From: a bacterium
GTDB lineage: Bacteria; Verrucomicrobiota; Verrucomicrobiia; Limisphaerales; UBA11358
DNA: 64,000 nucleotides
Assembly: GCA_021813325.1 (NCBI GenBank)
Contig: JAKALA010000010.1
Coordinates: 79 to 64,078, forward strand
Direction: 5' to 3'
Shown here: piece after piece, positions 1 through 64,000 of the stretch
How positions within the stretch are numbered: the stretch's first letter is position 1
How the letters are laid out: each line of letters starts with the position of its first letter
Program-made: the position numbers and the translations under genes
The notes under the pieces: generated by a model
Databases searched by the model: none
What the model was told of the DNA's origin: nothing
Seen by the model: only the letters and a program-made list of their open reading frames with translations

Positions 1-1336
1 AACCGAGCAGCGGAAATTCCACGACCCAGAGAAAGTTGAATTGGTGCGGGTCAATCGTCAGCTTGCCTTGCGCCTTCAGCACGTCGGCGCAATACAGACG
101 AATCTTGCCGAGAATTTCGCAGGCGTTCAGCCATTGGTCGGCGGCGAATAAAATCAAGTCGCCTTCCTGAATTTGCAGCTTGCTGGTGAGCGCGGCTTTT
201 TCGGCGTCACTGAAAAACTTCACGATGGGCGATTTCCATTCGCCATTTTCCACCTTGATATAGGCGAGACCTTTCGCGCCAAAACCTTTGGCGGTTTCGG
301 TCATGGTTTCGATTTGGCCTTGCGTGGCGCCGGCGAGGCCGCGGGCGTTGATGGCTTTCACCACGCCGCCGGCTTCAATGCATTTGCCGAAAACGCCGAA
401 CTTCGAGCCTTTGAATTCCGCGCTGAAGTCCACGAGTTCCATGCCGAACCGCGTGTCGGGCTTGTCAATGCCCCAGCGGTTCAGCGCTTCCTCGAAGCTG
501 ATGCGCTTGAACGGCGTGGGGATGTCGATGTTCAGCGCGGTTTTCCAGACGCGTTTGAGCAAGCCTTCGATGAGCGCGTAAATATCTTCGCGGTCAATGA
601 AGCTCATCTCGATGTCCACCTGCGTGAACTCGGGCTGGCGGTCGGCGCGCAAGTCTTCGTCGCGATAGCAGCGGGCGAGTTGAAAATATTTTTCCACGCC
701 GCTGACCATCAAAATCTGTTTGAACTGCTGCGGCGACTGCGGCAGCGCGTAAAACGTGCCGGCTTCGCGGCGGTTGGGCACGAGAAATTCGCGGGCGCCT
801 TCGGGCGTGGACTTGAACAACGTGGGCGTTTCGACTTCGAGGAAGCCTTGCTCATCCATGTAGCTGCGGGTGGCGATGGCGACTTTGCTGCGCAGTTTCA
901 GATTGCGCGCCATTTCGGGACGGCGCAGATCGAGATAGCGATATTGCAGGCGCGTGTCTTCGGCGACCTTGGCGGCGGCTTCGGGATCGTCAATCTGGAA
1001 CGGCAGCACGTCGGCCATGTTCAGCACTTCGAGCGCGGTGACAGCGACTTCGACTTCGCCGGTGGGAATCTTGGCGTTGTTGGTGCCGGCGGGACGCTGA
1101 CGGACCTTGCCGGTGATGCTGACGACGCATTCGCTGCAAAGCGCGGCGGCTTGGGTGAACAGATCAGACGTCAAATCCGACGGATCGAACACCGTTTGGG
1201 TGCGGCCTTCGCGGTCGCGGATGTCGATGAAAATAAGCCCACCGAGGTCGCGGCGGGAATGGACCCAGCCGTTCAAAGTGACCGTTTGCCCGATGTGAGC
1301 CGGGCGCAGTTCGTTGCAATGATGCGTGCGTTTCAT
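1..1336 (-). CDS. aspS: aspartyl-tRNA synthetase, N-terminal ~445 codons (3' end runs off the window start)
   Basis: Reverse-strand translation from ATG (complement of cat 1334-1336) reads MKRTHHCNELRPAHIGQTVTLNGWVHSRRDLGGLIFIDIRDREG...FYALPQSPQQFKQILMVSGVEKYFQLARCYRDEDLRADRQPEFTQVDIEMSF. This is the OB anticodon-binding fold plus class II AspRS core motifs. The frame stays open to position 1, so it is missing from the ORF track. The listed + ORF 173..1342 is its antisense shadow. Confidence 0.9.
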   Translation of the reverse strand, partial: MKRTHHCNELRPAHIGQTVTLNGWVHSRRDLGGLIFIDIRDREGRTQTVFDPSDLTSDLFTQAAALCSECVVSITGKVRQRPAGTNNAKIPTGEVEVAVTALEVLNMADVLPFQIDDPEAAAKVAEDTRLQYRYLDLRRPEMARNLKLRSKVAIATRSYMDEQGFLEVETPTLFKSTPEGAREFLVPNRREAGTFYALPQSPQQFKQILMVSGVEKYFQLARCYRDEDLRADRQPEFTQVDIEMSFIDREDIYALIEGLLKRVWKTALNIDIPTPFKRISFEEALNRWGIDKPDTRFGMELVDFSAEFKGSKFGVFGKCIEAGGVVKAINARGLAGATQGQIETMTETAKGFGAKGLAYIKVENGEWKSPIVKFFSDAEKAALTSKLQIQEGDLILFAADQWLNACEILGKIRLYCADVLKAQGKLTIDPHQFNFLWVVEFPLLG

Positions 1337-1511
1337 TTTTAGAAAATTCAAGCGTCAGAATTCAACATTCAGAATCCCAAGCGAACGCGGATTGTGGCGG
1401 TGAAAGGGGCGGATTTCAAAGGAATTTTTTGCTTTCAGAACGCTTCCTGGCTCCCCCATAATTCCGCCCAGTCGGATTAAACAACTTACCAAGCGAGTTC
1501 ACATCCCGCCT

Positions 1512-2261
1512 ATGAATCCCACGTCGTGCCTCTCCCGAACCATTTTGCACCGGACCCTTTTGGTCGCGGCCGTGGCACTCCATCTGAGCGCCGCCCATGC
1601 CGCGATGGTTTTCTTCGCCCAAACCGGGCACTGGTATGAAGCCGTCAATGTCCCGGAAGGCATTACCTGGAACGAGGCCTACACAAACGCCATCAACCGC
1701 GGCGGCTATCTCTGCACGATCACCAACGCCAGCGAAAACGATTTTGTCGCCTCCCTGGTCGATATTACCTATTACAGCGGCGTGAGCGTGAACAACGACA
1801 TTCTCGGGCCGTGGCTGGGAGGATTGCGCCATGCCAATCAAAGCACCTGGCAATGGGTCACGGGCGAACCGTTTTCTTATATCAATTGGTATCCCAATCA
1901 ACCGGACGGTTATGGCGGCAGCGAACAGCGCTTGCAGTTTTACCACGGGGCCACCGTCGGCTCGACGTGGGGTGATCATCCCGGTGACCCGATTGCGGGT
2001 TACTCCCTGCCGCGCGGTTACATTGTGGAATATGATTTGATTCCGCGACTTGGTTTGGGCTCGAACACGAGTCAGCCGAGAATTGTCTGGCCGTTGGCGA
2101 CCTTGTCTCAAGGCTGGGTTTTGGAAACCGCCCCGGAATTATCGTCGGACACAAATCTTTGGAAACCGGTGAACACGGATCTCATCCAGACAAACTTGAA
2201 TGCGCTGGTCCTGGCCATTACGAACAAAACCGGCAATGCCTTCTTCCGATTAAGGCAATAA
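1512..2261 (+). CDS. secreted C-type lectin-like domain protein with C-terminal FFRL-type module
   Basis: Signal peptide (LLVAAVALHLSAAHA). CTLD-like pattern TWNEAYTNAINRGGYLCTITNASENDFV...PWLGGL...WQWVTGEPFSYINWYPNQPD...GYIVEY. The tail ends NAFFRLRQ. Confidence 0.7.
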   Translation: MNPTSCLSRTILHRTLLVAAVALHLSAAHAAMVFFAQTGHWYEAVNVPEGITWNEAYTNAINRGGYLCTITNASENDFVASLVDITYYSGVSVNNDILGPWLGGLRHANQSTWQWVTGEPFSYINWYPNQPDGYGGSEQRLQFYHGATVGSTWGDHPGDPIAGYSLPRGYIVEYDLIPRLGLGSNTSQPRIVWPLATLSQGWVLETAPELSSDTNLWKPVNTDLIQTNLNALVLAITNKTGNAFFRLRQ

Positions 2262-2269
2262 TCCGAGGG

Positions 2270-2914
2270 TCACTCCGGCAGAGAAATCCGCCAGACGTTG
2301 GTTGTTGCTCCTGAATCTCTCAACGCGTCACGCAGGCCGGCAGTGGAGTATTGCATCACGCTGCCGTCAGACAGACCGGCGTTGCCCTGATTCCCGTGCA
2401 TCTCCGAACTCCAGCCCACCGCATCGCCGGGAGAAAGTTTGAGAATGCCGTTCTCGGGTTTCCGGGGCGCAGTGAGATTGCGGTCGCCATCCAGCAACAT
2501 TTGAGGATTGCTCTCGCTGGCATCGAGATCGACAAAATAACTGAGATTGCGATTGCGGAGATGGGTAAAAGTCACGGCCGCACTTCGATTATCCGCCGGG
2601 CAAATCAAAATTTTCGGTGTGGAAAGTTCGTTGGACATGACCTGAAAATAGCGGAACGTGTCCGCCCCTGTCGGCACGCCATGCGTGTTGAGGACTAACA
2701 TCGGATATTTGTCATCGTGGTCTCCTTCCCAGATGCGAAAAGCCAGGCCGCATTGTTTCAGGTTATTGGCGCAATTGATGCGCTGGGCTTTGCGCTTGGC
2801 GCTGGCCAGCGCTGGCAAAAGCATGGCCGCCAGAATGGCCACCACGGCAATAACCATCAACAAGGCCACCAAAGTAAAACCAGATCCCGAGGAGCGCCTG
2901 TAGGAGAGGTTCAT
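2270..2914 (-). CDS. prepilin-type N-terminal cleavage/methylation domain protein, H-X9-DG (DUF1559-like) family
   Basis: Leader [12 protein letters not shown]|[48 protein letters not shown]-terminal [12 protein letters not shown] fits H-X9-DG. Start taken at the internal ATG (cat 2912-2914); the ORF extends to 2941. Confidence 0.85.
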
Positions 2915-3072
2915 AGGCGCAATATGAACCGCGCCGGACAATTTTCAAGTCATTCCTGGACCGAATCCAATCACGGCGTCCATTCAGGCCGCTTAATTTT
3001 TCGCTTTACCTTTCGCCTGAAACTGTTTGGCTGTAACCGTATCCAACACCTCAAAGGGAATTTTCCAAAGCT

Positions 3073-4647
3073 ATGAAAAATAAATCATTTGCCGGTTTCT
3101 CCTTGATCGGACTGGCGGGGCTGGTCGCCGCCTTGAATTTCGGGTGCGGCCCGAAGAGTCAGGAACCTTCGAAAAAACCGGAGGTTGCCTCGGTCACCAA
3201 AACAAGTTTTGCCGAAGTCACCGCGCAACTGGATCCGGGCGGAGATTTTTATCTCTACCTCGGCACCGCGCAATGGCTGGACGGCCTGTCCGCCAAATTG
3301 GGTGGATTGCAGCAGCAATTTAACGCCATTCCCGGCCTGAAACCGGACGATGCCGCCAAGATCAGCAAAGTGTTTGGCATCGTCACCGGGATCGTCAAGG
3401 ACAGCGGGATCGAAGACGTCAGCGGCGTTGGATTAAGCTCGGTGGAAATTGAAAAAGGCATGTTTCGCAACAAGGCGCTGATCCACCATTATGCCGGCAA
3501 AGGCAACGGCTTTTTGTGGCAGTTGGCCGGCGGCAAGCCGCATCCGCTGGAGGGACTGAACCTGTTGCCGGCGGATACCGTCGTGGCCGTCTTCTCTGAT
3601 CTGGAGCTGCCGCAGGTTTGGAACGTCATCAAGAAAGAGGTATCCCAAGCCGATTTGCCCGAGGCGCAAAAGTGGCTCGACAGCTTGCCGGACCTTTTTG
3701 AAAAAAACACGCAGGTCAAGTGGGACACTTTCATGAATTCGCTCGGCGGCGAATTCGGCCTGGTCCTCACGCTGGACGAATCCAACAACATTCCCGTCCC
3801 GTTGCCGGGGGCCGCCCTGCAAGTGCCCACGCCCGGATTGATGCTGGCCATCCGGGTCAATGACGACACGGTTTTCAACCGCATTGATCAGGAGCTGAAA
3901 TCGAATCCGCAAGTCATCAAAAACGACACCGCCAGTTTTAAAATGCGCACCCTGCCGATTCCGGTGCCCTTTATTCCGCTACGCCCCAGCGCGGCCAGCA
4001 GCGGCGGTTTCCTGTTGATCGCCAGCTCCGACGCGCTCATTGAAAATGCCATTGCCATTCGCGACGGCAAACGCCAGGGACTTGCCGCGACGGCGGAATT
4101 CAAACGTTTGTCCCAAGGCCTGCCGGAGCGGGGCAACCAGTTCGCCTTTGTCAGCGAACGGTTCACCAAGGTGCTCATGGAGGTGCAAAATCAGGTCATC
4201 GCCGCCAACACCAAAAGCGACGCGAAATTCGCGCAATGGATGCAGTCGTTTGCCAGCAGTCAACCGGCCTTTGCCTATTCCGTCGGCGTCAATCTGCCGG
4301 AAGGCTGTTTAACCATTGGCAACGGCAGTCAGAGTTACGCCAGCTCAGTGTTACTCCCGGCCGTGGCTGTTCCCGCCATGCTGGCGGCGATCGCCATACC
4401 CAATTTTGTGAAGGCGCGTGAAGCTTCGCAGCGTAACGCGTGCATCAACAACCTGCGCCAACTGGACGCCGCCAAACAGCAATGGGCGTTGGAAAAATCC
4501 GAACCCAAAACCGCCGTGCCGACCAAGGAAGATTTGCTGCCATACCTGCGGCACTGGCCAGCGTGCCCCGCCGGTGGCACCTATAATCTCGGCGCCGTGG
4601 GCGATTCACCCACATGCAGCCTTCCCGGTCATGAACTCCTCCCGTAG
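3073..4647 (+). CDS. putative lipoprotein with C-terminal pseudopilin-like module
   Basis: N-terminus MKNKSFAGFSLIGLAGLVAALNFGC (lipobox-like). The last ~104 aa, LLPAVAVPAMLAAIAIPNFVKAREASQRNACINNLRQLDAAKQQWALE...CPAGGTYNL...PTCSLPGH, resemble the mature part of small PVC GspG-like pseudopilins. Confidence 0.6.
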   Translation: MKNKSFAGFSLIGLAGLVAALNFGCGPKSQEPSKKPEVASVTKTSFAEVTAQLDPGGDFYLYLGTAQWLDGLSAKLGGLQQQFNAIPGLKPDDAAKISKVFGIVTGIVKDSGIEDVSGVGLSSVEIEKGMFRNKALIHHYAGKGNGFLWQLAGGKPHPLEGLNLLPADTVVAVFSDLELPQVWNVIKKEVSQADLPEAQKWLDSLPDLFEKNTQVKWDTFMNSLGGEFGLVLTLDESNNIPVPLPGAALQVPTPGLMLAIRVNDDTVFNRIDQELKSNPQVIKNDTASFKMRTLPIPVPFIPLRPSAASSGGFLLIASSDALIENAIAIRDGKRQGLAATAEFKRLSQGLPERGNQFAFVSERFTKVLMEVQNQVIAANTKSDAKFAQWMQSFASSQPAFAYSVGVNLPEGCLTIGNGSQSYASSVLLPAVAVPAMLAAIAIPNFVKAREASQRNACINNLRQLDAAKQQWALEKSEPKTAVPTKEDLLPYLRHWPACPAGGTYNLGAVGDSPTCSLPGHELLP

Positions 4648-4688
4648 TAACTACGAAACTAACGTCTTTAAAACCCAATTTTGAAACC

Positions 4689-4904
4689 ATGAAACGAATT
4701 ATTATTCCCGGCCTCGCCGGTGTGGCCGCCCTGTTTTTACTGACTGGATGTCTGGCGCTGGACATTGGAGGCGGTTCCTCCAGCAAATCGCAAGCACCCA
4801 CCCTCGGGCAGCAATTGATGGATTTACAGAAGGCCAAGGATGCGGGAGCCATCAACGAGGCGGAATTTCAGACGCAAAAGGCCAAATTGCTAGCCAATCA
4901 TTGA
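4689..4904 (+). CDS. small lipoprotein with SHOCT-like C-terminal domain
   Basis: MKRIIIPGLAGVAALFLLTGC lipobox. The C-terminus LMDLQKAKDAGAINEAEFQTQKAKLL matches the SHOCT pattern. Confidence 0.7.
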   Translation: MKRIIIPGLAGVAALFLLTGCLALDIGGGSSSKSQAPTLGQQLMDLQKAKDAGAINEAEFQTQKAKLLANH

Positions 4905-4961
4905 GCCGGCATCCGCCCGATGATTATTTTTGGAAAATCAGGATCTCGCCCGGCTTGGAAA

Positions 4962-5765
4962 TCAATGATCCGCAAATGGATTTTTCTTGGCGGCAGGCTC
5001 GTCGCGGTTCAAAAACATGGGACTGACAAACAAATAAATCCAACCGACGACCAGATGCATCCCCACGGCAAAGTAAAATTGGATCAGATCGAACGCGGCC
5101 AAATCATAAAGGAAAATGGCCAGCGTCATCAACGCCGCGCCCGGCATCAATGCCGCGCCCGCCAGTTTCCAACTGGACCAGAAATTCATATTGCGATTGG
5201 CAAAAAAACCAATCAGCCAGACGGGGACAAAATAGAGGGTCGCCAGCGCCCACCAGACGAGCAGCAGGCCAAAAAAGGCGCCAATGGCCGTCAACGCCAG
5301 GATTTCGGGCGCCCACGCTCCCCAAGCCGGCCGCGCATCATGCCGGTTCGCCGCGAAAATATAGCCCGTGGGATAGGGAAATTCCGCGACGCCAAATAGG
5401 GAGTAAACCCAAAGCGAATCGCGCCCAAACTCAAATTGAAAATCCGCCGGCGAACGCAAGGTCCCGTTGTGATTTAAATTCACACCAAGGGCCAATATTT
5501 TGCCTTCCGCCAACATCTGCGGCGAGTCGTCCGTCCATTCCAGTTTGCCGGCCCGGATGAACCCCCGGTCAGGCAGGGCTTCAACCGCTGTGGAAATGAC
5601 CGGGAAAATGCCGTCGGACAAAATCCAGACCACCGCGCCGGCGGCCAGCAACGCAAAAACACCTTGAACCACCAGCAACCGTTCCAGCGAAGCACGCGCA
5701 AACGCCGCCACACCTCGCGGCGTGAACGGCTCCCAGGCAAAAGATGGTTCACCTAACGAACTCAC
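4962..5765 (-). CDS. integral membrane protein, unknown function
   Basis: 267-aa ORF with several long hydrophobic segments (VVQGVFALLAAGAVVWIL, ILALTAIGAFFGLLLVWWALATLYFVPVWLIGFF, GAALMTLAIFLY, AVGMHLVVGWIYLFV). I recognised no family motif. Confidence 0.55.
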   Translation of the reverse strand: MSSLGEPSFAWEPFTPRGVAAFARASLERLLVVQGVFALLAAGAVVWILSDGIFPVISTAVEALPDRGFIRAGKLEWTDDSPQMLAEGKILALGVNLNHNGTLRSPADFQFEFGRDSLWVYSLFGVAEFPYPTGYIFAANRHDARPAWGAWAPEILALTAIGAFFGLLLVWWALATLYFVPVWLIGFFANRNMNFWSSWKLAGAALMPGAALMTLAIFLYDLAAFDLIQFYFAVGMHLVVGWIYLFVSPMFLNRDEPAAKKNPFADH

Positions 5766-5897
5766 GGGGCGAAGTCTATCCTTAGACCGTGCCGGATGAA
5801 ATAGCGATTGCGCGCCCGGATTTGACTTAAAACACCGAGGGCTTGATGCCTTTCAGCCGACAGAGGAACTCAGGGCCTTGTGGTCAAGATGCAAACC

Positions 5898-5932
5898 ATA
5901 AAACACCCGGCACATTCCGGATGCGCCGGGTG
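5898..5932 (-). terminator. putative rho-independent terminator downstream of the GH gene
   Basis: Stem CACCCGGC (5904-5911) / GCCGGGTG (5925-5932). On the minus strand it is followed by the T-rich run GTGTTTTATGGTTTG. Confidence 0.4.
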
Positions 5933-5969
5933 AATGATTCAAAACGATTTCTTCGTGTCGAAGCCAGGG

Positions 5970-8900
5970 TCAATCCACCGGAATGATCTTGGCGGCGTTC
6001 AAGGTCACCGGCCCGATCAGGCCGGATTCGAGCAGCGGCGAGTTTTTAGTCCAATGATGCCAGGTGGTAAAGGTGAACCGCCCGGTGGGACTGGGCTTGC
6101 CCTCCAAAACCCATTGCGGCCAGGCTTTGAGTTGTTTGCCATTCCATTCCCGGTCTGACGGCAACTGTTCATCGCCGATCAGCCGGTTGGGCCAGAGGTT
6201 CGTCACCTTGATCACCAGCCGGTTGGTTCCGGGCTTGGCCACGCCGGTGAGATTCACGCGGAACGGCGGTTTCCAAAGCACCCCAAAATCGTGGCCGTTC
6301 AGAGACACCTCGGCAAAATTCTTGACCAGGCCAAGGTTCAACCACAACTCGCGACCGGCGGCCAACTGACCGGCGGAAATTTTAATGTCCTTGGTGTAGG
6401 TTGCCGTGCCGGAAAAATAGCGCACGCCCTTGTCCGGATGGTCTGGCCACGAAATCAATTTGTCGAGCGTGACCTCAGCGGGCGCGCCCCAGTTCGGCGG
6501 GAAACTCAGATTCCAAGCGCCACTCACTGCCTGCGGCGCGGGTAAATCGGTCACGTCGGTCTGCCAGGTTTTGCCGGAGGCGCGAGTCAATTCGATTTTT
6601 CCATTGTTCCAAACGGTCACCTCGGGAGCGCCCTTGGCACTTACGCTGATGTCGTAGGGGGAAACGGCTTCGGACAAAGCGGTCCCCGGCAAAGCCAGCG
6701 TCTCGTTTTCATGAACAACGACATGGGCAGGTTGGCCATTGAACACGTAATCCACCCGCAGTTCCTTGCGGCTGTCCGGCACCGGATCGCGTCCGAAGAC
6801 TTCATTGTTGGCGGCAATATGCCGACGCCCGCCCGCGACCAAATCCGCGAGCTTCGTCGTCACATCCATGCCGCCGGCGGTATTCACAGCTCCGTAGATG
6901 GCATGTTTGATTTCCAATTTGCCGGCATCCGCCAATTGAGCATCAAACTGGCCGTGAGCCGAAACAAAATGATCTGCCACATTGGCCGCCTGGCGGAAGA
7001 CCACAAAAACCGAACCCGCCGGGTCAAAATCGAGCGACACGGCAGTGCGTCCGTCTTTGGCGCTCCAAACCGGCGCCGGCTTCATTTCTCCAGTGTCGGG
7101 ATACCACAATTCCGGCACTTTGCCAGTGACGCGGAAGGTGCATTGAGCCGAATCAAATTGATGCCGTTGATTCGAAACGAAATAGATGTCCGCGTCGCCC
7201 GTCATCCGATGGGTGTAGGCGAGCCGCGAATGTGTGTCGCCCGAATGAAATTCAAAGTCGGGCTTCAGGTTTTGCGTCGCAAAAATCTCCTCCAACGACT
7301 GGCCCCAGACAACGCGACCCCGGCCGCACGCGTTCTCGCGCACATTCTTGCCGTCACATTTGCCCCAGAGTTCGGCGGCCATGGTTTTCACCTGCGCATC
7401 GGATTGCGGAAAGTTCTCCAAACTGGGCGAATGCTCCGGGCGCGGACCGATCACCGTGGCCCCAGCTTGAACCAGATCGCGCACACAGCGCATCATCGGA
7501 GGCGTCATGTTGATGTCATTGGGCGGAAGCACCAGCGCCGCGTAACTGGCGCCGCTGGGCAAAGTGATGCGCCCATTTTTAACCGTGGCGCCGTGCAACA
7601 ACACATCGGCATTGATGGCGTCGTAATCGTAGCCCGCTGGCATTTTGGGATTGCCCAAACGCATTTCCACCGGCGCGCTTTCGCCGGTGAAGTAGGCGAC
7701 ATCGGCCACGGCCCGGCCTTGCTGTAGCAGGAATTCGCAACGCGAAATGTAATCAATCCAAGCCTTGCCCTGATGCCACCACGTTTCCGTGCGCTCGAAA
7801 TGGAAACCCCATTGGCCCATCGTCATGCCCGGCCAACGGTTGGTCCACGGCTGCATGGCGTAACGATGGAAAATGTAACGATTCAATCCATCGCAGAACA
7901 TCAGATCGCCCAGCGCCTTGAGCGCATACGGATCGTTTTGCCAGCGACCGGCATCGGGCGCGGCCGTGAACGATTCCGCGCCCACGATGGTTTTGCCATA
8001 AATGTGCGCGATGGACGCGGCCATTTTGACGGAAGGATGCCCCTGGCTGCCGGTCCAAAACTCGCCCATCACCACATCCGCCGGCGCGCCGCACTGGAGC
8101 GATTCAAACGGCCCGGTGTAGGGTTCCACGGCATTCTTCAAACCGTGCTGACGACAAAGCTCGGCGAAATGCCCGAAATAATTATCCGCAAACAAATCCG
8201 CTATCGTCCGGCGCATGTCCCAGAGAAAACGCTCGGTCACTTCCGGACTGTCCACCACGCGACCGGTGAACGTGGGCAAAAACTTCAGCGGATCATACCC
8301 GCGACGGCGCTGGAATTCCGCGCGGAACGCTTCCGTCCAGTCCTGCGGCCCCACTTCATAGCTGTCGATGAGCGAAGTATTGAGCGCCTTGCCCGCGAGC
8401 GGCCCGATGTCATCCAAAACTTTTTGCATGAACCCATCCCAATGCGCATCCAGCGCGGCCTTGCTGAATTTGTCGCATTCCAGTCCTTCGCCTTCTTTGG
8501 GAGCGGGATGGTTGTTTACTCCGGTGGGCGTATAGCCAAGCCGTAAAATCGCCCAGTTGCCCGCCGGCACATCCCAGGTCAAATGACCATCGGCAGACAT
8601 CTTGGAAGTGAGATCCACAACCTCATCGTGCTGAATCACCGGTCCGCCCGCCGGGGTGCCGTTCAGCGTGGGACTGACAAAGGTTTGCCGGGCGGACGTT
8701 CGAATCATGGATTGGATATGCGCCATGTCATCGGCATTGGCCGGGAACGTCAGCGTTTCGCCTTCCTCGGCAGTTGCGGTGCCCGGCTTGCCATCAATGG
8801 TGAAATCCACGCGCAACTGTTTCACGTGTCCGAATGCCGGATCCCCGCCCATTTCGCCGTTGCCAACGGGAATGCTGAATTGCCCGGCGTTCACAAATTG

Positions 8901-9536
8901 CAGCACTTTTGCCTTCACGTCCGCTTCGGCGGCGCCATCTTCAGCTTCGTAAACAGCCTTTTTAATTTCCAGTTTGCCCTGGGCACCTCCTGATTTATTT
9001 AACGGTTTAACCGGCGTCGGAATTTTAAACGCCAGCACGGCCACGTCGCGATAGTAGCCGAGCGTCACCGGCGGTTGCGGCAACGCTTCGTGAAACTGAG
9101 TCGGACCGGCCACATGCACCTCGCTGGCGGTGAGTCGTTGCATGGCGTTGGTCACGGTATTCCAAGGTCCACCGCTGCTGGACCAGCCGGCGCAATTCTC
9201 CACGCACAGCTCCAGCCCCAGCCGGTTGGCTTCCTGCACGGCGTATTTGAAATCCTCGCGCCATTCGGGACTCAGGAACGGCACCGGACCGCGCGGAATT
9301 TCGCAGTCCACATTCACGATGGTCGCGCCGCCCAGCCCAATTTGTTTCATGGCCTCCAGATCGGCATGAATGCCTTCCTTGGTAATATTTCCGTTCATCC
9401 AGTGCCACCAGGTTTGCGGCTTGGCGGAATCCGGCGGCGTTTGAAAACCGGATTCCAACGAATCCGCCGCTGCGGCTGAAACAGTGAGAACGAGGCCCAA
9501 CGCAATGGAGCCAGACAATAATTGGGATGATTTCAT
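5970..9536 (-). CDS. large secreted glycoside hydrolase (GH106-like / alpha-L-rhamnosidase-type fold; family tentative)
   Basis: Signal peptide MKSSQLLSGSIALGLVLTVSAAAA. Motif PQTWWHWMNGNITKEGIHADLEAMKQIGLGGATIV and C-terminal jelly-roll FAEVSLNGHDFGVLWKPPFRVNLTG...VKVTNLWPNRLIGD. Start set at the internal ATG (cat 9534-9536) that exposes the signal peptide; the ORF extends to 9647. Confidence 0.8.
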   Translation of the reverse strand: MKSSQLLSGSIALGLVLTVSAAAADSLESGFQTPPDSAKPQTWWHWMNGNITKEGIHADLEAMKQIGLGGATIVNVDCEIPRGPVPFLSPEWREDFKYAVQEANRLGLELCVENCAGWSSSGGPWNTVTNAMQRLTASEVHVAGPTQFHEALPQPPVTLGYYRDVAVLAFKIPTPVKPLNKSGGAQGKLEIKKAVYEAEDGAAEADVKAKVLQFVNAGQFSIPVGNGEMGGDPAFGHVKQLRVDFTIDGKPGTATAEEGETLTFPANADDMAHIQSMIRTSARQTFVSPTLNGTPAGGPVIQHDEVVDLTSKMSADGHLTWDVPAGNWAILRLGYTPTGVNNHPAPKEGEGLECDKFSKAALDAHWDGFMQKVLDDIGPLAGKALNTSLIDSYEVGPQDWTEAFRAEFQRRRGYDPLKFLPTFTGRVVDSPEVTERFLWDMRRTIADLFADNYFGHFAELCRQHGLKNAVEPYTGPFESLQCGAPADVVMGEFWTGSQGHPSVKMAASIAHIYGKTIVGAESFTAAPDAGRWQNDPYALKALGDLMFCDGLNRYIFHRYAMQPWTNRWPGMTMGQWGFHFERTETWWHQGKAWIDYISRCEFLLQQGRAVADVAYFTGESAPVEMRLGNPKMPAGYDYDAINADVLLHGATVKNGRITLPSGASYAALVLPPNDINMTPPMMRCVRDLVQAGATVIGPRPEHSPSLENFPQSDAQVKTMAAELWGKCDGKNVRENACGRGRVVWGQSLEEIFATQNLKPDFEFHSGDTHSRLAYTHRMTGDADIYFVSNQRHQFDSAQCTFRVTGKVPELWYPDTGEMKPAPVWSAKDGRTAVSLDFDPAGSVFVVFRQAANVADHFVSAHGQFDAQLADAGKLEIKHAIYGAVNTAGGMDVTTKLADLVAGGRRHIAANNEVFGRDPVPDSRKELRVDYVFNGQPAHVVVHENETLALPGTALSEAVSPYDISVSAKGAPEVTVWNNGKIELTRASGKTWQTDVTDLPAPQAVSGAWNLSFPPNWGAPAEVTLDKLISWPDHPDKGVRYFSGTATYTKDIKISAGQLAAGRELWLNLGLVKNFAEVSLNGHDFGVLWKPPFRVNLTGVAKPGTNRLVIKVTNLWPNRLIGDEQLPSDREWNGKQLKAWPQWVLEGKPSPTGRFTFTTWHHWTKNSPLLESGLIGPVTLNAAKIIPVD

Positions 9537-10116
9537 GATCGTTGCCAGACCGGCCAAATGCTTTCCTGCCGAACGATGGAACTCATGCTCGTTCGCAGGC
9601 ACCGGCCAAGGATTACAATTTGGATGGCGGCAGCTTAACGGCGGCACCTCCCCGCGTCCATACCTTGATGCGGTGACATGATTATCACCGAAACTGGTTA
9701 TGCTTCAAATTATTCCCGCCATGGCTGTTTGAATGCGGCTCCGCAGGATGCCTCAAGACTGAATGGATAACAGCCAACCGATGACGTGGTCAAATCCGGC
9801 TTGAAATTCTTGAAGGCTTGACAAATCGACTGTTTCCGGAGAACAAATCCTCCCCGGGAAGAATTTCTTTCGAGGCGTTGCAATGATTGATTTTTCCCAC
9901 GGCGTTTGAAGCGCCGGAACGCGACTCTGAGCGACTTATAAATCTCACCGGGCATCGGTGTTTACGAAGTCCACTGGCAGCGTTACCCCACCCGGCTTGC
10001 AACGCCCCGCCGCCGCAAAAAGCCCGATGGAATGATATTGCGGGCTGCAAACACCCGAAAAACTGAGCCGCAGACTTGGAAAATTCCCGCTGTTTCCGAT
10101 TGTCAAAAATCCCGGC

Positions 10117-10812
10117 ATGGATCAGATTATGACCATAAACCAAATTTCTTTTATGTATTATCCGCGCAAATTCTATTCCTGCAAACGCGAGATCCAGTTT
10201 CCCCGGCGCTCCGCGGTGCTCGCTCTCTGGCTGGTCACCGGGGTTTTTCTTTCCCTCGCCCTGGGCACGGTCCAGGCCCAGGTGAATATTTTCATGAGAA
10301 TCGGTGGCCAGGCGGCCCCCATGGGACAAACGCAAACAACCCCAAAACTGGCGGGTCCTTCAACGGATGAGCAATACCCTGGTTGGATTCAGTTGAACAG
10401 CGTATCCCACGGGGTTAGCCGGGCAATAAGTATCAGTTCGGGCGGGACTTCAGCCAGCAATCCAAGTTTTAGTGATGTCTCCAGTTCCAAATCCACCGAT
10501 GTCACCACCCCTTTGCTTAATCTTTTAACTTGCGGCGGAACCGTTTCGGTCACGCAGCCAATTGATTACGTCACGATTGATTTCCGCAACAACAACTTCA
10601 CGCAGACACCGCAGACATTCTACCGGATTGAGCTTCAAGGCGTGTCTTTTACAGGCATGTCCACATCTGGATGGACCGGCGGCACTCCCAGCGACTCTTT
10701 TTCGCTAACTTATCAAAAAATTACGTGGTCTTACGTTTCGTATGATGCGACCGGCAAGGCTTCAACCCCAATCACAAAAGGTTGGGACGTTTCGGCGAAT
10801 AAGGCCCTGTAA
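10117..10812 (+). CDS. Hcp-fold (T6SS tube protein-like) protein with predicted Sec signal peptide
   Basis: RRSAVLALWLVTGVFLSLALGTVQA|QVNIFMRIGG...GWIQLNSVSHGVS...SDVSSSKSTDVTTPLLNLLTCGG...FYRIELQGVSFTGMSTSG...DSFSLTYQKITWSYVSYDATGKASTPITKGWDVSANKA. By eye this aligns block by block with Hcp1 (MFIKIGD / IDVLAWSWGMS / DLSFTKYIDKSTPNLMMACSSG / ITLKEVLVSSVSTGG / VTLNFAQVQVDY...YGWNIRQN). The exact start is uncertain (ATGs at 10117, 10129, 10153). Confidence 0.75.
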   Translation: MDQIMTINQISFMYYPRKFYSCKREIQFPRRSAVLALWLVTGVFLSLALGTVQAQVNIFMRIGGQAAPMGQTQTTPKLAGPSTDEQYPGWIQLNSVSHGVSRAISISSGGTSASNPSFSDVSSSKSTDVTTPLLNLLTCGGTVSVTQPIDYVTIDFRNNNFTQTPQTFYRIELQGVSFTGMSTSGWTGGTPSDSFSLTYQKITWSYVSYDATGKASTPITKGWDVSANKAL

Positions 10813-10839
10813 CACTTTTGTCCGTCGTCTGGTCCTCGC

Positions 10840-11781
10840 ATGACACTGGATCCGCGCATGCACTCCGTCCTCGACAACACCGCCGCCAGGATTTTCAAAA
10901 TGATGTTGGTCGCGCTGCTGCTGACCGTGGCCATCCGCCCGGCCGATGGTGCCAACATGTATTTGAAAATCAGCGGCATCACCGGCGGTTCCACGGCGCC
11001 AGATCATGGGGGATGGATTGACGTTTACTCCATGTCTCATGGTATTTCAGTGCAATCCGGTGGCAAAACTTACATCTCCACCCAGGGCCAGGTAAACCTC
11101 CAGGTAGCCTTGGACCAAAGCCTGCCCCTGCTCTTCAATTTATTAGGCAAGGGAAACGCGATCAGCGATGTGGGAATTGATTTCACCCAGAATACGCAGG
11201 TCGCCACCCAGTTCTATCATCTCGCCCTGACCAACGTTTTTCTGGCTTCCGTCGTTGTGAACGCCGACACGGGAGGAATGCCGGTCGTTTCGCTCAGCCT
11301 GGCTTACGCGAAAGTCGCCTGGACTTACACCCAGGTTGACGGCTCGGGCATGCCGGCTTACACCACCATCTGGAATGTCACCCAATACTCCGGCTCCACC
11401 AACATCGTGTCCCTGGACAGCGACCATGACGGCCTGCCTGATGCCTGGGAAATAAAGTATTTCAACACGCTCGCCTACGGACCAAATGACGACCCTGACC
11501 ATGACGGCCTGTCCAATTATCAGGAATACATTGCCGGCACCAACCCCAACAGCCCCGATTCGGTGCTTCACGTTTCCTCGCCCAGCTTTGACACGGGCAC
11601 GGGACAATATCGCATGAGCTGGAGCAGTGTCGCCGGAAGAACCTACACCATTTATAGTTCACCCAATGTTTCAGGCCCTTACATCCCGCTCATGACCGTG
11701 CCTTCCGCCGGAGACGGCAACACTTCCATTAACCTTCCCAATTTGCCGGGCAACCAGTTTTACCGTGTGGGCTTGCAGTAA
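10840..11781 (+). CDS. Hcp-fold domain fused to thrombospondin-type-3-like Ca-binding repeats and a C-terminal FYRV module
   Basis: Hydrophobic leader MMLVALLLTVAIRPADGA. Then MYLKISGITGGSTAPDHGGWIDVYSMSHGIS...DQSLPLLFNLLGKGN...FYHLALTNVFLASVVVNADTGG...VSLSLAYAKVAWTYTQVDGSG (Hcp pattern). Then DSDHDGLPDAWE...DDPDHDGLSNYQEYIAGTNP, with the tail ...YRMSWSSVAGRTYTIYSS...GNQFYRVGLQ. Confidence 0.75.
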   Translation: MTLDPRMHSVLDNTAARIFKMMLVALLLTVAIRPADGANMYLKISGITGGSTAPDHGGWIDVYSMSHGISVQSGGKTYISTQGQVNLQVALDQSLPLLFNLLGKGNAISDVGIDFTQNTQVATQFYHLALTNVFLASVVVNADTGGMPVVSLSLAYAKVAWTYTQVDGSGMPAYTTIWNVTQYSGSTNIVSLDSDHDGLPDAWEIKYFNTLAYGPNDDPDHDGLSNYQEYIAGTNPNSPDSVLHVSSPSFDTGTGQYRMSWSSVAGRTYTIYSSPNVSGPYIPLMTVPSAGDGNTSINLPNLPGNQFYRVGLQ

Positions 11782-11836
11782 CGTTTTATCCAACGCTCGC
11801 GACTAAAAATTTCACCCTCACCAGAATTTTCTGGCG

Positions 11837-12877
11837 ATGACCTCGGGCCTGAAGGCATCATGCGCTCATCCATTTATGAGAGCTCCTATTTTCCTGCGAC
11901 TTTTCGCCACCATTGCCACCGGTAGCGTATTAGCTTTGAGTCTTCATCAGACTGCCCAAGCGGACTCCGTTGAAAAATCCGGCAACCCGCTTTTCCCCGG
12001 CTGGTATGCCGATCCCGAGGCCAAGGTTTTTGGCCACGAATACTGGATTTACCCGACCTACTCCGACCGCTACGAAAAACAGACCTTCTTCGATGCGTTT
12101 TCTTCGCCTGATCTGGTGCATTGGCGGTATCACTCGCACGTGTTCGGCACCAATGAAATCGCCTGGGCACATCGCGCCATGTGGGCGCCTGCGGTTGCTG
12201 AAAACAACGGACGTTACTTTTTCTTTTTTGCCGCCAATGACATTCAAAACGACCAGCAAATCGGCGGGATCGGCGTGGCCGTGGCAGACCAGCCCGGTGG
12301 ACCATTTAAAGATTATCTCGGCAAACCGCTGATTGATAAATTTCACAATGGCGCCCAGCCCATTGATCCGTTTGTGTTCCGCGATGATGACGGCCAGTTT
12401 TATCTCATTTACGGCGGCTGGCAGCATTGCAACATCTGCCGGTTGAAAAATGATTTCACCGGCGTCGAACCCTTCGCCGATGGCACCGAGTTCAAGGAAA
12501 TTACGCCCAAAGGCTACGTCGAAGGTTCGGTGATGTTTAAACGCGGTGGCAAATACTATTTCATGTGGTCGGAAGGCGGCTGGACCGGACCGGATTATTC
12601 CGTCGCCTATGCCATGGCGGACGCGCCGACCGGGCCGTTTACGCGCATTGGGAAAATTCTCCAGCAAGATCCCACGGTCGCCACCGGTGCCGGCCATCAT
12701 TCCGTCATCAAAATTCCCGGCCAGGAAGAATACTACATCGTCTATCATCGCCGTCCCCTCGGCGAAACCGATGGCAACCATCGCGTCACCTGCATTGATC
12801 GGATGGAATTTGACGAGCACGGCCTGATCAAACCCGTGAAAATCACATTTGAAGGCGTCGCGGCTCACCAGCTCTGA
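11837..12877 (+). CDS. glycoside hydrolase family 43 (beta-xylosidase/arabinofuranosidase type)
   Basis: Signal peptide, then NPLFPGWYADPE, MWAPAV, IDPFVFRDDDGQFYLIYGG, VEGSVMFKRGGKYYFMWSEG and HHSVIK. These are classic GH43 five-bladed propeller motifs. An alternative start is at 11876. Confidence 0.9.
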   Translation: MTSGLKASCAHPFMRAPIFLRLFATIATGSVLALSLHQTAQADSVEKSGNPLFPGWYADPEAKVFGHEYWIYPTYSDRYEKQTFFDAFSSPDLVHWRYHSHVFGTNEIAWAHRAMWAPAVAENNGRYFFFFAANDIQNDQQIGGIGVAVADQPGGPFKDYLGKPLIDKFHNGAQPIDPFVFRDDDGQFYLIYGGWQHCNICRLKNDFTGVEPFADGTEFKEITPKGYVEGSVMFKRGGKYYFMWSEGGWTGPDYSVAYAMADAPTGPFTRIGKILQQDPTVATGAGHHSVIKIPGQEEYYIVYHRRPLGETDGNHRVTCIDRMEFDEHGLIKPVKITFEGVAAHQL

Positions 12878-13020
12878 ACGATCAGTGTGTTAAGCCAAAT
12901 TCAACCACCCGTGCCGGCAATGCCGCCGAGCAATAATCCTGTCAAGAATTTGGACCCGGCCGGCAATGTCACCTGATCGTAACACAACTGAAACACATCC
13001 GCGCTGGCTTTGTGCTTTAT

Positions 13021-13055
13021 TGTCGGCATGGATACGTGCCGACATTTCCGCTTTC
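13021..13055 (+). terminator. possible rho-independent terminator after GH43
   Basis: Perfect 8-bp stem TGTCGGCA (13021-13028) / TGCCGACA (13037-13044) followed by TTTCCGCTTTC. It lies 144 nt past the GH43 stop. Confidence 0.35.
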
Positions 13056-13293
13056 AGGTGCCGCAAGAACTGGCGGATGAATTGAGGGACGCTGACCCTG
13101 AACCCTGCCCGGTTTGCGATGCCTTGCCGCATCGTCAGCCGCAGGCTTTGCCGAAGGTTCAGATCCCATTGCCGCAGTCGCCGGCTTCCGGATTCACCAG
13201 TTCCAAAACCACGCATGCGCTGGGAAGTTGGTTTTCCCGGGTCATCGCCAGCCTGCATCCGCATCATTCATAAATTTCCTTCAGGCATGGGCA

Positions 13294-13322
13294 CAAAAAA
13301 CGGCGACCAGTCAGGCCGCCGT
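13294..13322 (-). terminator. rho-independent terminator of the 13341..13952 gene
   Basis: On the minus strand, stem ACGGCG / CGCCGT (13317-13322 / 13300-13305) is followed by TTTTTT (complement of A-run 13295-13300). It lies about 20 nt past the stop. Confidence 0.5.
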
Positions 13323-13340
13323 GTGGGGAAACAATTAATC

Positions 13341-13952
13341 TTAAAACCCGGGCAATTTTTTGATCGCATCCAAAGCGGCACCGGCTTTTTTCCAGCCGGG
13401 GGCGTATTTATCCGCCACTTTGGAAATCAGTTGTTTCTGGTCATCCGTCAAATGCGCGTTGGTGGCCACATTTTTCATGGCCGGCACGGCGGGCGCGATC
13501 TGTCCGTTGCGCAGTGATTTGACAATGGTGGCCACATCGTCCTGGGAACCTTCCAGCGACGCGAAATTTTTCCGCACCACGTAGGCGGAGGCCACGTTGC
13601 CCACTTGTTTGGCCAAAGTGATTTGTTCCGGTGTCAGCTTGGCCGCCGAAGCGAGTTTGAATGCCGAGGTCAAAGCCGCGCTGTCCTGACCGCCCGTAAG
13701 CGCTTTCAGGGTGCTGTCCACCTGGCTTTTAATTGAGGAAACCGAGGAATTTGATCCAAGCAGGGCAGTGAACGACTGGATTTTCCCGGTCAATTCCGAC
13801 GCAATATCACCCAGTTGACTGTCCGAAGCCGATTTGGCCGCATCCAAAAATTTGCCGGCCAGATCCGCGCTGGTTTGAGCGGTTGCGTTTTGGGGCAGGC
13901 CGCTCAAAATCACAGCGGCCCCCATCACAATCAAAGCGATCATTTTTTTCAT
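13341..13952 (-). CDS. secreted helical protein, unknown function
   Basis: MKKMIALIVMGAAVILSGLPQNATA signal peptide, then an Ala/Ser/Lys-rich helical sequence. Start set at the internal ATG (cat 13950-13952). Confidence 0.6.
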   Translation of the reverse strand: MKKMIALIVMGAAVILSGLPQNATAQTSADLAGKFLDAAKSASDSQLGDIASELTGKIQSFTALLGSNSSVSSIKSQVDSTLKALTGGQDSAALTSAFKLASAAKLTPEQITLAKQVGNVASAYVVRKNFASLEGSQDDVATIVKSLRNGQIAPAVPAMKNVATNAHLTDDQKQLISKVADKYAPGWKKAGAALDAIKKLPGF

Positions 13953-14123
13953 CGCCGCAGATGATAAATGTTCCAACCGCTCTGGCAAGCGCTTCCAAAA
14001 TCCTGGTATCGCACCGCGAAGCTGAATCTCCTCGCCAATCCACACTCTTTGCCGAACCAAAATTGCATTGAGGCAGCCGCCGACCATGATAAACTAACCA
14101 GTCTTGAGGCGGTCTCCATTTGT

Positions 14124-14933
14124 ATGGACACAATCGAAAACTTATTGATCGACGACAACGACACCTTGCCGGCGCTGGAACCCATTGCCATGGTCGCCTT
14201 GGATGCCGGGCGAATGCTGATGGAATCGGGCGCCAGCGCCTGCGCCATTGACGAACTGGTTTCCAAGGTCGCCCGCGGACTCGGAGCCGAGCGGGTGGAT
14301 TTGCGCGTGGGATACGCCTCTTTGGCCATCACCATCGGCATTGGCGAATCCGGCATCACCCGGATGCGGGAAGTCGGCCATTTGGGCGTCAATCAACGAC
14401 TCGACCAGGAAATCTGGCATCTGGCCTGGCGCATTTCACGCCACGAACTCGACACCGAACAGGCGCGCGAAGAATTGGGCCGGCTGGCGGCCAAAACTCC
14501 GCGCCATTCCAGTCTGGTCATGGCCGTAGCAGTGGGGTTGGCGTGCGCGGCGTTCGGCCGGTTGTTGAAAGTGGACTGGCTGGGCACCGGCCCGGTCTTT
14601 CTGGCGGCGACCGTCGGACAATACGCGCGGCGCGACCTCATTACCCGGCACGTGAATGGTTATATTTGTGCCACCATTATTTCCTTTTTGAGTTCGTTGC
14701 TGGCCGGCCTTGGCGCGCATTGGGCCGGCAGCACGGAAATCAAAACCGCCATGGTCGCGTCCATTTTGTTGTTGGTGCCCGGCGTGCCTTCGATCAACGC
14801 TCAAAGCGACATTTTGGACGGCCACCCCACCTTGGGCAGCGCCCGGGCCGTCTCGGTAGCGGTCACCTTGATTTTTGTCGCTGCGGGTCTCTGGCTTGGA
14901 CAAGTGGCCTTGGAAAAATCCGTGGGAATTTAA
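14124..14933 (+). CDS. threonine/serine exporter family protein (ThrE / DUF1212 part)
   Basis: ALDAGRMLMESGASACAIDELVSKVARGLGAERVDLRVGYASLAITI...ILLLVPGVPSINAQSDILDGH matches the ThrE-family pattern. Start set at ATG 14124. Confidence 0.8.
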   Translation: MDTIENLLIDDNDTLPALEPIAMVALDAGRMLMESGASACAIDELVSKVARGLGAERVDLRVGYASLAITIGIGESGITRMREVGHLGVNQRLDQEIWHLAWRISRHELDTEQAREELGRLAAKTPRHSSLVMAVAVGLACAAFGRLLKVDWLGTGPVFLAATVGQYARRDLITRHVNGYICATIISFLSSLLAGLGAHWAGSTEIKTAMVASILLLVPGVPSINAQSDILDGHPTLGSARAVSVAVTLIFVAAGLWLGQVALEKSVGI

Positions 14934-14934
14934 T

Positions 14935-15438
14935 ATGCAATTCTGGTCTTACCTCGTCTATCCCGAATCGGCGCATCCGTTTTTTTTCATTTTGCACCAC
15001 ACCATTTGCGGTGCCATTGCTGCCGCGGGCTTCGGTGTTTTATTCAATATCAGCTTCCGCTCGCTACCGTGGTGCGCCGTCACTGGGGCGATCGCTCTGG
15101 CGGTGCGGACCTATTGCCTCGGACTTGGCTGGAACCTGGAAGCCTCGTCATTTGCCGCCGCCCTGACTGTCGGAGCCGTGGTCCAGGTGCTGCGGACGCA
15201 CACGGATATTTCCCAGAATGCCCTGGACGTGGTGGGCTGCATTCCCATGATTCCGGGCAGCTTTGCCGCCAAAGCGATTCTGGGCATGTTTGCTCTCACT
15301 TCCACCACACCGGCCGGCGCCTCGGAAACGCTCATCATGTCGTCCCAATATGCCTTGCGCGTCATGTTCACCATCGGCGCCATCGGCACCGGGCTGGCCA
15401 TTCCCACCCTGCTGCTGCGGGTGCGGGTGGCCAAATAA
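14935..15438 (+). CDS. threonine/serine exporter, ThrE_2 (DUF3815) subunit
   Basis: Starts 1 nt after the upstream stop. AIAAAGFGVLFNISFRSLPWCAVTGAIALAVR...CIPMIPGSFAAKAI is the typical partner of the DUF1212 protein. Confidence 0.8.
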   Translation: MQFWSYLVYPESAHPFFFILHHTICGAIAAAGFGVLFNISFRSLPWCAVTGAIALAVRTYCLGLGWNLEASSFAAALTVGAVVQVLRTHTDISQNALDVVGCIPMIPGSFAAKAILGMFALTSTTPAGASETLIMSSQYALRVMFTIGAIGTGLAIPTLLLRVRVAK

Positions 15439-15500
15439 TCCGCCCAACCGAATTAGAGTAGGTTGAATTCCGTCCGCGCTTTTGCTTAAATTTACAAACT

Positions 15501-16232
15501 ATGGGACGCCAATGGCTACATGCCAAACGATTAGTCGCCGGCCTGCGCAAGGGCCGGGCGACCAGTAAACTTGTTCGCGAAATCTCCGTCGCCGCCAAAA
15601 TGGGCGGGCCGGATCCGACCATGAACGCGCGCCTTTTTGCCGCCGTGGAAAAGGCCAAAAAGGAAAGCGTGACCAAGGACGCCATCCAACGCGCCATCAA
15701 CAAGGGCGCCGGCATTGGCGACGAAAAAATGATCATGGAACACGTCCTCTACGAAGGTCGCGCTCCGCACAACGTCCCCGTGATCGTCGAAGTTTACACC
15801 GACAATGTGAACCGCACCGCCCCGGAAATCCGCGTGCTTTTCAAGAAAGGCCAGCTCGCCACCACCGGCGCCAACAAGTTCCTGTTCGATCACGTCGGTT
15901 TGGTCGAAGCCTATCATTCTGACGTCAACATCGATCGCGAAACCGCTGCCATCGAGGCCGGTGCCAACGAAGTTGAACCGCTTGCGCACGAACAAAACGA
16001 CGACATCCCCAAAGGCGTCGCCGGCGCCAAATTCATCTGCGAACGCACCGCTGTTGCCGAAGTCTCCAAATGGCTGGGCGCCAATGGCTGGACCGTCGTC
16101 ACCAGCGAACTCGGCTATGTGCCCAAGCAATTTCCCGAATTAAGCGAAGCCCAACAAAACGAAGTGGGCGAATTCCTCCATGAACTCGACGAACATGATG
16201 ACGTTCACCGCGTCTGGGCTGCCGTGAAATAA
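15501..16232 (+). CDS. YebC/PmpR-family DNA-binding transcriptional regulator
   Basis: MGRQWLHAKRLVAGLRKGRATSKLVREISVAAKMGGPDPTMNARLFAAVEKAKKESVTKDAIQRAINKGAG is the hallmark YebC/TACO1 N-terminus. Confidence 0.92.
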   Translation: MGRQWLHAKRLVAGLRKGRATSKLVREISVAAKMGGPDPTMNARLFAAVEKAKKESVTKDAIQRAINKGAGIGDEKMIMEHVLYEGRAPHNVPVIVEVYTDNVNRTAPEIRVLFKKGQLATTGANKFLFDHVGLVEAYHSDVNIDRETAAIEAGANEVEPLAHEQNDDIPKGVAGAKFICERTAVAEVSKWLGANGWTVVTSELGYVPKQFPELSEAQQNEVGEFLHELDEHDDVHRVWAAVK

Positions 16233-16249
16233 ACCCATTTTTCCCAAGC

Positions 16250-16288
16250 AAAACGCCGCGTTGACATGATTATCAACGCGGCGTTTTT
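16250..16288. terminator. bidirectional rho-independent terminator between convergent genes
   Basis: AAAA + perfect 11-bp stem CGCCGCGTTGA (16254-16264) / TCAACGCGGCG (16273-16283) + TTTTT. It lies between the yebC-family stop (16232) and the cytochrome c gene stop (16301). Confidence 0.7.
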
Positions 16289-16300
16289 ATTTCATCAAAC

Positions 16301-16768
16301 TCACTTCGCGCCCTGATCAATCCAGGCGCGGATCAGCCCCACCTGCTCCGCCGTCAGCGGCTTCGGGGGCGGGCCAAAATTGCGCGGCCCTTTGCCCGAA
16401 CCGTTGTTGCCTTCCGGCCCGCCGAGTCCCCGCCGTGCGTGCGGCTTGGGCGGCATAGCCATTTCGGGATCAAGTTGCGAAACCGCCTTGGTAAGCACGC
16501 TGTCGGCGCTGTCCCCCACTTTCAAAACCGGACCTTCCTTGGAACCCTTCAACACCCCTTCGAGCGTATCGAGATGCAGCCGCGCCTTGGCACGATCGCC
16601 GCTGTGACAACGCACGCAAGAGGCCTTGAACATGGGTTCAATATCCTTGGCAAACGTCACCCCCTCGGCGGTGGCCGCCGGCGGCAATTTGCTCCAGTCC
16701 ACCGGTGCCGCCAGTGAGGAGAGCCCCACCACCGAACCGGCGAGAATCATAACAGTCAATTTATTCAT
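16301..16768 (-). CDS. secreted c-type cytochrome domain protein (planctomycete cytochrome C, PSCyt1-like)
   Basis: Signal peptide. FAKDIEPMFKASCVRCHSG carries a CXXCH heme site. The C-terminus LTAEQVGLIRAWIDQGA is typical of PSCyt1 modules. Confidence 0.75.
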   Translation of the reverse strand: MNKLTVMILAGSVVGLSSLAAPVDWSKLPPAATAEGVTFAKDIEPMFKASCVRCHSGDRAKARLHLDTLEGVLKGSKEGPVLKVGDSADSVLTKAVSQLDPEMAMPPKPHARRGLGGPEGNNGSGKGPRNFGPPPKPLTAEQVGLIRAWIDQGAK

Positions 16769-16833
16769 GGTTTGTATTAGTTGAATGAACGGTTGACATC
16801 ATGGCGTTTTGGCGGCCCGCGTCACGCAAAAAA

Positions 16834-18132
16834 TCACCTGGCCCCGCCGGGGCGCGGAAGGGTTGGCAACGCCACATTCCGCTGATCTTTGATGGCATGA
16901 TCCGCGGGCTGGTTTTCGCCGGACCAGATTTTCCGGGAGGTCCACGGCGCGGACGGCGCGCGCCAAAACGGGTCAGCCGGCGGCAACCCGAGCGGCAACA
17001 GCCCGACCGCGCATAAATACAGGCTGCCGGTGGAAATATAACCTTCGCCCAAATCCGGTTGATGTCCGCAAAAGCCGATTTGCAGCCAGCCATTCGCATC
17101 GAACGTGGCCGGCGCTTCAATCAGCTTGTGAATCACTGCTGTCAACGCTGACCGCACCTGCGCCGGCCGGATGTTTGGCGGCAACTCCCGCAGCCAGGCC
17201 ATTTGCGCCAGCACCTGAAACGCGCCGAAACGATACGTGATCGAACGGCCCAGCGCCGGGAAAGTGCCATCCGGCGCGATCAGCCGCTCCTGGATTTCCG
17301 CGTAGCGCCGCGCCCTTTCTAAAACGACTCCAAAGGCAGGCGCAAAATTCGCATCCCGCCGCTTCAGCACTGCCAGCACGTCCAGCAGCATGGGCTGAAT
17401 GACAAAGCTGTTGTAATAATCAAAATGGAAAAACTCGCCATCGCCGTAGGCGCCATCGCCCAGATACCAGCCCAGCATGTCATGCACACAACTTTCCAGG
17501 CGATCTTCCATTGTCGGCTCGCCAAATTCCAGCAACGCCGTTTCCACCATGGCGGCAAACATCACCCAATTGCTGCCGTGCGGACGGCCGATTTTCCGGG
17601 TCGAGATCAAAGCGGCCACCACCTGACTTTTGACTTTTGGTTCCAGCGGCTCCCACAACACTTTCGGGGCGCGCACCAGCGCCTGCGCCAAAAATGCGGC
17701 GTCCACCAGCGGCTGTCCGCCCGACGTGAAGTTCATGAAATCCGCCGATTGCGGATCGGTGGCCGCATCCAACGCCGCCTGCGCCAACTGAATGTATTCC
17801 CGTTGCAATGTGCGTTCCTCGCCCGCCAAACCTTCCAAACCCAGCCAGGGAGCCAGTCCGCAGACCAGCCGGCCAAACGCTTCCAGATAGGTGTATTTTG
17901 CGCGGTTGGCGCCTGGTCGCTCCTCCACCGGCATTTTCAATTTTAGCTCGCGGCGGGCCAGATTGGCCAACACAGGCCGGGCGACTTTGTCAGCCACGGC
18001 GACCCAATATTTTCGCGGCCCGGCAACATCCGGTAAGGCCGGCAAATTTTCTGCCGACAATAACGGCAATCCACTGGCGCCCAGCGCGCTTAACACTGCC
18101 GCCGATTTGAAAAATTCGCGTCGTGATTTCAT
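16834..18132 (-). CDS. Tat-exported DUF2264-family protein (polysaccharide utilisation-associated)
   Basis: MKSRREFFKSAAVLSALGA is a twin-arginine leader. The length and the pattern W...DGAYGDGEFFHFDYYNSFVIQPML...YRFGAFQ resemble DUF2264. Confidence 0.7.
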   Translation of the reverse strand: MKSRREFFKSAAVLSALGASGLPLLSAENLPALPDVAGPRKYWVAVADKVARPVLANLARRELKLKMPVEERPGANRAKYTYLEAFGRLVCGLAPWLGLEGLAGEERTLQREYIQLAQAALDAATDPQSADFMNFTSGGQPLVDAAFLAQALVRAPKVLWEPLEPKVKSQVVAALISTRKIGRPHGSNWVMFAAMVETALLEFGEPTMEDRLESCVHDMLGWYLGDGAYGDGEFFHFDYYNSFVIQPMLLDVLAVLKRRDANFAPAFGVVLERARRYAEIQERLIAPDGTFPALGRSITYRFGAFQVLAQMAWLRELPPNIRPAQVRSALTAVIHKLIEAPATFDANGWLQIGFCGHQPDLGEGYISTGSLYLCAVGLLPLGLPPADPFWRAPSAPWTSRKIWSGENQPADHAIKDQRNVALPTLPRPGGAR

Positions 18133-18282
18133 GCCTGCTTAAATTGCCCAAAACCTCGTCCGCGTCACGGAAAATCCACAGCCCCGGCCATCACGGAATC
18201 ACCCCTAAAATTTTGCTGTTGCACATGCTTGCCGGGTCAAACCCATGAGTTTGCTCTCTGACAAAGCAGGCCATGCACCGCG

Positions 18283-18318
18283 TCGGAAAAGGAAAAGGCC
18301 GGACACTATTCCGGCCTT
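18283..18318 (-). terminator. putative rho-independent terminator
   Basis: Minus strand: AAGGCCGGA-atagtg-TCCGGCCTT followed by TTCCTTTTCC. It lies about 270 nt downstream of the ClC stop, so assignment to that gene is uncertain. Confidence 0.45.
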
Positions 18319-18584
18319 CACAACACAATTTCTAAATGATTTTGCTGGGGTCACTACGCCCAACAGCAATAGATTATCCCATCCCGGTTTTTCCGCCTGT
18401 CACCAATGCTGGTGACAAAACCCGCCGGCCGCATTCCGCTCAAGGTCATGCCCCGGCTCCCACTTGCCGCCCGATCCCAAACTTTTGAACCAACGGTTGG
18501 CAAAGAAGTTTTTAAACAGGCGCCCCGGAAACCCGGGGGAGGCATGTGATGAAGGATCAGGTTGCGATCCGGGTTTGCGGATGA

Positions 18585-20339
18585 TTATTCCTCGTGCGTG
18601 GCGGCCTGTTGAGCGCGAAGAATATCGTGCAAGGTCAGCAAGCCAACCAGCGGGCCTGCCGGATTTTCCTGGAGCAAGAGCAGTCCGGTCTTGGATTCGA
18701 TCAATTGCATTTCCACATCCCGCAGGGGCAAACTGGGATTGCAAATGGTGGCTTCCGCCAGCACGGGCCGGCGTTTTTCGCGCAGGGCCTGATTGCCTTC
18801 GATCCGGGTCAGCACGCCGCAAATTTTGCCTTCGACCACCACCGGGAACTGTGCGTAAGGATAATTTTGCAGCAACTGTTGCAGTGGTTTGGGTTCGAGC
18901 GATTGGGCGGCCACCGGCTTGGGGTTGGACAGGTGGACCACCGGTTGGTTTTGCCATTCCCGCAAGTCACGCGGTGGGACGAAGCGTTCCACCACATGCC
19001 CGTCCTGGTCGAGCAAGGCATCATAAAAGTTGAGACGGACCATGCGCCGGCTCACCGCCTGGCTGATCAGGGCGGCCAGCATCAGTGGCGGAACCAGGGA
19101 AAATTGGTGGGTCATTTCAAAGACGATCAAAATACTGGTCACCGGCGCGCGCACCACCGCTCCCAGTGTCGCGCTCATGCAAACGATGGTCAGCATCGCC
19201 ACGCCTTCCTGCGAGATGGGATAAACCAACTGCGCCAAGCCGGCAATGAGCATTCCGGTCATCGCGCCAAAAAATAGTGTCGGTGAAAAAATGCCACCGC
19301 ATCCGCCCGTGCCGTAGCAGGCCACTGTGGCGATAAATTTGGCCGCCAGCAGAATCGCCGCTGTTTGCCAGAGCAATTTCCCGGTCAACGCTTCGGACAA
19401 GTCATCGTAACCCAGGGCGAAAACGCCGAGTTTGCCCGTGTGCAAAAACACCGCCACGCCCAGACCCCAGCAAATCAATCCCCCGACGGCCGGGCGCAGC
19501 CACTGCGGCACCGTGATGACGCGTTTTTGCCGGGCGCGCAGGCCCAGGGAGGCTTGTTGAAAAGCGACGCCCACCAAGGTGCCGGCCAAAGCCACCAGCG
19601 GCACCAGCAGATAGGAGTGCCAGGTTGGCTCGCCAATGACGGCCAACGTAAACGAAGGCTGGGGACCGATGACGCCGTGCGCGACCAAGGCTCCAAGCAA
19701 GGCTCCGGTCAGCACGCTGCCCAGCAGGCGGCTGTTCAAATCGCCAATGATTTCCTCGAGGACGAACGTGATCCCGGCCAGCGGCGTGTTGAAGGCGGCG
19801 GCCAGCCCCGCCGCCGCTCCGGTGGCGGCCCCGAGGCGGCGTTTTTGTTTCGGATCGCCGGCTACGCCAGCCAGCAATGAGCCGGCCGCGCCGGCCAGTT
19901 GCACGCTGGGGCCTTCGCGCCCCAAGCTGCCGCCGCCGCCGATTTGCAGGGTGGCGGCAATGAATTTCACCCAGATGACGCGAAACGGAACATAACCAAA
20001 GTTTTTCCAAAAGGCGGCTTTGAGTTGCGGAATGCCGCTGCCGGCGGCGTCCGGACAGAACGCACTGAGCAGCCATCCCGAGATCAGCGAAGTGGTCAAA
20101 ATGATGACCAGCGAACCCCAGATGAACGTGGAATGGGCAAAGCCGGACAGATGGGCAATGCCATGCCGGTAGCAGAAATTCATGGCCACTTGAAACATCA
20201 CCGCCACCCAGCCGGCGACAAATCCATACGCGCAGGTTTTGAGAATCGTGCGTGGATTTTCCGGGAGTTTGGCCAGCCACTCGGCAATTAACTTCACCGG
20301 CCCATCCTGCCTCAAAAAGGTCCGGAGCGAAAGAATCAA
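18585..20339 (-). CDS. ClC-family voltage-gated chloride channel / H+-Cl- antiporter with C-terminal CBS pair
   Basis: GSGIPQLKAAF, GREGPSVQLAGA and GIFSPTLFFGA selectivity-filter motifs. C-terminal CBS-like repeats (FPVVVEGKICGVLT..., LVGLLTLHDIL). Confidence 0.9.
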   Translation of the reverse strand: MILSLRTFLRQDGPVKLIAEWLAKLPENPRTILKTCAYGFVAGWVAVMFQVAMNFCYRHGIAHLSGFAHSTFIWGSLVIILTTSLISGWLLSAFCPDAAGSGIPQLKAAFWKNFGYVPFRVIWVKFIAATLQIGGGGSLGREGPSVQLAGAAGSLLAGVAGDPKQKRRLGAATGAAAGLAAAFNTPLAGITFVLEEIIGDLNSRLLGSVLTGALLGALVAHGVIGPQPSFTLAVIGEPTWHSYLLVPLVALAGTLVGVAFQQASLGLRARQKRVITVPQWLRPAVGGLICWGLGVAVFLHTGKLGVFALGYDDLSEALTGKLLWQTAAILLAAKFIATVACYGTGGCGGIFSPTLFFGAMTGMLIAGLAQLVYPISQEGVAMLTIVCMSATLGAVVRAPVTSILIVFEMTHQFSLVPPLMLAALISQAVSRRMVRLNFYDALLDQDGHVVERFVPPRDLREWQNQPVVHLSNPKPVAAQSLEPKPLQQLLQNYPYAQFPVVVEGKICGVLTRIEGNQALREKRRPVLAEATICNPSLPLRDVEMQLIESKTGLLLLQENPAGPLVGLLTLHDILRAQQAATHEE

Positions 20340-20646
20340 TCGTTTGAATTCACCAACCGGCCTGTCAAGCCCGCCTAAACTAACGCCCTGAACCTGAAAG
20401 GCGCATTTGAAACCGCGAATCCCCGCGAACCGCGGATGCGGCCATGGATTCCAGAAAAACCGGCTTGCGCCCCGTGAGGGAAACGTTGCGGGCGGGCCGA
20501 ACCGTCGGCCAACCGGCTTGTTTTGCGTGGCTCGGGTGGTTCGCGACTCGTTCCAACCGCGGAATTGGGGATTCAGCGTCCGGTTTTCCGATTTGCCACC
20601 TGTGTCAATTTAAGCGATAATAAGCACCCGTTTTTACGGCCATTTT

Positions 20647-22209
20647 ATGAAACCCCAAGTCGAAATCTACGACACGACCCTGCGCGACGGCGCCCAGGGC
20701 GAAGGCATCAATTTCTCGGCCGTGGACAAGCTCCGCATTGCCGAGAAGCTCGATTCGTTCGGGGTTCACTATATTGAAGGCGGCTGGCCGGGCAGCAATC
20801 CCAAGGACATGGAATTTTTCCAGCAGGCCGCCAAACGCAAATGGAAAAACGCCCGGATTTCAGCTTTTAGCATGACGCGCCGCAAAGGCGTGGCGGTGGA
20901 GCAGGATGAACTCATGCGCCTGATCCTCGAAGCGAAGACGCCGGTGGTCACCATCGTCGGCAAGACCTGGCTGTTGCATGTCACCGAGGTGTTGCGCGCC
21001 AAGCCGGATGAAAATCTCGGCATGATCGGCGACACGATCAAATACCTGAAGGATCACGGGAAACAGGTCATCTACGACGCCGAACACAGCTTCGACGGTT
21101 TTGCTGACGAACCGGAATACGCGCTCGCCACGTGGCAGGCGGCGGAGAAGGCTGGCGCGGATTGCATTGTGCTCTGCGAAACCAACGGCGGTCGCCTGCC
21201 CGGCGAAATCGCCAAAACGGTTGCCTTTGCCAAATCCCAATTGAGTTGCCCCATTGGTATTCATACGCACAACGATTGCGGTTTCGGGGTTGCGAATGCG
21301 ATTGCCGCCGTGGAAGCCGGCGCGATGCAGGTTCAAGGCACGATCAACGGTTTTGGCGAGCGCACCGGCAACTGCAATCTCATCAGCGCCATTCCAGCGT
21401 TGCAATTGAAACTGGGCCTGCGCTGCGTGCCGGAAAAGTCCATGCCGAGGTTGAAGGAGCTTTCCGAATTTGTGAACGAGGTGGCGAACATCCGTCATGA
21501 CGTCCGCGCGCCGTGGGTTGGCCAGACCGCCTTTGCGCACAAGGGCGGCATGCATGTCCACGCCATCGAACGGGTGGCGCGCAGCTACGAGCACATCAAT
21601 CCCGAGCGTGTTGGTAATTTCCGTCGCGTGCTTGTGAGCGACATGTCCGGGCGCACGAACATTCTGATGAAAGCCAGGGAGCTCGGTTTCAAGCTTTCGC
21701 CCGAGGCGCCCGAAACGCGCGAGATCACCGCCAGGGTCAAGGAACTCGAAGCCGCCGGTTATGAATACGAAGCCGCCGAGGCGTCGCTGGCGTTGCTCAT
21801 CCGCGGCACGTTGGATCACAATCCGGAACTGTTGTTCACGGTGGATACCTATCACGTTTCAATGCGCCGCGATAAAAAGGAATCCATTTGCGAAGCCACC
21901 GTTAAAGTGCGTGTCGATGACCGGATTTCGCATACTGTGGCCGAGGGCGACGGTCCTGTGAACGCGCTCGACGGCGCGTTGCGCCAGGCGCTCATCAAGT
22001 TTTTCCCAAAACTGAAAAACGTGGCGCTCACGGATTACAAAGTGCGCATCATCAACGGCACCACCGGCACCGGCGCCAAGACGCGCGTGCTGATCACCTC
22101 CAGCGATGGCAAACGCGAATGGGGCACCGTCGGCGTCAGCGAAAACATCATCGAAGCCAGCTTGCAGGCGCTCGTGGACTCGATGGAATACGCGCTGTTG
22201 AAAAAATAA
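20647..22209 (+). CDS. cimA: citramalate synthase (LeuA-type-2 family)
   Basis: VEIYDTTLRDGAQGEGINFSAVDKLRIAEKLDSFGVHYIEGGWPGSNPKD, IGIHTHNDCGFGVANAIAAVEAGA and a C-terminal LeuA-dimerisation/regulatory domain. Confidence 0.85.
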   Translation: MKPQVEIYDTTLRDGAQGEGINFSAVDKLRIAEKLDSFGVHYIEGGWPGSNPKDMEFFQQAAKRKWKNARISAFSMTRRKGVAVEQDELMRLILEAKTPVVTIVGKTWLLHVTEVLRAKPDENLGMIGDTIKYLKDHGKQVIYDAEHSFDGFADEPEYALATWQAAEKAGADCIVLCETNGGRLPGEIAKTVAFAKSQLSCPIGIHTHNDCGFGVANAIAAVEAGAMQVQGTINGFGERTGNCNLISAIPALQLKLGLRCVPEKSMPRLKELSEFVNEVANIRHDVRAPWVGQTAFAHKGGMHVHAIERVARSYEHINPERVGNFRRVLVSDMSGRTNILMKARELGFKLSPEAPETREITARVKELEAAGYEYEAAEASLALLIRGTLDHNPELLFTVDTYHVSMRRDKKESICEATVKVRVDDRISHTVAEGDGPVNALDGALRQALIKFFPKLKNVALTDYKVRIINGTTGTGAKTRVLITSSDGKREWGTVGVSENIIEASLQALVDSMEYALLKK

Positions 22210-22288
22210 TTTCACCGCCGTGGCGCGGAGGCGCAGAGTGTTTTGTGAATTCATCTCTGTGTCTCGGCGTCTCTGCGGTTAATAAAAT

Positions 22289-25200
22289 ATGACTGAAATT
22301 CCGAAAGCCTACGAACCGCAGTCCGTCGAGGACAAGTGGTATGACTTCTGGCAGAAGCAAGGCTGCTTCACCGCCGATCCCAAGTCTGCGAAACCGGCGT
22401 ATTCCATCGTCATTCCGCCGCCGAACGTCACTGGGATGCTTCACATGGGGCACGTCTTGAATAACACCATTCAAGACATCCTCAGCCGCAAGGCGCGCAT
22501 GGACGGCAAGGAAGTGCTCTGGTTGCCCGGCACTGATCACGCTGGCATCGCCACGCAGGTGCAGGTCGAGAAGGCGCTGAAGAAGGAAGAGAAGAAAACC
22601 AAATACGATTTAGGCCGCGAGGAATTTCTCAAGCGCGTCTGGGCGTGGAAGGAAGAAAAAGGCGGCATCATCATCAACCAGCTCAAGAAGCTCGGCGCGA
22701 GCTGCGATTGGACGCGCGAACGGTTCACGATGGACCCGGAATATTCCCGCTGCGTGCAGAAAGTGTTCGTCGAACTTTACAAGAAAGGCCTCATCTACCG
22801 CGGCAAACGCATGGTGAACTGGTGTCCCGTTTCGCAAACCGCGCTTTCCGACGAGGAAGTGGAAATGAAGCCGCAGAAAGGTTTCATGTATCATTTTCGC
22901 GTGGAAGCGGTCCAGGCGGATGGTTCACCAGTGAAAGTAGCGGCGACGCCCTCGTCGCAGTCCGCCGTATCCGCGCCGCCTCCGTCGCGTCCCACAGAAA
23001 CGCCGAGCGTGGGCGCTCGGGATACCGTCGGCGACGAGGGCGTCGCAGCTACCGGCTGCGGCCCCGAAATGGACGACGCCGGGCGCCTCTGGTTGACCAT
23101 CGCCACCACGCGTCCCGAAACCATTCCCGGCGACACTGCCGTGGCCGTGAACCCGAAAGACCCGCGCTACGCGCCGCTCATCGGCAAGTTCATTGTGCGG
23201 CCGCTGCCCGCCGAATTGCCGCTGGCGCAGAAGCTTATCCCCATTGTCGGCGACGAGCATGTGGATTTTGCCTTCGGCACCGGCGTGCTCAAGGTCACGC
23301 CCGCGCACGACAAGGCGGACTTCGACATTGGCACGCGCCACCAGCTGCCGCTCATCGAAGTGATCAACGCCGACGGCTCCATGAACGCCCTGGCGGGCGG
23401 GCCACTGGCTGGACTCGATAGATTTAAGGCGCGCAAGGTCGCCGTGGAATTGCTCAAGGAGCAAGGTGCGTTCGTGGAGGAAAAACCTTACGAGAACAAC
23501 GTCGGGTTCAGCCAGCGCGCGGATGTGCCGATTGAACCGCGCTTGAGCGAGCAATGGTTTTTGAAATATCCAGCCGTGGCGCAATCCAAGGCGTGCGTGG
23601 AACAGGAAGATGAGTCGGTGGGACGCTCGCCCCGCCAGTCGAAAATACAATTTCATCCGCAGCGGTGGGCGAAAGTCTATGACCACTGGCTGACGAACAT
23701 TCAGGACTGGTGCATCAGCCGCCAGCTTTGGTGGGGACATCGAATTCCGGTGTGGGAACGAACTTTTGACTGTTTCAGTATTGGTTCTGTTTACACTTCC
23801 GTTTCTGATCTGCTTTCAATCAGCTCAAAAACGCAGGAATTCATCGGCAAAGAATCTTCCGATGTCGTGGTGATAATTGATGGAAAGCAAGTCACTACCG
23901 ACGCCAAAAAACTTTTGGATCTCGGACTTGAGTTGAATAAGACGGACGAAGAGGTGCGCGAAATCAAAGTTCAAGTTTGCACCGTAAACTCAAAAATTAT
24001 TTCAGCGTTGGAACTTGAGCGTTGGGAACAAGACCCCGACGTGCTCGACACGTGGTTCAGTTCGTGGCTGTGGCCGTTCGCCACGATGGGCTGGCCGGAA
24101 CAGACCGCGATGTTGAAGAAATTTTATCCGACCACCGACCTCGTCACCGGGCCGGACATCATTTTCTTCTGGGTAGCGCGCATGATCATGGCCGGCTACG
24201 AGTTCATGGGCACGCCGCAGTTTGCGCTGCCGGACGCCATGCCATTCCGCAACGTCTATTTCACCGGCATCATCCGCGACAAGCAGGGCCGCAAGATGTC
24301 CAAGACGCTGGGTAATTCACCCGATCCGCTGGAGCTTATTGCCAAATATGGCGCCGATGCGCTCCGCTTTGGCACGATGCGCAGCGCGCCGCTTGGGCAG
24401 GACGTGCTGTTCGACGAGAAGGACGTGGAACTGGGCCGCAATTTCTGCAACAAGCTTTGGAATGCCTGCCGCTTCCGCCAAATGCAGAGTGGCGGCGACG
24501 CCGCGTCGCCGAATTGCGCCGAGGGCGGCGCAGCCACTTTTGAAGCCGAGATTAATCCCGAGTTGCTCACTTCGGATGACAAGTGGATTCTTCTTCGCCT
24601 GGATCAGGCCATCAAGGAAGTCAGCGAGGCGTTGAACACCTACAATTTCGCGACCGCCGTGCAGGCTCTTTACCGTTTCTTCTGGAGCGAGTATTGCGAC
24701 TGGTATGTCGAGGCGAGCAAGGCGGCGTTCTTTGGCGAAGACGCCAAGCTCAAAGCGAACAAGCTCGCCGTCATTGATTTTGTGCTTGGCAATACCATCC
24801 GCCTGTTTCATCCATTTTTGCCGTTCATCACGGAAGAATTGTGGCACGGCATGGGTTTCAGCCAGGAAATGCCGGAAAATCTCGGCGGCACAACCATCAT
24901 GTTTGCGCCGTGGCCCAAACCGTTCAGTGCGGAAGAACGCGATTATTTTGGACTTGATGCCGCAGCGGATCAAATTGCCACAGCCAAATATGAACTCGTC
25001 GGGCTCGGCCGCAATTTGCGTCGCGAATTAAAACTCGACCCGGCGAAGAAGTTGAAATTCATCCTCAGACCGGCGGGCGATCTGGCCGCGTCCGAAGTCG
25101 AAGTGTTGAAATTGTTGCTCAACGCTGAAACGGTGGAAGTGGTTGGAAAAGACTGGTCGCCGGCCAAAGGCACGCCAAGCGCATCGAATGGATTGGGCGA

Positions 25201-25429
25201 AATTTATTTGCCGCTGGAGGGCTTGATTGATCTTGGCGCCGAGAAGGCACGCCTGACAAAGGAACAGGAAAAAATTCAGGCCGAAATTGCCAGGGTGGAA
25301 GAAAAACTGGCGAATCCAAACTTCACGCAAAAAGTTCCCGCCAAGGTGCTGGACGAGCACAAACAGCGCCTCGCCGACTGGCAGACCAAGCTGGCCCAAG
25401 TGAAAACGTCACTCGAAGCGTTGGGCTGA
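22289..25429 (+). CDS. valS: valyl-tRNA synthetase, unusually long (1046 aa) with two in-frame insertions
   Basis: PPPNVTGMLHMGH (HIGH), ATTRPETIPGDTAVAVNPKDPRY (editing domain), ISRQLWWGHRIP, DVLDTWFSSW, KMSKTLGNS (KMSKS) and a C-terminal coiled coil. Confidence 0.95.
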   Translation: MTEIPKAYEPQSVEDKWYDFWQKQGCFTADPKSAKPAYSIVIPPPNVTGMLHMGHVLNNTIQDILSRKARMDGKEVLWLPGTDHAGIATQVQVEKALKKEEKKTKYDLGREEFLKRVWAWKEEKGGIIINQLKKLGASCDWTRERFTMDPEYSRCVQKVFVELYKKGLIYRGKRMVNWCPVSQTALSDEEVEMKPQKGFMYHFRVEAVQADGSPVKVAATPSSQSAVSAPPPSRPTETPSVGARDTVGDEGVAATGCGPEMDDAGRLWLTIATTRPETIPGDTAVAVNPKDPRYAPLIGKFIVRPLPAELPLAQKLIPIVGDEHVDFAFGTGVLKVTPAHDKADFDIGTRHQLPLIEVINADGSMNALAGGPLAGLDRFKARKVAVELLKEQGAFVEEKPYENNVGFSQRADVPIEPRLSEQWFLKYPAVAQSKACVEQEDESVGRSPRQSKIQFHPQRWAKVYDHWLTNIQDWCISRQLWWGHRIPVWERTFDCFSIGSVYTSVSDLLSISSKTQEFIGKESSDVVVIIDGKQVTTDAKKLLDLGLELNKTDEEVREIKVQVCTVNSKIISALELERWEQDPDVLDTWFSSWLWPFATMGWPEQTAMLKKFYPTTDLVTGPDIIFFWVARMIMAGYEFMGTPQFALPDAMPFRNVYFTGIIRDKQGRKMSKTLGNSPDPLELIAKYGADALRFGTMRSAPLGQDVLFDEKDVELGRNFCNKLWNACRFRQMQSGGDAASPNCAEGGAATFEAEINPELLTSDDKWILLRLDQAIKEVSEALNTYNFATAVQALYRFFWSEYCDWYVEASKAAFFGEDAKLKANKLAVIDFVLGNTIRLFHPFLPFITEELWHGMGFSQEMPENLGGTTIMFAPWPKPFSAEERDYFGLDAAADQIATAKYELVGLGRNLRRELKLDPAKKLKFILRPAGDLAASEVEVLKLLLNAETVEVVGKDWSPAKGTPSASNGLGEIYLPLEGLIDLGAEKARLTKEQEKIQAEIARVEEKLANPNFTQKVPAKVLDEHKQRLADWQTKLAQVKTSLEALG

Positions 25430-25516
25430 AGTTTGACTTTTTCCGGCGATTCATCGCGGTTGCCGGGATGAATTTAGCGCATTTGTGAAATCGTCCGACG
25501 CGTGTGATGCGGGCGC

Positions 25517-26506
25517 TCACATGATTTTCAGCTTGGGCAAATCCTGGGAATCAATCAGGCCCACCGGTTCGTTCTTGGCATTGACCACGATGAGATCGTC
25601 GATGCTCCGCTCGTTGAAAATTTTCAAAGCTTCGGCGGCCAAAGCGGTTTCGCGAATGTGAATGGGGTTTCGCGTCATGACTGTTTTCAGTGTTTTCGCG
25701 AGCAGATTTTCATCCGCCGCCATGTGTCGGCGGAAGTCGCCATCGGTGAAAATACCCACCAGTCTGTTGCGGGCATTGACCACAGCCAGACTGCCGGATT
25801 TGGCGTGGGTCATCACCAGCAGCGCTTCCTTCACGGAAATATCCTCCCGCGCCACGGCATTGCGTTCGCCGCGGCGCATGATCTCGCCAACTTTCAGCAA
25901 CATGGCCCGACCGATGGCGCCGCTGGGATGATATTTGGCAAAATCCTTTTGCTTGAAGCCGCGCGCCTGCAACATGGCCATGGCCAGCGCATCGCCCATG
26001 ACCAGCATGGCGGTGGTGCTGCTGGTTGGCGCCAGGTTAAATGGACACGCTTCCTTGGGAACTTTTGTGATGAGCGCCAGATCGCTGTGCTGGGCCAGCG
26101 ATGATTTGGCATTGCCCGTCATGGTGATTATTTTGACGGAAAAACGTTTCAATGCGGGCAGGAGATTGAGCAGTTCTTCCGATTCGCCGGAGTAACTGAG
26201 GGCGAGAATCACATCGCCGTCGTTCACGATGCCGACATCGCCATGCAAGGCGTCAACGCTGTTCAATACCACGGCGGTGGAGCCGGTGCTGGTGAGGGTG
26301 GCGGCGATTTTGGAGCCGACATTGCCGGATTTGCCAATGCCAACAATGACGATTTTTCCGCGCCCCTTCAGGGCGGAAATGATGGCGTCAACCGCCTGGT
26401 CAAAGGATTGATCCAACTGCGAACGGACGGCTTTTAACGCCGCCAGTTCGATGTCGAAAACTTCACGGGCTTTGGCGAGATGGCTCACCCCGGCAGTTTG
26501 CCGCAA
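25517..26506 (-). CDS. kdsD: KpsF/GutQ-family arabinose-5-phosphate isomerase (SIS + tandem CBS)
   Basis: GKIVIVGIGKSGNVGSKIAATLTSTGSTAV, ALSYSGESEE and PTSSTTAMLVMGDALA, followed by two CBS motifs. Confidence 0.9.
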   Translation of the reverse strand: MRQTAGVSHLAKAREVFDIELAALKAVRSQLDQSFDQAVDAIISALKGRGKIVIVGIGKSGNVGSKIAATLTSTGSTAVVLNSVDALHGDVGIVNDGDVILALSYSGESEELLNLLPALKRFSVKIITMTGNAKSSLAQHSDLALITKVPKEACPFNLAPTSSTTAMLVMGDALAMAMLQARGFKQKDFAKYHPSGAIGRAMLLKVGEIMRRGERNAVAREDISVKEALLVMTHAKSGSLAVVNARNRLVGIFTDGDFRRHMAADENLLAKTLKTVMTRNPIHIRETALAAEALKIFNERSIDDLIVVNAKNEPVGLIDSQDLPKLKIM

Positions 26507-26695
26507 TGCCTGCGGATTTCAACCGCGAATCCGGCAAGAACTCAGGCGCCGCTGTTGGAGAATTGCCAGGTGACCGTTTGTTGTCGGCGCGAATTCGGGC
26601 GGAAAGTGTCCGTGAGGTGGCCTGCAAAAATGGCATCGCCAGACCGGGCGATTCGCGGGGCAAACACCGGGAGGAACTGGTGGAAAAACGGGGTG

Positions 26696-27757
26696 CTAAT
26701 CCGTGTTGGGGTAGGAGCCCAGGATTTTCACGAAATGGCAGTGTTTGCCGAGGTGTTGAATGGTTTTGGCGACTCTCGCGTCGCGGTAATGGCCGGCGCA
26801 GTCGATGAAGAAGAAGTATTCCCAGGCCTTGCGTTTGCTGGGGCGGGATTCAATCTTCGTCATGTTGATTTTGAATTTGCGGAAGGCACTGATCGCTTCG
26901 TGCAGGGCGCCGGATTTGTCGGCCACGCTAAGCATGAGGCTGGTGCGATCGTCACCGGTGGGCGGACTGCATTGCCGGCCTAGGACGATAAACCGGGTGA
27001 CGTTGACGGTGTTGTCCTGGATGTTCCTGGCCAAAATTTTGAGTCCATATTTGTCCGCGGCGAGGGCGCCGCCGAGTGAGGCGGAAAACTTGTCCTGCGC
27101 AGCCAGTTCGGCGGAGCGGGCGTTGGAAGAGGCTTCGACAATTTCCACGCGCGGCAGGTTTTTGGCGAGCCAGCCGCGGCATTGCGCATAGGATTGTGGA
27201 TGCACGTAAAGTTTCTTGAGTTTGGCCAGCGGCACGTTGCTCATCAGGCATTGCTCGATGTCCAGGACGATCTGCGAAACAATCTTCAAATCGCTGTCCA
27301 CGAACATGTCTAGCGTGTGGGTGACGACGCCTTCGGTGGAGTTTTCCACCGGCACCACGCCGTAATCCGCATGGCGGCGGCTCACCTCGGTGAACACATC
27401 GCCGATGGTTTTTTGGGCGGAATAGCTCAGGCTCGCGCCGAATTTTTGCACGGCGGCCTGATGGGTAAACGTGGCTTCCGGTCCGAAATACGCGATGGTC
27501 ATGGTCTTTTCCAGCGCCAGGGCGCTGGACATGATTTCGCGATAAATGGCGCGGAGCTGGTCGTTGGTGATCGGCCCGGCATTTTGCGCGCAGACGCGGT
27601 CGAACACGGCGCGCTCCCGGTGCGGCGCGTAAATTTCCTCGCCGGCTTTGAGTTTGATGTCACCAATGGCCAGCACGTGTTTGGTGCGCTGGTTGAGCAG
27701 CCGGACGATTTGGGCGTCGAGCTTGTCAATTGCCTGGCGATGTTCGGGAAGGCTCAT
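26696..27757 (-). CDS. pheA: bifunctional chorismate mutase / prephenate dehydratase (P-protein)
   Basis: CM helix IDKLDAQIVRLLNQRTKHVLAIGDIK. PDT domain TIAYFGPEATFTHQAA. ACT domain TSLMLSVADKSGALHEAISAFRKFKINMTKIESRP. Confidence 0.9.
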   Translation of the reverse strand: MSLPEHRQAIDKLDAQIVRLLNQRTKHVLAIGDIKLKAGEEIYAPHRERAVFDRVCAQNAGPITNDQLRAIYREIMSSALALEKTMTIAYFGPEATFTHQAAVQKFGASLSYSAQKTIGDVFTEVSRRHADYGVVPVENSTEGVVTHTLDMFVDSDLKIVSQIVLDIEQCLMSNVPLAKLKKLYVHPQSYAQCRGWLAKNLPRVEIVEASSNARSAELAAQDKFSASLGGALAADKYGLKILARNIQDNTVNVTRFIVLGRQCSPPTGDDRTSLMLSVADKSGALHEAISAFRKFKINMTKIESRPSKRKAWEYFFFIDCAGHYRDARVAKTIQHLGKHCHFVKILGSYPNTD

Positions 27758-27900
27758 TTACGGAAGAATGCTGAATTAGGCTTGAAGAATCAATCCGTTC
27801 CTCGGCTTAAATTCATTGACTTTGGGCGGAAAAATCCCATCCTTGGCAGCCCAATTCGCGGGAACGGCCAACCGCCGTTTGACCCGCCCCCGGAAAGGAA

Positions 27901-28107
27901 GTGAGTGCATTGACAGAGATTAAATTGAAAAAAGGCGAACCTGTGGAACGTGCGTTGCGTCGGCTGAAGAAAAAAGTCGATCGCGAAGGCACGCTCAAGG
28001 CGGTGCGCACGCGCCGCCAGTTTGAAAAGCCGAGCGCCGTCCGTCGTCGCAAGGAAAAAGTCGCCCGTTTCTCCGCCATGCTCGCCGCGCGTCACGCGGA
28101 TGACTAG
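27901..28107 (+). CDS. rpsU: 30S ribosomal protein S21
   Basis: EIKLKKGEPVERALRRLKKKVDREGTLKAVRTRRQFEKPSAVRRRKEK. Apparent GTG start. Confidence 0.9.
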   Translation: MSALTEIKLKKGEPVERALRRLKKKVDREGTLKAVRTRRQFEKPSAVRRRKEKVARFSAMLAARHADD

Positions 28108-28218
28108 GCCGTGAGTTACATTTACATTTCCCCAGCCGGGCGTGTCCGTTAGGATGCGTCCGGTTTTTGTTTTGGCCGTGGCTGGAACACCACTAAAATC
28201 TTAGAGATTAAATCGATA

Positions 28219-29133
28219 ATGTATTCTTTTTCAACCTGCTGGAATTCGGGACGCCACACGGATGGGCGCGAGATGCTGCGCGAAATTCGCGATTTGGGTT
28301 TTGAATACGCCGAATTGAGCCACGGCATTCGCATCAGCCTGCTGCCGGGAATTTTGGATGCGGTCTCCGCCGGCGAAATCAAGATTTCCACGCTGCACAA
28401 TTTTTGTCCGCTGCCGGTGGGCGTCAACGTGCCGGCGCCCAATCTCTACGAATTTTCCTCGGATCGTTCACGCGAGCGAGAACTGGCGGTCAAATATACG
28501 CTCAAGACGTTTGAGTTTGCCGCCCGCGTCGGCGCGCGTCTGGTGGTGCTGCATTCGGGGCGGATGGATTTGAAGGATTACGGCAGCAAACTGGAGGCGC
28601 TGATTGAGAAAGGCGAGCGGAATTCGCCCAAGTATGAAAAAGTGCTGGCCGAGGCCATGGCCAAGCGGGACGCGCGCAAGGAGGGTGCCATGCAGCGGCT
28701 TTACGAATGTTTGAAAATCATCATCCCGGAAGCGGAAAAGCGGGGTTTGATGCTGGGCTTCGAAAATCGTGAAGCGGTGGCGGAAATTCCGCTGGATCAC
28801 GATTTTGATTATTTCTTCCGCGATTTTGACAGCCCGAATGTGGCTTACTGGCATGATTGCGGCCATGGCCAGATCAAGGAAAACATGGGTTTCATGCGCG
28901 TGACGGAGCAGCTCGACAGCCTGTCGAACCGTCTGGCGGGTTTTCATATCCACGACGTGCAGGCGCCGTTGCGGGATCATTGTCCGCCCGGCAGCGGCAT
29001 GATTGATTTTGCGGCCATCAAGCCGTTCGTAAAACCCGAGCATATCAAGGTGTTTGAGTTGAGTCCCAAGGTTCCGGTGGATGCTGCCAAGCAAGGGGTC
29101 GCCTATCTGAAGAATCTTTGGGGCGAAGGTTAA
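28219..29133 (+). CDS. sugar phosphate isomerase/epimerase (xylose isomerase-like TIM barrel)
   Basis: GFEYAELSHG, RLVVLHSG, LGFENR and HIHD match the metal-ligand strand pattern of the AP-endonuclease-2/TIM barrel family. Confidence 0.8.
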   Translation: MYSFSTCWNSGRHTDGREMLREIRDLGFEYAELSHGIRISLLPGILDAVSAGEIKISTLHNFCPLPVGVNVPAPNLYEFSSDRSRERELAVKYTLKTFEFAARVGARLVVLHSGRMDLKDYGSKLEALIEKGERNSPKYEKVLAEAMAKRDARKEGAMQRLYECLKIIIPEAEKRGLMLGFENREAVAEIPLDHDFDYFFRDFDSPNVAYWHDCGHGQIKENMGFMRVTEQLDSLSNRLAGFHIHDVQAPLRDHCPPGSGMIDFAAIKPFVKPEHIKVFELSPKVPVDAAKQGVAYLKNLWGEG

Positions 29134-29314
29134 CCTCTTCGCGAACGATGGTGTTTTGCCGCCGGCGGAACGTGGCCGTTTCATGCCACGGGACATTTGT
29201 CAGCCGGCAGGTTAGTTATCCATGATATTCAATATGCCTGTTTTGGTTTCAACCGTTCGCCTGCCTCGAGGTTTGCGCCGATCAGGCGGTGCGCGATTTT
29301 TTTTCAACGGCCCG

Positions 29315-32300
29315 ATGCTTTTGACGCGCAGATGGCGCCTGACCGGATTGGTGTTGTTGCTGCTGGGGCAAATCTCGCTTCGGGCCTTTACCTCAAACGA
29401 GGTGCGCACGGTGGTGAGTTCCTTCAATTCCAATTTCCTGTCGGTCAGCGGCACCAACGGTTACATCAAGGATACGCAAACGGGCGGCGTGGCCTATTTC
29501 TGGGGACAGGCGGAGATGATCGAATGTTACCTCGACGCCTACGAGTGGAGTGGCGATCCGGTTTACAAAGGAATGATCACCAATCTGCTCAACGGTTTTA
29601 TAGTCAATAACGGCTCTTCCTGGTCGTATAATGAATACAACGACGACATTCTCTGGGCGGTGATCGCGTTTGCGCGGGGCGGCGTGGATTGCGGAAACTC
29701 CGGTTATTGCGCCATCGCCAAGGCCAATTTCGACATGGTCTATGCGCGGGGATGGGATTCTAAACTCGGCGGCGGATTATATTGGCGCGACAGTGACAGA
29801 GCTTCCAAGAATGCGTGTGTCAACGGCCCGGGCGCCATCGCGGCGTGTTTGCTGTATCAGGTTTACAACGACCCCGGTTATCTCAGCAAAGCCAGCGCCA
29901 TCTACGCCTGGGAACGCTCGGTGTTGTTCAATCCGGGCAGCGGCGCCATTTACGACAGCATTGGAACGAATGGTTCAATCAGCTATTGGGCCAGCACCTA
30001 CAATCAGGGCACTTTCATTGGCGCGGCCAATTTTCTCAATCAAACCAACGATGCGTTGCTGGCCGCCAATTTTACCATGACGGGCTTGTCCAGCGGCGGC
30101 CTTCTTCCGGAGTATGGCATCGCGGGCAACAATTCGGGATTCAACGCCATTTTTCTGCGCTGGATGGTTCGCTTCATGCACGATCGCGGCCTGAAAAGTT
30201 ATTACGAACCCTGGCTGCAACTCAATGCCACCGCTGCCTGGAACATTCGCCGTTCCGACAACTTATCCTGGTGCCAGTGGCAGCATCCGACCCCGGCCGG
30301 AACCAATTTTTATGCGTGGGACTGTATTTCCTCGTTTTCAGCCCTGCTCGCGGCGGATCCCACGGAAGGCGCTTCGCCCGGGGCCGTGCCCACGGATGAA
30401 ATCGGCTATTGGCCGTTGGATGCTCAAAGCGGCAGCTCTGCGGTGGATATTTCAGGCAATGGCAACAATGCCGCGCTGACCGGGCCCATTTGGAATTCAG
30501 CCGGACGTTTTAAGAATTGTCTTACCTTCAATGGAACGAACAGCTACGCGCAAATCCAGCGTCCGGTGGCGAATGACTTCAGCCTCGCATTTTGGGTGAA
30601 AACCACGCAGAACACGGCCGTGGGCCAGTGGTATAACGGAGCTGCGCTGGTGGATGGCGATGCCTCCGGCCCGGCGAATGATTTCGGCACGGGATTGGTC
30701 GGCGGTCGGTTTGCATTCGGTGTGGGCAACCCGGACACCACGGTTCTTTCGGCGACCGCCATTAACAACGGCGTCTGGCATTATTGTGTGGCCACTCGTC
30801 AGGAGGCCACCGGCGTCATTTGTGTCTATGTGGATGGCAGTTTGCAAGGGACGAAGACCGCAACCAAAAACACGCTGTCAGCCACGTCAAATTTGTATTT
30901 CGGACGCTACGCCTCCGGGGGCGGATTTTTCAACGGCAGCCTGGATGAGGTCAGGATTTTTGACCGGACCTTGAGCGGTATCGAAGTGGCCGCGCTGTAT
31001 GCCAGTTGTCAGCAGGCTCCCCCGACGGCGCCGGCTAATTTCACCGCCACGCCCGTCAACGGCGTGGTGCGATTGAACTGGTGGTCGTCGCCCGCCGCGA
31101 CGAGCTACAACGTGAAGCGGTCGCTCTATGCGGGCGGACCTTACACCACGATGACCAACGTGGTTTCGGCCAGTTTTGCGGATGCGGGCATCGTCGCCAA
31201 TCGGACCTATTATTACGTGGTTTCGGCGGTGAACGTGGCGGGCGAAGGTCCGGATTCCGCCCCGGCCAGAGCCAACACTTCCTCGCTGGTTGTCAACCTG
31301 AAGGCGGAGGCGATTTCCGGGGTCGCCAGCGGCGCGCAGATTTCGGTGTGGCCGGATGTCAGCGGCAACGGTTACAACGCGGTTCAGCCCATGTCTGTGA
31401 ACCAGCCGACTTATGCGGCGAACGCCATCAATGGCCGGCCGGCGGTTCACTTCAACGCGGCAAACAGCTCTTGCCTGTGGCTGCTGCGCCCGGTGCAGGA
31501 TGACTTTACGATCATGCTGGTTTTTCAAAGCACGCAGGGCGTCAACACCGGCGTTGCGTTTTGGAATGGCGCCGGGCTGGTAAACGGTGAACAGAGCGGC
31601 GCCGTCAATGATTTCGGCATGTCGATCAACGCGGATGGTCGCGTTCTGGCCGGCACGGGCAATCCGGATAAAACCGCGGTTTCCGCTCCCGGTTTCAATG
31701 ACGGGCGGCCGCACATCGTCACGTTCAAGCGCACCATGAGCACCGGCGTCATCATGCTCTACGTCGATGGAGTAGTGGTTGGAGTGGCGACCGCCGCGAG
31801 CAAGCAGTCGTTGACGGCGCCCAACGTTTTGACCCTCGGGGCGCAGGCGGTTTTGAATAATTTTCTGACCGGCGATATTGCCGAGGTGCAGATTTATAAT
31901 TCGCCCCTGTCGGACCTTGACCAGATCAACCTGGAAAATTCGCTGAAATGCAAATACGCGATCGGGGCGGCAGCCGCATTGACGGCGCCAGTCGGTTTGG
32001 CGGGTTCAGCCGGCAATCGCCAGATTACACTCACCTGGCCGTTGATCGCCGGCGCCAGCGGTTACGATCTGTGGCGCTCCACCAACAACGGTAACGCTTA
32101 CGAGCTGGCCGCCGCCGGTGTGAATGCGGGCGGTTACACCGACACCCATGCCGCCAATGGCCTGGTGAACTACTACAAAGTGGCGGCGCTTGACGCCTGC
32201 GGTGAAGGCGCGAATTCGGCGGCGCTGGGAGTGCTGTTGCCGTTGCCGTCGCTGAGTATGAATGTGGGTTCCGGATCACTGGCCTTGAGCTGGCCGGATT

Positions 32301-32455
32301 GGGCGACGGACTGGCAATTGTATTCCGCGACCAACCTGACGCCGCCGGTCTCGTGGACGCTCGTGCCCAACGCGACGTCCGCCACCAATGGCGCTTTCCA
32401 CATAAATCTGCCGGTGGATGGCGGCACGCACCTCTTCCGTCTGTCGTCACCTTGA
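29315..32455 (+). CDS. secreted multidomain CAZyme: GH76 (alpha-1,6-mannanase-like) + 2 LamG/concanavalin-like + FN3-like domains + C-terminal LFRL module
   Basis: GH76-like GVAYFWGQAEMIECYLDAYE, YNDDILWAVIAF, GGGLYWRD and KNACVNGPGAIAA. LamG signatures LDEVRIFDRTLS and IAEVQIYNSPLS. The tail is LALSWPDWATDWQLYSATNL...THLFRLSSP. Start chosen at ATG 29315 to expose the leader MLLTRRWRLTGLVLLLLGQISLRA; the ORF opens at 29222. Confidence 0.8.
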   Translation: MLLTRRWRLTGLVLLLLGQISLRAFTSNEVRTVVSSFNSNFLSVSGTNGYIKDTQTGGVAYFWGQAEMIECYLDAYEWSGDPVYKGMITNLLNGFIVNNGSSWSYNEYNDDILWAVIAFARGGVDCGNSGYCAIAKANFDMVYARGWDSKLGGGLYWRDSDRASKNACVNGPGAIAACLLYQVYNDPGYLSKASAIYAWERSVLFNPGSGAIYDSIGTNGSISYWASTYNQGTFIGAANFLNQTNDALLAANFTMTGLSSGGLLPEYGIAGNNSGFNAIFLRWMVRFMHDRGLKSYYEPWLQLNATAAWNIRRSDNLSWCQWQHPTPAGTNFYAWDCISSFSALLAADPTEGASPGAVPTDEIGYWPLDAQSGSSAVDISGNGNNAALTGPIWNSAGRFKNCLTFNGTNSYAQIQRPVANDFSLAFWVKTTQNTAVGQWYNGAALVDGDASGPANDFGTGLVGGRFAFGVGNPDTTVLSATAINNGVWHYCVATRQEATGVICVYVDGSLQGTKTATKNTLSATSNLYFGRYASGGGFFNGSLDEVRIFDRTLSGIEVAALYASCQQAPPTAPANFTATPVNGVVRLNWWSSPAATSYNVKRSLYAGGPYTTMTNVVSASFADAGIVANRTYYYVVSAVNVAGEGPDSAPARANTSSLVVNLKAEAISGVASGAQISVWPDVSGNGYNAVQPMSVNQPTYAANAINGRPAVHFNAANSSCLWLLRPVQDDFTIMLVFQSTQGVNTGVAFWNGAGLVNGEQSGAVNDFGMSINADGRVLAGTGNPDKTAVSAPGFNDGRPHIVTFKRTMSTGVIMLYVDGVVVGVATAASKQSLTAPNVLTLGAQAVLNNFLTGDIAEVQIYNSPLSDLDQINLENSLKCKYAIGAAAALTAPVGLAGSAGNRQITLTWPLIAGASGYDLWRSTNNGNAYELAAAGVNAGGYTDTHAANGLVNYYKVAALDACGEGANSAALGVLLPLPSLSMNVGSGSLALSWPDWATDWQLYSATNLTPPVSWTLVPNATSATNGAFHINLPVDGGTHLFRLSSP

Positions 32456-32500
32456 AGTTGCAAGCATTGTCCGAACTCGCAGTTTGCCGGGCCAGGCAAT

Positions 32501-33952
32501 TTGCATTGCGCTTCCAAGCCTTTGCGGGAAAATCGGCGCGTGAATTCCTTGCGTGAACCGGCCCGGCAAATTGTGGAGCGCCTGCATCGTGCGGGATTCA
32601 CCGCGTTTTGGGTGGGCGGCTGTGTCCGGGATTTTTTGCTGAGACTGGAACCGCATGATTTCGACATTGCCACGGATGCCCGTCCGGAGCAGGTGGAGAG
32701 ATTGTTTGAGCGGACCATTCCCGTGGGCCGGAAATTCGGGGTGGTGATCGTCCTGCTTCAAGGCCGGCAATTTCAAGTCGCCACATTTCGTGCGGAAGCG
32801 GAATATCGCGACGGTCGGCACCCCGAAAAAATTGCGTTTGCCAATGCCGAGGTCGACGCGACGCGACGTGATTTCACTGTGAACGGACTTTTCTTCGATC
32901 CGATTAACCAGAAGCTGCATGACTGGGTCGGCGGCGAAAGCGATTTGCGGGGAAAAATCATCCGCACCATTGGCAAAGCGGAGGAACGATTTGGCGAGGA
33001 TCATTTGCGCATGCTGCGCGCCGTGCGTTTTGCCGCGCGCCTGAACTTTACCATCGAGCCAAACACGCTGGCCGCCATCCAGAACCTCGCGCCCAAAATC
33101 AAAGCCATCAGCGCGGAACGCATTCGCGATGAGCTGGTGAAATTATTCGCGTCGCCAGAAGCGGGCAGCGTGGGCAGTCCTCTGCCCGCCGATCCCTTGC
33201 AAACGGACGTCGGCGTGCACGGAGCGGCGCGCTCCACCTCGCCCGCAGCGCGCGGCTTGATTTTGCTGCGCGACAGCGGATTGCTGGAGCACGTTTGTCC
33301 GGAACTGGCGGCGACGATCACCTGCGAGCAGTCGCCCGATTTTCATCCGGAAGGCAGTGTGTTTAATCATCTTTGCCTGATGCTTGAGCAAATGCCGACC
33401 GCGGCGCCGGAGTTGTTGCCGTGGGCGGTTTTGCTGCATGACATCGCCAAGCCGGTGACGGCGGAACGTGATGTCGCAACCGGGAAAATTACCTTCTACG
33501 GCCATGAGCGGGTTGGTGCCGAGATGGCGGAAAAAATCTTGTTGCGATTGAAATTCCCGAACAAACAAATCGAGGAAATCGTGGCGTGCGTCCGGCATCA
33601 CATGCAGTTTAAAGACGTGAAGCAGATGCGCAAAGCCACGCTGCGCCGGTTGTTGCTGCGCGAGACCTTTCCGCTGGAATTGGAATTGCACCGGCTGGAT
33701 TGCCTGGGTTCATCCGGACGGTTGGAGCATTACGAATTTCTCCTCGAACAGGCTGAAGCGTTAAAACATTCCCCCGCGATTCAGCCGCCCTTGTTGACCG
33801 GCCATGATCTGATCAAACTCGGAATTCAGCCTGGCCCCGCACTGGGCGCGCTGCTGGCGGAGCTTCGGGAACGTCAGTTGGCTGATGAACTGGTCACGGC
33901 GGCGGACGCATTGGAATGGCTAAAAAAGCAATTGCCGCGGCATGTCCGATGA
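32501..33952 (+). CDS. cca: CCA-adding tRNA nucleotidyltransferase with HD domain
   Basis: FWVGGCVRDFLLRLEPHDFDIATDA, RRDFTVNGLFFDP, LRAVRFAARL and the HD motif LLHDIAKP. Confidence 0.88.
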   Translation: MHCASKPLRENRRVNSLREPARQIVERLHRAGFTAFWVGGCVRDFLLRLEPHDFDIATDARPEQVERLFERTIPVGRKFGVVIVLLQGRQFQVATFRAEAEYRDGRHPEKIAFANAEVDATRRDFTVNGLFFDPINQKLHDWVGGESDLRGKIIRTIGKAEERFGEDHLRMLRAVRFAARLNFTIEPNTLAAIQNLAPKIKAISAERIRDELVKLFASPEAGSVGSPLPADPLQTDVGVHGAARSTSPAARGLILLRDSGLLEHVCPELAATITCEQSPDFHPEGSVFNHLCLMLEQMPTAAPELLPWAVLLHDIAKPVTAERDVATGKITFYGHERVGAEMAEKILLRLKFPNKQIEEIVACVRHHMQFKDVKQMRKATLRRLLLRETFPLELELHRLDCLGSSGRLEHYEFLLEQAEALKHSPAIQPPLLTGHDLIKLGIQPGPALGALLAELRERQLADELVTAADALEWLKKQLPRHVR

Positions 33953-34232
33953 ACCGCTAGAACTGCCGATTGACGGCGTTTTGGATTTGCACACGTTTCG
34001 TCCGGGCGACGTGAAGGAGTTGGTGCCGGATTATCTGGCCGCGTGTCAGGCGCGGGGCATTTTGCAGGTGCGCATCATTCACGGCAAAGGCATCGGCAAC
34101 CTGCGCCGGTCGGTGCATGCGCTACTGGCGAGAAATCCCGAGGTGATTTCCTTCACGCTCGACCATCCGCAATTTGGCGGGTGGGGGGCGACGCTGGTGC
34201 GGCTGCGTCCGCTGGCTGGATCGGCAGCATGA
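33942..34232 (+). CDS. Smr-domain protein
   Basis: LDLHTFRPGDVKELVPDYLAACQARGILQVRIIHGKGIGNLRRSV is the Smr (MutS2 C-terminal) pattern. Its start overlaps the end of cca by 11 nt. Confidence 0.8.
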   Translation: MSDEPLELPIDGVLDLHTFRPGDVKELVPDYLAACQARGILQVRIIHGKGIGNLRRSVHALLARNPEVISFTLDHPQFGGWGATLVRLRPLAGSAA

Positions 34233-34593
34233 TTCTGGCGGCGTCGCTCGGGCGCGGGAAAATCAGCAGTTTCTTTCCATTCGGCAAGGTTGCGAGTCCC
34301 ACCGGAGTATTGGGAAAAAGCGAAAGTAATTCTTCGTCCGTGAGTAATTTCACCGGAAGTTCGGCGGCGGTTTTGGCGTGTGCTTGAGCCACGGGCGTCG
34401 AGCCCGGTGCTTTTGGTTGCGGCCGCAGCCAGAGGCTGACAATGGAGACCAGCGCCAGCAAGGCAAAGATCTGTTTGGCAGCGCGGCATTGCCGGCGACG
34501 GCGCAGCACCGCGCCGGCGGCGGCGAGAGTGGCGCTTCGGTGCGGTTGATCGTTCAGCAAATCGTGAAACAGCCGTTGTTTATCGCTTCTCAT
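34153..34593 (-). CDS. putative membrane-anchored anti-sigma factor
   Basis: Overlaps the stop of the upstream ECF sigma gene by 14 nt. Single TM segment (IFALLALVSIVSLWL) after a short cytoplasmic N-terminus. I recognised no family motif. Confidence 0.5.
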   Translation of the reverse strand: MRSDKQRLFHDLLNDQPHRSATLAAAGAVLRRRRQCRAAKQIFALLALVSIVSLWLRPQPKAPGSTPVAQAHAKTAAELPVKLLTDEELLSLFPNTPVGLATLPNGKKLLIFPRPSDAARIMLPIQPADAAAPASPPTRQIADGRA

Positions 34594-35215
34594 GGGACAA
34601 AAGTTGGGTTAGGACGGCGCGCAATTTTGCCCGGGTTCGCTCCAATCGGCTGGAAACCGATTTGGGCGTGGCTTCGAGGCGATCCGCAATTTCCTTGTGG
34701 CTCAGTTGATCGAAATAAAACCATTCCAGCAGTTCACGCTCGTCGGTATTCATGGATTGCAGCGCGCCGTCCAGGCAGGCTTCCAGGACCGAATCGGATT
34801 TGTCTTCGCAGTCGGGCAAGTCGGCCATGCCGATGATGGCGGCTTCGCGTTGCTTCTGTCGCCAGGATTTTGAAAGGTGCTGGCGAACCACGCGGGCCAG
34901 CCAGTTCCAAAGATGTTCCGCGCTCTCGACCCGGCGCAGTTTTCTGGCCGCAGTGAGAAATGCCGCTTGAACGGCGTCGTGCGCCAGCAGTTCCTCGCCG
35001 CGGGCAATCACCAGCGCAAAGCGAAACAGGCGCGGCTGGAACGAGGCGTAAAATTCCCCAAACGCCGTCTCATCGCCCCTGGCAATGGCGGTGACGAGCC
35101 GCCGGGCGGCGATGTCGGCGGACACGTCATGGTCTGGCGTGCTGGAGTTCTCCACGAGAAGGCGCGGGGTTCGTGCCGGAAGGGGCAGGGGCATGGTGTC
35201 GCCAGAAATCGTCAT
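34580..35215 (-). CDS. ECF-type RNA polymerase sigma-70 factor
   Basis: Region 2-like FGEFYASFQPRLFRFALVIARGEELLAHDAVQAAFL. Region 4 HTH ERELLEWFYFDQLSHKEIADRLEATPKSVSSRLERTRAKLR. Confidence 0.85.
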   Translation of the reverse strand: MTISGDTMPLPLPARTPRLLVENSSTPDHDVSADIAARRLVTAIARGDETAFGEFYASFQPRLFRFALVIARGEELLAHDAVQAAFLTAARKLRRVESAEHLWNWLARVVRQHLSKSWRQKQREAAIIGMADLPDCEDKSDSVLEACLDGALQSMNTDERELLEWFYFDQLSHKEIADRLEATPKSVSSRLERTRAKLRAVLTQLLSHEKR

Positions 35216-35225
35216 GCGTGACCAC

Positions 35226-36158
35226 TCACTTACCGCCAGCGCCGCTGGATTTCAACTCCGTTTTGGTTTCGGTGGATTTGGGGTTCGTTCCCGAGGAGTT
35301 TTTTCGGAGCCGGTCATAGACCGCTTTTTGGCGCAATGCGGCAAGAGTTTGCTGAAGGGTTACATTTTGTTCCGGCGTGCCATTGAGCACCAAAATCTCC
35401 GCTTCAGGATGAAAGAGGATGGTGTTGTCTAACGGCTCGTTATAGGTGTCCTTCCAAACTTGCTGAATGGTTTTGAGAATGGCATCCAAGGTCAGCCCGC
35501 CGGAATTTGCATCGCTTAAAAGATCACCAATGAAAATGACCTGACAGATTTTTTCGGCTTCAACGGCACCACTTTTGCCCAGGAGCAACTGGTTGGCCTC
35601 GGGCAAAACACGCAGCATGGCCAGCGGGTGCCGGTCTGCGCGCAATTCCCAGCGCAAGGGGGTTTTATCGTTTTCAAACACAAGGTTCATGGCGTTGAAA
35701 ATGTCGCTGGCCCGGACATTTTTTAACTGAAGGTTAATCATCGTCTGGCCCCAGTCTTGGCCATAGGCCTGGGGCATCGGCAGGATGTCGAACTGCTCTT
35801 TGAAATCTTCTCGCAAATCGCGCGCCACCTCAAACAACGGCAGGCCGTTAAAATCGACATTGGTGAGAATAATGCCCGGGTCAGACCAATCGTCGGGAAT
35901 CCATTTATGTTCAACAGGCAGCCCGGTGGCGGGATCAATCTGCGTCGGTCCGGTCATCGGTGGCAGGGTCACATGTTGTATGCGTTGGTCCAACAATGGC
36001 TGATGCAAGACAGGCTGCGACCCAATCTGATTGACGGGAACGGGCAAGCCGGTGGTTGGATCGATCATCGGCCCACGCGGCATGACCGGTTGTTGGGCGG
36101 CGGCGGGGTGGCAAAACAGGGCGGCGGCGAGGACGAGGACGGGTGTGAAGGTTTTCAT
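35226..36158 (-). CDS. secreted protein, first gene of the ECF sigma operon, with a short secretin-N/STN-like segment
   Basis: Signal peptide MKTFTPVLVLAAALFCHPAAA, Pro-rich repeats (DPTTGLPVP / DPATGLPVE) and the segment ILTNVDFNGLPLFEVARDLRE. Start set at the internal ATG (cat 36156-36158). Confidence 0.6.
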   Translation of the reverse strand: MKTFTPVLVLAAALFCHPAAAQQPVMPRGPMIDPTTGLPVPVNQIGSQPVLHQPLLDQRIQHVTLPPMTGPTQIDPATGLPVEHKWIPDDWSDPGIILTNVDFNGLPLFEVARDLREDFKEQFDILPMPQAYGQDWGQTMINLQLKNVRASDIFNAMNLVFENDKTPLRWELRADRHPLAMLRVLPEANQLLLGKSGAVEAEKICQVIFIGDLLSDANSGGLTLDAILKTIQQVWKDTYNEPLDNTILFHPEAEILVLNGTPEQNVTLQQTLAALRQKAVYDRLRKNSSGTNPKSTETKTELKSSGAGGK

Positions 36159-36239
36159 GGCAAAGGAATGTTCATGTCGGTTCACTCCGCATTAGCCCGA
36201 AATTTGCAAAATGCCTCGAAAAATTTTCGGGGCTACGGT

Positions 36240-36890
36240 TCAAGGCGAATTCAAAGGCGCAATTTCCATTTTGCGAATTTCAATTTCGCCGCCTTCGCTC
36301 TGGATGCCGATGAAGCCATTGGTCACGGTGCAGTCAGTGGTGGCATTCATCCATCGGCCATTGAGGTAGGACTCGATGGTCGCGCCCCGGCAGATGGTTT
36401 TGGCCACATTCCATTTGCCAACGGGACGTTCTGCCGATTCGCCGTGGAAGGGCAGGGGCGTATTGGCGTCTTTGCCTTGATGTTCTTTGGATTCAGCGCC
36501 GGCCATTAGAAAGAGGTCGCCCTGGCGGGTGTGTTTACCCTGCACTTGGACGCACCTTGGCCAGACTTTATCGGGCGTTTGAATGTGCAGCAGAATTCCG
36601 GTGTTGTCGGCTTTGGGCGCGACTTTCACGAAGCGCCATTCCACGGTGAGCACGTAATTGCTGAAACGGCTGGTGGTGCGCAGGTAGCCGGCGGGCTGGC
36701 CGGTGCAATGAATCAGGCCGTTGGTTACGCTCCAGGTTTTTAGCGGGTCCGCCTGGCCGTTCAGGCAAAAGGTAAACCCGTCCAAATTTTTTCCGTTGAA
36801 CAAGCTGACCGGCTGCGAGGTTCTGGTGAGTTGCGCCAACAAATTGCCCGCTGTGAAAAGGATCAGCCCGAAACAGACGGCAATTTTCAT
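36240..36890 (-). CDS. DUF1080 (3-keto-disaccharide hydrolase-like) secreted protein
   Basis: Signal peptide. LFNGKNLDGF, WSVTNGLI, SNYVLTVEWRF, NTGILLH and GFIGIQSEGGEIEIRKMEI. Confidence 0.85.
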   Translation of the reverse strand: MKIAVCFGLILFTAGNLLAQLTRTSQPVSLFNGKNLDGFTFCLNGQADPLKTWSVTNGLIHCTGQPAGYLRTTSRFSNYVLTVEWRFVKVAPKADNTGILLHIQTPDKVWPRCVQVQGKHTRQGDLFLMAGAESKEHQGKDANTPLPFHGESAERPVGKWNVAKTICRGATIESYLNGRWMNATTDCTVTNGFIGIQSEGGEIEIRKMEIAPLNSP

Positions 36891-36938
36891 GCGCGCAGGC
36901 TGCGGCGCGGGCTTTTTTTTGGCAAGTGGATTCGGCGG

Positions 36939-38231
36939 CTATTCGGTCAGTTCGGCCTGCCAGGCTTCAAATTGTTCCGCCAGATTGAGGTGTTTGAGAT
37001 AATCCTGGCTGACGGGACTGGGCACCATGTTGGCGTGTTTGGCCTGCGCGTGTTGCAGGGCATTGGCAATGTGAACGATGCCCGCCAGGCAAATTGATTT
37101 GTTTCCGCATCGATGCGGGTGGTGATGGCAGGCGACCGCTTCGACCAACGGGATGGGCAATCCCCAGAGGGCCAGGAGATAGGCGCCGACTTCGGCATGC
37201 GTGGCCCCAAACTGTTTGCGTTCGACCTCGTGCAGCGGGGTGGCGGTTTCCTGGGATTCCGCATAGACCTGCGCGTATTCCGCCGGCAGGCCGTCGGCGA
37301 GAATCAATTTGCCAATGTCGTGCAAAACGCCGGCGGCAAACGCCGGCTTGAGGAGTTGTTGGTCTTCCAAGTGTTTTTTAAAAAGCTGCCGCCCCAAGGC
37401 CCCCGTTTGCGCCGAATGATGCCAGAGTTGGTCAATGGGAAAGCTGGGAAATTTCCGGCGGTCAAACCCGGAGAACAGCGGCACGGCCAGGGACAATGTC
37501 TGAATCACGGTTACGCCGAGCAACTGCACCGCTTCTTCCACGGAAAAGATTTGATGGCTGAAGCCGAAGAACGCCGAATTGGAGAGCTGCAACAGCTTGG
37601 CGCTCAAGGCCGGGTCTTGCGCGGCCAGTTCCGCAATGCGCTGGGAGGAGGCGTTGGGCGACTGCAACACGTCGGCGATCTGGAGATAAAGTTCCGGCAC
37701 ACTGGGCAGATTTTTGAGGCCGGCCACCAAGGCCGCCAACCGGTCGTTTTGCAGGCGGGATTTGACTTCCGTGACGTGCTTGATGCAATGGCGCAAGTCT
37801 TCCAAGCTGCAAGGCTTGCCCAGGAATTGATGCGTGAGGCCAACGCAGTTCACCACTTCGCTCAGGTCTGAATACCCCGACAAGACAATGCGCACCGTCT
37901 GGGGCGAGAGGCGGAAGATGTGGTTGAGCAGTTGCGCGCCGTTCATGCCGGACATGCGCATGTCTGTTACCACCACATCAAACGGTTTTTTCCGCGCCAG
38001 CGTCAACGCCTCCTCCCCGCTGCTGGCGAATTCCATGTCCCAATGAGATGTCATGGAGCGCATTCCCATGGTGAGAACACGAAGCATGGGCTGTTCGTCA
38101 TCCACAAACAATACGCGGTTTTTGGGCCGGGGCTGGTCGGGGATGAGGAGGGCTGACGGCGAGCCTCCCGGCGCGCTTTGCCTGTGGGGGGCGCGCGCAT
38201 CGCAACATAAATTGACCGGTGCCGATGGCAT
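36939..38231 (-). CDS. response regulator receiver + HDOD domain protein
   Basis: Receiver domain VLFVDDEQPML...DVVVTDMRMSGMNG...IVLSGYSD. HDOD domain LPSVPELYLQIADVLQSPNASSQRIAELAAQDPALSAKLLQLSNSAFFG...LHDIGKL. Confidence 0.85.
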   Translation of the reverse strand: MPSAPVNLCCDARAPHRQSAPGGSPSALLIPDQPRPKNRVLFVDDEQPMLRVLTMGMRSMTSHWDMEFASSGEEALTLARKKPFDVVVTDMRMSGMNGAQLLNHIFRLSPQTVRIVLSGYSDLSEVVNCVGLTHQFLGKPCSLEDLRHCIKHVTEVKSRLQNDRLAALVAGLKNLPSVPELYLQIADVLQSPNASSQRIAELAAQDPALSAKLLQLSNSAFFGFSHQIFSVEEAVQLLGVTVIQTLSLAVPLFSGFDRRKFPSFPIDQLWHHSAQTGALGRQLFKKHLEDQQLLKPAFAAGVLHDIGKLILADGLPAEYAQVYAESQETATPLHEVERKQFGATHAEVGAYLLALWGLPIPLVEAVACHHHPHRCGNKSICLAGIVHIANALQHAQAKHANMVPSPVSQDYLKHLNLAEQFEAWQAELTE

Positions 38232-38275
38232 GTCAACCCTTCATCGGCAGACCGCAAGACTGACTTTAGGGCAAT

Positions 38276-39289
38276 TTAGGGCAATATGGCCAGAACCTGT
38301 TCCAGAACTTTTTGCGGCGCAAGCGCGCGCAGGCATTCTTCCGGTTGGGCGAAGTGGCAGTTGGCGGAAAGACACGGAGCGCATGGCAAATCCAGCCGTA
38401 AGACGCTGTTTAACTGGCCGTAAGGACCGGTTCGCGCCGGTTCCGTGGGGCCGAACAACGCCACCAGCGGTTTGCCCAGCGCGGCGGCCACATGCATCGG
38501 CCCCGTGTCGTTGGTGATCATCAAGTGACAGCGGCGGACCCATTCGATCATTTCCGACAGCGAGGTGGCGCCGCAGAGGTTCAGACAACGTTCCGGCGCA
38601 GCGCGTTGGATGGTTTCGCCAAGGGGCTGGTCGCCGTTGTCGCCGAGCACCGCAAAACGGGCGTTCGGCAGACGCTGGGAAAGCGAACGGACGACTTCGG
38701 CAAAATAGTTCACGGGCCAGCGTTTGTTCTGCCAGCGCGCCCCCGGTTGCAGCGTAATCCACCGTTCGCCCTGGTCGGGCCATTTGGCGGCAACGCTGGC
38801 GGCCATTTCCGGGCGTTCGGGAAGCCAGGTGAAATTTTTATGCACCGGCACGTTCAGTGTTGGCAGCACGGCGAGATACCAATCCACGGCGTGCGTATGA
38901 AAACTCGCACGGGGCACGGCGAGATCGTAAAACCCGCGGGCGCCTTCGCGGATTTCATCCAGCCCGATCAGTTGCCGGCCATTGGCCAGCCAGGCAAAAG
39001 CGCCGCTGCGGGCCAGGCATTGCAGATCAATGACCAGATCAAATCGTTGCTCGCGCAGCCAGCGAATGCTGCGAAGCATTTCCGGCCAGTGTTGTGGTTT
39101 CCCCCAGCGTTTGCGTTCAAAGCGCACGACTCCCGCGAGATCTGGATCGCCGGCCAGGAGCGGGGCCAGTGAAGCGTCGATCCACCAGAAAATTTGGGCG
39201 GCGCGCAAGTGCAGTTTGAGCAAGCGCAGCACGGGCAACGCCTGAATCACGTCGCCAAGCGAACTGGGTTTGAGGATGAGAATCTTCAA
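38276..39289 (-). CDS. glycosyltransferase family 9 (heptosyltransferase-like)
   Basis: (M)KILILKPSSLGDVIQALPVL and ITNDTGPMHVAAALGKPLVALFGPT. Start placed at in-frame TTG 39289 (alternative GTG at 39310). The ORF-track extension to 39721 overlaps the upstream phosphoesterase gene and is low-complexity Pro/Ser. Confidence 0.8.
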   Translation of the reverse strand: MKILILKPSSLGDVIQALPVLRLLKLHLRAAQIFWWIDASLAPLLAGDPDLAGVVRFERKRWGKPQHWPEMLRSIRWLREQRFDLVIDLQCLARSGAFAWLANGRQLIGLDEIREGARGFYDLAVPRASFHTHAVDWYLAVLPTLNVPVHKNFTWLPERPEMAASVAAKWPDQGERWITLQPGARWQNKRWPVNYFAEVVRSLSQRLPNARFAVLGDNGDQPLGETIQRAAPERCLNLCGATSLSEMIEWVRRCHLMITNDTGPMHVAAALGKPLVALFGPTEPARTGPYGQLNSVLRLDLPCAPCLSANCHFAQPEECLRALAPQKVLEQVLAILP

Positions 39290-39380
39290 TTTTATGCCCC
39301 AGACGGGCACCGATAAAAATGGTTGCGCACCGCAGATTGAGGGCGTCGGTGAAAAATCCGCTGAATCTGTGGCCGGAGAT

Positions 39381-40103
39381 TTATCGTCCGTAGGCCAGAC
39401 GTTCCGCCAGGCGCTCGGGGAGTCCGGCGGCCAGGATTTTGGCTTGCGCGGCGGCGATGTCGTATTCCAGGCGGCGCAGTTCAATGGTGCCGGCGTCCAT
39501 GTCGTAAATGACATAGGCGCATTTGGGATTATTGTCCCGGGGCTGGCCGACGGCGCCGACGTTGATGAAATATTTTTTCGAGGGATCGACCTTGAATTTG
39601 GAATAGGTGCCGCCGCGGACGACGGTGTCGCGCATGAAGGCCACGGGCACATGCGTGTGGCCGAAGAAACACATCTGGGTGTTCTGGTAGGGGAAATTGG
39701 CGGCGGCGGCAAGTTTGTCAAAGACGTATTGCCAGCGGTCGGGCGCGTCCAGCGTGGCGTGAACCATGGTGAAATTCGCGGCCATGCGGGTGTATTTCAA
39801 GTCGCGCAGCCATTTTTTGTCCGCTTCGGTGAGCTGGTTTCTGGTCCAGTGGACGGCTTCGGCGGCGTGGGGGTTAAACCCGTCGAGATGGTTTTCGGTG
39901 GAGCAGTATTCGTCGTGGTTTCCCTTGACGCACGGGATGTTCATTTCCCGGATGATGTCCAGACATTCTTTGGGGTTGGCGTTGTAACCGACAATATCTC
40001 CGAGGCATACGACGTGGGTGGCGTTCTGCGCACGAATGTCCTCCAGCACCACCTGAAGCGCGTCAAGGTTGCCGTGAATGTCTGCTATGATGGCGTATTT
40101 CAT
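39381..40103 (-). CDS. metallophosphoesterase (calcineurin-like, YfcE-type)
   Basis: IADIHGN, LGDIVGY, GNHD, GHTH and the GAVGQPRD motif series. Confidence 0.85.
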   Translation of the reverse strand: MKYAIIADIHGNLDALQVVLEDIRAQNATHVVCLGDIVGYNANPKECLDIIREMNIPCVKGNHDEYCSTENHLDGFNPHAAEAVHWTRNQLTEADKKWLRDLKYTRMAANFTMVHATLDAPDRWQYVFDKLAAAANFPYQNTQMCFFGHTHVPVAFMRDTVVRGGTYSKFKVDPSKKYFINVGAVGQPRDNNPKCAYVIYDMDAGTIELRRLEYDIAAAQAKILAAGLPERLAERLAYGR

Positions 40104-40106
40104 TTC

Positions 40107-40406
40107 CTATCTAACAATTTCAAATCCCCGAAATTCATTTTTCGCGTCCGTCCAAATTACCTGCTCATCGCGAATAAAGCCAGCAAGACCTGCTTGGCGC
40201 AATTCAAATTGAAATGCTTCCAATTCGGCTTGCGCTCCTTCCGCCACGAGTTCCACGCGGCCATCGGGCAGGTTGCGGACGGTGCCGGTGATTTCAAAAC
40301 CGGTGGCCACCGTCTTTGTGGTGTAACGGAAACCCACGCCTTGCACATGGCCCGAATAGCGCACGGTCATTCGGCGGCGAAAAGCGTCTGGCGTAGTCGG
40401 CGACAC
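40107..40406 (-). CDS. acyP: acylphosphatase
   Basis: [20 protein letters not shown]...[17 protein letters not shown]. The start may be the internal Met at 40370. Confidence 0.88.
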
Positions 40407-40530
40407 TTTAGGATGAAGCCAAAGCCAACGGGACGATGCAATAATTTTTGACGGAATATTGCAAAAGTTTTTGCTTTTTGGTTTGACCCGTCGGGAGATT
40501 TACTTTAATCACAACGCGCTGCCACACACG

Positions 40531-40550
40531 AAATTTCGCATAAGAAATTT
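40531..40550. promoter_or_regulatory. 7-bp inverted repeat just upstream of the pilM-like start (possible operator)
   Basis: AAATTTC-gcataa-GAAATTT in the AT-rich divergent intergenic region between acyP and pilM. Confidence 0.2.
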
Positions 40551-40576
40551 TTGTGGTTGGTCAGTTGCGTAAACAC

Positions 40577-42502
40577 ATGCTGAACACCAAGTCATTTTTG
40601 ACCATTGATTTCGGAGCGGGGAGCCTCAAGCTGGCCGAGTTTGAGATCAATGAGGCGGGCGGTTTGCGTCTGGAAAATTTTGTCATCAAGCCGCTGGGGC
40701 TGGAAGGTTCGCTGGAGAGCACGCGCGAAAAGACGATTTTGCAGGCGCTACAATCGACGCTCGCGGAAGCTGGCATCAAAGCTAAAGATGTCAACGTCTG
40801 CGCACCCGGGTTCCACGTCTTCTCCAAGTTTGTCAAGCTGCCGCCGGTGGATGCGGGCAAGGTCGGCCAGATCATCCAATACGAGGCGCAGCAAAATGTT
40901 CCCTTCCCGCTGGCGGAGGTCGTGTGGGACTACCAAATTCTCGGCTCCACGCCGGGCGGCGAACTGGAAGTTTTGCTGGTGGCCGTCAAATCCGACATCG
41001 TCGAGGGTCTTTTCCGCCTGGCGGACCAGGTCAAGCTGAAGCTGCAACTCTGCGACGCGTCCCCCGCCGCCTTGTGCAACGCGTTTCGCTACAATTACGG
41101 CGACTTGGAAGATTGCACCATGCTGCTGGACATCGGCGCCAAGACCAGCAACCTGCTGTTCTTCGAGAAGGGCAAAGTTTTCTCCCGCAGCATCAATCTG
41201 GGAGCCAACACCATCACGCAAGATTTTGCCACGGAAGCCAAGCTGAAGTTCGACGAGGCGGAAAGAATTAAAATTGCCGAGGGCTTTGTCAGTTTGGGCG
41301 GCGCCTACGAAGAGCCGGAAAACGCGCACCAGGCCGCGATTTCCAAGATTGCCCGGCAATTCATGACCAAGCTGCACATTCAAGTCAATCAGACGATGCA
41401 GTTTTATCGCGGGCAGCAGAGCGGCTCGGCTCCGCAGCGCTTGTTTCTGTGCGGCGGCGCGTCGATCATGCCCTACACGGCGCAATTTTTCGCGGAAAAA
41501 CTCAACGTGCCGGTGGAATACTTCAACCCTTTCCGGAATGTTCAAATCAACCCGGAGGTGAACCTAGAAGAGTTGTCGCGCGTCGCGCATTCGCTGGGCG
41601 AAGTCGTCGGCCTCGGCCTGCGGAATCTGGCCAACTGCCCGGTGGAAATGAATTTGATGCCGGACAGCACGTTGCGCTGGCAATCTTTCAATCAAAAGAA
41701 GCCCTACTTTGTGGCCACGGTCATCAGCTTGGTGCTGGTGGCCTTTGGCATCGGGTTTCTATTCCAAAAACTGGCCGCCAACAAGCGGGCGGAAATTGAA
41801 CGGCTGGAGCCGCAGGTGGCCCAGAAAAGCGCCAAGTCCGAGCAATTCAAGGCGGCGTATAACAAGCTCAAAAAATCAGAGGCCAACGCGGATCAATTGG
41901 CCAAGTGGATGGACCAGCGCTATTACTGGGGCGATTTTCTCTCCGAGATCCGGCGGGCGCTGATCCGCTCCGAAACGGGCGTGCAAAAAAATCTGGCCGC
42001 CCACAACCATCCGAATGCGGACGTGGGCATTTGGATCGAGCAAATGACCGCCGCGTCTGAGTTGACGCCCAATGGCAGCACGACGGTTCCGGTCGTTCCC
42101 GTTCCCGGAGCGGGTCCCAATGCCACCTTGGGGGCCGGCGCCAGCGGGGGCATGTCCCCGGCATTGTTGGCTTACCTTCGGGCGGGCGGGCGGCGCGGAT
42201 TGCCGACCCAGGTTGAGCCGCCACCGCCACCGCCGCCGGATCCCAATGCGGCAGGGGCGGCGACGGACGCGACGGCCAACACCAACAGCGTGATTGTGTT
42301 GACCTGCCGCGCGGTGAATTTGACCAGCATTGATCCGTCCGCCAACATTGACATCACTTTCGAGGTGGAAAGTGAGATCAAAAATTCGCCCTTGGTGGAC
42401 GCCAAGGCGACCCAATTGACCGGTCAACTAACGCCGGATGACTCCAACGGCACCTTCACCTTCACCGTGAATGTGATGCCACTGAATCCCTTGAATTTTT
42501 GA
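40577..42502 (+). CDS. pilM: PilM-PilN fusion protein (actin-like ATPase fold + bitopic PilN-like segment + Pro-rich periplasmic extension)
   Basis: FLTIDFGAGSLKLAEF, VNVCAPGFHVFSKFVKLPPV, LLDIGAKTSNLLFFEKGKVFSRSINLGAN and LFLCGGASIMPY form the PilM/FtsA-like part. Then NLMPDS...KKPYFVATVISLVLVAFGIGFLF plus a coiled coil form the PilN-like part, followed by VEPPPPPPPDP. An alternative GTG start is at 40553. Confidence 0.8.
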   Translation: MLNTKSFLTIDFGAGSLKLAEFEINEAGGLRLENFVIKPLGLEGSLESTREKTILQALQSTLAEAGIKAKDVNVCAPGFHVFSKFVKLPPVDAGKVGQIIQYEAQQNVPFPLAEVVWDYQILGSTPGGELEVLLVAVKSDIVEGLFRLADQVKLKLQLCDASPAALCNAFRYNYGDLEDCTMLLDIGAKTSNLLFFEKGKVFSRSINLGANTITQDFATEAKLKFDEAERIKIAEGFVSLGGAYEEPENAHQAAISKIARQFMTKLHIQVNQTMQFYRGQQSGSAPQRLFLCGGASIMPYTAQFFAEKLNVPVEYFNPFRNVQINPEVNLEELSRVAHSLGEVVGLGLRNLANCPVEMNLMPDSTLRWQSFNQKKPYFVATVISLVLVAFGIGFLFQKLAANKRAEIERLEPQVAQKSAKSEQFKAAYNKLKKSEANADQLAKWMDQRYYWGDFLSEIRRALIRSETGVQKNLAAHNHPNADVGIWIEQMTAASELTPNGSTTVPVVPVPGAGPNATLGAGASGGMSPALLAYLRAGGRRGLPTQVEPPPPPPPDPNAAGAATDATANTNSVIVLTCRAVNLTSIDPSANIDITFEVESEIKNSPLVDAKATQLTGQLTPDDSNGTFTFTVNVMPLNPLNF

Positions 42503-42503
42503 T

Positions 42504-43472
42504 ATGGGCTGGATCAAGCGAAATCTGATTTTTGTAATTGGCTGCGTCGTGGCCGTCGCGTTGCTTGGCGCGGCTGGCTTTTACACCTATCAGGGCTGGT
42601 CGCGGAATACGGAAGCCTTCAGCAAGCTCAACGAAATTTACAACACCCTGAGCAGCCTGAAATCGCAACAGCCGTCCCCGGGAAATGAGGTTCACAACAA
42701 CACGGCCATTGCCAGGGACCAACAAAAACAGGTTCAAGAGTGGATCGGTTCCGCCCGCGCCTATTTCCAGTCGATTCCCGCCATTCCTGCGGGGACGGTG
42801 ACCAGTGAAGCGTTTGCTTCCTCGCTGCGTCGCACGGTGGATCAGTTGCAACACGCGGCGGAGGAAAGTGGCGTTACGTTGCCGCCGAAATATGATTTTT
42901 CCTTTTCCGCCGAGCGTCCGTTGGTGCGGTTTGCGGCGGGCAGTTTGGAACCGCTGGCCACCCAGCTTGGCGAGGTCAAATTGATGTCCGACATTCTGTT
43001 TGCCGCGCGGGTTAACGCCTTGGACAGCATCCAGCGCATCCGCGTTTCGGATGACGATGCGAATGGTCCGGCGGGAGATTACACCGACCTGCATGCCGTG
43101 ACCAACGAACTGGCGGTCGTTACGCCCTACGTCGTCACGTTCCGCTGTTTCACGCCGGAACTGGCGCGGGTGCTGGCCGCGTTCGCCACCGCGCCCAACA
43201 CCTTTTTGATCAAGGCCATCAATGTCCAGCCGGCCAGTTCCGTGGTGGCCACTGACGGCGCCGGCGGGGCGGACGCGGCGGCGCCGCAAGCCTACATGGG
43301 CGATCGCGAGGCGATGTTGCTGGCGCGCATGCGGGGGCGGGGCATGCCGGTTTTGCCGCCAGCCCAGCAGATGCAGCCCGTCAGCAAAGGCGGCTTGCAA
43401 ACGGTTTTAAAAGAGCAATTGCTCCGGGTTACGATGGAGGTCGGACTCGTGAAGTTGTTGCCAAAGAGTTAA
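42504..43472 (+). CDS. Amuc_1100-like pilus-associated bitopic protein (assignment from memory of the family)
   Basis: Starts 1 nt after the pilMN stop. N-terminal TM segment LIFVIGCVVAVALLGAAGFY and a 322-aa length. The segments PYVVTFRCFTPELARVLAAFATAPNTFLIKAINVQP and the C-terminal LKEQLLRVTMEVGLVKL mirror the layout I recall for Akkermansia Amuc_1100, which has the same position between the PilM-like gene and the secretin. Confidence 0.6.
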   Translation: MGWIKRNLIFVIGCVVAVALLGAAGFYTYQGWSRNTEAFSKLNEIYNTLSSLKSQQPSPGNEVHNNTAIARDQQKQVQEWIGSARAYFQSIPAIPAGTVTSEAFASSLRRTVDQLQHAAEESGVTLPPKYDFSFSAERPLVRFAAGSLEPLATQLGEVKLMSDILFAARVNALDSIQRIRVSDDDANGPAGDYTDLHAVTNELAVVTPYVVTFRCFTPELARVLAAFATAPNTFLIKAINVQPASSVVATDGAGGADAAAPQAYMGDREAMLLARMRGRGMPVLPPAQQMQPVSKGGLQTVLKEQLLRVTMEVGLVKLLPKS

Positions 43473-43473
43473 A

Positions 43474-44259
43474 ATGCAATTTCTCAAAAAACATTACGAA
43501 AAAATCGTGCTGGGCGTGGTGCTGGCAGGATTGATCGGCGTGCTGGTGCTCATGTTGTTTTACATCGCCTCGGACAAGGAGGAGATGGAAAAGCATGTGA
43601 ATGATTTGATCAATCCTCCGGTCAAGGAACTGGCGGCTTTGGATTTGTCCACCAACAACCAGGCGATGAGCCGCCTGAAAGCGCCTTACGTTCTGGATTT
43701 TGACACCGGAAACAAGATCTTCAATCCGTTTGAATGGCAAAAAACCGCCGATGGCCAGATGGTCAAGAAAGCCGCCAGCGTGGCGCAGGTGGTTTCTGTG
43801 GCGAGCATCGCGCCGTTGGATTTGATGCTTTCGCTGGATTCGGTGACCACCAATGAATTTGGCGCCCGCTATTTGGTGGTGGTGGAACGGCAGGCGGCCG
43901 CCACAGCCGCCAAACGCCAGAAGGTGCGGCGTTATGTCTCCGTGGGCGATCATCCGAACGACATTTTTGAACTGGTCCAGGTCAAAGGGCCGGCGGACAA
44001 TCCGGACGCGCTGGTATTGAAGTTGAACGACAGCGGCGACACCATCACCGTTGGCCGGGACAAGCCGTATCGCCATGTGGAGGGTTACAGCGCCGAGCTG
44101 CGTTATGACATGGGCAAAAAGATCAGCCGCGCCCATCGGGTGGGCGACAAGGATACTTTCGGAGGCACGGAATACGTTATATCCGGCATCGACAAAAACG
44201 AAGTGATCCTCACGGACCAGTCCAATCAGAAAAAAACCTCGTTGCCATTTGCTCCCTGA
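43474..44259 (+). CDS. Amuc_1099-like bitopic protein (in the position usually held by PilP)
   Basis: Starts 1 nt after the upstream stop. N-terminal TM segment IVLGVVLAGLIGVLVLMLFYI and a beta-rich periplasmic domain. The call rests on position only. Confidence 0.45.
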   Translation: MQFLKKHYEKIVLGVVLAGLIGVLVLMLFYIASDKEEMEKHVNDLINPPVKELAALDLSTNNQAMSRLKAPYVLDFDTGNKIFNPFEWQKTADGQMVKKAASVAQVVSVASIAPLDLMLSLDSVTTNEFGARYLVVVERQAAATAAKRQKVRRYVSVGDHPNDIFELVQVKGPADNPDALVLKLNDSGDTITVGRDKPYRHVEGYSAELRYDMGKKISRAHRVGDKDTFGGTEYVISGIDKNEVILTDQSNQKKTSLPFAP

Positions 44260-44311
44260 CTGATAAAAATCCTCACTTGAACTGCGCCATTTTGACGAAC
44301 CTTAAATTCCC

Positions 44312-46657
44312 ATGATAAAAGCCGTTATTTCATCCCTCGGGCTTGCCGCCCTGATCGCTTTGCCCGTTACCGCGACAGCGCAGGATAACTCTTCAACCTC
44401 CATTGCGGTGAACGAAGCGGTCTTGCGCCAGTCCTACATCGTGGGGCTTCACGAGAAATTGGCCCAAGCCCAGCAGGTTGAGCAGCGTGGCGAAACCCTG
44501 GCGGCCGCCAAGCTCTATCAGGAATGCTGTGATCTGGTCGCCAAGATTGGCTCGGGCATCGACGCGGAAGCCGCCCAGGCCGTCAACGGCCTCACCAGCA
44601 CGCGCCTCGCCTTGGCGCGGGCCGATCAAAGCCGGGGCGATTATCGCGAGGCCGCCACACAGGTGCAGCAGATTTTAAATGTGGATTCCAAAAACGTCCC
44701 GGCGTTGGATTTCAAGAAAAAGAACGACGCGCTCCTGGCCGCGCAAAAGGGCCGGATTCCCAGCCAATCCGTGGTGGACCAGGTTCCGCAAATCGCGGCC
44801 AAGAAAACGGATGCCAACACCTTGGTGCGTGACGGGCAGATGCTCTACGAGATGGGGGAACTGGAGCAAGCCGAGGCGAAATTGGGGCAGGCTTTGGAAC
44901 TCGATCCGGATAACACCGGCGCTTACTATTACTTGAACCTGGTCCAGCAGGCCAAATACAAACGCGAGACCGAACAACACACGGTGGATACGCAAAAACG
45001 GATTACGGAGGTCGAAAAGAAATGGGTGCTGCCGACTTCACAGGTCAAACTGCCGACGCCAAATCCCTATGCGACCAATACGCTGGTTTACACGGGACCG
45101 GGCCGGCAAAGCATCATTGCCAAACTGGACAAAATTCACCTGGATTCGGTTTCCTTCGACGGCTTGCCGTTGAGCGAAGTGGTGCGCTCTCTGTCGGAAC
45201 AATCGCGACTGCGTGATCCCGAGCACAAAGGCATTAATTTCTTGATCAACTCCAATCCGGATCTTTCCGGGCAGCCGGTTGCCGCTCCTACCACCGGTTT
45301 TGGTGGCGGCTACGGTGGAATTACTCGTGGGGGTGTTGGGGGTGGCTATGGCGGTGACGCCGGTCAAGCGCAGGCGATTGATCCTGCCACCGGTTTGCCG
45401 ATTGCGGCCGGGGCGGCCGCCGCCAGCCCGAGCGAGCCGTTGGACGTTGGTTCGTGGGTGGTGAAGATTCCAAGTCTCACAGATGTTCGCATGGCGGATG
45501 TTCTGGACGCCATCGTCATGGTCTGCGACCATCCGGTGAAATACACGATTACGGATTTTGCGGTGGTTTTCTCTCAAAAAGGCGCGGAAACACCGCAGCT
45601 TTTCAGCCGCGTCTTCAAAGTTGATCCGAACACGTTCTACTCCGGTCTGGAAAGCGTGGGGGTGCAAAGCTTCGGCAGCACGTATAACACGGGCAGCACT
45701 GGTGGCACCGGCGGCGGTGGTGGTGGTGGCGGTGGTGGCAACCAAAACAACAGCGGCGCGGTGGTTGGTGTCGTCAATGCCTTTGCGGGCGCAGGCGGTT
45801 TGCGCAACTACGGAAACAGCGGCGGTGGCGGCGGCGGCGGCGGTGGTGGTGGCCAAGGCGGCCAAGGTGGTCAAATTAACCCCATCAACAACGGCGGCAC
45901 TGGCGGCGCGGGTGGCGCCGGTGGCGGCGGCGGTGGTGGAAATGTCGGCAGCGAGGGCGGCCTGAATTATGTCACCCAGGTGACTTTGGCTTCCGCGCCC
46001 AGCCAGGCGGCGAGAAATTTCTTCACCTCTTTGGGGGTGAATTTGGAACAACCGCCGGGCAAAGCCGTTTTCTTCAATGACCGGCTTGGCAAATTATTCG
46101 TCAAGGCCACGGAACAGGATCTGGACACCATCGAACGGGCGATTGAAGCTTTGAACGAATCCTCGCCACAGGTTCACATCAAGGCCCGTTTCATTGAGGT
46201 TTCGCAAAATGACAGCAAAGCGCTGGGCTTTGACTGGTCCATGGGCCAGTTTAATGTCACCGGCAATGGCTCGGTGGTTGGTTCGGCCGGCAGTTCACCC
46301 TCGTTGACCACGCCGGTTTCGGCGGCGAATCCACTGGGAACCTTCCCGGGCAGCACCACAGCCAGTCAAATTGCCGGGTCGGCCAACGACCAGTTGCTGA
46401 CGGGCGGCTTGCGCCAAACCGGGCCGGCGATTGGCACCGTGACCGGCATCTTGACCGATCCTAATTTTCGCCTGGTGATTCACGCGTTGGAGCAGCGCTC
46501 GGGCGTGGAATTCATGGCGGAACCGGAAATCACCACCACCAGCGGGCGCCAAACCCAGATGAAGGCCACTTCGGTTGAATCGGTCATCACTTCGTATAAC
46601 TTCCAGCAGGGCACGTCGCCCCAAACCTCTGGAACCACAAGCTCGACTGGCCAGTAA
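44312..46657 (+). CDS. secretin, N-terminal cistron: signal peptide, TPR-like region, STN/N-domains, Gly-rich tracts and first strands of the secretin fold
   Basis: Signal peptide LIALPVTATA. TPR-like GQMLYEMGELEQAEAKLGQALELDPDNTGAYYYLNLV. N-domain HLDSVSFDGLPLSEVVRSLSE. The sequence LFVKATEQDLDTIERAIEALNESSPQVHIKARFIEVSQNDSKALGFDW...FMAEPEITTTSGRQTQMKA follows, and the ORF ends at TAA 46655-46657. Confidence 0.8.
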   Translation: MIKAVISSLGLAALIALPVTATAQDNSSTSIAVNEAVLRQSYIVGLHEKLAQAQQVEQRGETLAAAKLYQECCDLVAKIGSGIDAEAAQAVNGLTSTRLALARADQSRGDYREAATQVQQILNVDSKNVPALDFKKKNDALLAAQKGRIPSQSVVDQVPQIAAKKTDANTLVRDGQMLYEMGELEQAEAKLGQALELDPDNTGAYYYLNLVQQAKYKRETEQHTVDTQKRITEVEKKWVLPTSQVKLPTPNPYATNTLVYTGPGRQSIIAKLDKIHLDSVSFDGLPLSEVVRSLSEQSRLRDPEHKGINFLINSNPDLSGQPVAAPTTGFGGGYGGITRGGVGGGYGGDAGQAQAIDPATGLPIAAGAAAASPSEPLDVGSWVVKIPSLTDVRMADVLDAIVMVCDHPVKYTITDFAVVFSQKGAETPQLFSRVFKVDPNTFYSGLESVGVQSFGSTYNTGSTGGTGGGGGGGGGGNQNNSGAVVGVVNAFAGAGGLRNYGNSGGGGGGGGGGGQGGQGGQINPINNGGTGGAGGAGGGGGGGNVGSEGGLNYVTQVTLASAPSQAARNFFTSLGVNLEQPPGKAVFFNDRLGKLFVKATEQDLDTIERAIEALNESSPQVHIKARFIEVSQNDSKALGFDWSMGQFNVTGNGSVVGSAGSSPSLTTPVSAANPLGTFPGSTTASQIAGSANDQLLTGGLRQTGPAIGTVTGILTDPNFRLVIHALEQRSGVEFMAEPEITTTSGRQTQMKATSVESVITSYNFQQGTSPQTSGTTSSTGQ
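45690..45960 (+). repeat. (GGY)n simple-sequence tracts encoding poly-Gly / Gly-Gln runs inside the secretin N-cistron
   Basis: ggtggcaccggcggcggtggtggtggtggcggtggtggc... and ggcggtggcggcggcggcggcggtggtggtggccaaggcggccaaggtggtcaa encode GGTGGGGGGGGGGN..., SGGGGGGGGGGGQGGQGGQ and GGTGGAGGAGGGGGGGN. A shorter GGGYGG tract lies at about 45295-45362. Confidence 0.75.
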
Positions 46658-46680
46658 TTTTAATTTAAAAGCGAGATTCT

Positions 46681-47328
46681 ATGAAAATATACAAGGAAAA
46701 AACCTTATCGGTATTCGCGCTCTTGTGGTTGCTGATGTGGGGCTGTCTTTCGGCTGTTGATGTCGCTCATGCTCAAGGAATCCAGGCGGGAACGTCTGCG
46801 GTGACGCCCGTGACCCAGCAGGTGGAAACGGGGCCGATTCTGGACGTGGTGCCCTACGTTTTGTCGGATGGCTACACAATCAACATGGCGCTCATTCCGT
46901 CGGTGACTGAATTTACCGGTTACGAAACGCCGCCGCCTGTGGCCAGCGTCACCGGCAATTTGAATGTGGTGCAATTACCGGTGGTTTTGCCCAGCTTCAC
47001 CGTGCGGCAGGTGGTCACCACGGTCAACGTGTGGGACAACCAGACGGTGGTTATCGGTGGTTTGGTTTCATCCTCCACGCAAACCACGAAGGACAAGGTT
47101 CCCGGGCTGGGGGATCTGCCGTTTTTCGGACGTTTGTTCCAAAGCCAGTCCAAGACTTCGGTGAAGAAAAACCTGATGATTTTTGTGACGGCCACCATTG
47201 TGGACCCGGCCGGCAACCGGGTGCATTCGGACGACGAATTGCCGTTTGCGCAGACGGGATTTCCCGTGCAGCCGCTGAATGCCGGCAAGCCGGTGGAAAC
47301 CACGGTGCAAAAATTGGGCCAGCCGTAA
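46681..47328 (+). CDS. secretin, C-terminal cistron: own signal peptide + main secretin beta-barrel domain
   Basis: MKIYKEKTLSVFALLWLLMWGCLSAVDVAHA|QG leader. Then GPILDVVPYVLSDGYTINMALIPSV, LPSFTVRQVVTTVNVWDNQTVVIGGLV and KVPGLGDLPFFGRLFQSQSKTSVKKNLMIFVTATIV, the canonical C-terminal secretin motifs. Confidence 0.8.
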   Translation: MKIYKEKTLSVFALLWLLMWGCLSAVDVAHAQGIQAGTSAVTPVTQQVETGPILDVVPYVLSDGYTINMALIPSVTEFTGYETPPPVASVTGNLNVVQLPVVLPSFTVRQVVTTVNVWDNQTVVIGGLVSSSTQTTKDKVPGLGDLPFFGRLFQSQSKTSVKKNLMIFVTATIVDPAGNRVHSDDELPFAQTGFPVQPLNAGKPVETTVQKLGQP

Positions 47329-47336
47329 GCGAGTTC

Positions 47337-48221
47337 GTGAAGCGGCTGCTGATTGTCGATGGCCACGCCTATGCCTACCGGGCGTTTCATGCCATTCGCG
47401 ATTTGCGTTCGCCCTCGGGGCAGCCGACGAATGCCATTTATGGCTTCGTAAAAATGCTGGGGAAAATGCGGACGCTGGTGCAACCGACGGATTTGATGGT
47501 CGTGTGGGACGGCGGATTGAGCGAGGAACGGAGGCGGTTGTTGCCGGATTACAAGGCGCAGCGCGCGGAGATGCCGTTGGATTTGCGGCCGCAGTTGGAT
47601 GAAATGAGCCGCTATTTGGCCGCCGCCGGAGTGGCGGAGTATTGCGGCGATGGCGTGGAAGCGGATGATTACATCGCCAGCTTGGCCCGACGGGCGGCGG
47701 CGGCGGACTGGAGCGTGGTGATCGCCAGTTCCGACAAGGATTTTATGCAGTTGGTCTCGGATCGGATCGGATTATTGAATCCGAACGACAAGAGCGGCGC
47801 GGTCTGGAAACCGGAGCAGGTTTGGTCCAAGACCGGAGTGCGGCCGGATCAGGTGGCGGACTGGCTGGCCTTGATGGGGGATGCGGTGGACAACATTCCG
47901 GGCGTGCCCGGAGTGGGGACCAAAACGGCGGCCGAGCTGCTGAAGCAGTTTGGTTCGATTGACGGCCTGTTCAGCCGGTTGAGCGAGGTGAAATCGGAGA
48001 GATTGCGGATGGCCTTGCAGAAGGCGGTGGCGGACATTCGCAGAAACCAGGCGCTGGTCCGGTTGCCGGATGTGCCGGGTGATTTTTTGCCGGAGCAATT
48101 AAGTCTCCGGCCGGTGAATAATGGGGCGTTGCGTGAGTTGTTTGGCGGCTGGGGTTTTAAGGGCATGCTGGCCGGGCTGGACGCCGCCCTGATTTCGGAG
48201 AAACAGTCGGAATTGATTTGA
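47337..48221 (+). CDS. stand-alone 5'-3' exonuclease (Pol I N-terminal domain / FEN-like)
   Basis: GTG start at 47337 (in frame with track ORF 47031..48221, whose 5' part overlaps the secretin cistron). KRLLIVDGHAYAYRAFHA, DYKAQR, ADDYIASL, SSDKDFMQL and H3TH GDAVDNIPGVPGVGTKTAAELL. Confidence 0.88.
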   Translation: MKRLLIVDGHAYAYRAFHAIRDLRSPSGQPTNAIYGFVKMLGKMRTLVQPTDLMVVWDGGLSEERRRLLPDYKAQRAEMPLDLRPQLDEMSRYLAAAGVAEYCGDGVEADDYIASLARRAAAADWSVVIASSDKDFMQLVSDRIGLLNPNDKSGAVWKPEQVWSKTGVRPDQVADWLALMGDAVDNIPGVPGVGTKTAAELLKQFGSIDGLFSRLSEVKSERLRMALQKAVADIRRNQALVRLPDVPGDFLPEQLSLRPVNNGALRELFGGWGFKGMLAGLDAALISEKQSELI

Positions 48222-48337
48222 AAATGAATTTGCATAGCTGGTTCAACAAGTTGGCTGGAGCTGTGAAGGATCCGGCCGCCGCGGTGGAACTTTTCCAAAG
48301 TTCACGCCGGGGCAGGTTATTTTCCCACTGCGCGACC

Positions 48338-50308
48338 ATGTTTTCCTCCACCCCTTGCAAAGCCCTGGCGCTGGCCATCGGTCTGTCCGTGTCGGCATCG
48401 GCGATCGCTGATGCGCAAACCGCCTATTACACGACCAATGGCACGGAATATCCGCTCGTCGGCGCCTTGCCCTACGACCAGATGTTTCCCGACGTGGCGT
48501 TGTCGGCCAACGGCGGGTTTGTGGTCTGGCAGGATTACGCCACGGATGGCAGCGGCTGGGGTTTGAGCGCCAGCCGGCTGGAGGCCAATCTGACGGAATC
48601 ATTGAATTTGAGCCATTTCCGGGTCAATGCCACGGGGGATTACGATCAGGAAAAGCCGCGCGTTGCGATGTTGAAAGATGGCGGGGCCGTGTTTGTATGG
48701 CAGGGTGGCCAACCCGGTTACCAGCACATTTACGGGCGCTTTTTGACCGCCACCAACACCTTCCGTTCCACCAACGACCTGGCGATCAACGCCACGACCA
48801 ATTGCTTTCAGCTCAACCCGTCTCTGGCTGTGCTGAACAACAGCAACGTCGTGGTCGTTTGGGCGAGCCTCAACCAAGCCGGGCCAAACAGCCTGCAGGA
48901 TGTTTACGCGAAGATTCTTTCGCCGACGGGGACCACGGTGAAGAGTGAATTTCTGGTCAATCAATTCATCAGTTTCAACCAGCGTTCTCCGGTGGTGACG
49001 GCGCTGAAGAATGGCGGTTTTGCGGTGGCTTGGGTGTCCGAGCAGCAACGGGTGGCCGCGCCGGTGTTGGGGACAAACTCGACCGCGCAGGCCGTCAGCA
49101 GCCTGGTGGTTCCGAGTGTGGATATTTACGCCCGCTTGTTCCAAAGCAGCGGGACGGCGGCGGGCAATGAATTCCGGGTGAATGCCGACAATTCCCCCGG
49201 CGCCAATCCGGCCATCGCATCCGCTGCGGATGGCAGTTTCATGGTGGCCTGGTCGGCGTATGATACCCTCGTGCAAAGCAACGGCTGGGATGTCTGTGCG
49301 CGGCCTTTTGACCCGAATGGCGTCGGCGGAACGGCCTTTCTGGTTAATACACACACGTTGGGCGACCAATACGCGCCCTTGGTTTGCGCCCTGGGCAAGG
49401 ACTATTTGCTGGCTTGGACCAGCGATGGTCAGGATGGCTCGCGCGAAGGCGTTTATGGCCGGTTTGTCCATGAAGACGGCACCCCGACCAGCGCCGAATT
49501 CCAGGTGAACACCACCACGGCCAGCCAGCAAATGCAGCCGGCGGTGGCGTCGGATGGCGGCAATCAATTTTTGGCGGTATGGACCTCGTTTACGGGGTTG
49601 AATTCCAGTTTCGATGTTTATGCGCAGCGCTTCATCAATGTTGACGCGGCCTTGATGCCCATGCCGGCGCCGTTTGTTTTCCGTCCATTCGTGGTCAGCA
49701 ACGGAGTGTATCAACCGCAATTGCAGGTGGTCTGGAAACCGCTGGATGGCATTGTGGTTTCCAACTACGAGGTTTATGTGGATGGCGCGGCCACGCCGAT
49801 GGCGGCCACGACCAGCAATGTTTGGGTGATGACGGCGGCCAATGGGTTGACGGCTAACAGCACGCATTCCTTCCAAATCGACTATGTCAAGCCTAGCGGA
49901 TCACGCCCGCCGCTTTCGGCGGCCACCAGCCAGACCACTTGGGGTGGAATGAACTGGGGCGGTGTGCCGTTTGAATGGATGACCGAATACTATGGCTCCG
50001 ATGTGAGCACTTGGCCTTCGCCAAATGCAAACTTGCCGGGGGGAAATTTAACCTTGGCCAAGATTTTTTTGAGTGGCGGCAATCCGCTGGATCCCAGCAC
50101 GTGGCTGACCCAGCAAATTGTGAATACCAAGGCCGGGGTTTATTTGTTCTGGAATACCCAGCCGGGCTTGACCTATCAGGTGCAAGTCACCACGGATTTC
50201 GCCAACTGGACCAATGTGGGCGATCCCCATTTCGCGACCGATGTTCAATCCTCGGTTTTACTCGGCCAAAGTGCCGCCGGGTATTACCGGATATTGCTGG
50301 TGCGCTAA
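48338..50308 (+). CDS. secreted 7-repeat (beta-propeller-like) protein + FN3-like domain + C-terminal YYRIL module
   Basis: Signal peptide MFSSTPCKALALAIGLSVSASAIADA. Seven ~55-aa repeats follow the pattern (E)F.VN...Q..P.va....G.F.VaW.S...dG...V(Y/C)(G/A)R.F...G, for example EFRVNADNSPGANPAIASAADGSFMVAWSA and EFQVNTTTASQQMQPAVASDGGNQFLAVWTS. The tail is VYLFWNTQPGLTYQVQVTTDFANW...GYYRILLVR. Confidence 0.7.
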   Translation: MFSSTPCKALALAIGLSVSASAIADAQTAYYTTNGTEYPLVGALPYDQMFPDVALSANGGFVVWQDYATDGSGWGLSASRLEANLTESLNLSHFRVNATGDYDQEKPRVAMLKDGGAVFVWQGGQPGYQHIYGRFLTATNTFRSTNDLAINATTNCFQLNPSLAVLNNSNVVVVWASLNQAGPNSLQDVYAKILSPTGTTVKSEFLVNQFISFNQRSPVVTALKNGGFAVAWVSEQQRVAAPVLGTNSTAQAVSSLVVPSVDIYARLFQSSGTAAGNEFRVNADNSPGANPAIASAADGSFMVAWSAYDTLVQSNGWDVCARPFDPNGVGGTAFLVNTHTLGDQYAPLVCALGKDYLLAWTSDGQDGSREGVYGRFVHEDGTPTSAEFQVNTTTASQQMQPAVASDGGNQFLAVWTSFTGLNSSFDVYAQRFINVDAALMPMPAPFVFRPFVVSNGVYQPQLQVVWKPLDGIVVSNYEVYVDGAATPMAATTSNVWVMTAANGLTANSTHSFQIDYVKPSGSRPPLSAATSQTTWGGMNWGGVPFEWMTEYYGSDVSTWPSPNANLPGGNLTLAKIFLSGGNPLDPSTWLTQQIVNTKAGVYLFWNTQPGLTYQVQVTTDFANWTNVGDPHFATDVQSSVLLGQSAAGYYRILLVR

Positions 50309-50322
50309 CTAATTTATTTTGT

Positions 50323-52650
50323 ATGCAGCAAATGCTTAAACGAATTGTTTGGATTCTCCTGCTGGCTTCCGGCTTGCAAACCTCCTGGGGTTTTTCTGTG
50401 GAGGGTCCGATCGCCAATGGCGGTGACGCCTGGCAGGCGGCCAGTCTTGGATATGGCCCCCCATTTGACGTGGTTGCCCCCAAAAATCTGGGCGAAGAAT
50501 ACCGCCGTAATATTCCCACGAATTATTATGCGTTTGACGCGAATTTTTATGATTATTTTGGCCCGGAAGGAGCCGCCTCCGTGGAGGCCACGTTTGCCAT
50601 GCTGAATTCGCTGACCGATGTGGATTCATACAGCCAGCAGTTGACGGAATTTTCCCTGGAAACGCGGCAGATGAATTATCAAGCGCAGGCGTTGGGATTG
50701 CTGGACTTGAAATCTTACACGCTCACGCTGATGATGAGCCAGGTCGGCTTGGCAAACCCGATCGCATACGCCTGGACCTTGCATAATCGGACTTTGCCTC
50801 CTGGCGCGGCTTGTCCGAATTATTTTTACACGGTTGTGCAGCGGAATTTTGACTTTTATGCGACCGCCTTGAACCAGTTGCCATACTCGCCCTACATCAA
50901 TAACACGCTTTATAACTATCGAATCCGTGAAGAGTGCCCCGTGGTGGATCGGGCCAAGGCAATTCCCTTTGCCGTCGATAAACTGGCCAACATTTATTCG
51001 CCAGTGGCCTCCGAGCAAATCGAATGGGGCGATTATTTCATCGGCCTCACCCGGGATGACGCGGCGGGAATGCGCTATCTGCTGTCCACCAACAATATCA
51101 ATTGGGAAACGCCGGCGGCGGATAGTTTGCTGGTCATCACCAACTTTGCGGCGCAAGCCTTGTTCCCAGCCTCAATCGCGACCAACAGCGGCTATTTGTA
51201 TCCCGGCGATGGGACTTATTATGGCACCGCCAGCTTGAGTGCGTTGTTGAGCTATGCCAGCACCAACAATCTGGCCACCATCCAGGCGCGGTTTCCCGGC
51301 GTGCAGGCCACGGTGGTTTCCAACTACTACACGACCGTCTGGATCACCAATACCGTTGCGTATTATACGAATTATTATGGAGAAGCCATCGGTTCGCCGG
51401 CCCATCTGATTGTCACTTCCGTCCCGACCTTGGCGGTGGTTCCGAACTATGTTTATCATTTTGATAATATCATCATCTGGACCAATTACTCACTGAGCAC
51501 CACTTCCTATATTCAGACCATCACCGTTGGTCCGCAAAACGGCGCCCCGATTGGCAGTCCCAATGCGACCAACGTCACCACGACCACGGTGTCGAACTCA
51601 GTTGCTTCTGGTGAATTTTATATTTTGCCGACCAACAGTCCTTGCGGCGTGGACATTCTTGAACCGCCGCTGCTCACGCTCACGAATTACACGACCAACG
51701 TGCTGGTGTTCTCCAGTTCCACCAACGTGACCACGACCGGAACCAACACGACGACCTCGACCACAACCACGACCAATTCAACCCAGTCCTACACCCAACA
51801 GGAGGTGACGCCCAGCCTCAGTCATGTGTTTCTGATCCATCCGGTGACATGTGGCGAAACCAACGCCATATCGGGCTTATACCGTGGTATTGGAAAAATC
51901 CGATATGTCCGGGCCGATTTTGATTCAATGTTGGGTCAATACTGGCAGCCGATCACCAACGATTACACCATGCAGTTGATCACCAACGGCGTGGAAACCA
52001 CCCGCAGTTTCCGACGGATCGTGACGCAGCCGGACTTTTTGTTTTCCGCCTTGGATCTGACGCCGGGACCAAGCAGTTTGGTCATTCAAGGCATGACGCA
52101 ATCGACCGTTCCGCCTTTTGATACGGCCAACGTCTATCCCGGATTGGCTGGACCGGGGACGATTACGCCGGCCACCACCATTTCCTTCAACAAGGACGGC
52201 CCTCTCTATTACAATCAATACCCCGACCAACTGACTGGAAATCCGTATTTTAAACCCGGCAATACGCCGGGAAGTGACTTGGCGGATTCCTTTTTCAGCG
52301 GTTATTTTACTTGGGCGTCGTTTGACGGCACCACCAACGCTCCGACGGTTTATCCCAACGGCACCAGTCTTGACAATCTGGCGCGCCAAATCCTAGTGCA
52401 ATTTTCACCGGCCACCCTGCCGCTGGGTTCGGCAGGGGACGCGTATAAGACTCAATTTAGTGCGACTGGCGGTGGGTTCACCGCGCCGTTTACTTGGACC
52501 TCCACCGAATTGCCGGCGGGATTGACCTTGACCCCCGGTGGTTCGCTTTCAGGCACCCCAACGGTGGCGGGCACTTATGATTTCACCCTGACATTGACAG
52601 ACGTCAATTCACGATCTGTGCAATGGAATTACACGATTATCATTCAATGA
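50323..52650 (+). CDS. secreted 775-aa protein of unknown function with Thr-rich linker and C-terminal putative Ig (He_PIG-like) domain
   Basis: Leader MQQMLKRIVWILLLASGLQTSWG, 14 nt after the upstream stop. NVTTTGTNTTTSTTTTTNST linker. The C-terminus LPLGSAGDAYKTQFSATGGGFTAPFTWTSTELPAGLTLTPGGSLSGTPTVAGTYDFTLTLTD fits the 'putative Ig' pattern. Confidence 0.65.
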   Translation: MQQMLKRIVWILLLASGLQTSWGFSVEGPIANGGDAWQAASLGYGPPFDVVAPKNLGEEYRRNIPTNYYAFDANFYDYFGPEGAASVEATFAMLNSLTDVDSYSQQLTEFSLETRQMNYQAQALGLLDLKSYTLTLMMSQVGLANPIAYAWTLHNRTLPPGAACPNYFYTVVQRNFDFYATALNQLPYSPYINNTLYNYRIREECPVVDRAKAIPFAVDKLANIYSPVASEQIEWGDYFIGLTRDDAAGMRYLLSTNNINWETPAADSLLVITNFAAQALFPASIATNSGYLYPGDGTYYGTASLSALLSYASTNNLATIQARFPGVQATVVSNYYTTVWITNTVAYYTNYYGEAIGSPAHLIVTSVPTLAVVPNYVYHFDNIIIWTNYSLSTTSYIQTITVGPQNGAPIGSPNATNVTTTTVSNSVASGEFYILPTNSPCGVDILEPPLLTLTNYTTNVLVFSSSTNVTTTGTNTTTSTTTTTNSTQSYTQQEVTPSLSHVFLIHPVTCGETNAISGLYRGIGKIRYVRADFDSMLGQYWQPITNDYTMQLITNGVETTRSFRRIVTQPDFLFSALDLTPGPSSLVIQGMTQSTVPPFDTANVYPGLAGPGTITPATTISFNKDGPLYYNQYPDQLTGNPYFKPGNTPGSDLADSFFSGYFTWASFDGTTNAPTVYPNGTSLDNLARQILVQFSPATLPLGSAGDAYKTQFSATGGGFTAPFTWTSTELPAGLTLTPGGSLSGTPTVAGTYDFTLTLTDVNSRSVQWNYTIIIQ

Positions 52651-55600
52651 AGAGCAAGACTTACCTGAACCACCCGTTCAAATTGGGGCGTGGCTTGATG
52701 CATTGGCCGCTGCTTTGTGGCTTGTTATTGCTGCCCTTCGCTGGGAAAACGGAGGCGGCGGACGGCCTTTACCAGAATGATGCCGTCATCACTTATCCTG
52801 GGACGGTCATGTATCCGCCGGTGGTGGATGCCACTAATTTTGTCAATACCGGCACCTTCCTGATCAATTTTACCGATCCGAATCTGACGGCCGGGTATAT
52901 CCAGCCTTTCTATGAAACCTCGGATACGCTGAATTACACCAACACGGGTTTGATGATGGTGAACAGCGGTTTCCGGTTTGATTTGCAATTCCCGACAAAT
53001 GCCATCTCCGGTGTTATTGCGCAAACAAATCGTCTGCCGGCGGCTAATTTCTACAATCAAGGCACGGTGAGTTGCAGTTCCACCAACAACACGACGGACC
53101 CTTATTTTGGTTTGCTCGGCTCCTATTTGGGTTACGCCCAGTGTTTTGTGAATGCCACCAACGTGGTGAATCCGGGTGATATTGTCGCTGGCGTTGATGG
53201 ATTGATCCAATTGAAGGGCCATTCGATCAATATGGAAAACGGCTCCCTTCGCATTGAGGGCAACAACACCGGGGCCAACGTGTTTGGCGCGGGTGACTTT
53301 GGTTTGAATACCAATTTTTGGAATCCTTATTTTGACCTGTATGCCATCGCCCCGGAAGCCCTGTCATCGCCACCGCGGCAGTTATTATTGACGAATGCCT
53401 CAGCTTATATTTTTCCTTACCCGGGAGTGAGCAACAACATTTATAACGTGGTATTCCTGCAAGACGCGCCCAACGCCAACATTACTCACAATGTTTATTT
53501 GGGCAACAGCCAAAGATACGCCTATATCGAGTGGATCGGACAATATCAGGATGCGGCCACCGGCGAATTCCGGAAGAATTATTTTTATCTCGCCGACGAT
53601 TATATTTTGGGGGCTTCCACCAATGTGATGCTACAGGCCAACGGCATACCTGACAATTTTTACTTCTATGCTTCCCCAACCAAACTTGGGCTCGGAACCC
53701 CTACGCCCAAAGGTCTGTCTAATATCTTCCCGAACGAAGGGATTACCAATCTCTATTCGTATGCCAGCATTGATTTGACATCAGTTACCGCACCGACCAA
53801 TTCCATCTCCAATTATTCGATCACCAACCTGCCCGGGCGCGTCGAACTGCTGGCGGATCAGGATTTGAATCTTTCCAACTCGGTCATCACCGGCCCCAAT
53901 TACTTGTCGGTGCAGGCTCCCCAACAGTTTGACGGCAGCGCGGGTGCCCGGATTGAGGCGCCCTATGCGGACATCAACGTCGGTGCCACCAACGGCCTTT
54001 TGACGGTGTCGAACTTGTTCACGCCGGTTCTCCTAAATTGGAATGGTAACATTCGGGCGTGGACCACCCGTTGGCAGAGTGTGGATGCCACCGGGGTGAC
54101 CAATGATTTCCACGTTTTGATCGTGGGCAGCCAGCTTCAGCCCACGACCCTGGCCCAAGTGCAGGATTTGTTCTTGCATGGCACGAACAGCATTGTCCTG
54201 AGTGATTCCATGAACGTGATGCGCAATTTCTCTGCCGATGCGCAAAACCTGACGATAACCACCAACGGTTTTGGTCAAGGCGCGACTTCGCTTGCGGGCG
54301 GTTTAAATCTGGAAACGTCAGGCATATTCTGGTCCAGTGCGCTGCCCAATTTGCGGAATCTCACCAATAACGGCGCGATCCAAACCCTGAATCTGGCCCA
54401 GTTCATGGGTTGCTCCAACAATATCGCGGTCAAAAATTCCGTTGCTGCCGTGGCCGCCGGCGGCACGCTTTCGGAAGTGTCTGCTGCCAACGTGGTCAAT
54501 GGTTCAACAGTAACTATTTTCACGAACAACTACGTGTTTGTGTCCCAACTCACGAACAGCCTGCCGAACCAGGTCATGATCGCCTCGACCCTCGACGGCT
54601 CCCTGAGCAATCTGGTCGCCGCCATCAACAGCGGGAGTGGTCCCAGCTCGGCTTATAGCTCCAATACTCTGGCCAATCCGCTGGTCCAGGCGGGCGCGAT
54701 GGCGTCCACTGGCAGCCTCACCAACCACGGTTTTGTGGTGTCCGCCCGGACGGCCGGAACCAATGGCAACCTCATCAAAATCGCCACCACCTCGGCGAGT
54801 TTGACTTGGAACGGCTTTACCAAGTTGACCGGCGGCGCCGAAGCGGTTGTGGGTTCCACCAACATTGTCAGCACCACGAACTATCCCTACGGTAACTTCG
54901 TCAACCGGGGCTTGCTGGTGGACGAAGGCGCCGTCCTTTGGGCCAATAACTTTGAAAGCAGCGGCATTATTTCCAACCAGATCAGCAGCATTTCCACTGG
55001 ATCATTCATTGCCACCAACGTAACCACCACGTTAACCAATGGCACCCTTGTGGCCGGCGGCGACATTGTCATTACCACGGGCAGTTTGGTGACCAGTAAT
55101 GTGCTCTTGCAAGCCGGGTTGTCCTTGCAATTGAATGTCAGCGGCACCCTCAGCGACACCTGCTTGACCAATGGCAACATCTGGACCGTGCAGGCCGCGA
55201 ATTCCACCGGCGGCAATGGCTTGATGATGTTGACCAAACCCCACGCAGGCGATTTGCTCGGCACTACCATCACGAATTTTGCCCCCGCTCCCAACCGGCA
55301 GACCCTCAATTATTGGGCCGGTGCCGACTACGGCGTTTCCAGCGCCGGATTCGCCAACAACGGCGCCATCGGCCATTTGGTGCTGGATGCGGTGGGACCC
55401 AACAGCCAGTTCCGATTCTATGGCGTGGGTGCCACCAACGCCATTTACGTGGATCTGCTGGAGTTCAAGGACGCCATGACCAACGGCATCAACAACAGCT
55501 TCGATTTCGGCCAGAACCTGTTCATCAACAGCAATATTACAATCTATTTCTCGCAGGCGATCGCGAATGGAGTCTCCATTGCCGAGAAAATTGATGATGC

Positions 55601-56099
55601 GAGCAAGGTTGGTCGCAATAACGGCCGGTTGCGCTGGGTGCCATCCTACGCCGGCTTCAACAGCTCGGTGACGCAGGTGGATTTGAGCGAAAACGATGGG
55701 GTTACCACGGCCACCACCAACACCTACAACGCCGCCTTGGCCAACAGCAGCACCATTGACTCCAACGGGGATGGCATTGCCAATGGCAAGAACAGCCCGA
55801 ACCCGACGTTCTTCACTTCAGCGCAGGTGAATTTGCAACCGGCGGTCACCAATTCCACGCCACCAGGCTTTGCGATCACGTGGAACAGCATTCCCGGGTC
55901 CACCAATACCGTTTATTACACGACGAACATGGCCTCTGGCGCATGGATGACCCTCACCAATTTCGTGTCGCCCTCGGTGGTGCCACCGGTGAATGGCTGG
56001 CCCATCACTAACCGGGTGTTTGATTTGATGAATCCGACCCAGAACCGCAGCTACAAAGTGGAAGTGATGCCGAACTCGGCCATGATGTATGGCGAATAA
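52647..56099 (+). CDS. secreted 1150-aa Asn/Thr/Gly-rich protein, probably beta-helical, unknown function, C-terminal FN3-like module
   Basis: Its ATG overlaps the upstream TGA (ATGA at 52647-52650). Leader HWPLLCGLLLLPFAGKTEA. Many short N-x-T/S-rich strand-like segments. The tail is FAITWNSIPGSTNTVYYTTNMASGAWMTL...NRSYKVEV. Confidence 0.65.
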   Translation: MKSKTYLNHPFKLGRGLMHWPLLCGLLLLPFAGKTEAADGLYQNDAVITYPGTVMYPPVVDATNFVNTGTFLINFTDPNLTAGYIQPFYETSDTLNYTNTGLMMVNSGFRFDLQFPTNAISGVIAQTNRLPAANFYNQGTVSCSSTNNTTDPYFGLLGSYLGYAQCFVNATNVVNPGDIVAGVDGLIQLKGHSINMENGSLRIEGNNTGANVFGAGDFGLNTNFWNPYFDLYAIAPEALSSPPRQLLLTNASAYIFPYPGVSNNIYNVVFLQDAPNANITHNVYLGNSQRYAYIEWIGQYQDAATGEFRKNYFYLADDYILGASTNVMLQANGIPDNFYFYASPTKLGLGTPTPKGLSNIFPNEGITNLYSYASIDLTSVTAPTNSISNYSITNLPGRVELLADQDLNLSNSVITGPNYLSVQAPQQFDGSAGARIEAPYADINVGATNGLLTVSNLFTPVLLNWNGNIRAWTTRWQSVDATGVTNDFHVLIVGSQLQPTTLAQVQDLFLHGTNSIVLSDSMNVMRNFSADAQNLTITTNGFGQGATSLAGGLNLETSGIFWSSALPNLRNLTNNGAIQTLNLAQFMGCSNNIAVKNSVAAVAAGGTLSEVSAANVVNGSTVTIFTNNYVFVSQLTNSLPNQVMIASTLDGSLSNLVAAINSGSGPSSAYSSNTLANPLVQAGAMASTGSLTNHGFVVSARTAGTNGNLIKIATTSASLTWNGFTKLTGGAEAVVGSTNIVSTTNYPYGNFVNRGLLVDEGAVLWANNFESSGIISNQISSISTGSFIATNVTTTLTNGTLVAGGDIVITTGSLVTSNVLLQAGLSLQLNVSGTLSDTCLTNGNIWTVQAANSTGGNGLMMLTKPHAGDLLGTTITNFAPAPNRQTLNYWAGADYGVSSAGFANNGAIGHLVLDAVGPNSQFRFYGVGATNAIYVDLLEFKDAMTNGINNSFDFGQNLFINSNITIYFSQAIANGVSIAEKIDDASKVGRNNGRLRWVPSYAGFNSSVTQVDLSENDGVTTATTNTYNAALANSSTIDSNGDGIANGKNSPNPTFFTSAQVNLQPAVTNSTPPGFAITWNSIPGSTNTVYYTTNMASGAWMTLTNFVSPSVVPPVNGWPITNRVFDLMNPTQNRSYKVEVMPNSAMMYGE

Positions 56100-56155
56100 T
56101 TCCTAAGCGGAATTGCGTGAACGGGTTTAGAAAACTTTAACGATTGATTTATACT

Positions 56156-59100
56156 ATGCAAAAACTCACAAGCTTGAGGTTGGTAAGCCTCGTGAGCCAC
56201 CGTCTTTTGACATTGGGAGCCGGAATGATGGCGGCTGCCTTAACGTTGGCCAGCGCGCGTGCGCAGACCAGCTTTGCTGCGGCACAAGTGCTGCCGAATG
56301 ATGTTTGGGGATCGGTGACCAATGACAACACCGGGGTTGTTGCTGACGTCGGAGCTCCCAATGTCGCCGGTTTTCCTACCAATGCGCCCTTGTGGTATCA
56401 ATGGACGGCGCCGATGGATGGGGTGGTTGAATTGGATACAGTGGGAAGCACCTTTGCCTTTTCATTTTTAAATGGCTTCTATCCGTTGGACACCGTTTTA
56501 GGGGTTTACACGGGGGCAAGCGTCAGTCAGTTGAATCAGATTGCCGCCAATGATGACCTCTTTCCAATTAATCAGTTGGAATCTCAGCCCATATATCAGG
56601 CCAGTGGGGATTACATAGGACTAAGGCAATATACGGGGGGGCGGCCTTATACCTCGACTGATTTGCCTTATTACGGCCCCAGCCATCTTCGGTTTAATGC
56701 CAAAGCGGGAGTGACTTATTATTTTTGTGAGGATTCCAAGAACCTCACCACGTCGCAGGGCACATTTTCGGAAACGGGATCATTGGTGCTGAATTGGGCC
56801 TACCAAGCTTCCGGGGTGTTCCGATTTGCCTCTGAGGACATTGATCCTTCAACTTCACTGCCGCTTTACCAGGCAGCGAATACGGAATCGGATCCCCCCA
56901 ACGGACTGGGCAATGACGCAAATTCGGTTTTGGTTACCTACTATCAATATAATGCGCCGGGCGTGTTGGTAACGGTGACGCGCAGCGCCGGTTCCACCGG
57001 ACGCGTCAGATTGGATTACACCACCGTTGACGGGACGAATCTGGTTGGTTACGTCCCCGCCAATGATCTTCCGGCGACGAGTGGAAAAGATTTTTATCCG
57101 GCCAGCGGCACCTTGGTTTTCGATGATTACGAGATGAGCAAAACCATTTTGATCAAATTGCCATACTCGTATAACCAGAATTATCGTGGTTCAAATCAAT
57201 TAAACCGGGTGTTTGGCATTCAATTGTCCAACCCGGTCTTGGATGACTATGAGTCTGGTGACGTGGCAGCCCCCCGCCTTGATCCCGTTGCTAGTTTGGC
57301 GCTGGTGCGAATTCTTAACACGGATGCGGATCCCTATGGTCCGGACATGGTGGAACAGGTAACGACCGATCCAAGTGGAAATTCGGTCACCAACCAAGTT
57401 GTCGCTCAGTATCCCACCAATGTTATTTTTAACTTTGAAAAAACCTCCTACCGGATCCCAGCGGATGTGAATGACACCAACGTCAGTAAATGGACCCAAG
57501 TAACGGTCTATGTGCAACGTGGGGGAACCAACGGAGCGGCGGCAACGGTTAATTACCGGGTTAATAACTTTTTAGGAAACGACCAGGATGCGAGTGAGGA
57601 AAGAAATGATTGGTTCGGACTCAAACCGGCATCAGATTACGCGGTTCCGACGCCGCCGGATGTGTCAGTTCGTGGCACCAATTCCGACTTTGATTTGGCC
57701 CAAGGGACGCTTAGTTTCCCCGACAGTGGCCCCGGGGCAAATTATCAACCTATCCGTTTTAGCATTCCGACGAGCAAGCTAACCAAATTTAACAAAGATT
57801 TTAAAATCCAGCTATACCGGGAGGTGACCATTAACAATGTAACACGTCCGCAATTGGTGGGTATGGCCAACGAGGCCACGGTGACCATCTTGTTCAATGA
57901 TCAAAATCCGCCGGCCGGATCTGTCGATGAATTTTTCAACGCGGATTTCAACACGCAAATGGCCTTGTATTCGGCGCAAGTTCCCCAAACCGATCCTCAA
58001 GACGATGAAAATCCCGGCGTCGGCCAATATGGTCAGGTTTATTGCATGTCGATTTTGGGCAATGACGAAATCCTGATTGGTGGTGCTTTTGCCTCGTATA
58101 ATGGTTATCCGCGGAACAGCATTGCCTTGGTTAATACCAACGGGTTGTTGGATTCCTCGTTTAACCCCGGGACCGGCGCAAATGGAGCGATCAACGCAGT
58201 GGGGGCGTATGGCGGACAGTTTTATATTGGCGGTGAATTTACTTCATACAATTCATCGCTGGTGGGGAGAGTCGCGCGCTTAAATGCGAACGGCACGCTT
58301 GACGGTTCTTTCAGTCCCGGGTTGGGAGCTGATGGCACGGTCAGAACTTTGGTCGTCCGCCCCAGCGGCAAAATTCTCATTGCCGGTGATTTTACTCACG
58401 TTAACGGCATTGGCCGGAACCACATTGCTTTGCTGGACACGACTGGAGCGGCGGATGGCTCGTTTGATCCCACGAATACCTTTGATGGGCCGATTTACGC
58501 AGTGACACTCCAGCCCGACGGTAAAATTCTGGTCGGCGGTGATTTCAATGTGACCGGACAAAATTACAAGAACATTGTCCGCTTGAATCGAGATGGGAGC
58601 ATTGATCCGACGTTTGATACCGGCACCGGAGCTAACGGCATTGTCAGGACCATATCGGTTCAATCCAACGGCCAGGTGATCATTGGCGGCGAATTTACCC
58701 AGATCAACGGAGTGTCTTTGAACCGGCTGGCACGGTTGAATAGCGATGGTTCGATCGATGCTGGATTTTATATTGGGACGGGAGCGGATGACACTCTGTA
58801 TTCAGCCAATTATTATGAAAAAATCATGGCTGATATTTCCGTTGTATCGAATAGTGTCGATGGGACGCTCGCAACGAACATTACCTACACCACCAATAAC
58901 GCCATTTATGTCGGTGGTGCTTTCGCCAACTTCAATGGAACCCACCGCCGGGGCTTTACGCGGTTGTATATGGATGGAACGGTGGATACGACGTTCATGG
59001 ATACGGCGTATAATCAGTTTGCCGGTTTAAAACGCGTTTATTCTTGGGATGTTCCAGCGGTTTTCAGTTCGGCGGTTCAAAGTGATGGCAATGTGTTGAT

Positions 59101-62100
59101 CGGCGGCTCGTTTGATCAGGTCGGCGGCGGCCAGGCCAACACCAATGTTTGTAACACGCTGGATCAACGGCGTTTCATTTCCAAGAGTTTCGACGACCCG
59201 AATTTGTGGGTGGAACCCAAAACGCGTGATGGCGTCCGTAACCGCAGTGGTTTTGCGCGATTGATTGGTGGGGCAACTCCCGGACCGGGGAATATTGGTT
59301 TTAGTCAAACCGCTTTTTCAGCAAACCGAAGCCAGACTTCAGTTGCAGTTGCTTTGGTCCGAACCAACGGCAATTTGGGTCCGGTGGAGGCAAATTTTTC
59401 GGTGATACCTGGTTTGGCAAAGAGCGGTGTGGATTACACCTACGACAGTGCTCCACCCGCTTTCTGGATTGCGTGGGAATACTTGACGCATCCAGCGCGG
59501 GTTCGCACCGATGGTTTGGCTGGCCAAAGTGGTTTTTTGATTGATCCCTATGGATTGTATCTCACTCTGGCAGATTCATACTATAACGATTTGTCCAAAG
59601 TCACCGTTAAGCTGAAAAGCACGTCATCCCAAGGGAATCTAAATGCGCAATTCCAACTGGCGAATCCGGTCACTTCGGATTACTTCTATCTGGGCGGACA
59701 AACCATTCCAGTTGGCACAGCCCTTGGCGTATCCACGGCGGCCCTTACCTTGGTGGATGATACAACTTATCCGGGAACCTTTGGATTCACCTCGCCGGAA
59801 TATGTGGCCACCAACCTGTCCCCGTCGATTTCCGTGGTTCGCAGCAATGGAACCTACGGCATTGTGTCGATGAAGTATTCGACCAGTAATTTGACCGCCG
59901 TGGCGGGAACTGACTATGTGGCGATCAATGGTCAAAATCTGGTATTTGGTCAAAATGTGGTCAGCAATAGCTTTAATGTAGCCGTTAAAAATAATAGCTA
60001 CATTACCAACAAGGAAAAGACGGTTAATTTACGCCTGTCAAACTTGGGCACCACGCCGGGCGCTACCTTTGGCATTTCCAATGCAGTGTTGCGCATCATT
60101 AACCCCAACTATCAAGGCTATGTAACGCTCGGTTCCAGCAACTATAGCGGAACAATCAGTTCGGGAGTGGCCAACCTCGTCGTCAAGCGTGTATCTGGCA
60201 GCTTGGGAACTCTAACCGTCAGGTATGCAACAACCGATGGCACTGCGGTTAGTGGATCGGATTACATTGGGGCGACCAATACGCTTACTTGGAACAGTGG
60301 CGATGTGTCACCGAAGATCGTCAGCATCCCGTTGATTAATTCCGGTTTAATTGCTCCCAACAAACAGTTTGGGATTGTTTTGTCGGATCCGACCCTGAAC
60401 GGCACTGCCAATGCGTCACTGATGGGACAGATTACGAACGGGCTGGTCACGATCGTCAATGATAACAGTGCCGGGACGTTGCAATTTAGCGCTCCAAGTT
60501 ATCTCGTGGATGAGACGGGAGGGTATGCCACGATTACGGTTGTGCGGGTTGGCGGGGTTTCTGGTGAAATTTCGGCTCATTATGCGACCGTGGATGGCAC
60601 GGCCATTAACGGCACCAATTACACCGGTGTCGGTGGCACGGTAACCTTAAGCGCTGGCCAATCGAGTGCCGCTATTACAATACCGATTATTAACGATGGG
60701 GTTAAAAATCCCGCTCCCAGCGATTTTTATTTTAGCGTGACCATGAATGGGCCGGGGATTGTTGCCAATACGACAGTTCATATCTTGGATGCGCAAACTT
60801 ACAATCAGCCGGCAGGTTCCCCCGATCCTTCATTCACCCCGGACGGTATGAATGGTGATGTGTTCGCTTTGGCCTTGCAGTCAAATGGTCAGATTCTTGC
60901 GGGTGGCAACTTTACCGCGGTTGGTCCGGTTCTCAAGAATCGGATTGCCAGGTTGAATACGGACGGTTCACTGGATGCTTCCTTCCTGCAAGGTTATTCC
61001 GGTCCGAATGCGGCGGTCAATTCAATCGTGTGCCAAACGGATGACCGGATTCTGGTTGGTGGCGCTTTTACTGCGATCAATGACGTTTACCGCAATTTTG
61101 TTGCGCGCTTAATGACCGACGGTTCGCTGGACACCAGTTTTAATCCGGGCGCCGCCGCCGACAATACTGTTAATGCGGTTGGGGAGGGCTTTTGGGGGAA
61201 TGTCCGGAAGATATTCGTGGGCGGTGCGTTTGGATCCTTCAATGGTTTCAGCAGTTCCGGCATTGTGCGCTTGAACAATGATGGAAGCGTTGATCCCACA
61301 TTCAATGTCGGTTCTGGTGTCAACGGTCCGGTTTTTGCCATCAAAGCCTATCCAACCAACTCGGTCAATTCCGGCAAGGTTTTGATCGGGGGCAGTTTCA
61401 CCCTCTACAATGGTTTTGCCGTCACCAATTTGGCGAGGTTGAATGCGGACGGCTCGCTGGATACCAACTTTGTTTCCAAACTGGGATCGGGTCCGGATGA
61501 TGTGGTTAACGCACTGGCAATTCAATCGGGTGATCAAGTGCTGGTGGGGGGGGCCTTTACCCACTTTAATGGAACATCAATCAATCATATTGTTCGGTTG
61601 AATCCCGACGGAACGATTGATACAGGCTTTGTTTCGGCTGTCGGCGCCGGCGCCAATGGGGTTGTTGAAAACATTGCTTTGCAGCCGGACAATCGGATTG
61701 TTCTGGCCGGTCAATTCAGTCAGGCCAGCGGGTTGACCCGGAATCATATCACCCGGTTGTTTTCCACCGGAGCGCCCGATCCAACCATCAACTTTGGATT
61801 GGGGGCGAATGGTGATGTCAGTGCCGTGGTGGTTCAGCCGGCGGATGGAATGCTGGTGATTGGCGGCTCGTTCACCACCTTTGATAATCAACCTTTTCCC
61901 AGTATTGCTCGAATTTACGGAGGTTCCATGACGGGTTCGGGAGCGTTTACCTTCACGACGGGAAATTTCTCGGTCGATGAAAGGGGTTTGGTTGCGCCCA
62001 TTTACATTCGTCGAACCGGTGGAACCAGTGGAACAAATTCCGATCTTTCTGGAAATGTTGGAGTGGACTTTGCCACTGTCGGAGGCGGGACGGCTGTTGA

Positions 62101-64000
62101 TGGCATCAACTATTTGAGTGTATCGACCAATGTGGTCTTCCCGGCTGGTGAAGTTTTGAAAACCGTTTTGGTTCCAGTGTTGGATGATTTTGTGGTCAGC
62201 CCGGATCTGACCGTCAATTTGGCCTTATCCAACCCAACGCCGCCAGCCACCAACGGCGTGCAACCGACTGCCACGTTGACCATAGTTAACAGCGACAGCA
62301 CGCTAGCCTTCTCGGCGAGTTCCTACACTCAGGCTAAGAATGCTCCAACCGGTGTGGCAATAATTGATGTCATTCGAAGCGGTGGCACCAACACCACCAG
62401 CACGGTGGAGTTCAATACGACGACCAATGGCACGGCGGTCATCGGGACGGATTATTATCCCACCAACGTCCAGGTCACCTTTAGTCCGGGGCAGTCCGAT
62501 GCACAGGTCGCGGTGTCCGTTATCAACAACACCATTCCCAGTGGAAACAAGACGGTTGCGCTTGTGTTGACCAATGCGGCCAATGCGTTTCTGACGTCGC
62601 CGTCCAACGCCCTGTTGACGATCATTGATACCGTTGCCGCTCCGGGACAACTGTTCTTCACCGCGACCAACTTCAGCGCCAACGAAGGGGACGGCAATGC
62701 TTACCTCACCGTGGTGCGCACCAACGGATCGTCCGGGATCGTTTCCGCGAGCGTGAACGTGGTTCCCCTTACCGCTCTGCCGGGACTGAATTACACGGCG
62801 CCCAACAGCACCATCACGTTTGGCAATGGCGAAACGGTCAAAAATGTCGTGGTGCCGCTCGTGGATAATAATGTCGTGCAAGGCCCGGTCCAACTGGCGT
62901 TGTTCCTTTCCAATCCGACGGGCGGGGCGACTCTGACCGATCCGACCAATACGGCCCTGACCATTGTGGACAACGACACCGGTTACGCCTTCCTCAACGC
63001 CACCAACATTGTCCGGGAAACCAATGGCGTGGTGCCGATCATCGTGCAACGCCTCGGCGGCACGAACGCCGGGGTTCATGTCGATTACTCGACCGTGAAC
63101 GGCACGGCGCTGGCGGGCGTGAATTTTACGGCCATTTCGGGGACCTTGAATTTTGGAGAGGGCGAAGTGACCAAAGTCATTTCACTGCCGCTGATTCACG
63201 ATACGAATGTTACTGGTGATCTTGGATTTTTATTGAAGCTTTCCAACCCGAGCGCCGGCACATACTTAGCCTATCCAACGAACAGTTTCATTGTGGAGCA
63301 AGATGCTGAAGCTGGATTCAAGTTCACCAACTCCACGATGCAGGTTTACAAGAATGTCGGCAACGCGGTGGTGACGGTGATTTGCAGCAATCCATCGATC
63401 GAGCCGCCCGTGACCGATACGAACCGCCCGCCGCTGGCTGTAAGCTTCGCCACGATGGATGGCACGGCGCTGGCCGGGGTCGATTATCAGGGCACGAACG
63501 GCGTGATTCTGTTCACCAACGGGATTGGCACCAACACCATCAGCATTCCGATTTATAACAACAGTCAGGTCACCGGCGATCATGCCTTTACGGTCCATCT
63601 GCTGAACCCAACATCGCCTGGAAAATTGATTTTTCCCAACGTGATGACGGTGACGATTGTTGATAACAATTCCGGCTTGAGTTTCTCCAGTCCGGTTTAT
63701 CGGATCCTGCGTTCGGGCGTTTCCACCAACATCACGGTGTTGCGCACGGATTATACCAACACCACCTCCACCGTGAGATTTGCCACGGCGGACGGCACGG
63801 CGGTTTCCGGATTGGATTATATGTCCACCAACGGTGTGCTGGTGTTCACCAACGGTGTGACCAGCCAGTCGTTTGCCGTGACCGTGCTTGCCAACACCAC
63901 TGTGCAGCCCGACAAAACGGTGCTGTTGCAGTTGTTTGATCCGACCAACGGAATCTTGATTGCGCCGTATGCGGCCACGCTGACGATCCATGATACGTCG
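56156..64000 (+). CDS. giant (>2615 aa, 3' end beyond window) secreted adhesin-like protein: PPC-like N-domain, more than ten Calx-beta domains, two delta-60/DUF5122-type beta-propeller blocks
   Basis: This frame is open from ATG 56156 to the window end, so it is absent from the ORF track. Leader MQKLTSLRLVSLVSHRLLTLGAGMMAAALTLASARA. N-domain WYQWTAPMDGVVELDTVGS...LDTVLGVYTGASVSQLNQIAANDD. Calx-beta units include LDYTTVDGTNLVG...DFYPASGTLVFDDYEMSKTILI, ATVDGTAINGTNYTGVGGTVTLSAGQSSAAITIPII and FATADGTAVSGLDYMSTNGVLVFTNGVTSQSFAVTV. Propeller repeats include ARLNANGTLDGSFSPGLGADGTVRTLVVRPSGKILIAGDFTHVNG (about 58.0-59.2 kb and 60.8-61.9 kb). Confidence 0.85.
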   Translation, partial: MQKLTSLRLVSLVSHRLLTLGAGMMAAALTLASARAQTSFAAAQVLPNDVWGSVTNDNTGVVADVGAPNVAGFPTNAPLWYQWTAPMDGVVELDTVGSTFAFSFLNGFYPLDTVLGVYTGASVSQLNQIAANDDLFPINQLESQPIYQASGDYIGLRQYTGGRPYTSTDLPYYGPSHLRFNAKAGVTYYFCEDSKNLTTSQGTFSETGSLVLNWAYQASGVFRFASEDIDPSTSLPLYQAANTESDPPNGLGNDANSVLVTYYQYNAPGVLVTVTRSAGSTGRVRLDYTTVDGTNLVGYVPANDLPATSGKDFYPASGTLVFDDYEMSKTILIKLPYSYNQNYRGSNQLNRVFGIQLSNPVLDDYESGDVAAPRLDPVASLALVRILNTDADPYGPDMVEQVTTDPSGNSVTNQVVAQYPTNVIFNFEKTSYRIPADVNDTNVSKWTQVTVYVQRGGTNGAAATVNYRVNNFLGNDQDASEERNDWFGLKPASDYAVPTPPDVSVRGTNSDFDLAQGTLSFPDSGPGANYQPIRFSIPTSKLTKFNKDFKIQLYREVTINNVTRPQLVGMANEATVTILFNDQNPPAGSVDEFFNADFNTQMALYSAQVPQTDPQDDENPGVGQYGQVYCMSILGNDEILIGGAFASYNGYPRNSIALVNTNGLLDSSFNPGTGANGAINAVGAYGGQFYIGGEFTSYNSSLVGRVARLNANGTLDGSFSPGLGADGTVRTLVVRPSGKILIAGDFTHVNGIGRNHIALLDTTGAADGSFDPTNTFDGPIYAVTLQPDGKILVGGDFNVTGQNYKNIVRLNRDGSIDPTFDTGTGANGIVRTISVQSNGQVIIGGEFTQINGVSLNRLARLNSDGSIDAGFYIGTGADDTLYSANYYEKIMADISVVSNSVDGTLATNITYTTNNAIYVGGAFANFNGTHRRGFTRLYMDGTVDTTFMDTAYNQFAGLKRVYSWDVPAVFSSAVQSDGNVLIGGSFDQVGGGQANTNVCNTLDQRRFISKSFDDPNLWVEPKTRDGVRNRSGFARLIGGATPGPGNIGFSQTAFSANRSQTSVAVALVRTNGNLGPVEANFSVIPGLAKSGVDYTYDSAPPAFWIAWEYLTHPARVRTDGLAGQSGFLIDPYGLYLTLADSYYNDLSKVTVKLKSTSSQGNLNAQFQLANPVTSDYFYLGGQTIPVGTALGVSTAALTLVDDTTYPGTFGFTSPEYVATNLSPSISVVRSNGTYGIVSMKYSTSNLTAVAGTDYVAINGQNLVFGQNVVSNSFNVAVKNNSYITNKEKTVNLRLSNLGTTPGATFGISNAVLRIINPNYQGYVTLGSSNYSGTISSGVANLVVKRVSGSLGTLTVRYATTDGTAVSGSDYIGATNTLTWNSGDVSPKIVSIPLINSGLIAPNKQFGIVLSDPTLNGTANASLMGQITNGLVTIVNDNSAGTLQFSAPSYLVDETGGYATITVVRVGGVSGEISAHYATVDGTAINGTNYTGVGGTVTLSAGQSSAAITIPIINDGVKNPAPSDFYFSVTMNGPGIVANTTVHILDAQTYNQPAGSPDPSFTPDGMNGDVFALALQSNGQILAGGNFTAVGPVLKNRIARLNTDGSLDASFLQGYSGPNAAVNSIVCQTDDRILVGGAFTAINDVYRNFVARLMTDGSLDTSFNPGAAADNTVNAVGEGFWGNVRKIFVGGAFGSFNGFSSSGIVRLNNDGSVDPTFNVGSGVNGPVFAIKAYPTNSVNSGKVLIGGSFTLYNGFAVTNLARLNADGSLDTNFVSKLGSGPDDVVNALAIQSGDQVLVGGAFTHFNGTSINHIVRLNPDGTIDTGFVSAVGAGANGVVENIALQPDNRIVLAGQFSQASGLTRNHITRLFSTGAPDPTINFGLGANGDVSAVVVQPADGMLVIGGSFTTFDNQPFPSIARIYGGSMTGSGAFTFTTGNFSVDERGLVAPIYIRRTGGTSGTNSDLSGNVGVDFATVGGGTAVDGINYLSVSTNVVFPAGEVLKTVLVPVLDDFVVSPDLTVNLALSNPTPPATNGVQPTATLTIVNSDSTLAFSASSYTQAKNAPTGVAIIDVIRSGGTNTTSTVEFNTTTNGTAVIGTDYYPTNVQVTFSPGQSDAQVAVSVINNTIPSGNKTVALVLTNAANAFLTSPSNALLTIIDTVAAPGQLFFTATNFSANEGDGNAYLTVVRTNGSSGIVSASVNVVPLTALPGLNYTAPNSTITFGNGETVKNVVVPLVDNNVVQGPVQLALFLSNPTGGATLTDPTNTALTIVDNDTGYAFLNATNIVRETNGVVPIIVQRLGGTNAGVHVDYSTVNGTALAGVNFTAISGTLNFGEGEVTKVISLPLIHDTNVTGDLGFLLKLSNPSAGTYLAYPTNSFIVEQDAEAGFKFTNSTMQVYKNVGNAVVTVICSNPSIEPPVTDTNRPPLAVSFATMDGTALAGVDYQGTNGVILFTNGIGTNTISIPIYNNSQVTGDHAFTVHLLNPTSPGKLIFPNVMTVTIVDNNSGLSFSSPVYRILRSGVSTNITVLRTDYTNTTSTVRFATADGTAVSGLDYMSTNGVLVFTNGVTSQSFAVTVLANTTVQPDKTVLLQLFDPTNGILIAPYAATLTIHDTS

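What the first reader, a model, noticed from the sequence alone, without database searches (positions are those of the whole stretch)
10117..11781. Tandem Hcp-fold proteins that appear Sec-exported, one fused to Ca-binding repeats, with no T6SS context
Both ORFs align by eye, block by block, with the T6SS tube protein Hcp. Compare IFMRIGG / MYLKISG with MFIKIGD, GWIQLNSVSHGVS / GWIDVYSMSHGIS with IDVLAWSWGMS, and the TPLLNLL / LPLLFNLL helix, through to FSLTYQKITWSY / LSLAYAKVAWTY. Canonical Hcp is leaderless and leaves the cytoplasm through the T6SS. Here each Hcp domain is preceded by a hydrophobic leader, and in the first ORF the predicted AXA cleavage (VQA|QVNIF) lands exactly at the Hcp N-terminus. 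The second protein continues into DxDxDG thrombospondin-type-3-like repeats and into the same C-terminal FYRV module found on clearly secreted enzymes in this window. That argues for an extracytoplasmic location. Flanking genes are glycoside hydrolases, not tss genes. This suggests that ring- or tube-forming Hcp proteins have been recruited to a Sec-dependent, T6SS-independent surface or periplasmic role.
Basis: partly seen in the sequence, partly recalled or inferred. Interest (0 to 1): 0.7.

Follow-up and report, generated by a model that had tools for sequence, protein, structure and literature searches.

The report
Signal-peptide-bearing Hcp-fold protein pair
Two neighbouring genes in an uncultured Verrucomicrobiota bacterium encode proteins with the fold of the type VI secretion tube protein Hcp, but each carries a conserved export signal and sits far from any type VI genes, so this well-known fold seems to have a second, undescribed job outside the cytoplasm.

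Summary
ORF1 (10117-10812) and ORF2 (10840-11781) both match Pfam T6SS_HCP at E about 1e-21. Their structure models match only solved Hcp structures.

Each Hcp domain follows a charged, hydrophobic, small-residue leader that ends exactly at Hcp strand 1. That leader is kept in about 45 homologues. Most family-B members have no start codon at the domain boundary. One "leaderless" gene call has the leader in frame upstream. ORF2 adds two bacterial TSP3 calcium-binding repeats and an unclassified C-terminal beta-sandwich.

No tss gene lies in the 64 kb window or within 10 kb of the pair in about a dozen related loci. In 10 of 10 related loci the pair follows a ~850 aa MFS/spermidine-synthase-like membrane protein. 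In the window that gene is deleted, leaving an ~85 bp remnant at 9917-10000. Both Hcp genes still look constrained.

Leader-bearing Hcp homologues are common in metagenomes, and two more distant loci again show short-plus-long pairs. Some large proteins carry six tandem Hcp domains. I found no paper describing any of this.

Export, ring assembly, function and genome-wide absence of a T6SS remain untested.

The parts
9917..10000 (+). Remnant (~85 bp, with a stop and an indel) of the 5' end of the MFS/spermidine-synthase-like membrane protein gene that precedes the Hcp pair in related loci
   Evidence: tblastn of seven orthologues hits window 9960-9998, reading VYEVHWQRYPTRL against the conserved VYEV[IV]WQRYL[AT]RL (E 5e-4 to 3e-3 in this 700 bp search). 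L001 extends the match to 9894-9998 across a stop codon. DNA alignment A3 confirms it. No other copy exists in the 64 kb window.
10117..10812 (+). ORF1, 'HcpA': leader plus a single Hcp-fold domain. The likely start is ATG 10129 (MTINQ...), which matches the family start MN[LP]QN
   Evidence: Pfam T6SS_HCP E 7.7e-21. PDB 4w64 E 1.2e-15. 22 homologues at 45-57% identity. The AF2 model is low confidence (pLDDT 57.7), but its Foldseek hits are all Hcp.
10117..10278 (+). ORF1 leader: a long basic n-region, a hydrophobic core at aa 32-51, and a c-region TVQA with predicted signal peptidase I cleavage after A54
   Evidence: Direct reading. Leader anatomy across the family. AF2 predicts a helix at aa 30-50.
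10279..10809 (+). ORF1 predicted mature Hcp domain (QVNIFMRIGG...), with a family-specific 13-residue insertion in the strand 1-2 loop
10840..11781 (+). ORF2, 'HcpB': leader, Hcp domain, two TSP3 repeats and a C-terminal beta-sandwich
   Evidence: Pfam T6SS_HCP E 4.8e-21 and TSP3_bac E 2.9e-08. About 27 homologues share this architecture. AF2 pLDDT is 75.7 overall, and 76-94 per 10-residue block across most of the Hcp domain. Foldseek top hits are Hcp.
10840..10953 (+). ORF2 leader: n-region with R/K, hydrophobic core MLVALLLTVAI, c-region RPADGA (cleavage after ADG or ADGA)
   Evidence: AF2 predicts a helix at aa 6-29.
10957..11376 (+). ORF2 Hcp-fold domain (aa 40-179)
   Evidence: It is 33% identical to the ORF1 domain, E 4e-18.
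11416..11550 (+). Two DxDxDG loop-helix calcium-binding repeats (bacterial TSP3 type), aa 193-237
   Evidence: Pfam PF18884, two stretches. Invariant D/G columns in alignment A2. AF2 places helices at aa 201-208 and 226-232 after each loop.
11557..11778 (+). C-terminal six-strand beta-sandwich ending in QFYRVGLQ. No curated family covers it
   Evidence: AF2 strands at aa 245-312. Conserved in family B. The same module follows the long Hcp in L013 and L025 without TSP3. No Pfam hit.
11837..12877 (+). GH43 glycoside hydrolase. It recurs near the pair, but membership of the module is uncertain
   Evidence: Pfam GH43 E 3.6e-53. GH43 lies directly downstream in L008, L009 and L010, and within about 4.5 kb in L017 and L019.

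Best explanation
ORF1 and ORF2 are a co-transcribed pair of paralogous Hcp-fold proteins that act outside the cytoplasm and independently of a type VI secretion system.

Proposed mechanism:
1. Each protein is made with an N-terminal Sec-type signal peptide.
2. Signal peptidase I cuts it directly in front of Hcp strand 1, so the mature N-terminus matches that of a leaderless Hcp.
3. In the periplasm or on the cell surface the two paralogues assemble into an Hcp-type oligomer, most likely a ring or short stack.
4. HcpA would be the plain subunit. HcpB would add a calcium-binding TSP3 linker and a C-terminal beta-sandwich of a type that many exported proteins of this organism also end with. This extension probably serves for retention or docking.

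In relatives the pair usually follows, and is probably co-expressed with, a strongly conserved polytopic MFS/spermidine-synthase-like membrane protein. That gene has been deleted in this genome, while both Hcp genes remain intact and constrained.

Shown here: Hcp homology and fold, leader conservation, pair conservation, non-T6SS context, and the deletion.

Inferred: Sec export and cleavage, oligomerisation, location, and function.
For: Fold and family:
- Pfam E about 1e-21 for both ORFs.
- Sequence hits to solved Hcp structures.
- Foldseek returns only Hcp chains or Hcp-containing entries, with TM-score to target up to 0.84.

Leader:
- The three-part anatomy ends 4-13 residues before strand 1 in 20 of 23 family-A and 23 of 28 family-B sequences. 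The rest are fragments, short gene calls or sequences the boundary pattern did not match.
- The leader sequence varies while the mature part is conserved.
- An MRIGG-start gene call has the leader in frame upstream.
- Most family-B members lack any Met at the boundary.

Context:
- No tss domains among the 30 largest window ORFs.
- No tss domains around the pair in L001-L019.
- The order membrane protein, HcpA, HcpB holds in 10 of 10 related loci with upstream sequence, with gaps of 38-107 bp to the annotated HcpA starts and about 80 bp in L011 counting its in-frame leader.
- A different leader-bearing Hcp pair lies divergently 19 bp from the same membrane protein gene in L025.

Generality:
- 59-67 of 92 nearest single-domain sequences (90 representatives plus the two window proteins) carry leaders.
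- Distant loci L013 and L015 again hold a short plus a long leader-bearing Hcp, in housekeeping context.
- Proteins with six tandem Hcp domains argue that exported relatives keep the hexamer geometry.

Constraint:
- The window proteins are not outliers at positions conserved in 90% or more of the family. They rank 12 of 23 and 5 of 28.
Against: - No signal-peptide predictor was available. Cleavage is inferred from anatomy only.
- The n-region of family A is unusually long, about 25-30 residues.
- NCBIfam TssD scores fall below the cut-off (37 and 47 bits against 58.9), so the proteins are divergent and ring-forming contacts are not guaranteed.
- No multimer model could be run.
- The ORF1 model has low confidence.
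- A T6SS elsewhere in the genome was not excluded. Only 64 kb of a contig of at least 111 kb was seen.
- The link to the membrane protein is not obligate. Five or six close orthologues have no Hcp pair downstream, and the window has the pair without the membrane protein.
- These loci come from a narrow clade, since the membrane proteins are 70-79% identical. Part of the synteny may therefore be inherited rather than selected.
Confidence: 0.62

Rival explanations
1. They are ordinary cytoplasmic T6SS tube proteins. On this view the upstream hydrophobic codons are not translated (true starts at MRIGG and MYLKISG), and a T6SS encoded elsewhere uses them.
For: Both pass the Pfam Hcp threshold. Public pipelines name homologues TssD/Hcp. 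Three family-A gene calls start at MRIGG. The rest of the genome was not searched.
Against: Starting at MRIGG would remove the first half of strand 1 (DIF/NIF), which is conserved and aligns with the Hcp N-terminus. The leader is in frame upstream of an MRIGG call. Most family-B members have no Met at the boundary. The leaders keep signal-peptide anatomy in about 45 sequences. No tss gene lies near the pair in any locus. TIGR03344 scores fall below the cut-off.
Confidence: 0.03
2. The leader is an uncleaved signal anchor. The Hcp domains are then tethered to the inner membrane and face the periplasm, possibly docked on the MFS/SpeE-like protein, rather than being released.
For: Hydrophobic cores are 11-20 residues long with high hydropathy (KD 2-3.3). 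AF2 draws a long helix. The conserved partner is an inner-membrane protein.
Against: Small-residue AxA or AxG motifs sit at a fixed short distance before strand 1 in both families. The same holds in dozens of distant leader-bearing Hcps, which read ...AxA|AVD MFLKIDG. This is the signature of signal peptidase I cleavage.
Confidence: 0.12
3. In this genome the pair is a leftover. After the partner gene was deleted, the two Hcp genes are no longer expressed or useful and are on their way to decay.
For: The partner gene is reduced to an ~85 bp remnant directly upstream. Any promoter in front of the partner may have been lost. No sigma-70-like site on the + strand was found upstream. The window is the only locus of 11 without the partner.
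Against: Both ORFs are intact. They do not deviate unusually at positions conserved in 90% or more of relatives, ranking 12 of 23 and 5 of 28. The leaders, TSP3 aspartates and C-terminal motif are all kept. The consensus promoter scan is not informative for Verrucomicrobiota.
Confidence: 0.1
4. The proteins work as exported monomers or small complexes that serve polysaccharide degradation. They could be a binding or scaffolding pair whose dockerin-like calcium loops and beta-sandwich hold glycoside hydrolases or glycans. No Hcp-type ring would be involved.
For: GH43 lies next to or near the pair in six loci, counting the window. GH2, GH35, GH16, GH3, GH106, sulfatases and acetylesterases are frequent neighbours. 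The two loop-helix calcium motifs resemble a dockerin in layout (the dockerin comparison is from my own knowledge). Similar C-terminal tails occur on a GH76/LamG protein in the window.
Against: These genomes are dense in carbohydrate-active enzymes, so such neighbours are expected by chance. The neighbours vary between loci while the pair stays constant. Pfam reports TSP3 and not dockerin. L013 and L015 pairs sit among housekeeping genes. The six-domain relatives point to ring geometry.
Confidence: 0.1

Closest known systems
T6SS tube protein Hcp / TssD (Pfam PF05638; NCBIfam TIGR03344; e.g. Acinetobacter baumannii Hcp1 4w64, Pseudomonas aeruginosa Hcp1 1y12)
   Same: Same sequence family and fold. 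Pfam E is about 1e-21, identity is 20-28%, and TM-score to target is 0.65-0.84. The predicted mature N-terminus lines up with the Hcp N-terminus.
   Different: The window proteins have a conserved N-terminal export leader. They have no tss neighbours. They occur as a fixed pair of paralogues and usually follow an MFS/SpeE-like membrane protein. Their TIGR03344 scores fall below the cut-off. One paralogue has a non-toxin C-terminal extension. Canonical Hcp has no signal sequence and leaves the cell through the T6SS (established knowledge).
Extended or 'evolved' Hcp proteins with C-terminal toxin domains (Hcp-ET; recalled from the T6SS literature, not re-read here)
   Same: An Hcp domain followed by a C-terminal extension in one polypeptide, as in ORF2.
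   Different: The ORF2 extension is TSP3 calcium repeats plus a beta-sandwich with no toxin family hit. No immunity-like gene follows. A leader is present. There is no T6SS context.
Bacterial TSP3-repeat calcium-binding secreted proteins (Pfam PF18884; NCBIfam Amuc_1099 family, MtsD)
   Same: ORF2 aa 193-237 carries two such repeats. It gives weak local hits to the Amuc_1099 and MtsD models over that stretch.
   Different: Those similarities are confined to the repeats. The scores (23 bits against a cut-off of 50, and 12.8 against 800) are far below membership.
Fused MFS/spermidine synthase membrane proteins (NCBIfam NF037959; PRK03612-type polyamine aminopropyltransferase)
   Same: The usual upstream partner scores 63-70 bits against a cut-off of 40. 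It has a SpeE-fold domain, E 1e-10 to solved spermidine synthases.
   Different: It is about 850 aa long with roughly 12-13 hydrophobic segments. Its active-site motifs are altered: GMGTG in place of GGGDG, and SEPSN in place of DS[ST]DP. It is absent from this window except for a remnant.
Phage and contractile-injection-system tail tube proteins
   Same: Same general tube-protein fold class as Hcp (established knowledge).
   Different: The closest matches found here are cellular Hcp structures. No phage or contractile-system genes were seen nearby. Those tube proteins are not Sec substrates.

Membership tests
T6SS tube protein Hcp/TssD | Match to Pfam T6SS_HCP (PF05638) above the gathering score | tested here: met
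   75.2 and 75.8 bits against a cut-off of 23.5.
T6SS tube protein Hcp/TssD | Match to NCBIfam TIGR03344 (TssD) above its cut-off | tested here: not met
   37.4 and 46.6 bits against a cut-off of 58.9.
T6SS tube protein Hcp/TssD | Hcp beta-barrel fold | tested here: met
   The top Foldseek hits are all Hcp chains or Hcp-containing entries. E is 3e-11 (ORF2) and 1.5e-11 (ORF1), and TM-score to target is up to 0.84. The ORF1 model has low confidence.
T6SS tube protein Hcp/TssD | Leaderless cytoplasmic protein of about 160-170 aa | tested here: not met
   Leaders of 38-54 residues with signal-peptide anatomy are conserved across both families. Canonical representatives of 158-165 aa have 0-5 residues before strand 1.
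T6SS tube protein Hcp/TssD | Encoded with, or in a genome that has, tssB/C, vgrG, tssM and the other core genes | tested here: inconclusive
   None found in the 64 kb window or within 10 kb of the pair in about a dozen loci. Whole genomes could not be scanned.
T6SS tube protein Hcp/TssD | Hexameric ring that stacks into a tube inside a sheath | not testable with these tools
   No multimer prediction was available. The only hint is indirect: relatives with six tandem Hcp domains.
Sec signal peptide cleaved by signal peptidase I | Basic n-region, hydrophobic core of 10-20 residues, and small residues at positions -3 and -1 | tested here: met
   ORF1...PRRSAVLALWLVTGVFLSLALGTVQA|Q. ORF2...RIFKMMLVALLLTVAIRPADG(A)|. 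The same anatomy is seen in 43 of 51 family sequences. This is a heuristic; SignalP was not available and cleavage is not shown.
Lipoprotein signal peptide (signal peptidase II) | Lipobox [LVI][ASTVI][GAS]C | tested here: not met
   There is no Cys in either window leader c-region. Many family-B members have a conserved Cys, but it is preceded by N, K or R, which does not fit a lipobox.
Tat signal peptide | Conserved twin-arginine motif S/T-R-R-x-F-L-K | tested here: not met
   ORF1 has PRRSAVL, but homologues have a single R (NRAVV, GRIAR) at that place.
Hcp with C-terminal toxin (Hcp-ET) | Recognisable toxin domain after Hcp, with an adjacent immunity gene | tested here: not met
   The extension is TSP3 repeats plus a beta-sandwich with no family hit. 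The next gene is GH43.
Bacterial TSP3 repeat proteins (PF18884) | DxDxDG-type repeats above the gathering score | tested here: met
   33.8 bits against a cut-off of 25, two stretches.

The most novel reading that the evidence does not exclude
Leader-bearing Hcp proteins form a widespread, undescribed class of exported ring or tube builders. They occur as short-plus-long paralogue pairs. In Planctomycetes-like proteins they also occur as single chains of six Hcp domains, which would make one covalent hexamer. On this reading they assemble a T6SS-independent structure in the periplasm or on the surface. In this verrucomicrobial clade that structure would work together with a polytopic MFS/SpeE-like membrane protein.
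Probability: 0.35. Interest if true: 0.85.

Novelty: new variant of a known kind. Interest (0 to 1): 0.65.

Why it matters
Hcp is treated as the hallmark of type VI secretion. Finding an Hcp gene is often read as evidence for a T6SS, and its lack of a signal peptide is part of the definition of that pathway.

A conserved family of Hcp-fold proteins that carries export signals and lives outside any T6SS context would have three consequences:
- The fold would have a second, extracytoplasmic use.
- Annotation pipelines would be shown to mislabel these genes as TssD.
- There would be a concrete system for asking what an Hcp ring does without a sheath. That system is two small genes, often preceded by a membrane partner.

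The six-domain relatives would make the ring hypothesis directly testable.

Tried and rejected
- **Leaderless starts at MRIGG or MYLKISG.** Rejected on comparative grounds.
- **Tat export.** The RR in ORF1 is not conserved.
- **Lipoprotein.** There is no lipobox.
- **A second copy of the membrane partner in the window.** None found, only the remnant.
- **Obligate coupling of the partner and the pair.** Rejected. Five or six close partner orthologues have no pair downstream.
- **Decay of the window genes.** There is no excess of changes at conserved positions.
- **The C-terminal module as a known domain.** No Pfam hit, and profile hits to other window proteins are only weak.
- **RNA elements.** No Rfam hit in the window.
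- **Promoter and terminator scan.** Uninformative.
- **Membrane topology of the partner from hydropathy.** Too crude to place the SpeE-like domain.
- **Literature.** Eight full-text searches found no description of signal-peptide-bearing or multi-domain Hcp.
- **Names for distant leader-bearing clusters.** All are metagenomic and unnamed.
- **Organism labels.** The 'Bifidobacterium' and 'Dongiaceae' labels of two MAG contigs are probably binning errors, although I did not verify this. The window's ValRS points to Verrucomicrobiota/Limisphaerales.
Full report
**What is in the sequence**

Two ORFs lie head to tail on the + strand: ORF1 at 10117-10812 (231 aa) and ORF2 at 10840-11781 (313 aa), 27 bp apart. 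A GH106 rhamnosidase lies upstream on the other strand (5970-9647), and a GH43 follows at 11837-12877.

Both ORFs match Pfam T6SS_HCP well above threshold. ORF1 scores 75.2 bits (E 7.7e-21) and ORF2 scores 75.8 bits (E 4.8e-21), against a cut-off of 23.5. Both hit solved Hcp structures by sequence alone, with 4w64 at E 1.2e-15 and 3.2e-11. ORF2 also has two bacterial TSP3 repeats (E 2.9e-08).

An AlphaFold2 model of ORF2 (mean pLDDT 75.7) has four parts:
- an N-terminal helix (aa 6-29);
- an Hcp-type beta domain (aa 40-179, with 10-residue blocks at 76-94 pLDDT over most of it);
- two loop-helix calcium motifs;
- a six-strand C-terminal beta-sandwich (aa 245-312).

Its Foldseek matches are Hcp chains or entries that contain Hcp, with TM-score to target 0.7-0.84. 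The ORF1 model is poor (pLDDT 57.7), yet it also retrieves only Hcp. The two Hcp domains are 33% identical (E 4e-18). ORF1 has a 13-residue insertion in the first hairpin.

**The leaders**

ORF1 reads ...KREIQFPRRSAVLALWLVTGVFLSLALGTVQA|QVNIFMRIGG. ORF2 reads ...AARIFKMMLVALLLTVAIRPADGA|NMYLKISG.

I collected 22 homologues of ORF1 (family A) and about 27 of ORF2 (family B). In 20 of 23 family-A and 23 of 28 family-B sequences the Hcp domain follows the same kind of leader:
- a net-positive stretch;
- an 11-residue core of Kyte-Doolittle hydropathy 2.0-3.3;
- a c-region of 4-13 residues that ends in AxA or AxG directly before strand 1.

The remaining sequences are fragments, short gene calls or cases the boundary pattern did not match. 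The leader sequence itself is poorly conserved while the mature part is well conserved. That is how signal peptides behave.

One gene call that starts at MRIGG (P0017) has the whole leader in frame upstream in its contig. At least that 'leaderless' call is therefore a gene-caller choice. Most family-B members have no Met at the domain boundary at all. Starting ORF1 at MRIGG would also cut off the conserved DIF/NIF start of strand 1.

A Tat signal is unlikely, because the RR of ORF1 is not conserved. There is no lipobox. I had no SignalP, so this rests on anatomy and conservation, not on a trained predictor.

**Context**

Pfam scans of the 30 largest ORFs of the window show no T6SS component. 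They show housekeeping genes, glycoside hydrolases, a ThrE exporter and a PilM-type cluster. The window's ValRS is closest to Verrucomicrobiota/Limisphaerales sequences, with at most 79% identity.

Among 185,579 species genomes only three carry the family. One is a Limisphaerales MAG.

In every related locus with upstream sequence the pair is preceded on the same strand by a gene for an 818-877 aa protein. These loci are L001, L002, L003, L004-7, L008, L009, L011, L017, L019 and an ENA contig, which makes 10 of 10. The gaps to the annotated HcpA starts are 38-107 bp, and about 80 bp in L011 counting its in-frame leader. The protein has about 12-13 hydrophobic segments and a spermidine-synthase-fold domain. 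NCBIfam places it in 'fused MFS/spermidine synthase'.

Its SpeE-like domain carries GMGTG where spermidine synthases have GGGDG, and SEPSN where they have DS[ST]DP. From what is known of that family, this argues against ordinary aminopropyl transfer. These proteins are 70-79% identical to each other, which is better conserved than the Hcp proteins (45-57%).

No tss gene appears within 10 kb of the pair in any locus.

**The window is the exception**

It has no copy of the membrane protein gene. Directly upstream of ORF1, at about 9917-10000, lies a remnant of the gene's 5' end. It reads VYEVHWQRYPTRL against the conserved VYEV[IV]WQRYL[AT]RL. The longer alignment holds a stop and an indel, and the DNA alignment confirms the match.

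The locus is otherwise syntenic with relatives. GH43 lies downstream as in L008-L010, and ThrE and GH43 lie nearby as in L017. The partner gene was therefore deleted here.

The two Hcp genes do not look decayed. At positions where 90% or more of the relatives agree, the window proteins deviate no more than typical members, ranking 12 of 23 and 5 of 28.

**How tight is the link to the membrane protein?**

I ran the reciprocal test with a metagenome scan using the partner alignment. Among close orthologues with at least 700 bp downstream:
- eight have the Hcp pair downstream;
- five or six do not;
- one locus (L025) has a different, divergently transcribed pair 19 bp upstream of the partner.

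The L025 pair is a 175 aa leader-bearing Hcp plus a 261 aa leader-bearing Hcp with a C-terminal sandwich and no TSP3.

The association is thus frequent and occurs in two arrangements, which argues for a functional link. It is not obligate in either direction. Part of it may also reflect shared descent within a narrow clade.

**Wider picture**

A profile search of 1.84 billion representative proteins gave 8,477 hits at E <= 0.001.

I aligned 90 of the single-domain representatives from the best 150 hits with the two window proteins. Of these 92 sequences, 59-67 have clean leaders of the type M-K-...-hydrophobic-...AxA|AVD-MFLKIDGIxGES. Twenty-two are ordinary leaderless proteins of 154-179 aa. 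This ratio is biased upward, because my profile included leader columns.

In a crude neighbour-joining tree the leader-bearing sequences mostly cluster apart from the leaderless ones.

Two distant leader-bearing representatives again sit as a short-plus-long pair among housekeeping genes (L013/L014 and L015/L016). The long member in L013 carries the same C-terminal sandwich as ORF2, joined by a proline-rich linker instead of TSP3.

Some 30 of the best hits are proteins of 1,000-2,200 aa with exactly six tandem Hcp domains. Several begin with the LE.R.LLA-type N-terminal motif that I know from planctomycete secreted proteins. Six is the number of subunits in an Hcp ring. This is the best indirect sign that non-canonical relatives keep the ring geometry, although these proteins are not close relatives of ORF1 or ORF2.

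All of these clusters are metagenomic and unnamed. Eight full-text searches found no paper on signal-peptide-bearing or multi-domain Hcp. The papers retrieved are T6SS studies and secretion-system reviews.

**Most likely mechanism**

- Shown: two paralogous Hcp-fold proteins with conserved export-type leaders, co-directional and nearly abutting, outside any T6SS context.
- Inferred: Sec export; signal peptidase I cleavage at VQA|Q and ADG(A)|; assembly of the mature proteins into an Hcp-type oligomer in the periplasm or at the surface.

In that oligomer HcpA would be the plain subunit. HcpB would contribute a calcium-stabilised linker and a beta-sandwich that probably serves for retention or docking. 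The sandwich has no curated family. Its resemblance to the C-terminal tails of other exported proteins in the window is clear at pattern level but weak by profile.

What the assembly does is unknown. My best guess is a structural or carrier role in the envelope, linked in relatives to the MFS/SpeE-like membrane protein.

**Rivals**

- An uncleaved signal anchor (0.12).
- A leftover pair after loss of the partner (0.10).
- A non-ring role in glycan degradation, suggested by the many glycoside hydrolase neighbours (0.10).
- A normal cytoplasmic T6SS Hcp with a mis-called start (0.03).

**Comparison with what is known**

By homology these are members of the Hcp superfamily: they match PF05638 and have the fold. 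They fail three features of the functional family 'T6SS tube protein TssD'. They fall below the TIGR03344 cut-off, they are not leaderless, and they have no T6SS neighbourhood. Ring formation and genome-wide T6SS absence could not be tested.

They should not be annotated as TssD, as some pipelines now do. I rate this a new variant of a known kind. The fold is known, while the export mode, the pairing, the partner gene and the context are new.

**Limits**

- No signal-peptide predictor, no multimer modelling and no whole-genome scan were available.
- The ORF1 model has low confidence.
- The family-B alignment is shallow.
- All relatives are uncultured.

Noticed in passing
window 9917-10000 (+): A pseudogenised ~85 bp remnant of the 5' end of an MFS/spermidine-synthase-like membrane protein gene. 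The intact gene precedes the Hcp pair in all related loci, so this marks a deletion of about 2.4 kb in this genome.
   Followed up: yes
P0060-P0064, P0066, P0068, P0069, P0071 and others: About 30 large proteins (1,000-2,164 aa) from metagenomes carry exactly six tandem Hcp domains, which could make a single-chain hexameric ring. Several start with a planctomycete-type LE.R.LLA N-terminal motif. Versions with 2, 3, 4 and 5 domains also exist. I found no literature on them.
   Followed up: partly
L013 10001-11379; L015 10001-12077; L025 547-1872: More distant leader-bearing Hcp genes also come as a short-plus-long pair outside T6SS context. In L013 and L025 the long member ends in the same type of beta-sandwich as ORF2 but has no TSP3 repeats. 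In L015 the long member instead has an N-terminal extension before its Hcp domain, and the next gene ends in a PEP-CTERM-like tail.
   Followed up: partly
L003 7252-9813 and orthologues (alignment A5): The conserved partner protein has a spermidine-synthase fold, but with GMGTG in place of GGGDG and SEPSN in place of DS[ST]DP. It is probably not a normal aminopropyltransferase. It is 70-79% identical between loci.
   Followed up: partly
window 1512-2261, 29222-32455, 48218-50308, 52623-56099: Several leader-bearing proteins, including a GH76/LamG protein, end in a ~70 aa module of pattern ...W.S..G..Y.......W........[FY][FY]R[VLI]. Pfam does not cover it. It may be a lineage-typical C-terminal domain of exported proteins.
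   Followed up: partly
window 40553-46657 (+) and 2270-2941 (-): A PilM-type gene is followed by three unassigned ORFs, one of which contains TPR repeats. This looks like a type IV pilus-like assembly cluster. A separate ORF has a weak prepilin N-methylation motif.
   Followed up: no
window 56141-64000 (+): A very long open reading frame of more than 2,600 codons runs off the end of the window. Automatic ORF listing does not show it. It is probably a giant surface protein.
   Followed up: no
window 22289-25429 (+): The valyl-tRNA synthetase is 1,046 aa long. The Pfam catalytic-domain match spans residues 16-707 for a 414-position model, and many homologues align over only about 45% of it. This suggests a large lineage-specific insertion.
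   Followed up: no
L001 and L002: Two public MAG contigs carrying this verrucomicrobial-type cassette are labelled Bifidobacterium sp. and Dongiaceae. These are probably binning or labelling errors.
   Followed up: no
family B alignment A2, c-region of the leader: About 60% of family-B members have a conserved Cys two to four residues before Hcp strand 1 (GNCA, GRCV, GKCM). It is not a lipobox. It could form an intermolecular disulfide in the mature protein. The window ORF2 lacks it.
   Followed up: no

Follow-up and report, generated by a model that had tools for sequence, protein, structure and literature searches.

Does a secretin gene that is interrupted by a stop codon, a short spacer and a new signal peptide still encode a working secretin? 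The question arises in a window of 64,000 nt (JAKALA010000010.1, assembly GCA_021813325.1, positions 79 to 64,078; "the window" denotes this whole stretch), where two adjacent ORFs each carry part of a secretin. A sequence-only reading of this DNA had offered two alternatives, a functional two-polypeptide secretin or an insertion-killed pseudogene.

The junction between ORF1 and ORF2

The interrupted gene comprises the following features:

44312..46657, plus strand: ORF1, secretin chain A, 781 aa, stop TAA at 46655-46657; mature form ~78 kDa
ORF1 aa 1-23, plus strand: predicted signal peptide (ATA|QD), a leader-like N-terminus
ORF1 ~aa 27-236, plus strand: TPR region, from TPR matches in a Pfam search
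46655..46680, plus strand: junction, TAA plus a 23-nt A/T-rich spacer, with extra TAAs in the ORF1 and ORF2 frames
46681..47328, plus strand: ORF2, secretin chain B, 215 aa; mature form ~19.5 kDa
46681..46773, plus strand: predicted ORF2 signal peptide, aa 1-31, predicted cleavage AHA|QG

The ORF coordinates, the TAA stop, the 23 nt that separate it from ORF2 and the stops in two frames are all as the sequence-only reading had described them. Within the junction, TAATTTTAATTTAA, TAA occurs at 46655 and again at 46661 in the ORF1 frame, and TAA 46666-46668 closes the ORF2 frame, so that a start of ORF2 upstream of ATG 46681 is impossible. The earlier estimate of about 27% G+C for this part of a high-GC gene also held: positions 46650-46714 measure 27.7%, against 58% across the ORF1 and ORF2 gene pair, and among 65-nt windows across the 64 kb just 0.05% have 31% or less. 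This patch is the extreme end of this genome's translation-initiation regions, together with the Lys-rich n-region of the ORF2 leader, and is no evidence for an inserted foreign element. A sequence scan of 46655..46680 revealed no plus-strand terminator-like or promoter-like site.

ORF2 opens with MKIYKEKTLSVFALLWLLMWGCLSAVDVAHA|QG, which displays a basic n-region, a hydrophobic core and an A-x-A site, and we retain the earlier assignment of a Sec-type leader, a call that rests on these features and on their conservation. A31 and Q32, on either side of the predicted cleavage site, are invariant in 20 homologues, the remaining leader residues being variable. In relatives, the ORF2 leader has a median length of 28.5 aa and an n-region charge of +3, with an [AVGT]-x-A|Q cleavage site in 44 of 51; its dN/dS is roughly 0.47, yet the basic n-region, hydrophobic core and A-x-A|Q are always kept.

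We give practically no credence to an assembly or sequencing artefact, or to a recent strain-specific disruption: the exact ORF1 and ORF2 proteins were found on 5 contigs each in the protein database, and hundreds of independent metagenome assemblies (JGI, ENA, NCBI, Logan) contain the same two-ORF structure with differing spacers and frames, bearing out the earlier view that this is not a sequencing slip.

Position of the break in the secretin fold

ORF1 is laid out as a signal peptide, TPR, putative N-domains with poly-Gly linkers between them and the initial part of the secretin domain, and ORF2 continues with what remains of the inner barrel, Gate 2, the final outer-barrel strands and the C-terminal tail. 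Searched by itself against Pfam, ORF1 yields TPR matches only; Secretin_N on its C-terminal region scores 12.6 bits (E = 0.16), under the gathering score, and a PF03958 match is precomputed for one homologue (P0181). The N3 regions of PilQ, GspD and pIV align to the ORF1 stretch before the barrel, and strand-helix modules precede the barrel in the AF2 model of a fused relative (P0186). The barrel and gate features used below are:

46169..46654, plus strand: barrel part of ORF1, aa 620 (strand QVHIKARFIEV) to the C-terminus
46568..46654, plus strand: predicted Gate 1 ascending limb and T/S/G-rich C-terminal tail of ORF1, aa 753-781, TSVESVITSYNFQQGTSPQTSGTTSSTGQ
46774..46833, plus strand: predicted Gate 1 descending limb, mature aa 32-51 of ORF2, ending at invariant G51
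47005-47007, plus strand: R109 of ORF2, counterpart of pIV R337

Comparison of 46169..46654 with M13 pIV by hhalign gave a probability of 97.7%, and GspD, PilQ, MshL and SctC models and PDB sequences align to the same part. The segment that follows the N-domains corresponds, in GspD, PilQ and pIV, to the initial barrel strands, the helix and the first strand of the inner barrel; the counterpart of QVHIKARFIEV is strand 590-601 of the P0186 AF2 model, in a block with a mean pLDDT of ~86-95.

Running PF00263 on ORF1, on ORF2 and on their fusion confirmed that the domain match is divided at the junction. ORF2 aa 33-175 score 100 bits (gathering score 27.5) against profile positions 41-169 of 169, and the ORF1 C-terminus joined in silico to mature ORF2 matches 1-169 of 169 at 103.7 bits. 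A complete PF00263 domain exists only across both chains, with the break at ~position 40 of 169. The MshL model TIGR02519 is likewise divided (3-163 covered by ORF1, 160-290 by ORF2), as are GspD TIGR02517 (301-442 and 468-591) and the SctC and Amuc_1098 models. Against the last of these, NCBIfam NF042912 (Amuc_1098_fam), ORF1 matches the N-terminal part and ORF2 positions 642-804 of 805, with 208.6 and 128.7 bits, respectively, both below the cut-off of 750; these scores point to a distant relative of the Amuc_1098 family, not an equivalog.

In canonical secretins, Gate 1 is a closed loop of ~31 residues between two glycine hinges (PMC8563730). The hhalign alignment to pIV (97.7%) reproduces the published hinges, precursor G288 and G318 (mature G267 and G297); ORF1 T753 aligns to pIV hinge G267 and VcGspD G453, and ORF2 G51 is the counterpart of pIV hinge G297. 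The descending limb was assigned from hhalign, invariant columns and strand 765-785 of the P0186 model, in which this long strand and another, 729-740, flank a loop with pLDDT <50 exactly at the break. This mapping, by profile alignment and the monomer AF2 model of a fused relative, places the chain break between the two Gate 1 hinge positions, at the loop tip. ORF1 would therefore give barrel strands besides N-domains, and the earlier picture of a periplasmic N-domain subunit plus a barrel subunit has to be abandoned, as the barrel's first strands, like Gate 1's ascending limb, lie in ORF1. The P0186 model has an overall pLDDT of 71.7 (strand blocks 85-95), and its best 39 Foldseek matches in the PDB are all secretins, with a modest TMt of 0.2-0.56; a double-walled barrel with two gate hairpins is thereby supported, as a prediction, for this fused relative.

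The Gate 1 loop tip is disordered in secretin cryo-EM maps, and to our knowledge it is every secretin's most variable and disordered part, facing the pore lumen. A break at such a tip should therefore be structurally tolerated, and the central plug would consequently be made of free chain ends and not of closed loops. The Gate 1 loop here spans ~49 residues in two pieces (29 + 20). At hinge 1 it has Thr; this family lacks the first of the two hinge glycines, and gate mechanics may therefore differ from those of model systems.

The partners of the inter-barrel salt bridge are ORF1 E629 (pIV E185) and ORF2 R109. R109 is kept in 50 of 50 species, and its ORF1 partner is E in ~40 and Q in 7. By alignment, a conserved inter-barrel salt bridge would thus become an inter-chain one.

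Conservation, selection and switching

Among 80 species-representative genomes (Verrucomicrobiota subdivision 3/Limisphaerales), 70 carry the split form and 9 a fused form, and 1 is cut by a contig end. The split group is large and comprises soil, freshwater and peat Verrucomicrobiota. The best 120 ORF2 homologues share 66-84% identity and are all 199-243 aa long, and in more divergent lineages (~52% identity) the break lies in the same loop. The ORF1 stop is TAA in 48 of 51 loci from relatives, often with further stops after it; the spacer is mostly 14-32 nt long and A-rich before ATGAAA, and the tail type of the ORF1 C-terminus is conserved among split species. With dS at 1.1-1.6, near saturation, dN/dS values are rough, at 0.20 for mature ORF2, 0.16 for the ORF1 barrel part and 0.19 for the ORF1 TPR part; they argue for purifying selection on both halves.

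These observations bear on the second of the two original alternatives, in which an insertion or nonsense mutation inactivated a secretin gene and the ORF2 'leader' arose by chance. Intact fused versions in related genomes and the atypical composition of the junction would fit such a pseudogene. However, 70 of 80 species-level genomes repeat the layout, as do lineages with identities as low as ~52%; both halves have a dN/dS of 0.16-0.20; the leader retains its features and the invariant A|Q site; and conservation extends to the kind of stop, the length of the spacer and the context of the start codon. Because of this conservation, the purifying selection on both halves and the conserved leader, we reject the pseudogene as exceedingly improbable, and the functional two-polypeptide secretin is the alternative that is strongly favoured. 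A continuous ORF in relatives, once proposed as the sign of an artefact or disruption, does not serve as one: the fused forms are a minority (9 of 80), with at least one apparent re-fusion among them.

Adjacent cistrons with a short spacer could also reflect programmed recoding, by which stop readthrough or a frameshift would yield one fused secretin. Against this, the ORF2 frame relative to ORF1 is +2 in 29, 0 in 22 and +1 in 9 species, the prevailing TAA is often backed by further stops, TAA 46666-46668 closes the ORF2 frame here, and read-through would put ~30 hydrophobic leader residues into the gate loop. Since ORF2 occurs in all three frames relative to ORF1, recoding is effectively excluded.

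In fused relatives Gate 1 is an extended low-complexity G/N/S loop, with F(D/N)NG and N/G-rich sequence, whereas the split ORF1 tail has FQQG and a T-rich stretch. Split and fused forms are intermingled in NJ trees, and every one of 60 bootstraps shows 5-10 changes of state. In all 60 replicates, one fused form (L048) groups within the split forms. Its loop resembles the tail of a split-form ORF1 running into the mature N-terminus of a split-form ORF2; this form looks like a secondary re-fusion. These trees suggest that one-piece and two-piece forms have replaced one another several times, the number and direction being uncertain with NJ only. Split and fused forms appear to be functionally equivalent, and the repeated switching implies the same final structure.

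A shared final structure argues against separate products, with ORF2 as a minimal barrel and ORF1 as a pilotin-like TPR scaffold that works on its own in the periplasm or outer membrane, its C-terminal secretin remnant lying outside the pore. It would suit this reading that the C-terminal two-thirds of PF00263, which are conserved best, lie in ORF2, that the TPR region is similar to pilotin-type modules (PMC4960237), and that rhizobial RhcC1 carries N-domains only, apart from the complete-barrel RhcC2. However, the ORF1 barrel segment aligns to GspD, PilQ and pIV and is constrained as strongly as ORF2 (dN/dS 0.16), the salt-bridge partners lie on different chains and are both conserved, and mature ORF2 begins in the middle of the Gate 1 hairpin, without a pairing strand. 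We regard separate products as unlikely.

The split may also be adaptive: free gate ends may alter gating, with a pore that opens more readily or is wider or leakier, or chain B may be allowed a different stoichiometry or regulation. The split state predominates (70 of 80 species), the ORF1 tail has a composition of its own, unlike fused loops, and gate flexibility is critical in secretins (PMC10550240). Repeated interconversion, including the apparent re-fusion, instead fits near-neutrality, and we entertain an adaptive split tentatively, as the less probable case.

A probable two-chain protomer and its relation to known secretins

We consider it likely that ORF1 and ORF2 constitute one functional secretin protomer made of two polypeptides, a PilQ-like TPR-secretin of the Amuc_1098 family that is 'nicked' by nature. 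ORF1 and ORF2 probably share a transcript, and translational coupling may occur across the TAA stop, the short A-rich spacer and the ATGAAA start. Both chains would be Sec-exported, each via its own cleavable leader. Chain A would supply the TPR and N-domains, the outer barrel's first strands together with the lip, the first inner strand and the Gate 1 ascending limb; chain B would supply the Gate 1 descending limb, all other inner strands together with Gate 2, the outer barrel's last strands and the C-terminal tail. Since ORF1 has the first barrel strands and the ascending limb, each protomer's barrel would need both chains, which would complement each other in the periplasm or outer membrane to give the usual double-walled barrel. 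We infer a 1:1 co-assembly of chains A and B, and likewise any effect on gating.

Folding, insertion and gating of giant secretin double barrels are still debated, and repeated gain and loss of the split state, if true, would provide a natural test of how secretins fold, are targeted and gate. The conserved Gate 1 cut suggests that the central gate can do without an unbroken chain. A 19.5-kDa fragment without N-domain, TPR or pilotin-binding module would reach the outer membrane, presumably by pairing with chain A, and its incorporation would constrain models of secretin assembly. Matched natural split and fused pairs, including the apparent re-fusion, could serve to probe gate dynamics and permeability.

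In automatic annotation, chain A appears only as a 'TPR repeat protein' and chain B as a short 'GspD', and the pilus machine of abundant soil and peat Verrucomicrobiota is therefore easily misread as lacking a proper secretin.

Three genes precede ORF1 in the cluster:

40553..42502, plus strand: PilM-like protein, 649 aa, with a C-terminal TM and coiled-coil extension, the cluster's first gene (PilM_2 at aa 18-358)
42504..43472, plus strand: Amuc_1100-family pilus-like protein, 322 aa (NCBIfam match)
43474..44259, plus strand: 261-aa protein with an N-terminal TM helix, at the Amuc_1099 position; no family match

The first scores 472 bits against NCBIfam Amuc_1101_fam, under the cut-off of 650, and the second 66 bits against Amuc_1100_fam, under the cut-off of 180. 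The order PilM, Amuc_1100, small TM protein, ORF1, ORF2 is common to three relatives (L001, L002, L004), whose syntenic second gene carries PF28028 Amuc_1100 and in which a 261-271-aa gene is conserved at the Amuc_1099 position. Pfam and NCBIfam profiles of the neighbouring genes revealed no T3SS genes near ORF1 and ORF2. By gene content and order, the locus is best described as an Amuc_1098-1101-type pilus-like cluster, homologous to the medically studied Amuc_1098-1100 cluster of Akkermansia.

Amuc_1098 of Akkermansia muciniphila ('PilQ', of the pili-like cluster Amuc_1098-1102) has a matching neighbourhood of Amuc_1101-type PilM, Amuc_1100 and a small TM gene, and shares the layout of signal peptide, N-terminal TPR and C-terminal secretin domain (PMC4960237). 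It is, however, one polypeptide of 907 residues (PMC4960237), against two cistrons here, and the Akkermansia literature consulted mentions no split secretin.

The sequence-only reading knew of no described two-piece secretin, but one exists: in Rhc-type T3SS (rhizobia, P. syringae) the secretin is encoded by two, sometimes three, genes and is considered functional (PMC3574062, PMC3973906). The likeness lies in a functional secretin encoded by more than one gene. The RhcC1 (NolW) and RhcC2 genes are kilobases apart, in separate transcription units (PMC3973906), ~13 kb in the case of S. fredii nolW and rhcC2. S. fredii NolW has T3S N0 and Secretin_N only, without PF00263, and RhcC2 has a complete PF00263 (1-169 of 169) plus its own N-domains. 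The rhizobial cut thus falls between modules and leaves the barrel whole in one chain, in a T3SS cluster, whereas here it falls inside PF00263, between adjacent cistrons of a T4P-like cluster with PilM and Amuc_1100.

PilQ, GspD, InvG and f1 pIV share with the present pair the fold, the conserved motifs, the hinge 2 glycine and the E-R inter-barrel salt bridge, but each is one polypeptide, whereas here the second piece carries its own signal peptide.

Among outer-membrane proteins in general, split OmpA variants were reportedly engineered by Koebnik (EMBO J 1996). Engineered split OMPs, cut in a loop and exported as two separate beta-barrel fragments, can assemble in vivo. Split OmpA is a laboratory construct and a monomeric 8-stranded barrel, whereas the present split is natural, conserved across many species and placed in a 14-15-mer double-walled barrel. 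Split secretins are thus already known from RhcC1/RhcC2, and what is new here is that the genes are adjacent and the cut lies within the barrel domain. We think it probable that this is the first natural secretin, possibly the first natural outer-membrane beta-barrel of any kind, whose barrel domain is built from two separately Sec-exported polypeptides, with the break at the tip of the central gate, a plug of free chain ends, and a state repeatedly gained and lost by fission and in-frame re-fusion across a large verrucomicrobial radiation.

The junction and the divided secretin domain

In the window, the secretin is encoded as two adjacent cistrons:

44312..46657, plus strand: ORF1 (chain A), first piece of the secretin, 781 aa, ending at TAA 46655-46657
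46681..47328, plus strand: ORF2 (chain B), second piece, 215 aa, starting at ATG 46681, 23 nt past the ORF1 stop

A second TAA follows in the ORF1 frame at 46661, and TAA 46666-46668 shuts the ORF2 frame upstream, so that ATG 46681 is the sole possible start. ORF coordinates, stop, 23-nt gap and stops in two frames were all as described in the sequence-only reading, and its estimate of roughly 27% G+C at the junction was close to the 27.7% measured over 46650-46714 (65 nt), as compared to 58% for the gene pair. Stretches of 65 nt at or below 31% G+C make up 0.05% of all such windows in the 64 kb; the others lie only at ~4642, ~10121, ~57139 and ~59932-59968, at least two of them at gene starts (end of 3073..4647 and the next start; start at 10117). 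No terminator-like or promoter-like site was found on the plus strand at the junction. A sigma-70-like promoter match (TTCATA-17-TAAAAT) runs antisense across it (46685..46657, minus strand) and probably arises just from the A/T richness of the spacer, because the regional total of such matches equals shuffle expectation.

The earlier reading had proposed searching both ORFs and their fusion with the Secretin profile PF00263, and this revealed a match that is divided at the junction and whole only when the pieces are joined: Pfam finds TPR matches only in ORF1, ORF2 covers profile positions 41-169 of 169 (100 bits), and the ORF1 C-terminus joined to mature ORF2 regains positions 1-169 (103.7 bits). 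NCBIfam whole-secretin models are likewise covered contiguously by ORF1 and then ORF2.

NCBIfam whole-secretin models: stretch covered by each ORF
MshL: ORF1 3-163; ORF2 160-290
GspD: ORF1 301-442; ORF2 468-591
SctC: ORF1 210-322; ORF2 343-462
Amuc_1098_fam: ORF1 5-379; ORF2 642-804

The NCBIfam matches also assign the neighbours to families, a PilM-like protein to Amuc_1101 and a pilus-like protein to Amuc_1100. ORF1 and ORF2 both match the Amuc_1098 family, all Amuc-family scores being under the equivalog cut-offs. Together, these matches point to a distant relative of the Akkermansia pilus-like cluster with its secretin in two pieces. Amuc_1098 ('PilQ') of Akkermansia muciniphila is one polypeptide of 907 residues, with TPR at 71-239 and secretin at 650-876 (PMC4960237), whereas the window secretin occupies two cistrons. 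No mention of a split secretin was found in the Akkermansia papers examined, and a 2026 Amuc_1098 paper does not cover secretin architecture. The PilM-like neighbour is laid out as follows:

40553..42502: PilM-like gene, 649 aa; PilM_2 at aa 18-358, with TM helix, coiled coil and Pro-rich tail after it

It scores 472 bits against the Amuc_1101 family (cut-off 650) and, from its domain layout, looks like a PilM-PilN-type fusion. Downstream of the pair lie large plus-strand ORFs at 48218..50308, 49975..52650, 52623..56099 and 56156..>64000 (696, 891, 1158 and >2600 aa). The first two, which were scanned with NCBIfam, gave no match; as their overlap amounts to 333 nt, the start of one of them has probably been miscalled. 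Relatives carry similarly large genes at this position, one of them with a He_PIG domain (L001, a homologous locus).

Position of the break in the secretin fold

Among the ORF1 homologues with 54-64% identity are 17 fused, single-ORF proteins of 948-990 aa with PF00263, and when these are aligned to ORF1 + ORF2 the difference is confined to the junction. In fused forms, '...VVTGFSFDNG' and 'AGIASVSPSTQQVETGPILDVVPY' are connected by a G/N/S loop of low complexity, ~25-30 residues long, in place of which the window has the ORF1 tail, stop, spacer and leader, mature ORF2 (QGIQAGTSAVTPVTQQVETGPILD...) resuming at the loop end.

Residues were mapped by profile-profile alignment (hhalign) of the fused family to the M13/f1 phage secretin pIV, with a probability of 97.7% and in exact agreement with published numbering (precursor G288/G318 = mature G267/G297). 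These two glycines are the conserved hinges bounding Gate 1, the lumen-facing secretin loop (PMC8563730); hinge 1 maps to T753 of ORF1 and hinge 2 to G51 of ORF2, which is invariant. Two further lines give the same break position: alignment to V. cholerae GspD in the region of G453, described as a hinge (PMC7545093), and the definition of the T2SS central gate as a loop bounded by two glycine pivots, the tip of which is poorly resolved (PMC10550240). The hinge 1 glycine of classical secretins (pIV G267, VcGspD G453, XcpD G466) aligns to Thr in this family (window 46568-46570), and the gate may pivot differently.

With a 64-sequence alignment as input, AF2 gave a model of a fused relative (pLDDT 71.7; secretin strand blocks 85-95) that places strands 729-740 and 765-785 on either side of a 24-residue loop with pLDDT <50, exactly at the break; a model from a shallow 17-sequence alignment (pLDDT ~25 in the secretin part) was discarded. 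The 39 best PDB matches of the model (Foldseek) are all secretins, with TM-scores too low for residue-level mapping, which therefore rests on the pIV alignment. Long poly-Gly low-complexity tracts lie between the N-domains of ORF1 (window ~45300-45370 and ~45700-45950; aa ~330-350 and ~465-545), and in the fused relative P0186 the corresponding residues, 426-528, are modelled at pLDDT <50.

Past its N3-like module, ORF1 enters the barrel at aa 620 with the first strand (QVHIKARFIEV), continues through a variable lip region to a return strand plus helix (DPNFRLVIHALEQ), and then supplies the first strand of the inner barrel and the ascending limb of Gate 1. ORF2 contributes the descending limb, all that is left of the inner barrel, Gate 2 included, and the final strands of the outer barrel. 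The strand-by-strand assignment to outer or inner barrel is one that we infer from the description of pIV. A conserved pIV salt bridge, E185-R337, links the two barrels; its counterparts are E629 of ORF1 and R109 of ORF2, with R109 present in 50/50 split species and the ORF1 position being E in ~40 and Q in 7. In a two-chain protein, this contact would be inter-chain.

Conservation and history of the two-cistron form

In a collection of 5.8 billion proteins, the best 120 ORF2 homologues come from many independent sources, with 66-84% identity, and every one of them has a length of 199-243 aa. Their N-termini differ in sequence whilst sharing one layout, MK followed by basic residues and a hydrophobic core, and Ala-Gln is invariant where cleavage is predicted. 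Leaders are also present on short forms that have diverged further (52-61% identity), and two of their contigs show a break in the same loop. Three long contigs share the order PilM, Amuc_1100, ~265-aa protein, ORF1-like (750-775 aa), ORF2-like (216-219 aa) and 5'-3' exonuclease. In source annotations, chain A homologues appear as 'tetratricopeptide (TPR) repeat protein' or hypothetical and chain B homologues as 'general secretion pathway protein D'; none of them flags the pair as one secretin.

Scanning one genome per GTDB species yielded 80 loci from peat, soil and lakes, nearly all labelled Verrucomicrobiota, 'subdivision 3' or Limisphaerales. Seventy are split, 9 fused and 1 cut by a contig end; an initial motif-based pass missed 17 loci, of which a looser anchor placed all but one. 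The comparison of orthologous loci suggested in the sequence-only reading thus shows the two-cistron form in 70/80. Eleven locus contigs (L011, L030, L035, L036, L043, L046, L049, L050, L052, L076, L080) are titled for other taxa, namely Bifidobacteriaceae (binchicken bins), Acidiferrales, Limnocylindrales, Sulfopaludibacter and Sulfotelmatobacter, which probably reflects bin contamination or mislabelling in public MAGs.

The junction has a recurrent anatomy across species: ORF1 ends in '...F-x-F-Q-Q-G' and a T/G/S-rich tail, its stop is TAA in 48/51 loci, the spacer is A-rich and mostly 14-32 nt, and ORF2 nearly always starts ATGAAA, with an SD-like motif before it in only 15/51 loci. The frame of ORF2 relative to ORF1 is +2 in 29 species, 0 in 22 and +1 in 9. 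As all three frames occur, no frameshift or readthrough scheme could yield a conserved fusion, and the earlier view that this is not a one-base frameshift holds. ORF2 leaders measure 28.5 aa at the median, the charge of their n-region is +3, and 44/51 have a predicted [A/V/G/T]-x-A|Q cleavage site. The leaders of ORF1 and ORF2 both end in A|Q; descent of the second from the first by duplication is a conceivable origin, on which signal peptides of 30 residues, short and skewed in composition, carry little information. The window leader contains ...MWGC..., raising the question of a lipoprotein signal; MWGC does not form a canonical lipobox, and just 18/44 leaders contain a Cys; as this residue is not conserved, we rejected this reading.

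Low junction G+C is common to all species (0.28-0.49, as compared to 0.53-0.62 for the locus). Gene starts in the window (-25..+40) have a median G+C of 0.49, those of neighbouring operon genes 0.34-0.38 and that of ORF2 0.29. The patch is limited to the spacer and first ~10 codons of ORF2, and is the most pronounced case of a drop in G+C that gene starts show generally; we read it as the translation-initiation region plus Lys-rich n-region rather than as a sign of foreign or mobile-element DNA.

Despite the roughness of the values, dN/dS is well under 1 for both halves.

dN/dS by region (Nei-Gojobori, 60 species pairs; rough values, as dS of 1.1-1.6 is near saturation)
Mature ORF2: 0.20
Barrel-homologous C-terminal part of ORF1: 0.16
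ORF1 TPR region: 0.19
ORF1 tail: 0.27
ORF2 leader: 0.47

NJ trees were built from ORF1 concatenated with mature ORF2, using distant fused sequences as outgroups. Split and fused forms are intermingled on them, and Fitch parsimony gives 5-10 state changes in each of 60 bootstrap replicates; one outgroup sequence grouped with locus L082, making rooting unstable, so claims on the ancestral state within the clade stop at these counts. The fused locus L048 (JBEKBA010000037.1, SPRUCE 125 MAG) nests in an all-split clade in 60/60 replicates, and its loop before GPLLDVVPY, FSFQSPPASTSTGGGGTT-INNPGPSAITV, resembles the tail of split forms run directly into their mature N-terminus. This suggests a secondary re-fusion, via in-frame deletion of stop, spacer and leader. 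Because a new stop, start and export signal are far harder to gain than a deletion, we tentatively propose from the NJ trees that fission took place once or a few times and re-fusion several times thereafter. In either case the split and fused architectures seem interchangeable, and would thus build the same structure.

Proposed two-chain assembly and known split secretins

Taken together, this analysis makes it likely that ORF1 and ORF2 form a functional two-chain secretin. The sequence-only reading had named such a protein and a pseudogene as the two possibilities, and comparative evidence now supports the former well; the division of labour it drew, a periplasmic N-domain subunit plus a barrel subunit, has to be revised, as ORF1 also holds the first barrel strands and the ascending limb of Gate 1. 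We posit that the two genes are co-transcribed, with translation possibly coupled, and that Sec would export chain A (~78 kDa) and chain B (~19.5 kDa) separately. Chain B, lacking any N-domain or TPR region, presumably pairs with chain A, and fragment complementation would give standard protomers and then a multimeric double barrel. The chain break would fall at the tip of Gate 1, which faces the lumen and is more variable and flexible than any other site of the fold, and which was probably already an extended low-complexity loop in this secretin family; with such an ancestral loop and both new termini periplasmic, separate export would be topologically consistent. Engineered split OmpA reportedly offers a conceptual precedent for a barrel assembled from two exported fragments. 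Although the machine concerned is already known, such an arrangement would surprise specialists in secretin and outer-membrane-protein biogenesis, and it is directly testable.

The earlier reading was aware of no described two-piece secretin, and here prior art corrects it: in Rhc-type T3SS clusters (rhizobia, some P. syringae), the secretin is encoded as rhcC1 (nolW) and rhcC2, a split whose functional meaning is not known (PMC3574062; PMC3973906). A search of full-text literature for split, bipartite or heteromeric secretins returned the Rhc cases only. On an S. fredii plasmid, NolW (233 aa) has N0 and Secretin_N domains only, RhcC2 (475 aa) has a complete PF00263 (1-169 of 169), and the two genes lie ~13 kb apart. 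A tblastn search of plasmids with ORF2 did not label rhcC2 directly; we recognised it by its position between a ttsI-like regulator and a CpaD/y4xK-like lipoprotein, in agreement with PMC3973906. The Rhc split thus falls between modules and leaves the barrel whole, whereas that of the window falls inside the barrel domain, between adjacent cistrons.
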